Part shown: positions 1 through 32,000 of the stretch, one piece after another | How the letters are laid out: every line of letters starts with the position of its first letter | How positions within the stretch are numbered: position 1 is the stretch's first letter | NCBI RefSeq assembly: GCF_037902255.1 | Contig: NZ_CP147990.1 | Span: forward strand, 4,440,001-4,472,000 | Source of the DNA: Candidatus Electrothrix sp. GW3-4 | GTDB taxonomy: Bacteria > Desulfobacterota > Desulfobulbia > Desulfobulbales > Desulfobulbaceae | Length of the DNA stretch: 32,000 nt | Reading direction: 5' to 3' | Translations under genes and position numbers: made by a program | Notes under the pieces: model-generated | What the model was told of the DNA's origin: nothing | Seen by the model: the letters and a program-made list of their open reading frames with translations, nothing else | Databases searched by the model: none

Positions 1-53
1 GTCATCCCAGACAAATCTTTTCTTAATCAATACGTTCCATTTACTTTCTTGTC

Positions 54-1079
54 TTATTCCGGGATGTTCATCTTTATTATCTCCAACAGGAATTCCGCCG
101 CCTTTGCGATGTCATAATCCGTCACCACCTTTTCCTTTCCTTTCTGGCCCATGGTCTTTAGCAGTTCTTCCTGCGCCACAAGCCGGTAGATGAATTCATT
201 CCAATCCTTTTCCGCCCCGGCCAAAAAACCTTGTTTGCCGTGCTCAATTATGTTGCTCAACACCCCCACAGGGCTGGCGATCACCGGGATGCCCATTGCC
301 ATGTATTCCAGGGCTTTAAATCCACATTTTTTTTCATTAAACGCATTGGGTAGAACCGGATATAGCCCGATATCAAAGTCCGCAAGCTGGTTTCTAACCG
401 CCTCAGAATCCCCCCAAGGGATTTGGTCGATAAGTTCCGCTTCAACTCCGGCAATATTGGAGAACGCATTATAGAGCCGTCTATCCCCGCATGCGCCAAC
501 CAGTTTGAACCGCACCTGAAGGGTTGCCCCGGTCTGCTGAAGCGGCCCGGAAAGAATTGTAATCAGATCCTCGGCATAATGGGGACCATTTCCGATCCAG
601 CCTAAACAAACAGGCCTTCCCGGTGCTTTTTTCTCCAGTGGGGCATAATTTTCCAGTTTCACGCAGGTTGGCAGATAAAACGTATTTTCATTATATTCTT
701 TGGCATATTCCAACAAGGATTGGCTGCCAGCCATGACTGCTGATGCGTTTGACATCATTTTTCCGGCGTTTTTTAAAGTTACCGGACTGTTGATCCGGGA
801 CGGAGCATCATCCAGATCAAAAATGGTGATTTTGCCGAGACTGTTGGCCAGACCCATCAGCCGGACATGCCATTTGGAAGCATTTTTCTGGAAAAAAATC
901 ACATCATGGATCGGTATTTTTTTTAGGATTTTCAGCAGTGCCTGTCGCCCGCCTCCGGCAACTATGGTGCATTTAATGCCCCGCTTTTCCAGCTCTTCGG
1001 CCATCCAGTACCCCCGCACTCGGGAGCTGGCCTTGGTCCGGTCGCCCAGCAGACAGAAGAGGATTTTTAATTGCGGCAT
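54..1079 (-). CDS. Glycosyltransferase, GT-B fold, family 1 (GT4-like), copy A
   Basis: 341-aa ORF. The C-terminal half carries a GT1-type signature (GFKALEYMAMGIPVIASPVGV). Its start overlaps the stop of the upstream methyltransferase by 13 nt. The N-terminal ~280 aa are almost identical to ORF 3777..4805. Confidence 0.85.
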   Translation of the reverse strand: MPQLKILFCLLGDRTKASSRVRGYWMAEELEKRGIKCTIVAGGGRQALLKILKKIPIHDVIFFQKNASKWHVRLMGLANSLGKITIFDLDDAPSRINSPVTLKNAGKMMSNASAVMAGSQSLLEYAKEYNENTFYLPTCVKLENYAPLEKKAPGRPVCLGWIGNGPHYAEDLITILSGPLQQTGATLQVRFKLVGACGDRRLYNAFSNIAGVEAELIDQIPWGDSEAVRNQLADFDIGLYPVLPNAFNEKKCGFKALEYMAMGIPVIASPVGVLSNIIEHGKQGFLAGAEKDWNEFIYRLVAQEELLKTMGQKGKEKVVTDYDIAKAAEFLLEIIKMNIPE

Positions 1080-1270
1080 CTTGTTATTCTCTCACCGCAT
1101 AATTCTGAAAGAATTTCATCATTTGAAAACGCCTCATGTCGCTTGTGGCCAAGGAAATACAATGCAGACGCCCCCCCCAGTGCTCCCTCTTTTGAAATCA
1201 GGAAATAATCAAAATATTTTATCCAGAATCCGGAAAACAGTGCCAAGCGCAGCAAAAGCGCCTTTACATA
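250..1270. repeat. Copy A of a ~1.0-kb direct duplication (5' three-quarters of the GT gene plus the 3' end of the methyltransferase gene)
   Basis: By-eye alignment with 3975..4998. Identity rises from clearly diverged near 250/3975 to near-perfect at 700-1250/4430-4980. Boundaries are approximate. Confidence 0.8.
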
Positions 1271-1837
1271 TTTACGATCTGAAAATGAAGACAAAAAAGA
1301 AACCCAAGCCCAGAACAAGGCAGTTGCGGGCCCAGCAATGGGGCCGCTTTCAACTTCATCAAACTCACGGAAAAGAAGTCGGTGCCCCAAAAAAGTGAAT
1401 CGCTGGAAGTCATAGGGAAATTCATGTACCTGCTGCAAAAAAGGAGTTTCTGCGTAGATATAGCCTTTTTCCCTCAGCACCCGGCTCATTTCACTGACGC
1501 ACTGAATCGGATCAAATACATGCTCCAGCACCGCCTGAACCACGACCGCGTCAAAACAGCCATCCGGGAATGGCAGCGCATGGGCGTCGCATAGCATTTG
1601 CACGCGAGGGCCATGTTGAATATCAGTTTCCACCGCTTCAATCCCCGCAGTGCCTAAAAGTTCACTCATGCCAGCGCCCAATTTCCGGCCGCCGACCACA
1701 AGCACCTGCGGGCGGTTATAATCTTGCGTCAGCCTGCTGGCAAGGAGACGATAATTGTTGACCGAACGCAGATTTAGGGATCGTGAAGGCGTACATGCTG
1801 CTAAGCATTTTTTTATGAATATTTTCATATCTGTCAT
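1067..1837 (-). CDS. Class I SAM-dependent methyltransferase (Methyltransf_11-like)
   Basis: 256-aa ORF. It has a VLVVGG.KLG..M glycine-rich SAM loop followed by LPFPDGCFDAVVVQAVLEHV and LREKGYIY, typical of type-11 methyltransferases. It is translationally coupled to the GT at 54..1079. Confidence 0.8.
   Translation of the reverse strand: MTDMKIFIKKCLAACTPSRSLNLRSVNNYRLLASRLTQDYNRPQVLVVGGRKLGAGMSELLGTAGIEAVETDIQHGPRVQMLCDAHALPFPDGCFDAVVVQAVLEHVFDPIQCVSEMSRVLREKGYIYAETPFLQQVHEFPYDFQRFTFLGHRLLFREFDEVESGPIAGPATALFWAWVSFLSSFSDRKYVKALLLRLALFSGFWIKYFDYFLISKEGALGGASALYFLGHKRHEAFSNDEILSELCGERITRCRN
1171..1178. repeat. Homopolymeric C8 tract (G8 on the coding strand) inside the methyltransferase gene
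   Basis: Sequence ...gcagacg cccccccc agtgc... encodes LGGA on the minus strand. The paralogous fragment at 4866-4874 reads cgccccccc, which is interrupted and 1 nt longer. Confidence 0.9.
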
Positions 1838-1974
1838 CGAAATTTCCTTGAGACCTTCCCGTGCCAGATGATATCAGGTCTTGAAGATGGCGCGTATATT
1901 CTGCCCCATACGCCCTTTTACTGAGCGAAGATGCCGAAGCCACCGTTTCCGTTCCAAAAAAAAACGAAGCGCAA

Positions 1975-2286
1975 TCGTTTGCACGCCGTTCACCAATCTG
2001 GCATCTTTGGCTGGTCGTCCTTGATGCGGGTCCAAAGTTCGATAATATCTGATGGCGAACTCATCCCACGGAATAACTTTCTGCCATTTTATCCATCTGT
2101 TTTCTGGGTTCAGTTTTCCTCCGAACGGAAGGCTGAATCCTTCAAGGGTGAGCTGTCTATCACTGGTGTACCTGATCATGTGCATGCCTTATGAGAGGGT
2201 GATCGTTAAAAGCATGCATATTTTACAATATTTTTATTGAAATTTCATTTTAAATCAGCGCATTGAGACTTTTCAAGGGCAATCTA
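1975..2286 (-). mobile_element. Truncated IS5-family element (5' end only, ~300 bp)
   Basis: 1988..2286 aligns almost perfectly with 24826..25128 of the full copy. The first 65 codons of ORF 1874..2185 equal the N-terminus of the 516-aa transposase with one Q/H difference. Homology is lost left of about 1975-1988. Confidence 0.85.
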
Positions 2287-2308
2287 GTACAGCGCGGCGC
2301 AAATAACC

Positions 2309-3064
2309 CTATGCTTTTAACGGCAACCCATTAAATGTCCATTTGTATGGTTTTGCCATTGTCGCATTAAAGTAATCAATAAAGTCGAGCAATTTGCTCC
2401 TGAGATCTTTTTTTGATGTAAAATTACCTCTTTTAATGATTTTCTTAGTAAGAATACCAAACCAAATTTCTACTTGATTGAGCCATGAACAGTGTTTTGG
2501 GGTATAAACAAAGCGAATTGCATGGTCTTTCTTCCTGAGAAATTCGGCTCTGCTTTTCATTGATTTCAAAATGCCTTGTTTCCCTTTGACGCCTAAATTA
2601 TCTTTTATTTCGCATAATTCACTGACCAACTTGACAAGTGATTCCGACTTATGAGTATTGAGCTGATCAGCCACAAAGACCCACTCCCGAGTTTCCGGAT
2701 CGCTTAATATAAGGCTTCGAATATGTTCGCAAAAATCATGTTCGTCCCGAGTGTCTCCTATGCTGGGAGAGACGACTTCACCGGTCACTACGTCAAAGTT
2801 TGCAATGAGCGAGAGTGTTCCGTGCCTGATGTACTCAAACTCAATCCGCTCCGGCTTTCCCGGCTCTATCTTTTTTGTCGGATTTTTCCTCTCAAGAGCC
2901 TGTATTCCGGTATTTTCATCAATACTGATGGTTCGCCTGCCGTTTATTACCGCCTTTCGGGGAGCTTCGTGGTATGTTTCACAGACATCTTTCACTTCTA
3001 AAACAAACAGTTCTTCATTGTCATGATTGGGATTGAGCCAATACCGACTATGATGAGGTTTCAC
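2309..3064 (-). CDS. IS630-family transposase, DDE catalytic part
   Basis: 251-aa ORF beginning KPHHSRYWLNP, then ISIDENTGIQALER, and later FVADQLNTHKS and SWLNQVEIWF. This is the characteristic IS630/Tc1-mariner-like DDE_3 layout. Confidence 0.8.
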   Translation of the reverse strand: MKPHHSRYWLNPNHDNEELFVLEVKDVCETYHEAPRKAVINGRRTISIDENTGIQALERKNPTKKIEPGKPERIEFEYIRHGTLSLIANFDVVTGEVVSPSIGDTRDEHDFCEHIRSLILSDPETREWVFVADQLNTHKSESLVKLVSELCEIKDNLGVKGKQGILKSMKSRAEFLRKKDHAIRFVYTPKHCSWLNQVEIWFGILTKKIIKRGNFTSKKDLRSKLLDFIDYFNATMAKPYKWTFNGLPLKA

Positions 3065-3605
3065 ATCGGTTTCTTTTTAAAAATCGGCCCACTTGACGGT
3101 CCGAAATTCCAGAGGTTATCCCACGCTTATTGCATTCATCCGCCAATTCCCTACTGCTCCATTGAGAAATTGGACGACCGCTTTCTTCGGGATGCTCCAG
3201 TGCAACTGCTAAAATCTGACAATATTGTTCTGAAGAATAAGTTACTGGTGCTCCCGGACGCGGATTATCTTTTAAAACTTCTCGAATACTTTTTTCCAAC
3301 TGATTGGCATTTTGGGGATCAGTCTCTATTTGCATTAAAGTATCTTGGTTGGCCAGCCACTTGTATCTCCAATGTTTAACCTTGTCGATACTGCAACTCA
3401 TGACTTTTGCAATCTTTGAGTTCGGTTTTCCTTTCTCAATCTCCAATATTAAAGAAGCCCGACTTACCTCACGAAAATCAGCTGTTGATTGTCGAGCTAT
3501 TTTTGACAAAATTTCTTTCTGTTGTTCGGAAACAGCAATTGATGGCGATTTGGGTGTAGGCATTTTCGAATCCATGTGTTGCAAGATTGTTGTCAATATA
3601 CGCAA
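3048..3605 (-). CDS. IS630-family transposase, N-terminal HTH part
   Basis: 185-aa ORF with helix-turn-helix-like segments. It ends in ...VGRFLKRN at a T5A5 tract, where the frame changes into ORF 2309..3064. Confidence 0.75.
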   Translation of the reverse strand: MRILTTILQHMDSKMPTPKSPSIAVSEQQKEILSKIARQSTADFREVSRASLILEIEKGKPNSKIAKVMSCSIDKVKHWRYKWLANQDTLMQIETDPQNANQLEKSIREVLKDNPRPGAPVTYSSEQYCQILAVALEHPEESGRPISQWSSRELADECNKRGITSGISDRQVGRFLKRNRCETSS

Positions 3606-3776
3606 TCAAAAAGGATTCATGATACAATATTATTGTGCAAAAAAGCAGTGTTTAATTTACGCTGAGCTGTACTAGTTATGCTTGGGTGATGAGATGAGAC
3701 TTCACTAATTTTTGTGCCTGCCTCAAACGTCAAACTGAACGCATGACCAAGGATAATAATCACTTTTGGGTTCATT

Positions 3777-4805
3777 TTAAGAAAATTTTCTTAAGCAAGT
3801 TATCACGTTGAGCAGAAAATCAGCATGTTGGCCTATATCGTATTCAGTCTCAACCTTTAATCGTCCCTTCTTTCCCATAATTTTACGTTTATCAGAAGCT
3901 GTAGATAGAAAGGCAATTGCATTTGCCCAGCCATCTTCTGAATCTGGCAGCAAACCATCCTTGCTATGCTCAATAATATCACATAACACCCCTACTGGAC
4001 TGGCTATTACCGGGATGCCCATTGCCATGTATTCCAGTGCTTTAAATCCACATTTGTTTTCATTAAACGCATTGGGTAAAATCGGATATAGCCCAATATC
4101 AAAATCCGCAAGCTGGTTTCTAACAGCCTCAGAATCTCCCCAGGGAATCTGGTCGATAAGTTCCGCTTCAACTCCGGCAATATTTGAAAACGCATTATAC
4201 AGCCTTCTGTCCCCGCATGCGCCCACCAGTTTGAACCGCACCTGCTGGGCCGCCCCGACCTGTTGAAGCGGCCCGGAAAGAATTTTAATCAGATCCTCGG
4301 CATAATGGGGACCATTCCCGATCCAGCCTAAACAAACAGTCTTTCCCGGTGCTTTTTTCTCCAGTGGTGCGTAATTTTCCAGTTTTACACAGGTAGGCAG
4401 ATAAAACGCATTTTCAATATATTCTTTGGCATATCCCAACAAGGGTTGGCTGCCAGCTATGACTGCTGATGCATTTGCCATCATTTTACCGGCGTTTTTC
4501 AAAGTTACCGGACTGTTGATCCGGGACGGAGCATCATCCAGATCAAAAATGGTGATTTTGCCGAGACTGTTGGCCAGACCCATCAGGCGGACATGCCATT
4601 TGGAAGCATTTTTCTGGAAAAAAATCACATCATGGAATGGTATTTTTTTCAGGATTTTCAGCAGTGCCTGTCGCCCGCCCCCGGCAATTATGGTGCATTT
4701 AATGCCCCGCTTTTCCAGCTCCTCGGCCATCCAGTACCCCCGCACTCGGGAGCTGGCCTTGGTCCGGTCGCCCAGCAGACAGAAGAGGATTTTTAATTGC
4801 GGCAT
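3777..4805 (-). CDS. Glycosyltransferase, GT-B fold, family 1 (GT4-like), copy B with a divergent C-terminus
   Basis: 342-aa ORF. It is near-identical to copy A through about residue 280. The last ~60 aa are unrelated in sequence (LLPDSEDGWANAIAFLSTASDKRK... versus FLAGAEKDWNEFIYRLVAQEELLK...). Confidence 0.85.
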   Translation of the reverse strand: MPQLKILFCLLGDRTKASSRVRGYWMAEELEKRGIKCTIIAGGGRQALLKILKKIPFHDVIFFQKNASKWHVRLMGLANSLGKITIFDLDDAPSRINSPVTLKNAGKMMANASAVIAGSQPLLGYAKEYIENAFYLPTCVKLENYAPLEKKAPGKTVCLGWIGNGPHYAEDLIKILSGPLQQVGAAQQVRFKLVGACGDRRLYNAFSNIAGVEAELIDQIPWGDSEAVRNQLADFDIGLYPILPNAFNENKCGFKALEYMAMGIPVIASPVGVLCDIIEHSKDGLLPDSEDGWANAIAFLSTASDKRKIMGKKGRLKVETEYDIGQHADFLLNVITCLRKFS

Positions 4806-4998
4806 CTTGTTATTCTCTCACCGCATAATTCTGAAAGAATTTCATCATTTGAAAACGCCTCATGTCGCTTGCGGCCAAGAAAATACAATGCAGACGCGCC
4901 CCCCCAGTGCTCCCTCTTTTGAAATCAGGAAATAATCAAAATATTTTATCCAGAACCCGGAAAACAAGGCAAGACGTAGCAAAATCGCCTTTAAATAT
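3975..4998. repeat. Copy B of the ~1.0-kb direct duplication
   Basis: Aligns with 250..1270. It ends exactly at the ISL3 insertion site. Confidence 0.8.
4793..4998 (-). pseudogene. 3' fragment of a duplicated SAM-methyltransferase gene
   Basis: 206 nt homologous to 1067..1270. It carries a 1-nt length difference in the poly-C region. Homology ends at the ISL3 target duplication (4991-4998). Confidence 0.8.
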
Positions 4999-5007
4999 GG
5001 GTCTTTG

Positions 5008-5379
5008 TCATAATTGCAGAACAGGTGGCATAGCCTCTTGCCTGATTTTCAGGTAAAGGTAGTCAAGATCGCGGTAGCCACATGCACGTTTTACAATCCT
5101 ACTGATTGTAGCATTGAATGCTTCGAGTTTAGCCGAGGTAACCCGATGCGTAATCCAGGCCAGAATTTCATTTCTATCTCGGTCTACACCCTTTGCAAAC
5201 TTGACCAATGGCTCAAGACCTGTTTTTTTGACCCATTCAATCCATCTGTCGAGGAACTTGGAAGCCCACTTGGGACGTACGTAAGTCCAGAGGGTTGCAA
5301 ATGCATCTTTGAGGAGATAGCCCTGAAAAAGCCCTTTGTTCACCTCAAAGAGTTTATAGTCTTCTAATCGGTCTAAAAC
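5008..5379 (-). pseudogene. ISL3 transposase, C-terminal part (interrupted)
   Basis: ...LEAFNATISRIVKRACGYRDLDYLYLKI is the conserved ISL3 C-terminus. Joining 5953 to 5379 restores an in-frame ...DDLIE/VLDRLEDYKLF... protein. Confidence 0.8.
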
Positions 5380-5952
5380 CCTCGACTTCCAGTCGAGCAT
5401 TTTCAAAACATAATGCGGGAGAAATTATTGACAAAATCGTATCGATAATGCACGATGCGATGCTATGAAACAATACAGCAGAGGTTCTCACACCACGTAT
5501 CATCATCGATATCATATTGTGTGGATTACGAAATACCGATACAAATTGCTTCGCGGTGCTCTTCAGCAGCGAGTGCGGGAGATTGTTGCTCAGGTTGCGG
5601 AAGAGTTCGGCGTCCATATTGTCAACGGTGTTGTATCGTCCGATCATGTACATATTTTCGTTTCCATCCCGCCCCATGTAAGAGAAAGCGACCTGGTGAA
5701 AGTAATGAAGGGTCGAAGTTCCCGGAAAGTCCAACAGGAGTTCCCGGAGTTGAGGAAACGCTATTGGGGGCGGCATTTTTGGGCGCGAGGATATTTCAGT
5801 GTGACCAGCGGCAATGTGACTGACGAAATGATCGACGAATATATTAACAATCATGCTGATGCTCATAATCGTAACGATGCTGAAAATATATCTTTAGAGT
5901 GAGCGCGACTTCCAGTCAGATAACAAATCTACCGACTTCAGTCGGTAGTGGT
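5380..5952 (+). mobile_element. IS200/IS605-family element (tnpA only) nested in ISL3. Boundaries are approximate, about +/-10 nt.
   Basis: Subterminal hairpins sit at 5381-5397 (CTCGACTTCCAGTCGAG) and 5929-5948 (CTACCGACTTCAGTCGGTAG). A third CGACTTCCAGTC copy lies at 5905-5916. The element encodes a Y1 HUH transposase. The boundaries were chosen as the interval whose removal restores the ISL3 frame. Confidence 0.75.
5465..5902 (+). CDS. tnpA: IS200-type Y1 (HUH) transposase TnpA
   Basis: 145 aa. It carries YHHRYHIVWITKYRYKLL, DHVHIFVSIPP (the HUH motif) and WARGYFSVTSG (the catalytic Tyr region), a canonical IS200 TnpA layout. Confidence 0.92.
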   Translation: MKQYSRGSHTTYHHRYHIVWITKYRYKLLRGALQQRVREIVAQVAEEFGVHIVNGVVSSDHVHIFVSIPPHVRESDLVKVMKGRSSRKVQQEFPELRKRYWGRHFWARGYFSVTSGNVTDEMIDEYINNHADAHNRNDAENISLE

Positions 5953-6819
5953 TTCAATGAGATCATCACGTTGATCATCTTTAAGTTTATGGGCATTGCG
6001 AAGAAGATTGAAGCGTTGTCCCTTGATGAACTGCTTATCTTCTGTATTCGCGTTGCGCCACTCGGCACGCCGTACCTCGTCGATGGCAGTATTGAGGTTG
6101 CTGACAATGTGGAATTTATCAAAAATAATTTGAGCCGTTGGGGCATACTGCTGAATAACGCTTTTATATGAACCGGCCCGGTCGATGCCCACAGCCTTAA
6201 TTTTCTCGATTTGTTGTGGGGACAGTTTCTGAAAGAATGACTCTAATGAAGTCTTTTTCTTTCCCTCTGCCAGATGAAGGACTTCGCCGGTTTCTCCGTT
6301 GATGACGACAGTCATGTACTGATGACCAGCCCCTATGGATTTTTCATCGACCAAGATGATACCCAAATGGTCCAGATCTGGGGCTGGCAGGCACTGAGTA
6401 AGTATCTGTTTATCCCATCTCCTGGCTGTACTTGCTGAGATAGGGAGAAAATGCGGGATCTTGTCTGCTGCCATAAAACGGCACAATCTGCAAACATAAT
6501 GCATGAGTCGCCGGGTTGCATGAGCGGAGTTGTCAATCCCCGGTGGGTGCAGTGTAAAATAACACTTACAGGAGCTGCAATACCCTTGCAGAGCTTCGTA
6601 GAGAATTTGCACTAACTTCACTGGCCCTATGGGCAGATCGTATGCACTTTGTATGACCGTTCTATTCAAACCTGATTTTCGGGAACAGCAGGGGCAGTAA
6701 ATATTGCGTCTTCTGTCCTGACGGAGTTTGACAACTGCAAGAGCCGATGTTACGTGGATGTGTTCAATGATCCAACCAGGAAAGTCGTATACATAACGGA
6801 ACAAGGGGTGACTGGTCAT
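5953..6819 (-). pseudogene. ISL3 transposase, N-terminal part (interrupted)
   Basis: It has an N-terminal Cys-rich zinc-finger region (CPCCSRKSG...CSSCKCYF), then ILVDEKSIGAGHQYMTVV and AVGIDRAGSY, typical of ISL3 transposases. The reading frame is broken by the IS200 insertion. Confidence 0.85.
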
Positions 6820-6974
6820 AACAGAAATCCTCCATATCGAGTAACCTGGACAATTAATTGTTATGGTAACACTTTTTGTCAGTCATTCCCCTATAATTTT
6901 CTGCAACTATGACAAAGAGCCTTAAATATTTTCTCACGTTTTTGGGTGAGCACCCGTTTTGAAAAACAAAGGTA

Positions 6975-7025
6975 TCCTAACGCGGGCTTTGCCCGCAACC
7001 CAATGACTGTAGAAGTAGAGCCGTT
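6975..7025. repeat. Hairpin-containing short repeat, copy 1
   Basis: ACGCGGGCTTTGCCCGCAACCCAATGACTGTAGAAGTA. GCGGGC-TTT-GCCCGC forms a perfect 6-bp GC stem (6982-6996). A 16-nt exact match (6989-7004) is found in inverted orientation at 22583-22598. Confidence 0.7.
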
Positions 7026-7036
7026 TCTCATGTAAA

Positions 7037-8539
7037 ATGAAAGTATCCCAACAACTTTCCAGATACAAAAAGGAACGACTCATGAAAGCATTAATAGACA
7101 GGTTCTCCAGTTCAGTCAAGGGCGTACTCTCAGGATTTGATCGTATTGTTTTCAAAGGATGGCTTCTGCCCCTGATGTTCGCCTCCCAGGTAATGAGCTT
7201 TCTCAGTTTTAAAGGCGTACTCAACAAAGACTATAAAAACTGGATGATTGCCCAAACAAGAGAGATAGTCAACACTGCGGACCAATATGCCCGTGATAAC
7301 TGTGGATCTCCCATTATCAAGATTCCGACATGGCGTATTCGAAAAGAAGAACTTGCCCATAAACGCCAACAGCAGGAACAGATTAAAACCGGACTGATCG
7401 GCGTCTGGTCCTGTATGGAAAGTGCCTCATCTTACCGGGCTGTGTATTGCAAACAGGCGGGTTTCCCGCAAATCAAAAATTATCAAACCCAATGTAAGCA
7501 TCTGTATTTTTACTTTGATGACAGAGAGTTCGGTTTTATGAACATACGGTTGCAGACCTGGTTTCCCTACCATATCCAGATGTGCCTCAACGGTCGTAAA
7601 TGGCTGCGCCGGGGACTTGAACAGGAAGGTATTGACTTTCATGTTCACGGAAACAAGTTTCTCCATATTGCCGATTACCAAAAAGCGCAACAACTGCTCG
7701 ACCAACAGCTGAACATCCGTTTTACAGGTATACTTGACGGCTTTACGCAACGAGTTTTTCCCGGAATGGAAGATATTCTCGGACCACATTTTTCGTATTA
7801 TTGGACCTTATGGCAGAGCGAATGGGCCACGGATCTTATTTTCTACAACCCCGATTCCATAAAAGATCGTATGGATACTTTGTTGCGGCACGCCCATATA
7901 ATCGGGACAAGCACTCGCGTCCTGCGTTATCTTGATCGACCTCTGACCAAAGCCGGTCGCCCTGATGGCCGTTCTCATGATACTGTTATGACTCGCCTCA
8001 CGGATTTCAACGACGGTATGTGTATTCGCCACTGGAATGATAAGAATTCTGTTAAATTGTACAATGAGCAGAATAATGTCCGAGTGGAAACAACCATCAA
8101 TGATCCCAGAAAATTTAAAGTATTTCGCCACAAACAGGGTCAGGATGAAAACGAACCGAAGCAACGATTGCCCATGCGCAAAGGCGTAATGGATATACCG
8201 TTGCGGGCATCGGTTTCTCAGGATGTCAACAATCGCTTTATGGAGGATCTTGCGACGCTGGAGGAGAAGACTCCGATTCGTTCGTTTCTTGACGATTTGA
8301 CTGTTCATATAATGAAAAACGGTCGTCGTTTTCGTGGCCTTGATCCGGTCGGTAAGGACCAGGAGCTACTTCTTGCTTTGTCCGATCCCGCATACATGGT
8401 TTCCGGTCTAACCAACAAAATGCTTCGGGAGCGGTTGTCGACTACTCCTTTTGGCTCCAGTTGCACGGACAAACAGTTATCAGCCAAAATAAGTCGTCAC
8501 CTTCGACTGTTGAGGAGTCACGGAATTATCCGAAAACTT
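7037..8539 (+). pseudogene. Large ORF of the unclassified element, 5' portion, interrupted by IS3
   Basis: The 501-aa ORF ends artificially at the IS3 junction. A more likely start is the ATG at 7082, preceded by AAAGGAA. No transposase motif is recognisable by eye. Confidence 0.7.
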
Positions 8540-8654
8540 TAAAGTGGACCCCATCGTCAACACAAAATTTGGCATAATTTAAGATAGATTTTGGGCTAAC
8601 AACAAACTCGCTTATCTGATGATTTTCTCCTCTATTTGACTGAAGTGTATCTCT

Positions 8655-9492
8655 TCAGGAATAATGAATATCTTCAGGGAACCTGTACCCCAAAGACTGA
8701 TGAGGCCGCCGAGTATTATAAAAAGAAAAATATTCTTCCAGACCGTGGTGTAACTCACTGCCGTTTTGGTAGTCTTTCAGATAGATATTTTCATGCTTTA
8801 CCGTCCGCCAAAGACGCTCAACAAAAATATTATCCAGCGCCCGTCCCTTGCCGTCCATGCTGATTTGCACATCAACATCTGTCAGGCGTTGTGTAAACTG
8901 CCTGCTCGTAAACTGCACCCCCTGATCTGTGTTGAAAATGTCGGGTAATCCTTGAGTTAACGCTTCGTCAAGAGCCTCAAGGCAAAAGTCATTATCCATC
9001 GTATTGGATATGCGCCAGCTCAGGATGTAGCGGCTGTACCAGTCAATAATTGCCGTCAGGTACATGAAACCGTCCTGCATCGGAATATACGTGATATCGG
9101 TGCTCCAGACCTGATTGGGACGATCAATCAAGATGTTCCTCAAGAGGTAAGGATAGACCTTATGTTCACTATTCCGTTGCGTTAGCTTCGGCTTAGGATA
9201 AATTGCCTCAATCCCCATGAGGCGCATTAACCGTTGAACCCGTTTTCTGTTTACGTGAAAAGAACGTCGTTCCAGCTCAATGACCATCCGTCTGCTTCCG
9301 TAAAAAGGGCAGTCCGTGTAGATCTCGTCGATAATTCGCATCAATTTGAGGTTCAGCTCGCTTTCAACCGCAGGCTTGTAGTAGTAGCGGGATCGGCTGA
9401 TGCCGAGTAGCTCACATTGCTTCTGGATGCTAATCGACTTGTGCTGAGAGTCAATTAAATCAAGGGGATCCGAAAAGGACTCAGACTTTTTT
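8655..9492 (-). CDS. IS3-family transposase OrfB (rve integrase core), expressed as an OrfAB fusion by -1 frameshifting
   Basis: WSTDITYIP...LTAIIDWYSR...FNTDQGVQFTS...ERLWRTVKHE is the DDE (rve) pattern. The frame is open upstream of the first Met (9344), back to the A9 run. Confidence 0.85.
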
Positions 9493-9759
9493 TTTCAGCC
9501 AGTCCAGCTCCATTTTCAGGCGACCGATTTCCTCGTATAAGCGTTTTTCAGCTTTACTGGAGTCCTCTTTGGCTCTACCGCGCTTTTTGCTGAATATTTC
9601 GGTCACTCCTTCTTTGAGCTGCTTTTTCCAGGTGCTTATCTGGTTTGGTTGAATCTCGTACTGGGAGGCTAATACATTGATTGGCTTCAATTCTTTCAAT
9701 GCTTCAAGGGCAACTTTTCCTTTGAATGCTGCTGAGTGAACTCTTCTTTTTCGTGACAT
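9481..9759 (-). CDS. IS3-family transposase OrfA (HTH / leucine zipper)
   Basis: 92 aa. It ends in an A9 slippery run (9487-9495, T9 on the plus strand), typical of a -1 frameshift site. Confidence 0.85.
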   Translation of the reverse strand: MSRKRRVHSAAFKGKVALEALKELKPINVLASQYEIQPNQISTWKKQLKEGVTEIFSKKRGRAKEDSSKAEKRLYEEIGRLKMELDWLKKKV

Positions 9760-9883
9760 GCTTATGCTCTCCGGTAGTGGGCTGTATGAATCTCGAACTC
9801 GTTACCGAGCATCCAAAATACATTCAGCATTTTTTGAAAAAAATCTACCTTAAATGCCTGTCCTAAAAGATGGGTCCATTATA

Positions 9884-9994
9884 CTTCCCCGGCAGAATAG
9901 ATATCAGGTGACCACCAGGGGGATGCGGTTGACCAATGCCCTGAATGCATTGTTAGCGGCATCCATTGAGAATCTTTTAAAAATCGCCGCTTGA
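9884..9994 (+). pseudogene. Large ORF of the unclassified element, 3' portion (displaced by IS3)
   Basis: It encodes LPRQNRYQVTTRGMRLTNALNALLAASIENLLKIAA*, identical to the C-terminus of the uninterrupted copy (31127..). Confidence 0.8.
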
Positions 9995-10182
9995 TTTTCT
10001 TGTTTTTTATAGCAGGAGTTGAGGGGTAAGGCACTAAACAAAGCATATAATTGCCCGCAGTGAATATGGGCTTATGGTTCAAATCCTTGCAGGCTTCATC
10101 ACTTATTTGTTGCTTGCAATCTAACCGGACACTACTGCAAAAACTAATTTTTTTTACGATAACCCATGTTAACCCGAACGCC

Positions 10183-11226
10183 TCAAATACAATCCCAGAG
10201 AAGCGGAGTACCCCGTTTGACATCCCGACAAATTTGCTTGCCCAGAATCAACTCCAGACACTTAGGTGGCAAACCATGCCCTGGCCGGATGGTCCGGATA
10301 TTATCTTTGGTCAACACATCCCCTGCCTTCAAGTCCTTTGTGATGTAGAGAGAGCGGCGAAACATCCGTGATTTTTCTTCAGACTGTGTGGTGCCATAGG
10401 TTATCTTTCCCAGCGACTGCCAAGCTCGTTCGGTTTCAGTCACCAACTGCGCCATCTCTGCGGGTTCCAGTGAAAAGGTACTGTCCACTCCGCCATCAGC
10501 CCGGTTGAGGGTAAAGTGTTTTTCTATGACAGTAGCACCCAAGGCAATGCTTGCCACGGACACCCCGACACCCATAGTATGATCGGACAACCCCACTTCA
10601 CAGTCGAACAGTTCCCGCATATGGGGGATGGTCAGAATGTTGGTATTGTCGGCAGTGGCCGGATAGGTGCTAGTGCATTTGAGCAAAACCAAGTCGTTGC
10701 AGCCAGCCTCGCGGGCGGCGCGGACCGTTTCATCAAGTTCAGCAATGGTGGCCATGCCCGTGGAAATGATCAATGGTTTGCCGGTTGCGGCAACTCGCCG
10801 GATTAGCGGCAGATCTGTGTTTTCAAACGAGGCGATTTTGTAGCACGGCACATCCAAATTTTCCAGAAAATCAACAGCAGTTTCATCAAACGGTGTGCTG
10901 AATGGAATGATCCCCAGTTCCCGAGCACGGTCGAAAATGGGGCTGTGCCATTCCCAGGGAGTATATGCCTCGCCATACAGTTCATATAAGGATTTCCCTG
11001 CCCACAAGCTGTCAGGATCGCTGATGTGAAACTCCCCCTCATTCAAATCCAGCGTCATGGTATCCGGCGTGTATGTCTGGATTTTCAGCCCGTGAGCCCC
11101 AGCTTTGGCGGCAGCCTCTACAATTTCAAGTGCCCGGTCAAGGGATTGATTGTGGTTGCCGGACATTTCAGCGATGATGAAAGGCTTTTCGGTGTGGCCT
11201 ATTTTGCGGTTACCTATTGTGATCAT
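10183..11226 (-). CDS. pseI: Pseudaminic acid synthase (NeuB family, C-terminal SAF domain)
   Basis: 347 aa. The N-terminus IGNRKIGHTEKPFIIAEMSGNHNQSLDRALEIVEAAAKAGAHGLKIQTY is typical of NeuB/PseI. It is the last gene of the pseB-pseI operon. Confidence 0.85.
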   Translation of the reverse strand: MITIGNRKIGHTEKPFIIAEMSGNHNQSLDRALEIVEAAAKAGAHGLKIQTYTPDTMTLDLNEGEFHISDPDSLWAGKSLYELYGEAYTPWEWHSPIFDRARELGIIPFSTPFDETAVDFLENLDVPCYKIASFENTDLPLIRRVAATGKPLIISTGMATIAELDETVRAAREAGCNDLVLLKCTSTYPATADNTNILTIPHMRELFDCEVGLSDHTMGVGVSVASIALGATVIEKHFTLNRADGGVDSTFSLEPAEMAQLVTETERAWQSLGKITYGTTQSEEKSRMFRRSLYITKDLKAGDVLTKDNIRTIRPGHGLPPKCLELILGKQICRDVKRGTPLLWDCI

Positions 11227-11804
11227 TCATCACTTCCTAATTTTTCGTGATTGTTGATGCCATTAGCTTCGGGAAAATATTTTGGATTCAGACACGCTAT
11301 ACAAATGCGATCTTCCGGCTTCCCATCTTTCCAATAGTAGCCCTTCAACGTCGCCTCAACAAACCATCCTGCCTTGGTATAGGCTTTTATTGAAGGGATA
11401 TTGCTTGCATAGATACCACTATGCAAGCGGCTGATATCATATTTTTTAAAGGCAATTTCATTTGCGATGGATATGGCTTTGACAGCAATGCCTTTCCCTA
11501 AAAAATTTCGATTTCCGATCAGACAAACAAGGTCTGACGTTTTGTTGCGATGATCAATAGGGCCAATCTTGATATTACCGATGGACTGCCCATCACAATC
11601 TTGGATAAGGTAATAAAACCAACCTCCTGATTCTTTACCCTTTTCAAAATCATTTAAAATCACTTCTCGTGTGAACGTTCTTCCACTGCCTGTAAAATAA
11701 TCTAAATGTCCATCGGAATTATCAAACCAGGAAACATAAGCGTCATCAATATGCTGTTTTTCGAGAGGGATTAATCTGATTTTTACATTGTTTTTATTTG
11801 GCAT
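11223..11804 (-). CDS. pseH: GNAT-family N-acetyltransferase in the PseH position
   Basis: 193-aa RimL-like GNAT (FLGKGIAVKAISIANEIAFKKYDISRLHSGIYASNIPSIKAYTKAGW). It sits between pseG and pseI with a 4-nt stop/start overlap. Confidence 0.65.
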   Translation of the reverse strand: MPNKNNVKIRLIPLEKQHIDDAYVSWFDNSDGHLDYFTGSGRTFTREVILNDFEKGKESGGWFYYLIQDCDGQSIGNIKIGPIDHRNKTSDLVCLIGNRNFLGKGIAVKAISIANEIAFKKYDISRLHSGIYASNIPSIKAYTKAGWFVEATLKGYYWKDGKPEDRICIACLNPKYFPEANGINNHEKLGSDE

Positions 11805-12946
11805 GATTTTTCTTTATCAAATTTCAGCTCGTCTGGGATTGGCTTAACCGATTCGAAGAACGTGCGAAGAACACGGCCTGTTCCTTTACCATCCACTACA
11901 GAACTGCTTGATTGGGACATTTTAATCAGTTCTGTACTGTTCATAAAAAACCTGAGTGTCGAACTCAATTGTTTAAAAACAACATCAATACAATCAAGTA
12001 TTTTTATACATCCTTTTTGTTCAAGAGCCATAGCACTTTCCTGCTGATTTTCAGCAACGATTAGAGTTAGTGTGGGCAAACCCAAACAACACCTTTCCCA
12101 GGAGGTGCTGCCCGCAGCACCTATGGCCAGATCGCTGTCAGCCATCAACTGCGCCATGTTCTGCACGTTGACCATAACTTCCGTCGTCTGCGGCAGTTGT
12201 TCTGCTATGGATTTGATCTGTGATAGCCAAGGCGCATTGGGTCCCATCACAACGGTAATACGCAAGTTATCGGGAAGCGTACATGCTTTTATTGCTTCAA
12301 GAATCTGGCCTGTAGCGTTAATTTGATCGACACCTCCCATTGAAATCATCAGATGTTTCAATTTCGGATTAGCCCGACGTTGCAAACTGTAATCGCGAAG
12401 TGCAGCAAATTCAGGGCGCAGTAATGAATAGCGAGGACCGGTCAAAACAGTGCATTTTTCAGGAACAAGATGATGATAATGCTTTTTATCACGACCTAAA
12501 TTTTGATCCAGCAACAAATCACAGTCATGAATGCGGTTCGCCAAATCGTCAATCACCATGATGCGCCCGACATGAGAACACAATGCACTTTCCCAGGATT
12601 TATCCAAACCGTAGTGGTCAACTATTAGCCAATCCAGTTGTATACCTTGTAATGCGGCAATGGTTTCAGTAGCGTCTTGTTCTTGGGTGACACCCAGCCA
12701 ACCGGCATAGTCTTCATCTAAGGCGTTCTGAGTGTCTTCTGGCGGTGACGGTAATTCGTGTACAGGAAACGTCTCCCTCAATAATTTATTCAAGTTTCCT
12801 CTATGCCTACGGCATACAAAATGGACATCCGCGCCGCGCACCTTCAACTCTTCAGCTAAAGTACGGCAACGCATAAGGTGACCAGTACCTATGCGTATAG
12901 AGCTATCAACTCGGAATAAATACCTTTTTTTAATTTCTAAGGGCAT
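11783..12946 (-). CDS. pseG: UDP-2,4-diacetamido-2,4,6-trideoxy-beta-L-altropyranose hydrolase (PseG-like, GT28-type fold)
   Basis: 387 aa. The N-terminus FRVDSSIRIGTGHLMRCRTLAEELKVRGADVHFVCR is the PseG signature. Its operon context supports the call. Confidence 0.75.
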   Translation of the reverse strand: MPLEIKKRYLFRVDSSIRIGTGHLMRCRTLAEELKVRGADVHFVCRRHRGNLNKLLRETFPVHELPSPPEDTQNALDEDYAGWLGVTQEQDATETIAALQGIQLDWLIVDHYGLDKSWESALCSHVGRIMVIDDLANRIHDCDLLLDQNLGRDKKHYHHLVPEKCTVLTGPRYSLLRPEFAALRDYSLQRRANPKLKHLMISMGGVDQINATGQILEAIKACTLPDNLRITVVMGPNAPWLSQIKSIAEQLPQTTEVMVNVQNMAQLMADSDLAIGAAGSTSWERCCLGLPTLTLIVAENQQESAMALEQKGCIKILDCIDVVFKQLSSTLRFFMNSTELIKMSQSSSSVVDGKGTGRVLRTFFESVKPIPDELKFDKEKSCQIKTM

Positions 12947-13637
12947 AGAGAACTTTAGCCATTTCTAAATCTTCAAAGTCATCAATATCGACAGCACTAG
13001 CCCATGGGATCTCTCTGAATGTATGCTTTTTACCGTAAAAAGTCTTGTCAAGTTCAAGTTGTTGTATGGCAGCAATCCATATTGCCCCGCTGGGACAATA
13101 AAGGGATTTAAGATCTTGTGACCTTTTCTGTAATGCATCCCTAAACAAAGGTTCTGGACATCCGTTACCATCTAAGCTATGAGCCCACCAAGGATTCATC
13201 CATCCGTAACGAAAGCAGCTAATTTGATAACTAAAGTTACGCTCTAAAAAGTTATCAAATGAAATAATAATATCATCGGCATCTCTTAAAGGACAGTTTG
13301 GCATTAACTGAACAACTATGGAATAATCTTCAGCCCAATATTGCCTAGCTTGGCTAAGTGCTGATAATGTGGCTTCGCTTACAGGGCTATGATCATCTTG
13401 GGCGGTGTTACGCATAAAAGGGACTTCTGCCCCAAATGAGCTAGAAATTTCAGCAATTTCCTCACTATCTGTACTAACCAATATCCGGTTAAAAATATTA
13501 GATTTTTGAGCAGCCTTAATTGTCCAAGCAATCATAGGCTTACCACAAAAATCAATAATATTCTTTTTAGGGATACGTTTACTTCCACCACGAGCAGGAA
13601 TTATAGCGATAGAATTTCCAGTTACCATAACGTCCAT
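12930..13637 (-). CDS. pseF: Nonulosonate cytidylyltransferase (CMP-pseudaminic acid synthetase-like, CTP_transf_3)
   Basis: 235 aa. IAIIPARGGSKRIPKKNI..F.GKPMIAWTI is the acylneuraminate cytidylyltransferase N-terminal motif. Confidence 0.75.
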   Translation of the reverse strand: MDVMVTGNSIAIIPARGGSKRIPKKNIIDFCGKPMIAWTIKAAQKSNIFNRILVSTDSEEIAEISSSFGAEVPFMRNTAQDDHSPVSEATLSALSQARQYWAEDYSIVVQLMPNCPLRDADDIIISFDNFLERNFSYQISCFRYGWMNPWWAHSLDGNGCPEPLFRDALQKRSQDLKSLYCPSGAIWIAAIQQLELDKTFYGKKHTFREIPWASAVDIDDFEDLEMAKVLYALRN

Positions 13638-14371
13638 CCCCCATCAACAGGAATCGTTGCGCCTGTCATACCGTTGCTCGCATCGGACAACAAAAAGTCT
13701 ACAGGGCCAGTCAAATCATCTGGAACAAGCATTCGCCTTTGAGGGCATAAAGTAGCATAGCGCTGTTTAAACATTTCGTCTACCCGTCCTTCTAATCCAC
13801 CAAATGCAATGCAATTAACTTGAATATCTTGATATGCCAAGCGTACGGCTAATTCTTTGGTTAAGTGAGAAAGCGCTGCCTTTGTAACGCCATAGTGAAG
13901 AGGTGATTGTGTGATATAATCAGTGTAAAGAGAAGGTGTTGCTGCAACCGTACCATACATTGAACCTATATTAACAACTCGTTTTAATAACTGCTTATCC
14001 GCTAAAAAAATAGTCAGTTGGTATGGCACAACAACGTTTAAAAGTAGCTCTCCCATAAAATTGTCCCGGCTAACAGTACCATCTGATTGTATTTTTAACG
14101 TTTCTGCACTACGTGCATTGTTAATTAAGCAGTTAGGCTGTATATTCCAAGTGCCGATTTTCTCTATAAACTCTAATATGGCATTTTCAGACGTTAAATC
14201 AATTTTAAATATAAAAAAGTTCTCATTGGATGCATGGTTTTTTTGCAGGCTATTGAATGATGCTTCACTGCGACATATGGCAATTATTACGTCGCCATTA
14301 GATAAAAAATAGTCGGTTAAGATTCGTCCGAACTTTCCTGATGCCCCAGTTAATAAAATGCTTCTACTCAT
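13622..14371 (-). CDS. Short-chain dehydrogenase/reductase (SDR)
   Basis: 249 aa. It has the LLTGASGKFGR Rossmann motif and a YGVTKAAL catalytic YxxxK. It has overlapping stop/start codons with both neighbours. Confidence 0.8.
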   Translation of the reverse strand: MSRSILLTGASGKFGRILTDYFLSNGDVIIAICRSEASFNSLQKNHASNENFFIFKIDLTSENAILEFIEKIGTWNIQPNCLINNARSAETLKIQSDGTVSRDNFMGELLLNVVVPYQLTIFLADKQLLKRVVNIGSMYGTVAATPSLYTDYITQSPLHYGVTKAALSHLTKELAVRLAYQDIQVNCIAFGGLEGRVDEMFKQRYATLCPQRRMLVPDDLTGPVDFLLSDASNGMTGATIPVDGGWTLW

Positions 14372-15285
14372 TGAGAGGGATTTCCTTTTTCTAATAATGA
14401 CACGACACGTTGAACAAACATAGGGTCAGTGCGTACATCAGAATGAATAACTCCTTCTGTAAAATCAGCTAACGCTGCCTTAAAAGCTGCAAAGGAATCT
14501 TTTAAAATAAGGTCTTGCCAGTTTTCACTACCGATGAGACGCAAAGACAACGGAGCGACAACATCATCTCCCAACGCTGAAATACTTGCCCAAAATCCAC
14601 TTTCCCACTTGATATACAAAATAGAACCATTATTACTGACAGACGTGTAATCGGTTTGCAGAATTTTTCCTTCATTTCCTATCAGCTTAAGCATTGGCTC
14701 AATAATATGAACAGCATACTTGGCCCAACTTTTAGGAGTTGTTGCCTGTATACACTTTAACACACCTATATTTTTAAGCACATCAGCGGATAATTGAAAC
14801 TCTTTTGCATACGCTAAAGCTGAACAGGTAAATATTTGTCCAGGATATTTTTGTAACTGATATATAGAATCTAGCCCCTCCCGTGATAAAGCAATGGGCT
14901 TATCAATGTAAATCGGCAAACTTGCTTCAATGAACGGTTTCGCATAATAAAAATGATTTTCCGCATCATCGCGTGCGAGTAACACTCCGTCAATATGCCC
15001 TATCATATCAACAAAAGAATCCACAACCGTTTCAATTTTAGATGCTCGCGCTATCTGTTCAGACTTACTTCTATCTTGTGTCCAAATATGAGTTACTCTG
15101 CCAGTAGAAAGAATATCTTCAGGAAACTTTCGTTTTGCTAAATATTCTAGTATGATAGGAAATTCACAGCATTGCATATAACCGTGATCATAACCGTTAA
15201 ATATAGCAGCCCACGAATAAGGGTGTCCATTACCTTCAGACATTCCAATTATTCCAAGCTTTAGAGGTTTCATCATATTTTCCAC
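14368..15285 (-). CDS. Gfo/Idh/MocA-family oxidoreductase
   Basis: 305 aa. It has an N-terminal LKLGIIGMSEGNG dinucleotide-binding start and a KPIALS segment, consistent with the family EKP-type motif. Confidence 0.65.
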   Translation of the reverse strand: MENMMKPLKLGIIGMSEGNGHPYSWAAIFNGYDHGYMQCCEFPIILEYLAKRKFPEDILSTGRVTHIWTQDRSKSEQIARASKIETVVDSFVDMIGHIDGVLLARDDAENHFYYAKPFIEASLPIYIDKPIALSREGLDSIYQLQKYPGQIFTCSALAYAKEFQLSADVLKNIGVLKCIQATTPKSWAKYAVHIIEPMLKLIGNEGKILQTDYTSVSNNGSILYIKWESGFWASISALGDDVVAPLSLRLIGSENWQDLILKDSFAAFKAALADFTEGVIHSDVRTDPMFVQRVVSLLEKGNPSQ

Positions 15286-16181
15286 TGTGATGGATCCACA
15301 AAATCAGAATGATCTACAGCATACTTTAAAAAATCAATTTGTTGAGACTTTTGAATAGATACATTATAAGCAGCACTAATTTCTTGCAGATGAACGACAC
15401 TGTCAACCCCAACCAATACTTTATCAATCAAATCAATAGATTTAACAAATTGAACTGCACTTGACAGCAAACTAAACCCATGAGAATGAATCTCATTCTG
15501 GTATGTTTGAATATGTCGTTTTATGGGATCGAAGTAAGAATGAAGCTCATCGGGACGCATAAGCAGTAGTCCTTGCAAAAAAATTGATCGGGCATGAATT
15601 TCAACTCCTCTTTTTTTCAAATCAGACAAATGACCGCTTTGTATCAATCTCTGATCCAAAATATTTACAGGCACCTGTATTATATCAATATCATAGCGGC
15701 TATTGATCATATCAATTTGTTTAGCCGTATAAACGGAAACACCTGCTTTTCTCAATTTTCCATCTTTCTTCAAATCAATTATTGCCTGATACAGGTTTTC
15801 TCCACCAGGCACGAGAAGATCCTCAGCGTTATGAACCATAAGCCCGTATACGCTGTCAACTAATAGTCGATCAAGGGATTGTTCAAAAGATTTTTTGAGT
15901 TGAGAAATATGTCGTTGTTCAATTTTTTTACTTTTGAAGTGGGGCGTTTTGGTAATGATGCGGAACTGATGTCCAACCGGCATTGTTTGGCCCAAAACCT
16001 GTTCACTGCGTCCATATTGGCTAGCCGTATCAAGGTAACGTATCCCTTTCCTTCGGGCAACTTCAAGGATTCGACGTACTTCTTGTTTTGATGTCTGCCC
16101 TTCAGAATTGGAAATACCATATTTCATTCCAAACTGAACTGTACCGAGACCCAATTTTAATAATTTGTTTTTTTTCACCAT
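15273..16181 (-). CDS. Aldo/keto reductase
   Basis: 302 aa. LGLGTVQFGMKYG......RRILEVARRKGIRYLDTASQYGRSEQVLG is the classic AKR N-terminal pattern. Confidence 0.8.
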   Translation of the reverse strand: MVKKNKLLKLGLGTVQFGMKYGISNSEGQTSKQEVRRILEVARRKGIRYLDTASQYGRSEQVLGQTMPVGHQFRIITKTPHFKSKKIEQRHISQLKKSFEQSLDRLLVDSVYGLMVHNAEDLLVPGGENLYQAIIDLKKDGKLRKAGVSVYTAKQIDMINSRYDIDIIQVPVNILDQRLIQSGHLSDLKKRGVEIHARSIFLQGLLLMRPDELHSYFDPIKRHIQTYQNEIHSHGFSLLSSAVQFVKSIDLIDKVLVGVDSVVHLQEISAAYNVSIQKSQQIDFLKYAVDHSDFVDPSQWKI

Positions 16182-16190
16182 TTTTTAAAT

Positions 16191-17351
16191 TCAGTTTCCT
16201 ATAGTGTCGTGGAGAATTTGGACGACGATGTCTTGCTGATCATTTTTCATTGCAGGGAACAGCGGCAGAGTGATGGCTTCTCTGTAATATTGTTCGGCTT
16301 TGGGGAATTGACCAATTTTAAATCCCAATCTTTGATACCAAGGCTGTGTATGGACTGGAATGTAATGAAGGTTGACACCGATACCTTTTTCTCTCAATTT
16401 CTCATAAATCTGTTTTTGGCTCAGTTTAATCTTGTTCAGTTGAAGACGAATGACATAAAGATGCCAAGCAGACAAACCATCCGGGTTTTGCCAAGGTATG
16501 ATTATCGGCAAACCCGTTAGCAGTGGCTCATATCGTTGAGCTATTTCACGACGTCTATCGATAAACATATCCAATTTTTCAAGTTGGCTTAGCCCTAAAG
16601 CCGCCTGAATATCAGTCATGCGATAGTTGAAGCCCAAATCAATCTGCTGATAATACCAAGGGCCGTCCGGGGAATGGGTCATGATCTCCGGCTCACGGGT
16701 AATGCCGTGGCTGCACAGCAGGGCCATGCGTGAGGCCATATCTGCATCATTGGTGGTGTTCATGCCCCCTTCACCCGTGGTGATGATTTTCACGGGATGA
16801 AAGCTGAATACCGTGATGTCGCTGTACCGGCAATTGCCGATGGGTGCCCCTTTGTATTCTCCACCTAAGGCATGGCAGGCATCTTCAATGATCTTGAATC
16901 CATATTTTTGAGATAGATCAAAGATGGCTTGCATATTGCAAGGCTGTCCGCACAGATGCACCGGAATAACGATTTTGGGAAGGCGATTTTCCTTTTTTGC
17001 CTGTTCCAGTTTTTCTTCAAGGGCTTTTGGGCACAGGGTATACGTGTATGGATCGATATCCACGAAATCAACCTCAGCACCGCAATACAGGGCACAATTG
17101 GCAGAAGCCACAAACGTGATGGGTGAGGTCCACAGGATATCCCCCGGTCCCAGCCCCAAGGCCAAGCAAGCCACATGCAGGGCACTGGTTCCAGAATTGA
17201 CTGCCACAGCGTGATTAGACCCCACTTTATCTCTCGCGGCTCGCTCAAACGCTGGCACTTTCGGACCCTGAGTGAGAAAATCAGATTGCAAAACATCGAT
17301 AACTGCGTCAATGTCTGCTTGGGTGATGTGCTGTCTGCCATAAGGGATCAT
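16191..17351 (-). CDS. pseC: UDP-4-amino-4,6-dideoxy-N-acetyl-beta-L-altrosamine transaminase (DegT/DnrJ/EryC1 family)
   Basis: 386 aa. MIPYGRQHITQADIDAVIDVLQSDFLTQGPKV, and later FSFHPVKIITTGEGG (PLP-lysine region). It has a 4-nt overlap with pseB. Confidence 0.85.
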   Translation of the reverse strand: MIPYGRQHITQADIDAVIDVLQSDFLTQGPKVPAFERAARDKVGSNHAVAVNSGTSALHVACLALGLGPGDILWTSPITFVASANCALYCGAEVDFVDIDPYTYTLCPKALEEKLEQAKKENRLPKIVIPVHLCGQPCNMQAIFDLSQKYGFKIIEDACHALGGEYKGAPIGNCRYSDITVFSFHPVKIITTGEGGMNTTNDADMASRMALLCSHGITREPEIMTHSPDGPWYYQQIDLGFNYRMTDIQAALGLSQLEKLDMFIDRRREIAQRYEPLLTGLPIIIPWQNPDGLSAWHLYVIRLQLNKIKLSQKQIYEKLREKGIGVNLHYIPVHTQPWYQRLGFKIGQFPKAEQYYREAITLPLFPAMKNDQQDIVVQILHDTIGN

Positions 17352-18367
17352 GGGTACACCTTAAACTCCGGGTCCACATCCAGCCGGATCAGCTCCCGCA
17401 ACTGTTCCACTGTCAAAAAATCCAGATTGGTGCCGCTGTTGTAGGCAAATCCCGGGGTCACCAGTTTGCAGCCGTTGTGATCGCAATAATGCTGGGCACT
17501 GTGCTTGCCTGTGGTGGGCAGGATAGCAAAATATTTCCCCAGATCCAGGGTATTGAAACTGTCACTGCTTGTGATCATCTCTTCATGAATTTTTTCACCG
17601 GGTCGGATGCCCACGATAGGGTGTTCGCACTCCGGGCCGATTGCCTTGGCAAGGTCGGTAATCTTGTAGGAAGGAATCTTGGGAACAAAAATCTCTCCAC
17701 CTTTAGTATGTTCAATGGCCCACATCACCAAATCCACTCCATCCTGCAAACTGATATTAAAGCGGGTCATGGCGGGATCGGTGATGGGCAGAACCCCCGT
17801 TTTACGTCGATCAAGAAAAAAGGGAACCACGGAGCCTCGGCTGCCCATGACATTGCCATAACGCACCACGGTAAATTTCAGGTTACGTCCTCCGAGAATA
17901 TTGTTGGCTGCCGTGAAAAGCTTGTCAGAACACAGCTTGGTTGCACCATACAGGTTAATAGGCGCGGCTGCCTTGTCAGTGGACAGGGCCACGACCTTTC
18001 GGATATTCGGGGCATCCAAGCAGGCCTCGATAAGGTTTTGCGCCCCCAAGATGTTGGTCTTGATACATTCGAATGGATTATACTCCGCTGCAGGTACCTG
18101 CTTCAGGGCTGCGGCATGCACAACAATTTCGATCTGCTCCAATGACCTGCGCAGTCGTTCTTTATCCCTGATATCACCAATGAAATACCGCATCATCGGA
18201 TATTCCACGGTGTTGAATTCCTGCTCCATTTCATACTGCTTGAGTTCATCCCTGGAATACACAACCAGTCGCTTGACATTCGGATACCGGGCCAAGATGG
18301 TTTTGACAAGTGCCTTACCAAATGAGCCGGTCCCGCCGGTAATAATTATTGATTTGTTGTTCAGCAT
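17348..18367 (-). CDS. pseB: UDP-N-acetylglucosamine 4,6-dehydratase (inverting)
   Basis: 339 aa. IIITGGTGSFGKALV...RLVVYSRDELKQYEM...YFIGDIRDKERL...YGATKLCSDKLF is the canonical PseB/FlaA1 pattern. Confidence 0.9.
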   Translation of the reverse strand: MLNNKSIIITGGTGSFGKALVKTILARYPNVKRLVVYSRDELKQYEMEQEFNTVEYPMMRYFIGDIRDKERLRRSLEQIEIVVHAAALKQVPAAEYNPFECIKTNILGAQNLIEACLDAPNIRKVVALSTDKAAAPINLYGATKLCSDKLFTAANNILGGRNLKFTVVRYGNVMGSRGSVVPFFLDRRKTGVLPITDPAMTRFNISLQDGVDLVMWAIEHTKGGEIFVPKIPSYKITDLAKAIGPECEHPIVGIRPGEKIHEEMITSSDSFNTLDLGKYFAILPTTGKHSAQHYCDHNGCKLVTPGFAYNSGTNLDFLTVEQLRELIRLDVDPEFKVYP

Positions 18368-18411
18368 TTTTCACTTAACTCGCATTTTGATATCATTGTC
18401 TCAGACTATTA

Positions 18412-18440
18412 ATTATGGCTTTTTTCCTGACTTATCACAA
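18412..18440 (-). promoter_or_regulatory. Candidate sigma70-type promoter for the pse operon
   Basis: On the minus strand: TTGTGA (18440-18435), a 17-nt spacer, then CATAAT (18417-18412). This is ~45 nt upstream of the pseB ATG and only 11 nt from the first IS-end repeat. It is a sequence match only. Confidence 0.3.
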
Positions 18441-18451
18441 TATCCACTAAT

Positions 18452-18510
18452 AAAGGGTGTTGAAAAGTACCCCTGCATAGAGCAATTTCAGTTGTCCGAG
18501 ATGCTCAATA
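18452..18510. repeat. 59-bp direct duplicate of the left terminus of the adjacent IS (18511..)
   Basis: AAAGGGTGTTGAAAAGTACCCCTGCATAGAGCAATTTCAGTTGTCCGAGATGCTCAATA occurs at 18452-18510. It occurs again at 18511-18524 plus 20081-20125 (the nested IS and one copy of its 5-bp TSD lie between). Confidence 0.85.
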
Positions 18511-18524
18511 AAAGGGTGTTGAAA

Positions 18525-20075
18525 CTCGACTATCAAGTTTTTTGAGCCTTTTTCGGGGTTCGTCTAACAATGGCAAGCTCTGTAGGATAATGAAGGCGTT
18601 GCCTCCAGTCTTCCGAGATCCCGCCCACTCATATGTTTGCTGGAAGGAACAAGCTGAAAAAACTCTTTGACTTTTTTGCCTAACTTTTCAAGCTGTTTTC
18701 CGGCATTGTCCTGCTGAAGCAGAAACTGGATAAATTCAAGCAATCCTTCCATTTGAGTTCTTCGTCGTAGGCTGCCTACGGTAAACGCAGGTAGTTTGTT
18801 ATCTATGCGGGCTGCTTGCTCTGGATGAAGAAGGAGGCAGTGGTCGAACAGTAGACTCAGAATCAGGCTTCGGCTTGATCCCTTCTCGTCAAACTGTCGG
18901 GCCTCCTGCCCCCAACCCTCGTAAAGCTTCCAGTCCTCAAAGAAAACCTCCACAAGCCATCTCAAGGTGTAGGCTCGAATAATATCCTCTGTTCGCCAGC
19001 TCATATCAGTGGCAACGAGATAACGGTAGTTCTTTTCATCTTCATATTTAACAGCAATAACAAAGCGTTTTTTACCATGCGCTTTAACATGGAGGCGAGC
19101 ACTGGCCACAGTCATTGTGATTTCTTCACCGCCCCGGACACGCACTTTACGTATTGTCCCTTTGCAGGTTACATTAAAAAAATCAGACAGATTCTTCTTT
19201 CGCCCTCGGTAATATATAATTTGGTTGGAATGAAGCTGACTTATAACCTGGCTTGTACCGAGTATGCTGCACCCCTTATCCATGAAATCACCGGTTCCGT
19301 ACAAGGCATCGGCCAGCAGGCATTGTACAGAGATTTCCGTATGATTTTGTTTGAATTCTTTAAGCAGCTCCAGTGCCAGGCTCTGTTTTGTCGGATATTC
19401 CGGATCAGGATCGGGGCTCACTGGTCTTTTCTCCTTTGGAACCCCTTTCTTGCGAAGTTTTTTATCCTCTTTCTTCCAGGCAGTTTGAACAGGGTCGGGC
19501 ATATAGAATTTGAAACCAACCGGAAAAGTAATGCTGTCCGTCACCAGAAGTAAGAGAACAACAGTTTGGCCATTAACGTAACCACCTGTTTTCTTATCTT
19601 TCTGTTTGTATGCCTTATGGATCCTTTTTGTTTTTTTACAACGGGCCCGGTCCAGCTCATCCAACACAGCAATGCCTTCTTTTATATCGTATTGTCGCAA
19701 AACAAGCTTGACACTTGCGATCAGCAGATGATCCCAGAATATTTTGCCGTGACGAAACATCCACGAAAGAGCGGCTTTTTTATATCCGCCAAAACCGGCA
19801 CGTTCAAAGCTCGCCCAGTTTATAGAGTTCATCATCAATATGCCGAAGATACAAAATGATAGCCATTTTCTCTGAATACGGGAAAGTCCGGCTTCAGGGT
19901 CATGTTTTTTCAAACTGCTGTCAAGCTCATCGACAAATGTTTTAATAAATGCAGGGGAATCGTGAAGTATGATAAGGCAATGTCATGTAAAAAGTTAATG
20001 GGATAAATGAAGAAATCCATCAACTATAACAGTTCATGCCCAACGTTGCCTAACTTTAAAAACTTGATAGTCGAG
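18525..20075 (-). mobile_element. IS4/IS701-like insertion sequence (1551 bp) nested in the terminal repeat of the 18511..21932 element
   Basis: Perfect 18-bp inverted repeats CTCGACTATCAAGTTTTT at 18525 and, as reverse complement, ending at 20075. The 5-bp TSD TGAAA lies at 18520-18524 and 20076-20080. Removing the element restores the host IS terminal repeat. Confidence 0.85.
18564..19913 (-). CDS. DDE transposase, IS4/IS701-like
   Basis: 449 aa. Candidate catalytic segments are AVLDELDRARCKK, CLLADALYG and RWLVEVFFEDWK (Y/R..E..K type). A short upstream ORF in another frame, separated at an A6 run (about 19914-19925), may be a frameshifted N-terminus. Confidence 0.7.
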   Translation of the reverse strand: MKKHDPEAGLSRIQRKWLSFCIFGILMMNSINWASFERAGFGGYKKAALSWMFRHGKIFWDHLLIASVKLVLRQYDIKEGIAVLDELDRARCKKTKRIHKAYKQKDKKTGGYVNGQTVVLLLLVTDSITFPVGFKFYMPDPVQTAWKKEDKKLRKKGVPKEKRPVSPDPDPEYPTKQSLALELLKEFKQNHTEISVQCLLADALYGTGDFMDKGCSILGTSQVISQLHSNQIIYYRGRKKNLSDFFNVTCKGTIRKVRVRGGEEITMTVASARLHVKAHGKKRFVIAVKYEDEKNYRYLVATDMSWRTEDIIRAYTLRWLVEVFFEDWKLYEGWGQEARQFDEKGSSRSLILSLLFDHCLLLHPEQAARIDNKLPAFTVGSLRRRTQMEGLLEFIQFLLQQDNAGKQLEKLGKKVKEFFQLVPSSKHMSGRDLGRLEATPSLSYRACHC

Positions 20076-20317
20076 TGAAAAGTACCCCTGCATAGAGCAA
20101 TTTCAGTTGTCCGAGATGCTCAATAAGCATTTTTTTCGTTTGTTAGTGTCACTGCAATCTGATGTCGAGCACTTTCCAGGCGGAATTCAACCTTTTTCAA
20201 AAAGCCACTATGGGCAAGGCTCTATTTTTGGACAAGCCGACTGTCAGAAACAGCAAAAATGAACAAACGGGTATTTTTGTAGCTGTAATAATTTAGATTA
20301 TTGTTTTGGTCCTTCTG

Positions 20318-21817
20318 CTATGCTGCCATTTTGAAGAGTGGCAGTTGCGGTGACTTTTTAGCAGGTATTTTTTTGCGGGTTCCTATCATTTTCAACAATA
20401 ACAAGGAAATACTGCTGAGCGTACATCGAGCTGTGATCGCGGACTGACCGCGAACCCGAACGGTTTCAAGGCCGGTTTGATGTTTTAACAGGTTGAAAGG
20501 TCGTTCAGAATTTTTGCGAATATCGTGTGCCTCCTGTATCTGCTCGACATGGTAAGGTATTCGCTGGAAAAAGCCTCTGTCTAACGGTATGCATCGACAT
20601 TGCAGACAGCTTCCTTTGAGAAGACATTCACCTGTATTTGCAGCACATTTATACTCGTGATGATTCCCTTCGACGCCTGCATACTCCATAGGAACAGAAC
20701 ATTCATCATGGCAGAAAACAGTGCCTTTGACAGCATCAACATTATCCGGTGTAGATACTGTAGAACAGGGTGGAGTTGTCACGTATACACCTGTTTTATT
20801 GTACAATGATCCGTCATTGTCATGATAGGCGGTATCGGCGGTGATGAGTTTCATCTTAACCCCCATAGCCTGCGCCACATCGACCAAAAGCGAAAGAAAG
20901 TGACTATCATGGTGGTTTGCCGGTGCAAGCAAAGATATGATCGGAAAACTATGATCAGTTTCAGCGTCAATTGCAGTTAACGTATGCAGACGATAGCCGA
21001 CTACGTACACAGATTTGTCACGCTTGTTGCGTCGTTTTCCACAGTCGCTGTCGAGATCATTGTAAATGCGTATATTTTGACCATTGATATTCAATGAAGC
21101 CAGGGGGATTTTACATTCATTGGCCAGTTCGGTAGAGTCCACTCCGTGCAGGATATGGTCACCAAGCATCCCGGACTGCAAAAAATGATGCAAAATATAA
21201 ACCGTAATATTAATTTGTTGGACAAATGTGAGGGAATTACGGAATTTGCTAAGCTGAGTATGGTCGATCATTGTTTTTTCACGCAATGACAATCCGATAA
21301 AGGCGCGATTCTGTTTGCGGTCAAGGCCGAGGTATTCTTCATCACAGAATTTTCGGTAGCTGATTTCTGGATACTTGATCGTCTTGAGCAGTTCGGCACG
21401 GAACATGTTGTGAGGGAAAAAGTCCCGCATAGCAGGACTATAGCCGTCATAAGCTAACAGGCGATTGATAATTTCGTTGTCAAGCAGCTGGTCGATAAAC
21501 TGGAGCTCTTCATCTTTGATATATTTGGCGAAACGCCTTTCGCCAAAAAGCTTTATGATACTGTTATTTTTTGATTCATTGACAATATCGGCCATCTGAT
21601 CAAGGCTGATAATCCCCTTTGTCGGAACCTGTTGCTCCACGCCGAGCAGCTGATCTGGGGTGGCTGAAATATCCTGCTTGAAATCATACTCGCCCGCGAC
21701 CTGCGCGAGGACTTTTCGAGAGATTTCCTTTTTGGTCTTACGGTTCAGCCGGTTCCAATTAGGATAGTTTTCCTTAAGCTCTTTTTGTACGAGACGTTTG
21801 ATATTTTTATTATGCAT
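20318..21817 (-). CDS. DDE transposase, IS4/IS5/IS1182 superfamily
   Basis: 499 aa. TQLSKFRNSL (DUF772-like), YRLHTLTAID, LITADTAYH and RKNSERPFNLLK (the Y-R-E-K region). It has a Cys-rich insertion before the last motif. Confidence 0.75.
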   Translation of the reverse strand: MHNKNIKRLVQKELKENYPNWNRLNRKTKKEISRKVLAQVAGEYDFKQDISATPDQLLGVEQQVPTKGIISLDQMADIVNESKNNSIIKLFGERRFAKYIKDEELQFIDQLLDNEIINRLLAYDGYSPAMRDFFPHNMFRAELLKTIKYPEISYRKFCDEEYLGLDRKQNRAFIGLSLREKTMIDHTQLSKFRNSLTFVQQINITVYILHHFLQSGMLGDHILHGVDSTELANECKIPLASLNINGQNIRIYNDLDSDCGKRRNKRDKSVYVVGYRLHTLTAIDAETDHSFPIISLLAPANHHDSHFLSLLVDVAQAMGVKMKLITADTAYHDNDGSLYNKTGVYVTTPPCSTVSTPDNVDAVKGTVFCHDECSVPMEYAGVEGNHHEYKCAANTGECLLKGSCLQCRCIPLDRGFFQRIPYHVEQIQEAHDIRKNSERPFNLLKHQTGLETVRVRGQSAITARCTLSSISLLLLKMIGTRKKIPAKKSPQLPLFKMAA

Positions 21818-22101
21818 AATGCCTGAAATGGGTAACGAATTAACATTATTAACTTTTCGTCATTATACAGGGTTTTTTCGACTTAAGCAACTGTTTTTGT
21901 GTAATATTGAAGTGTTCTTTTCAACACCCTTTAATAGGAGTCTTCGGACATTTTTAGCCTTTCTGCAAACATTATTATCACTTTCAATGAATACATAACA
22001 ATTTATTATTCAATAATAAAATCTTACGCGCGATTATATTTAGCACATCTGAGTTTTAAGATATTTCAGACGAACATGATCAATAAAATATATTGACACT
22101 T

Positions 22102-22500
22102 TCAATGGCTCCTCTGCCGATATGATATCCACCCGGACAAGTGCCCCATAATCAGCTCGGTTTTGATGCTCTTTAAGATAATTCCATAATGAAGTGAACG
22201 CTTCGGGGCTTCATCTGTCTTGGGTTTCATACGTTGCAATCAGCTTATGACGGCTTTCACCTGATTATGGATAAGTCGGACAAAGGTAGCCTCAACCCAT
22301 TCCCGAGCTTTTACGCTGCCTTTACCGTATTGAGCAAGGTCATGTAAGTAATCACAGCACAATGATAATAATCGGTTCATCCCAACGGCTAATACCCAGC
22401 ATAGTTACTCTTCCGGTCATTACCAGCAGACTTTGACGATAATCAGAAGCTGACGATACGTACCTCAATCAAGCACAGGCTGCAAACAGGTTAAAATCAT
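22102..22500 (-). pseudogene. Decayed N-terminal remnant of an IS4/IS701-like transposase
   Basis: Minus-strand translation gives MILTCLQPVLD / LRYVSSASDYRQSLLVMTGRVTMLGISRWDEP / ...GSVKAREWVEATFVRLIHNQ... in three different frames separated by stops. There is no ORF of 60 aa or more anywhere in 21999-22640. Confidence 0.4.
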
Positions 22501-22564
22501 GCCAATTTAATTCATGAGTAGTTGTTGTTGTTAAATTGAATATGCTTTTGTGGTGATAGCATAC

Positions 22565-22612
22565 GTTATACTTCATAGGCTGATTGGGTTGCGGGCAACG
22601 CACGCGTCAGTT
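22565..22612. repeat. Hairpin-containing short repeat, copy 2 (inverted)
   Basis: The reverse complement reads ACGCGTGCGTTGCCCGCAACCCAATCAGCCTATGAAGTA. It is about 75% identical to 6975-7025 over ~45 nt. The stem is retained with one mismatch. Confidence 0.65.
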
Positions 22613-22640
22613 TAAGAGATAGCATAATGCAGTCGTTATT

Positions 22641-23468
22641 TTATAATGCCGGAGCAGCATCTTCCATTAATCTTAAAACTGTTCTTATAAGTTCTATTGT
22701 ACCTCTCCTTGTACAGATAGGGTCATAAATATGATCAATGGATGACCTATTTATCATCGTAAAACCGCTAACTGAGTTTTTCATTATAGCCAAAATTTCT
22801 TTATTAGTATTTTTAATTATTTCATCTGAAGAGATATTTTTTATCCTTTTTAACCCAGAATCGATATCAACTAAATTTGTAATTTCAAACACATCGTGAA
22901 ATCCTCTATATTTCGCATTACCAAATACCAAAACAGGTTTCCCTCTTAATAATGCCTCAATACCAACAGTACCAGTAATGGTCGCAACAGCCTCACATCC
23001 ATCAATTAAGGCAAATGGATCCTCATGTAAAGAAATAAATTTAATATTTTTTGAATGTGAAAAATCATGATAAAAATACTCATCTCTATACTTATACTTA
23101 AAATCGTTCATAAATACAGAAGGATGCTCTTTAATTATTAAAGTCCAATCTTTTGGTATCTTTTCTGATAAGCATTGTATCATAATACTTTGATGAAAAA
23201 AGAACCTTCCCTCTGGGATACTCGTCCTTTCTGGTTGATAATGCAAAAATAGTACAACATATTTTCCATTGATATTTTGTATTTTATAAGATTTTTTTTC
23301 ATAAATATTCAACAGTCTCTTTTTGTAATAACTTTTCTTGATTTTTTCGACGCTGCCTTTTATCCCTCTGTAAGGAAAAAATGAAAATATTTCTTTTTTC
23401 AACGACCAACGATAACCAAAGTTTGTCTCAATCTGTTTTTTTTGATATTCAGGTATCGCATCTAAATA
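22641..23468 (-). pseudogene. C-terminal part of a KpsS/capsule-synthesis-like glycosyltransferase gene split by an IS5-family element
   Basis: Paralogous to the C-terminal half of ORF 25914..27224 (LHYQPERTS / LHLQPEMTT; IIKEHPSVF / VIKENPKQW; ATITGTVGIEALLRGKPVLVFG / ATVTGTAGWETLKIGKPVIYFG). The TTG 'start' at 23480 in the ORF track lies inside the IS. Confidence 0.8.
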
Positions 23469-25128
23469 GAGCATCCTCAAAAAGCTAACCTCTCATACAG
23501 GCAATACTGCAAGACTTGCCTTGGCATTTGTTCAAAGAACGCCAAAAATCGAGCGATAATATGATTCAGCTGGCTGCGTAAAAGTAAAAACCGTGAAAGA
23601 TATAAATTTTCAAGCTGTTCCTGCAACTTCCTGAGCAGAACCATCAGATTCATGACCAGGAAGATACAGTTGATCCATGCTTCAGAGGTTCTCTGAAGTT
23701 TTGCCCGGATGTAGTTGAGTCGGTAGCCGTTTTTTCCTTGGCCAAATTTCCCCTCAATGGGGATCCGTTCTCGACTATCCCGAATTCGTTGTGCTTTCAG
23801 TTCCCGAAGACGTTCTTTGTTTTCTTCTGTCTCTTTCGGGGACCTGCCCAATCGTTTACCACCAAATCGAATACCTTTCTCTTTGAGATATTTACGGTTT
23901 TCTCTTGTTCCGTAAATCTGATCAGCCAGTACGACTGCCGGATAGTAACCATTCCGGCGCTTGTAACTCTCCACTTGCTCACGCAAATCCGTGCCTTCGT
24001 TGAAGGCATCCCAACCAATATGATCGACAAAAGCCAAACCATCGACCATGCTCACGCTGAGTTTGGCACCGAACTCCACATTTTTACCTGCTTTCCCACG
24101 AACTATCGGTCGTACATGAGGTTGGGCAATGGAAACAATTCGGTCATCGCAGCGTCGTTTTCGTTTTTTATACATCTCATCCTGCTGGCGATACACATGC
24201 TGAATGATCCAATACTGTCGTTGTTGCTGATGGGGAAGTGGAAAAGGTGCCGTTTCAACATTGTCAAGCAACTCATCAATATATCGCAGATTTCTTCGGA
24301 TGTACTGTAATTGCTGCCGAAGTCCGCGCCGCAGAATTTTTCGGCCTGGTTTCTTTTTCTTAGCCAGATTCAGGTAGTTTTTACGGGCAAGTCTCCGATA
24401 TGTTCTGGGCTTTTTGGCGTAGTCACTCTGTTTGTACAGATCATCAATCAGCTGCTCGGAAATCTCACGAGCTTCGTTGAGTAAACTCAGATCAGTCGGG
24501 TAACGAATCGCTTGCTCAGCAACCGTTGCATCGACAAGCATTTTTCCCTTATTTTCAACGGGCTCTTCCTGACTCTCATCCTCTTTTTCGTCTTCATTTG
24601 CCGTACTTTTCTTTGAGAGAGCAAGTTTTTCCAAAATCACTTCTTCAAAAGCAGAAAAGACATCTTTTCCCATGCGCTTGCGAATTTCAACAAACAGGCT
24701 GGGAGCTAGAGGTCGCTTGTCTTGAAAACAAGAAAATCCAACAAAATATTGAAGATAGGGATTCTCCTGGATCTGAAGTACGGTTTCTTCATCACTGAGC
24801 GTCAACTTGTGCTTAATGATTAACGCGCCGATCACCAATCTGGCATCTTTGGCTGGTCGTCCTTGATGCGGGTCCAAAGTTCGATAATATCTGATGGCGA
24901 ACTCATCCCACGGAATAACTTTATGCCATTTGATCCATCTGTTTTCAGGGTTCAGTTTACCTCCAAACGGAAGGCTGAATCCTTCAAGTGTAAGCTGTCT
25001 GTCACTGGTGTACCTGATCATGTGCATGCCTTATGAGGGGGTGAACGTCAAAAACATGCATATTTTACAATATTTTTACAACTTTTTCATTTAAAATCAG
25101 CGCACTGAGGCTTTTTAAGGGCAATCTA
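23469..25128 (-). mobile_element. IS5-family insertion sequence, full copy (about 1.66 kb)
   Basis: ATCTAAATA is present at both junctions (23460-23468 and 25124-25132). The TSD is either 9 bp (IS = 23469-25123) or 4 bp AATA (IS = 23469-25128). Comparison with the remnant at 2286 favours an end at ...GGGCAATCTA. Imperfect inverted repeats lie around CCTYAAAAAGC. Confidence 0.85.
23477..25027 (-). CDS. IS5-family transposase (DUF772 N-terminal domain plus DDE)
   Basis: 516 aa. GRPAKDARLVIGALIIKHKLTLSDEETVLQIQENPYLQYFVGF is the InsH-type N-terminal domain. The ORF runs to within 8 nt of the IS end. Confidence 0.85.
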   Translation of the reverse strand: MHMIRYTSDRQLTLEGFSLPFGGKLNPENRWIKWHKVIPWDEFAIRYYRTLDPHQGRPAKDARLVIGALIIKHKLTLSDEETVLQIQENPYLQYFVGFSCFQDKRPLAPSLFVEIRKRMGKDVFSAFEEVILEKLALSKKSTANEDEKEDESQEEPVENKGKMLVDATVAEQAIRYPTDLSLLNEAREISEQLIDDLYKQSDYAKKPRTYRRLARKNYLNLAKKKKPGRKILRRGLRQQLQYIRRNLRYIDELLDNVETAPFPLPHQQQRQYWIIQHVYRQQDEMYKKRKRRCDDRIVSIAQPHVRPIVRGKAGKNVEFGAKLSVSMVDGLAFVDHIGWDAFNEGTDLREQVESYKRRNGYYPAVVLADQIYGTRENRKYLKEKGIRFGGKRLGRSPKETEENKERLRELKAQRIRDSRERIPIEGKFGQGKNGYRLNYIRAKLQRTSEAWINCIFLVMNLMVLLRKLQEQLENLYLSRFLLLRSQLNHIIARFLAFFEQMPRQVLQYCLYERLAF

Positions 25129-25756
25129 AATATGAACCATTATTTTGAGAAATAAATTTCTTGATTAACTGTTGTTCTGACTCTAATAAAGATGAATCAG
25201 GGATATTACATTTTTTATAATTCATATTGCAAACAATCTGTTCATCAACTCCTTTTACAAGCCAAAATCTCCAAGGCAAAGGAGTTTGCTGTACTATATT
25301 TACGGTTACTTGTAAATATTCAGCTGTCATTGCAAAGACCCAAAACCAAATATGATGGGGCGTTGACTGAAATAATACAATATCAGGTCTTTCCTCTTTT
25401 AATATTCTGTAACACCTGTAGATCCTTTTTTTTAAAGGATGTATTCCATTAAATATACTTAAATGCTTATTTATAAAATTTTCTCTTTCAAAAATTACAA
25501 TTGTTCGAATATCATTAATAATTTTTTTATACAAATCAAAAAAATCATTTTCTATTCTAAAAAATTTCGAATTATCATAATCATTTTCAACTTCCTTGTT
25601 TAGTATATATGTTTTAAGACCTGTTTTTTCTTGATTCCAGTCACTAGTGTTCAACAAATCTACAACAACCATTTGATTAGTTTCATTAAAAGATATCACT
25701 TCTTCTTTTAATGAATCATACGGGATTTTTCCGACAGCCAACATTATTTTTTTCAT
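25124..25756 (-). pseudogene. N-terminal part of the KpsS/capsule-synthesis-like gene split by the IS5-family element
   Basis: Paralogous to the N-terminal part of 25914..27224 (DIVLFQSTPHHIWFWVF / KIVIFQDPPHTAWEVVI). The last residues of the tracked ORF (..CP*) are IS-derived. Confidence 0.8.
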
Positions 25757-25913
25757 TATTCTAATTCTCGTAGGAGATCTCCCTGTTTCAGTTTAAGTGT
25801 AAGGAGAACGAAAGTCATGCGATACACATTCAAACGAAAGGAAGCCTGTTTAAAAAATTTACACGGCTAATTACTACCAGCCTGCCCCTTGGTATCAGTT
25901 TAAACTATACGAT

Positions 25914-27224
25914 TTAAATTGATTTCAGCACACTTTTAAAACTACTTTCCAATAATTGTATATTTTTTTCGTATGAAAGTTCTGGAAGTTGATAACGGTA
26001 AGAATTTATGACTGATCCTTGAAATAATTTGTTTGATAAAAGGCTAACACTTTGCCTAAATTTATCCTGATTAGGTATAAATTCTTTAACTTTCTTGTAC
26101 ACATTTTTTTCTTCTTTAAAGGCACCATATATTTGGGACCACCATGGACTACCAAAATATATAACAGGTTTACCAATCTTCAATGTTTCCCAGCCAGCTG
26201 TTCCGGTAACAGTTGCTGTGCATATAGATTTATGAATTAGATCCACAGAATCTTCTTTTATATCTGCATGATAGACATTTTTAATTTTTCTTATTGAACT
26301 ATAAAAACCAAATCCACGACCGTTAACCCATTGCTTAGGATTTTCCTTTATAACAATAGGGACTTCTTTTGGAAGAATAGTCCTTAATTGATAAACCATA
26401 AAAAGTTGATTATAGTATTTACCCCCAAGTGCAGACGTGGTCATCTCTGGCTGCAAATGTAAAGGCACATATACAAAATCGGCAGGCATTTCTTCAACCG
26501 TCAACGTACTATTTTTTCTTTCCTTTTTAAATTCAAAAAAAAGTCCAATATCATTTATTAAACTTTTAAAAGGTTTAAAATAATAGGGTTTTCTAAGTAT
26601 CAATCCTTTGTAAATTGAAATGAATACATTAAATGCGTAACGATAATAAATATTTTCTTCTATCTTAATATTCTTCATATAGAACCAGTCTGATTTATTA
26701 TCATTATATATCAACCAATCATTTGGCAAATTATATTTTTTATCTGAGGAAATATAATACCTTGAATCACCTAATTCTGACATAGCAAAAAAAGCGTTAA
26801 ACAATGGGCTTTGCCGACATATAATTGTTTTTACTCCATGAATTTTTGAAAGTGAATAAATCACAACTTCCCAAGCTGTATGGGGTGGATCTTGAAAAAT
26901 AACTATTTTAATGTTATTTTTTTTAAGATAAGTGAATGCATGTATAAATACCTTATAAAAATGAACATCTATTGAATCCAAGTCCCATCCAGAATAAATT
27001 GAAAATCGGGATATTGTTTTGATGAAAAAATGATAAGACGATAATAACTCTTTTTCAGATATATCAACATACTTATTTGCTGTCCAATCTTCAGGCCATT
27101 TTGCCTTAAAAATAAAACTCTTTCTTTTTTTAAAAGGTATCCTGATAGCATTAGGTCCAAAGACAAACTTCATGTCTTCCTCTTTAACAACACCATAAAA
27201 ACCAATAATTAAAATATTTTTCAT
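25914..27224 (-). CDS. Putative GT-B glycosyltransferase resembling the KpsS/KpsC/LpsZ capsule-synthesis family. Candidate nonulosonate (pseudaminyl) transferase.
   Basis: 436 aa, extremely AT-rich. By-eye resemblance to the Capsule_synth pattern (...IK.HP... then ...T.T.T/SAG.EAL..GKPV...G). It lies close to the pse operon. The family call needs an HMM search. Confidence 0.45.
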   Translation of the reverse strand: MKNILIIGFYGVVKEEDMKFVFGPNAIRIPFKKRKSFIFKAKWPEDWTANKYVDISEKELLSSYHFFIKTISRFSIYSGWDLDSIDVHFYKVFIHAFTYLKKNNIKIVIFQDPPHTAWEVVIYSLSKIHGVKTIICRQSPLFNAFFAMSELGDSRYYISSDKKYNLPNDWLIYNDNKSDWFYMKNIKIEENIYYRYAFNVFISIYKGLILRKPYYFKPFKSLINDIGLFFEFKKERKNSTLTVEEMPADFVYVPLHLQPEMTTSALGGKYYNQLFMVYQLRTILPKEVPIVIKENPKQWVNGRGFGFYSSIRKIKNVYHADIKEDSVDLIHKSICTATVTGTAGWETLKIGKPVIYFGSPWWSQIYGAFKEEKNVYKKVKEFIPNQDKFRQSVSLLSNKLFQGSVINSYRYQLPELSYEKNIQLLESSFKSVLKSI

Positions 27225-27414
27225 CGTATATCCTAAGCAAATAATCGTAACTCTGTCTCAGACATATGCCTGAAGCCGCTGTGGCAGCTGATGAGTTTTT
27301 TATAAGTGCGGCTTATTTTTATATTTTCTTTACAAATTTTGTCGTAAATTCGCCATCTGTTTAAAAAACGATTCCTTTTTGGGCCATGAATATGCTAGCG
27401 CGGCCTTCTGGAAA

Positions 27415-28503
27415 TTATTCTTGGTGTTTCTTTCCGCAAACATGACCTTGCGCCTTCTTTTTCTGATGCTTTTTCCAATTCTTGATCCTTCCGAGATAAG
27501 AGTTGGCAATGCCACCGAACTTTCCCAGCCGATACATAAACCTGCGCCTTTTTCCAAGCCAATCTAATTCCCCCCCAAGGCTGTCTGCCAGTTCACCGCA
27601 GCATTTTGCCAGATCCGGCCACCCGCTGGCGGCAGAGCGAAAACCAAGGGCGTAAAGGCGGGAGGCAAATTCCTCTTTGGCCTGCTGGGAAACATCGGTT
27701 CTGGTGCGGACAACCTCACAGAGGGCAGCCTCTGCCATAATCCGAAAAGTTCTTCCCTGATATGTGCGTAAATTGTCACTGACCCGCATGCCGCCACCCC
27801 GACGGGCAGAAGCCAAAATTTCACGCAATGCCACACATTTTTTTGCTTTGCCGATAGCCCGGACCACATATTCATAGTCTTCAAAGCAGGTCATTTCTTC
27901 ATTCCAGGGGCCGGTAGCGACAGCTAAAGAACGCTTGAACGCAGATCGCAGGGTATTTGGCCACAGTCTGCCTTTTAATGCCACTTCCAGTTGATCTTGA
28001 TCCGGCTTGCCATAGTGTGTTTCAATTACTTCCCCACAGTCAGCACAGAACCCGTCAAACCCGGTGTGAATAAAATCGACGTCTGGATCCTGCTGAAAAA
28101 TTCCAGCCAAAATCTCGAGCCGTTCGGGAGGAATCAGGTCGTCTGAGTCCAAAAACTGGATGAACTCACCGCTGGATTCAGCCAGCCCCCGGTTGCGGGC
28201 AGCAGAAGGCCCGGCGTTATTTTGATAAACATATTTGATGAGAAGGCTGTTTTCTTCCTCATGGGATAATTTCCATGCATCCACCAAAGAAGCTGTTTCA
28301 TCCGTGGAGCCGTCATCTACAATAATGATTTCAATAGGGCGATAAGACTGGGCAAAAACCGAGTCAAGGGTCTGGTTGATCACATTGACCCGGTTGTATG
28401 TGGGCATGATAATGGAAAAAAGTTCAGATGCCCCTGCATTTCCGGCGAAATTTTGGATCCTCTCGTTACTTGTCTGCAAAATATTTCTATTCATTGGCTT
28501 CAC
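27415..28503 (-). CDS. Family 2 glycosyltransferase (GT-A fold)
   Basis: 362 aa. FSIIMPTYNRVNVINQTLDSVFAQSYRPIEIIIVDDGSTDET ... FLDSDD (the DxD motif). It has a Lys-rich C-terminal tail. Confidence 0.85.
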   Translation of the reverse strand: MKPMNRNILQTSNERIQNFAGNAGASELFSIIMPTYNRVNVINQTLDSVFAQSYRPIEIIIVDDGSTDETASLVDAWKLSHEEENSLLIKYVYQNNAGPSAARNRGLAESSGEFIQFLDSDDLIPPERLEILAGIFQQDPDVDFIHTGFDGFCADCGEVIETHYGKPDQDQLEVALKGRLWPNTLRSAFKRSLAVATGPWNEEMTCFEDYEYVVRAIGKAKKCVALREILASARRGGGMRVSDNLRTYQGRTFRIMAEAALCEVVRTRTDVSQQAKEEFASRLYALGFRSAASGWPDLAKCCGELADSLGGELDWLGKRRRFMYRLGKFGGIANSYLGRIKNWKKHQKKKAQGHVCGKKHQE

Positions 28504-29248
28504 TATTTATCTGAATATTGCCAAACTTCTGTTTTAAGGGCTTTAGAAATTGCTTGATGTGGTAATATAGAAAAATTCGGGGGTACAGCTTTCTTATCTT
28601 CTTTTTTTCAGAATATAGCGCTGCCCGGTTTTGTCGGGATATGCCACTGCTATCAAATTCAACAACTGGCTGGTGGACTTTGCAAAAATGCTCTCCTGCT
28701 TTTACCATATCAATTAATAATTTATAATCAGCACATATTCGTAAGGTTTTATCATAAGGGTGGTTGCGATGAGCCGAAGTTTGGAAGAAAACCGCCTGGT
28801 GGCAAATCATATTGGTGGAAAGAATATATTGATCGATTTTTGAAGGCAGATGACTTTTTTTCCCATCCTTTATAATATCCCCATATACATGTGAAGGTCT
28901 GGCACAAGAAACAAAAGCTGAAACCATGTTTTCGATTACATTGGGGCCACAATAAACATCGCCTGCATTTAAAAAATGGATCAATCTGCTTTCTTGATCG
29001 GCAAGCCTCAATCCTTTATTCATTGCATCGTAAATGCCATCATCTTCTTCGCTTATGAAACGGGAAATGCCATTGGAAAATTCTGTGATTATATTGATTG
29101 TCCCATCATTTGAACTGCCGTCAATCACTATATATTCGATATTGCCATAGCTTTGTGAACCCACGCTGGAAAGCGTGGGTTTTATTAATGCTTCGGCGTT
29201 TCGGGTGACTGTCACAACAGTGACAAGTGGCAGGCTGTTTCGCTTCAT
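28487..29248 (-). CDS. Family 2 glycosyltransferase (GT-A fold)
   Basis: 253 aa. VTVVTVTRNAEALIKPTLSSVGSQSYGNIEYIVIDGSSNDGT ... FLNAGD. It has a 17-nt overlap with the downstream GT2. Confidence 0.85.
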   Translation of the reverse strand: MKRNSLPLVTVVTVTRNAEALIKPTLSSVGSQSYGNIEYIVIDGSSNDGTINIITEFSNGISRFISEEDDGIYDAMNKGLRLADQESRLIHFLNAGDVYCGPNVIENMVSAFVSCARPSHVYGDIIKDGKKSHLPSKIDQYILSTNMICHQAVFFQTSAHRNHPYDKTLRICADYKLLIDMVKAGEHFCKVHQPVVEFDSSGISRQNRAALYSEKKKIRKLYPRIFLYYHIKQFLKPLKQKFGNIQINSEANE

Positions 29249-29249
29249 T

Positions 29250-29792
29250 TTATGTCAGCTCAGTACTTATCACGCTAATATCATCGGACAACGTTTCAAA
29301 ACGCCCTATATAATCAACTAGCAATCGCCTATTCTTTTTACCATCAGCTAAATAGTCCATTTGAAGTGGGGGAGCATTATTTATATGCCATTTTAAAAAT
29401 GAATTAAATTCCATTTTTATAACAGCCTGATGGTGAAGGTGATTTTTGGATTGAAGAAGATAAAAATAAAGGCTTACAAGTAAATCAAATGGATTCTTTA
29501 CAAAAACAAATTTAAAATATGAATGAAATTTGTTATCTCCAAACTTTTGCTTAACCTCATAGGCTGTTGAATGCTTATGATAACCTGTGAATTGTTTCAT
29601 CCCATCATTGTGCCAATTCATCATGTTAACAATTTTCCATAAAATCCGCCTCGAAATTTTATAATCATAAGCCAGTCTATCAATATTTCGGCAATAGGGT
29701 AGCAATTCCCCCCCTGACCGAACTTCCAGCCGTTTTAGGTATATGGATAAAATGAATTTTATTTCGTGAGATATCAGTATGTTACATATCAC
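29250..29792 (-). CDS. Sulfotransferase-like protein (Sulfotransfer_2-type C-terminal region), possibly 5'-truncated or a pseudogene
   Basis: 180-aa ORF with a GTG start. FKFVFVKNPFDLLVSLY resembles the f.fVRNP.dRlvS 3'-phosphate-binding motif but lacks both arginines. No N-terminal HIPKtgGTS-type PAPS loop is present. A 356-nt ORF-free stretch lies upstream. Confidence 0.35.
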   Translation of the reverse strand: MICNILISHEIKFILSIYLKRLEVRSGGELLPYCRNIDRLAYDYKISRRILWKIVNMMNWHNDGMKQFTGYHKHSTAYEVKQKFGDNKFHSYFKFVFVKNPFDLLVSLYFYLLQSKNHLHHQAVIKMEFNSFLKWHINNAPPLQMDYLADGKKNRRLLVDYIGRFETLSDDISVISTELT

Positions 29793-30148
29793 CTTTGTAA
29801 CTTTTCAATAACTGCTGGTAACTCAATATTTAAACGATCAATCAGCTAATTAGAGGATCGGTGAAAACGACCTTTTAAGCTCCCAAAATGCTATTTCGGA
29901 AGCGGTCGAGATTTACAAGCAAAGTAATTTCAATGCATTAACTTTTTGAAGACTTTTTGGAATAGTGATTTTTGAACATTTTAACAGTCTTGCAACTAGC
30001 TATAAGTGCGACAGAAACAAAGCTTACCAACACTTATTGAGAAGTTACTCACCTTTATCTTCCAATATTCTTAATATGTTCGTAGCATTGCGCAACAAAC
30101 ACTCCACAACGTATTCGCAAGTCAATGACGATATTTAATGTGTAACTG

Positions 30149-31081
30149 TTAGTAACGACACCATAACTTAGTTAACCTTCTCCTCAATGCTAAACATACA
30201 GAATACACAAAGCTAGCAAAATTACTCGGCAACATGAGAACAATAAACGTCATAAAATTGAACACATTATGTCTGAAAAGCCATTTTGCATGTATCTTCG
30301 TACGGCACGCCTCCTTATTGAGCAAAAAACCTTTAATAAGACGCATACGCACATCGATTCCCAATCCAAATTTATCATAAACCTGGATATTCCGTTCTAA
30401 AAGGGTTAAATTATCAACTGCTTGCTTTCTGCTTAGAGCGTTTCGTCCAGATTCACTACGATTCCACCTGTAGATAATTCGATTTACATACACCCCCTGA
30501 ATTTCTTTGCCGAACACCCGTGTCCAGAAATCTACATCCTCCCTCTGACTAATAACAAGTCCTTCGTCATAACCGCCCACTTGTTTCCACGTAGATTTCC
30601 TGCATGGTGACATACCAAGCATTATCCATTCCGACAAACAAGCCCGATAATTCATCTGTCTATTGTCGTTGCAGACAACCGAGCAATTGACATGTTCGTA
30701 CTTACCGTTATCATGAATTATTTCATAGTCACCGAATAGATACCCGACCCCATCATTTTGGGCAAAAGCTGACTTGACTTCAAAAACTGTTTCAGTAGGC
30801 AATTCATCGTCACCATCCAACGGGATACAAATCTCGCCCACCATAGCCTGATACCCTGCATTACGAGCTGCAGCAGGTCCAAGGTTTTCAGGCAGCCATA
30901 TAACCCGAACACCTTCTTGGGCCTCAAAATTCTTACAGATTTCAACGGTCTCATAGTGCTCTGAATAGTCCTTAACAATGAGAGTTTCAAAATCCTGATC
31001 AGTTTGGGAAGCCAAGCTCTCCATGGCTCGTTTAAGCTTAGCTCCCTCATTGAAACAGGTGATGATTACAGTAACTTTCAT
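30149..31081 (-). CDS. Family 2 glycosyltransferase (GT-A fold) with a C-terminal hydrophobic helix
   Basis: MKVTVIITCFNEGAKLKRAMESLASQTDQDFETLIVKDYS ... PLDGDDE (the DxD motif). I place the start at the ATG at 31081. The TTG at 31102 used by the ORF track lies inside the repeat element. Confidence 0.85.
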   Translation of the reverse strand: MKVTVIITCFNEGAKLKRAMESLASQTDQDFETLIVKDYSEHYETVEICKNFEAQEGVRVIWLPENLGPAAARNAGYQAMVGEICIPLDGDDELPTETVFEVKSAFAQNDGVGYLFGDYEIIHDNGKYEHVNCSVVCNDNRQMNYRACLSEWIMLGMSPCRKSTWKQVGGYDEGLVISQREDVDFWTRVFGKEIQGVYVNRIIYRWNRSESGRNALSRKQAVDNLTLLERNIQVYDKFGLGIDVRMRLIKGFLLNKEACRTKIHAKWLFRHNVFNFMTFIVLMLPSNFASFVYSVCLALRRRLTKLWCRY

Positions 31082-31082
31082 A

Positions 31083-32000
31083 TTTAGTGCCTTACCCCTC
31101 AACTCCTGCTATAAAAAACAAGAAAATCAAGCGGCGATTTTTAAAAGATTTTCAATGGATGCCGCTAACAACGCATTCAGGGCATTGGTCAACCGCATCC
31201 CCCTGGTGGTCACCTGATATCTATTCTGCCGGGGAAGTTTTCGGATAATTCCGTGACTTCTCAACAGTCGAAGGTGACGACTTATTTTGGCTGATAACTG
31301 TTTGTCCGTGCGACTGGAGCCAAAAGGAGTACTCGACAACCGCTCCCGAAGCATTTTGTTGGTTAGACCGGAAACCATGTATGCGGGATCGGACAAAGCA
31401 AGAAGTAGCTCCTGGTCCTTACCGACCGGATCAAGGCCACGAAAACGACGACCGTTTTTCGTTATATGAACAGTCAAATCGTCAAGAAACGAACGAATCG
31501 GAGTCTTCTCCTCCAGCGTCGCAAGATCCTCCATAAAGCGATTGTTGACATCCTGAGAAACCGATGCCCGCAACGGTATATCCATTACGCCTTTGCGCAT
31601 GGGCAATCGTTGCTTCGGTTCGTTTTCATCCTGACCCTGTTTGTGGCGAAATACTTTAAATTTTCTGGGATCATTGATGGTTGTTTCCACTCGGACATTA
31701 TTCTGCTCATTGTACAATTTAACAGAATTCTTATCATTCCAGTGGCGAATACACATACCGTCGTTGAAATCCGTGAGGCGAGTCATAACAGTATCATGAG
31801 AACGGCCATCAGGGCGACCGGCTTTGGTCAGAGGTCGATCAAGATAACGCAGGACGCGAGTGCTTGTCCCGATTATATGGGCGTGCCGCAACAAAGTATC
31901 CATACGATCTTTTATGGAATCGGGGTTGTAGAAAATAAGATCCGTGGCCCATTCGCTCTGCCATAAGGTCCAATAATACGAAAAATGTGGTCCGAGAATA
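31083..32000 (-). mobile_element. Unclassified repeat element, copy 2 (uninterrupted, runs off the window)
   Basis: The reverse complement matches copy 1 (7780-8539 plus 9884-10038) with only a few substitutions. It shows the empty IS3 target site. The end is defined by divergence from copy 1 after ...GGCACTAAA. Confidence 0.8.
31127..32000 (-). CDS. Large ORF of the unclassified element (C-terminal ~290 aa visible, 5' end outside the window)
   Basis: The frame is open from 32000 to the stop at 31127 (checked: ...ILGPHFSYYWTLWQSEWATDLIFYNPDSIKDRMDTLL...). The C-terminal ISRHLRLLRSHGIIRKLPRQNRYQVTTRGMRL looks like a winged-helix DNA-binding segment. Confidence 0.8.
   Translation of the reverse strand, partial: ILGPHFSYYWTLWQSEWATDLIFYNPDSIKDRMDTLLRHAHIIGTSTRVLRYLDRPLTKAGRPDGRSHDTVMTRLTDFNDGMCIRHWNDKNSVKLYNEQNNVRVETTINDPRKFKVFRHKQGQDENEPKQRLPMRKGVMDIPLRASVSQDVNNRFMEDLATLEEKTPIRSFLDDLTVHITKNGRRFRGLDPVGKDQELLLALSDPAYMVSGLTNKMLRERLSSTPFGSSRTDKQLSAKISRHLRLLRSHGIIRKLPRQNRYQVTTRGMRLTNALNALLAASIENLLKIAA

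Follow-up and report, generated by a model that had tools for sequence, protein, structure and literature searches.

Background

Elements of the IS91 family do not duplicate their target, and the target tetranucleotide lies beside oriIS (PMC13181058). At terIS a single subterminal palindrome stands beside a cleavage tetranucleotide that is identical or close to the target (i.e. CTCG versus CTTG in IS91), and elements of this family form circles that carry an oriIS-terIS junction (PMC13181058). We analysed an element of about 1.71 kb, consisting of one gene between two dissimilar ends, of which two copies that are 99.3% identical occur in the window, i.e. the 32,000-nt stretch of DNA from Candidatus Electrothrix sp. 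GW3-4 that was searched. With the rolling-circle elements of the IS91/ISCR group it shares functionally different ends without terminal inverted repeats, insertion that leaves no target duplication, a specific target tetranucleotide directly at the end that lies downstream of the (here putative) transposase gene, and a single upstream palindrome whose tetranucleotide is identical to the target or one base off (here CCAA/CTAA versus CTAA). Right-end-to-left-end junctions also occur here, but may be tandem insertions. The differences are these: the protein is without the HUH or Y2 motifs and the zinc-binding N-terminus of the HUH-Y2 enzymes, the right end has no palindrome whereas the oriIS of IS91 is palindromic, and the target is CTAA (or CACAG) instead of the GTTC/CTTG of IS91/ISCR. 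A preceding sequence-only reading of the window had recognised a multi-copy element with a single gene, and had passed over the highly structured ends, the CTAA specificity and the layout that matches that of IS91-family elements.

Results

Copies of the element in the source genome

A repeat search recovered the two copies that had been described before, in the form of inverted arms of 99% identity each (7774-8539 with 31235-32000, 766 nt; 9883-10038 with 31083-31238, 156 nt). The interruption of copy 1 by an IS3-family element was likewise borne out: the inserted element proper (8540-9882) has ORFs that match HTH_Tnp_1 and rve, carries the terminal inverted repeats TAAAGTGGACCC / TATAATGGACCC and is flanked by a 4-bp duplication, ACTT (8536-8539 and 9883-9886). 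Exact comparison of copies 1 and 2 gave six nucleotide differences over 917 nt, and the three amino-acid changes noted earlier (M/T, C/R, T/S) are M411T, C461R and T454S. Copy 1, being split by the IS3, is dead. The product of copy 2 appears to be P0121 (WGN25_19960), to judge from the three amino-acid changes that are common to both; in P0121 a G18E replacement is present at a glycine that is invariant across the family. The GW3-4 genome contains a third copy, WGN25_09375, at another place, and the copy number is generally low (2-3 per complete genome). The two copies in the window bracket a 21-kb glycan-synthesis cluster of this cable bacterium, and one of them has taken the place of the DNA in front of a glycosyltransferase start codon.

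The ends proposed at first, about 6930 and 10038, had to be moved to 6977 and 10033 (Table 1): positions 10034-10037 are the target CTAA and base 10038 is the same in both copies by chance, so that the element proper ends at 10033. Joining the two parts of the reading frame yields an intact ORF of 521 aa, in agreement with the single gene that had been proposed for a product of about 520-536 aa; its start codon is, however, at 7082 and not at the upstream ATG at 7037, because the homologues are 521 aa long.

Table 1. Coordinates of the element, its parts and its surroundings in the window
Feature	Position	Strand	Remarks
Copy 1 of the element	6977-10033	+	split by an IS3-family insertion sequence at 8540-9882
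Left-end tetranucleotide CTAA	6977..6980	+	element-borne, mimics the target; CCAA in some lineages
Left-end subterminal hairpin GCGGGC-TTT-GCCCGC	6982..6996	+	one base inside the tetranucleotide
Conserved motif AACCCAAT	6997..7004	+	directly 3' of the left-end hairpin
Long hairpin of the 5' UTR	7018..7081	+	predicted from minimum-free-energy folds and compensatory pairs
ORF part 1, residues 1-486	7082..8539	+	truncated 486-aa product of copy 1; identical to P0122 / WGN25_19850 of Ca. Electrothrix sp. GW3-4
Foreign IS3-family insertion and second ACTT copy	8540..9886	-	not belonging to the element
ORF part 2, residues 487-521 and stop codon	9887..9994	+	completes the putative C-terminal winged helix
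Right end	9995..10033	+	TTTTCTTGTTTTTTAT (9995-10010), variable spacer, GTAAGGCA (10026-10033)
Target tetranucleotide CTAA	10034..10037	+	host sequence, abuts the right end
Target CTAA of copy 2	31084..31087	-	next come AT and the ATG (31081) that begins a family-2 glycosyltransferase gene
Copy 2, 3' part	31088..32000	-	continues past the window edge
Copy 2 ORF	32000 down to stop codon at 31127-31129	-	right end of the copy is 31088-31126

Structured left end and 5' region

The anatomy of the ends was defined from about 80 independent end junctions together with one empty site. Across these junctions, which stem from relatives, terminal inverted repeats and target duplications are absent, as had been read from the window, and no consistent repeat common to the left and right ends was found. 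In the consensus of the left end, C(T/C)AA is separated by one base from a GC hairpin of 6 bp with covarying arms, and AACCCAAT comes next. CTAA accounts for 23 of the 38 distinct left junctions, CCAA for 14 and TCAA for one, and the hairpin is present in every lineage with compensatory changes in its arms (i.e. GTGGGC/GCCCAC, GCGGGT/ACCCGC, GCGGCC/GGCCGC and the longer GCCGCGGGAC/GTCCCGCGGC). In the motif that follows the hairpin, CAACCCA is invariant in alignment A3, and distant subfamilies have CAACCAAA in its place.

Between this motif and the gene a second, long hairpin is predicted. In its closing stem the Shine-Dalgarno region, as far as the start codon, is paired with a segment further upstream, and its loop holds a TAnnAT box (TAAAAT). 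This form was the minimum-free-energy fold in 21 of the 21 diverse elements that were folded, with z-scores between -2.0 and -9.3. A strict sigma-70 promoter or a terminator was not found in the left end, nor was a small second ORF in the lineages with long 5' regions, and Rfam gave no match over positions 6800-10300.

Right end, target and junctions

The right end has the consensus TTCTTGTT...GTAAGGYA and abuts the target CTAA. TTGTT and TAAG are conserved among the 16 lineages that were compared, nearly all of which have 39 nt between the stop codon and the element end (43 nt with the target CTAA). RNAalifold predicted no pairs for the 16 right ends, where neither a conserved secondary structure nor a palindrome was found. 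Of about 41 genuine right-end junctions, 36 have CTAA next to the element; the five exceptions are CCAA (twice), TTAA (once) and CTAT (twice), and those with CCAA and TTAA each lead straight into the left-end hairpin of another element.

The search for empty sites that had been suggested from the sequence yielded one, L091, which reads ...aaacaat-CTAA-agttattt... and thus holds one CTAA only. The occupied alleles read ...aaacaat-CCAAAGCGGGC...GTAAGGCA-CTAA-agttattt..., without any duplicated flank, and empty and occupied sites agree base for base. The element inserts immediately 5' of CTAA without target duplication. A 4-bp duplication of CTAA was considered and rejected on the basis of the empty site and of the P0033 lineage, in which, over six or more flanks, CCAA invariably stands at the left and CTAA at the right. 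The end sequences change together with the protein lineage, as the P0368 and P0299 subfamilies show, and in a distant, 36%-identical subfamily CACAG replaces the core tetranucleotide. Right-end-to-left-end junctions with a single tetranucleotide occur on five contigs (L048, L008, L009, L024 and L049) and are not distinguishable from tandem insertions; on L009 and L049 the two partners at the junction are different variants.

Mobility and distribution of the family

The recent mobility that had been surmised from the two copies is corroborated by several genomes and metagenomes in which identical or nearly identical copies have unrelated flanks. A copy is also present in Desulfobacter vibrioformis DSM 8776. 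Copies within one genome (L004/L005 and L006/L007) are 98-100% identical over 1719-1722 nt and have unrelated flanks, and identical proteins recur on as many as 17 contigs whose flanks differ. The copies L006 and L007 are identical and have an in-frame TAG in common, a hint of gene conversion or of mobilisation in trans.

The family comprises 4,345 clusters at 50% identity (E<=1e-3), with lengths of 505-535 aa. Its members are spread over many phyla, mostly on contigs of 1.7-2 kb, with hosts among the Desulfobacterota, Gammaproteobacteria, PVC group, Bacillota, Bacteroidota, Saccharibacteria, Acidobacteriota and Armatimonadota; distant relatives reside on plasmids of Burkholderia, Rhodococcus and Mycobacterium. 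Existing annotation reads 'hypothetical protein' or 'ArsR regulator', PGAP naming one plasmid homologue an ArsR-family regulator. The IMG/VR viral contigs held no relatives, no recurrent partner gene was found in the flanks, and literature searches on the end motifs, on CTAA-specific elements without inverted repeats and on ISNCY/ISDol1 yielded no description of the family.

The 521-aa protein

The absence of a recognisable transposase signature, stated before on inspection by eye, held in all searches made. No transposase or recombinase model of Pfam or NCBIfam matched the window protein (E<=1) or any of 60 diverse members (E<=0.1), which includes Y2_Tnp, Zn_Tnp_IS91 and the NCBIfam IS91 models. 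When the family profile was aligned by hhalign with the ISCR1 transposase, an IS91-family enzyme, the probability was 1.5%. Sequence searches of the PDB returned nothing apart from a weak C-terminal winged helix. The AlphaFold models are confident, with a pLDDT of 89.6 at full length, and a pLDDT of 92.6 with a pTM of 0.89 for residues 1-400. With the full-length model, Foldseek matched the winged helix alone in the PDB and BFVD; HUH structures and Rep_trans-type structures were both absent from the top 50 matches of either PDB search. The matches of residues 1-400 (AdoMetDC, ACT domains and biotin ligase; best E 0.067, query TM-score <=0.17) were discarded as noise.

For the winged-helix-like C-terminus, which had also been noticed from the sequence, there is a profile match to a MarR structure (E 0.02), matches to HVO_A0261_N in 28 and to HTH_45 in 11 of the 60 members, and similarity by Foldseek to HlyU, MarR and ArsR structures (probability 0.9-0.96); PHROGs and PADLOC gave winged-helix matches only. 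These scores, all of them weak yet in agreement, lend weak support to a C-terminal wHTH fold of about 80 residues. The approximately 400 residues outside it are strongly conserved and include many invariant polar residues; in 128 sequences 47 columns are invariant, with Arg, His, Lys and Tyr among them. Several candidate motifs were rejected by eye: the H-A-H at 268-270, as an HUH motif, is not conserved, the spacing is wrong for HKD/PLD, and GIY-YIG, PD-(D/E)xK and a serine-recombinase N-terminus were likewise dismissed. Judged by the order of secondary structure alone, an RNase-H-like arrangement is possible, with E113 in a long strand, D198 behind a short one and E247/D251 in a later one, but it found no support from Foldseek.

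Comparison with other systems

Insertion sequences of the IS200/IS605 group resemble the element in that they lack inverted repeats and target duplication, insert beside a specific tetra- or pentanucleotide and have a subterminal hairpin that is read as structure, as that of the element probably is. Moreover, IS200 hides its ribosome-binding site in a stem-loop, as is predicted here. These HUH-Y1 elements, which move as single strands by 'peel and paste', however, have hairpins at both ends whereas the present one has its hairpin at the left end only, and its target tetranucleotide, in gene orientation, is found on the 3' side of the right end instead of the 5' side of the left end; the protein has no Y1_Tnp match and is about four times larger.

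With the circle-forming, bridge-RNA elements IS110/IS1111 it shares asymmetric ends, the absence of inverted repeats, a short core common to donor and target, and a structured non-coding left end. It differs from these DEDD elements in that neither DEDD_Tnp_IS110 nor Transposase_20 matched, that Foldseek found no RuvC-like fold and that the core is not identical on both sides (CCAA left, CTAA right); in addition, there is no Rfam match, and the 5' structure may be explained as a translational lock. From DDE-type insertion sequences (e.g. the IS5 group with its YTAR target) it is set apart by the lack of inverted repeats, of a target duplication and of any DDE-model match, and from tyrosine and serine recombinases by the lack of Phage_integrase and Resolvase/Recombinase matches in Pfam/NCBIfam and of such matches by Foldseek. 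Rep_trans initiators and relaxases (e.g. RepD) are tyrosine nickases that lack an HUH motif and have a large beta-sheet, which bears the nucleophilic tyrosine and an acidic metal site. They serve here as a precedent only, and Pfam Rep_trans did not match the element protein.

Discussion

In our view the element is probably an autonomous insertion sequence with an IS91-like layout, which belongs to a previously unclassified and very widespread family and whose sole gene encodes the transposase. The latter role is assigned from context, because the protein is encoded by the only gene in the element and co-evolves with the ends. This agrees with the earlier suggestion of a possible new family, for which profile, PDB and fold searches had been proposed; these gave no established transposase family. 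The beta-rich module of about 400 residues, with a predicted fold that was unmatched in the Foldseek searches, would be the candidate catalytic part, and the C-terminal winged helix probably reads the ends.

By analogy, the end layout would represent IS91-family geometry, i.e. a terIS-like left end and an oriIS-like right end beside the target tetranucleotide. Given such a layout, nicking of a single strand at both tetranucleotide boundaries, followed by a circular or rolling-circle intermediate, would be the most likely course of events, with the left-end hairpin being recognised on single-stranded DNA. The enzyme would be of a non-HUH type, with the invariant Tyr142-x-Tyr144 and Tyr327 as candidate active-site residues, together with a candidate acidic cluster of Asp20, Glu113, Glu247, Asp251 and Glu336. 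Expression may be throttled by the 5' hairpin, in which the ribosome-binding site and AUG would be buried in read-through transcripts, and the -10-like box in the hairpin loop could free the element's own transcript. That the N-terminal 400 residues constitute a new transposase class, namely a non-HUH, probably tyrosine-/metal-dependent single-strand DNA nickase/transferase that has converged on an IS91-style mechanism, would be guided by sequence and hairpin, would leave no target duplication and would be specific for a lineage-dependent tetranucleotide (CTAA, CCAA, CACAG), we put forward tentatively, with a little less than even confidence. As counterpoints to an autonomous IS91-like element, the right end is without an oriIS-type palindrome, no catalytic motif or fold was matched, the copy number is low and no sigma-70 promoter was matched.

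Alternatively, the protein could be a conservative site-specific recombinase, in which case a double-stranded circle would integrate by crossover at the CTAA core, as in IS110/IS492 or with a phage integrase, and no single-strand rolling circle would be involved. Such an exchange, which we consider unlikely, accords with the tetranucleotide that donor end and target have in common, with its single occurrence at the possible circle junctions and with its variation between lineages. Nevertheless, a staggered exchange over a mismatched core should yield mixed products, whereas the P0033 lineage combines CCAA at the left with CTAA at the right and has CTAA in the empty site. The left-end hairpin covaries and its sequence is not kept, which suggests recognition as folded single-stranded DNA. 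The invariant Arg, His, Lys and Tyr residues would suit a recombinase, but Pfam gave no match to integrase, resolvase or DEDD models and Foldseek did not find IS621 or integrase folds.

It is improbable that the element is non-autonomous and that the 521-aa protein is a passenger (a regulator, a retention factor or a TnpB-like nuclease), with the ends being processed in trans by, e.g., an HUH transposase. The end layout is indeed that of HUH-driven elements; the ends, however, track the protein phylogeny, including the switch of the core from CTAA to CACAG, which is hard to square with a foreign enzyme. The failure to find a catalytic signature, the winged helix as the only recognisable domain and the ArsR-family name given by PGAP to one plasmid homologue speak for a passenger, whereas some 400 conserved residues, many of them invariant and polar, lie beyond that domain. 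Two identical copies with a common in-frame stop have spread in one genome, but the unit has a single gene across very different phyla and its flanks are without a recurrent partner gene. The last alternative, a regulator paralogue in a larger duplicated segment or a DDE-type insertion sequence with overlooked inverted repeats or duplication, draws on the position of the 5' flank of copy 2 outside the window and on the single gene cluster bracketed by both copies, and has next to no credibility: the non-mobile reading is already refuted by the empty site, by sharp unit boundaries that are the same in many genomes and by the identity over 1719-1722 nt in different flanks, which also rule out the segmental duplication raised earlier, and the DDE variant is contradicted by the lack of inverted repeats, target duplication and any DDE-model match.

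Conclusion

The autonomous insertion sequence that we favour may encode a new class of prokaryotic transposase, and such new classes are rare. The element breaks metagenome assemblies into contigs of about 1.7 kb, and recognising it makes mobile DNA easier to annotate and assemblies easier to interpret. An enzyme of this kind, which would be compact, leave no target duplication and pick a short site that varies with lineage, is also a possible tool. If the enzyme is truly a non-HUH nickase, IS91-like rolling-circle/single-strand transposition would have evolved at least twice.

Copies in the window and the genome

The 4.64-Mb genome of the cable bacterium Ca. Electrothrix sp. GW3-4 carries three copies of the element, two of which lie in the window. 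A repeat search returned two pairs of inverted arms (7774-8539 / 31235-32000 and 9883-10038 / 31083-31238), each 99% identical, and an exact comparison gave 6 differences in 917 nt, with M411T, T454S and C461R at the protein level. The near-identical, oppositely oriented copies and their three amino-acid changes, which had been picked out in the sequence-only reading, were thereby recovered, as was the interruption of the first copy by an IS3-family IS. The latter has terminal inverted repeats TAAAGTGGACCC / TATAATGGACCC and made a 4-bp duplication, ACTT (segment 8540-9886); its excision restores an ORF of 521 codons (7082..8539 joined to 9887..9994). The closest match to the encoded protein is a homolog from the same organism (P0001, 99% identical). 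The truncated product of copy 1 is WGN25_19850 (486 aa), and WGN25_19960 (P0121) appears to be the product of copy 2, judging from the three amino-acid changes in common. WGN25_19960 has Glu at position 18 (G18E) in place of a Gly that does not vary among 128 family members, whereas WGN25_09375, the third copy elsewhere in the genome, retains Gly18 and is therefore possibly the sole active copy.

Positions of the element copies, neighbouring genes and long left non-coding regions (in the window, or within the locus where one is named)
Feature	Position	Strand	Remarks
Copy 1	6977-10033	+	target CTAA at 10034-10037
IS3-family IS inside copy 1	8540-9882		orfA 9481-9759 (-), orfB 8655-9344 (-); HTH_Tnp_1 and rve matches
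Copy 2	right boundary 31088	-	target CTAA at 31087-31084
NeuB gene	10183-11226		cluster between the copies
Sulfotransferase gene	29250-29792		cluster between the copies
GT2 gene	30149-31081		cluster between the copies
Truncated ISL3-family transposase gene	5938-6819	-	DDE_Tnp_ISL3, partial; ~160 bp left of copy 1
Two DDE transposase genes	18564-19913, 20318-21817	-	DDE_5 / DDE_Tnp_1; region 18447-21950
IS5/IS1182-like transposase gene	23477-25027	-	DUF772, DDE_Tnp_1_2
Left non-coding region, locus L015	1751-2115
Left non-coding region, locus L016	2476-3001
Left non-coding region, locus L024	2657-2931

Boundaries and target choice

The limits of the unit were fixed by same-genome copies in relatives, i.e. 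pairs of loci with 98% identity along 1722 nt (L004 and L005) or 100% along 1719 nt (L006 and L007) and with unrelated flanks, and dozens of independent junctions were drawn from proteins that recur in many identical copies (P0077, P0083, P0368, P0033, P0299). The span of 6930-10038 proposed earlier for copy 1 was right in location, whereas its exact limits had to be replaced by those that the junctions of relatives give (see table).

JGI metagenomes, searched with a gapped pattern, yielded an empty site (L091, same Baltic Sea project), ...gatatcttaaacaat-CTAA-agttatttaattttaatgc..., for which the matching occupied alleles read ...gatatcttaaacaat-CCAAAGCGGGC...GTAAGGCA-CTAA-agttatttaatttt.... 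In the lineage of protein P0033, all copies combine a left CCAA with a right CTAA, across at least 6 different flanks. Together with the single CTAA in L091, this implies that the left tetranucleotide belongs to the element and that insertion occurs directly 5' of one target CTAA without duplication; the possibility that the tetranucleotide is a target duplication is ruled out by the same two observations. The unrelated flanks and the empty site bear out the suspected mobility, and the ends compared lack terminal inverted repeats, in line with the reported absence of both these and a duplication.

Over distinct junctions, the left tetranucleotide is CTAA (23), CCAA (14) or TCAA (1), and the right one is CTAA at 36 of ~41 genuine junctions. 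Among the five others, CCAA (twice) and TTAA (once) run straight into the left-end hairpin of another element, and two are CTAT. About one fifth of the right ends join the left end of another copy via one tetranucleotide (loci L008, L009, L015, L024, L048, L049), which reflects either tandem insertion at a resident left end or circle-derived junctions.

Anatomy of the ends

In the window subfamily, the left end consists of C(T/C)AA, one base, GCGGGC-loop-GCCCGC and AACCCAAT, and the right end of the stop codon, TTTTCTTGTTTTTTAT, ~16 variable bases and GTAAGG(C/T)A, which CTAA adjoins. Nearly all of 16 lineages compared have 39 nt between stop codon and element end (43 nt with the target CTAA). 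The left-end hairpin, with variants that include GTGGGC/GCCCAC, GCGGGT/ACCCGC, GCGGCC/GGCCGC and longer stems, is kept as a structure and not as a sequence; a conserved structure was looked for at the right end and not found. The P0368 subfamily (36% identical) has the same layout with the core CACAG instead of CTAA, its ends being CACAG-C-GCGGCC-GAT-GGCCGC-AACCAAAT and ...GTTAGTAT|CACAG, and the right end of the P0299 subfamily reads ...TTAGTGGT|ACAG, so that ends and core co-evolve with the protein. At the right end (9995-10010), the window subfamily has the conserved motif TTTCTTGT(T)n, for which the P0368 and P0299 subfamilies (L064, L084) have the reverse complement, (A)nACAAGAAA; a putative binding site is inverted there. 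Some lineages have a left non-coding region of 270-525 nt as compared to the usual ~105 nt (see table), in which a search for a conserved small ORF found none.

The encoded protein

The lack of a recognisable transposase signature held up in every library searched. Pfam gave nothing at E<=1, NCBIfam only a marginal ArsR-type match, PHROGs and PADLOC nothing further, and PDB searches with the single sequence and a profile gave MarR/PhiH1-type winged helices only, without a transposase or recombinase. Likewise, 60 diverse members compared individually with Pfam and NCBIfam matched winged-helix families alone (HVO_A0261_N in 28, HTH_45 in 11, Sso10a in 9), which lends weak support to the C-terminal winged helix seen by eye.

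An AlphaFold2 model of the full-length protein (128-sequence alignment) reached a pLDDT of 89.6 and a pTM of 0.74, and residues 1-400, modelled alone, 92.6 and 0.89; they thus form a single compact module. This part is predicted to be rich in beta-strands, some of them unusually long (12-27, 104-123, 128-147, 240-254), and to include a meander of four strands (302-339) as well as a long helix (369-390). Foldseek returned no match at E<=1e-3 in PDB and BFVD: winged helices were the only matches of the full-length model, and for the 1-400 model the best E-value was 0.067 with a query-normalised TM-score of at most 0.17. The residues invariant in 128 sequences include D20, R21, K88, E113, Y142, Y144, R156, Q158, N170, N191, Y239, Y240, E247, D251, H317, N322, K325, Y327, R334, E336, R349, R366, N383 and R385; many are spaced i/i+2 along strands, a pattern that points to a sheet with an active surface. 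The sequence and structure libraries now available do not allow the protein to be classified; it is a candidate transposase without a detectable relative in either.

Relation to known families and proposed mechanism

In the IS91 family, the two ends are functionally distinct, insertion proceeds without target duplication, oriIS lies downstream of tnpA and adjoins the target tetranucleotide, terIS has one subterminal palindrome beside a cleavage tetranucleotide 0-1 base off the target (CTCG vs CTTG in IS91 itself), circular intermediates carry an oriIS-terIS junction, and one specific single-stranded circle is inserted (PMC13181058). In its distinct ends, duplication-free insertion, position of the target tetranucleotide and left-end palindrome, the layout of the element matches this description feature by feature; its right-end-to-left-end junctions may stem from such circles or from tandem insertion. 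Nevertheless, the protein lacks the features that define the enzyme of that family: it has no match to Y2_Tnp or Zn_Tnp_IS91 and neither an HUH motif nor a zinc-binding N-terminus, and when hhalign compared the family profile with the pCTX-M3 ISCR1 transposase, the probability was 1.5%. The element would work like an IS91-type element yet stands outside that family. Other families drop out on enzyme as well as anatomy: IS200/IS605 would require a Y1 enzyme, a hairpin at either end and a target 5' of the left end, IS110/IS1111 a DEDD enzyme and an identical core on either side, the DDE families inverted repeats and a duplication, and the tyrosine and serine recombinases their catalytic domains.

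It is established that insertion takes place 5' of CTAA without duplication, that the ends are asymmetric, that the core is lineage-specific, and that the hairpin, one base away from the left boundary, is conserved in structure. As mechanism we tentatively favour single-strand nicking with circular or rolling-circle transfer, to which we give slightly less than an even chance; a double-stranded site-specific crossover at the core is unlikely, and mobilisation in trans of a non-autonomous element more doubtful still. In the nicking mechanism, the protein would cut a single strand both where the right end meets CTAA and before the left C(T/C)AA, reading tetranucleotide and folded hairpin together, and the strand would reach a new CTAA by way of a circular or rolling-circle intermediate. 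Candidate nucleophiles are Y142, Y144 and Y327, of which the first two, being two residues apart on a predicted strand, should face the same way and echo the paired tyrosines of Y2 enzymes; D20, E113, E247, D251 and E336 are candidate metal ligands, and the conserved motifs TTCTTGTT / GTAAGG and AACCCAAT are putative binding sites of the winged helix.

Expression control

For 21 elements covering every subfamily sampled, the 72 nt 5' of the AUG were folded. The predicted fold is a long hairpin (z-scores -2.0 to -9.3), the closing stem of which ties the Shine-Dalgarno region, and in most elements the AUG too, to a segment further upstream; the arms differ wholly in sequence between lineages, with compensatory pairs. 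Most loops contain a TAnnAT box (TATAAT, TACAAT, TAAAAT and similar). Read-in transcripts from outside would accordingly be translationally silent, and a transcript begun inside the loop would be open to translation, the same logic of silencing read-in transcripts as in IS10 and IS200. A strict scan of the window copy found no promoter, so that the internal promoter is one we infer.

Genomic surroundings

Copy 1 lies in an IS-rich patch. Each of the two DDE transposase genes is followed by a perfect 51-nt repeat (18461-18511, 20076-20126; inverted partner 21905-21950), probably IS ends or a MITE-like repeat. A 300-nt stretch of the IS5/IS1182-like gene (24815-25114) recurs at 1973-2272 with 91% identity, and the glycosyltransferase genes at 54-1079 and 3777-4805 are paralogous (repeats D2, D3).

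The inverted copies flank a glycan-synthesis cluster of ~21 kb (10038-31083), into which both right ends point; recombination between them would invert it. The right end of copy 2 (…GAGGGGTAAGGCA; within 31081-31126, minus strand) lies 6 nt 5' of the GT2 ATG, with CTAA and AT in between, and at L055-L057 the ATG of an RND adaptor gene lies 5 nt past the right end. The purine-rich right end may donate a ribosome-binding site to the downstream gene.

Family size and distribution

A word-indexed search gave >5,400 family clusters at 90% identity, and an exhaustive search of clusters at 50% identity 4,345 with E<=1e-3, of which 408 reach E<=1e-30. Full-length members are almost without exception 505-535 aa, and the majority lie on contigs of 1.6-3 kb, the signature of an assembly-breaking repeat. 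Loci occur in Desulfobacterota, Methylovulum, Hydrogenedentes, Kiritimatiellae, Lentisphaerae, Verrucomicrobia, Bacillota, Bacteroidales, Cytophagales, Saccharibacteria, Armatimonadia, Thermoanaerobaculia and Planctomycetes; IMG/VR contained no family members. The identical L006 and L007, at different chromosomal sites of a Desulforhopalus MAG (OY781976.1), have in common an in-frame TAG at codon 96, which could reflect a defective copy spread in trans, gene conversion or stop-codon read-through.

Distant homologs (23-30% identity), labelled 'ArsR family regulator' or 'hypothetical protein', occur on plasmids of Paraburkholderia, Burkholderia, Rhodococcus and Mycobacterium. One of these, labelled ArsR regulator and 30% identical, is from a cultured strain (L062, Paraburkholderia phytofirmans OLGA172 plasmid pOLGA1, 4001-5560) and has a candidate right end, ...CCTTAGCGA|CTAA, 39 nt past its stop codon; it is a possible tractable experimental system. 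The literature searched contains no description of the family. The suggestion of an unclassified, possibly new IS family is thus supported and extended: judged against the libraries and literature searched, the element represents a new, widespread and unannotated IS family, the end geometry of which converges on that of IS91.
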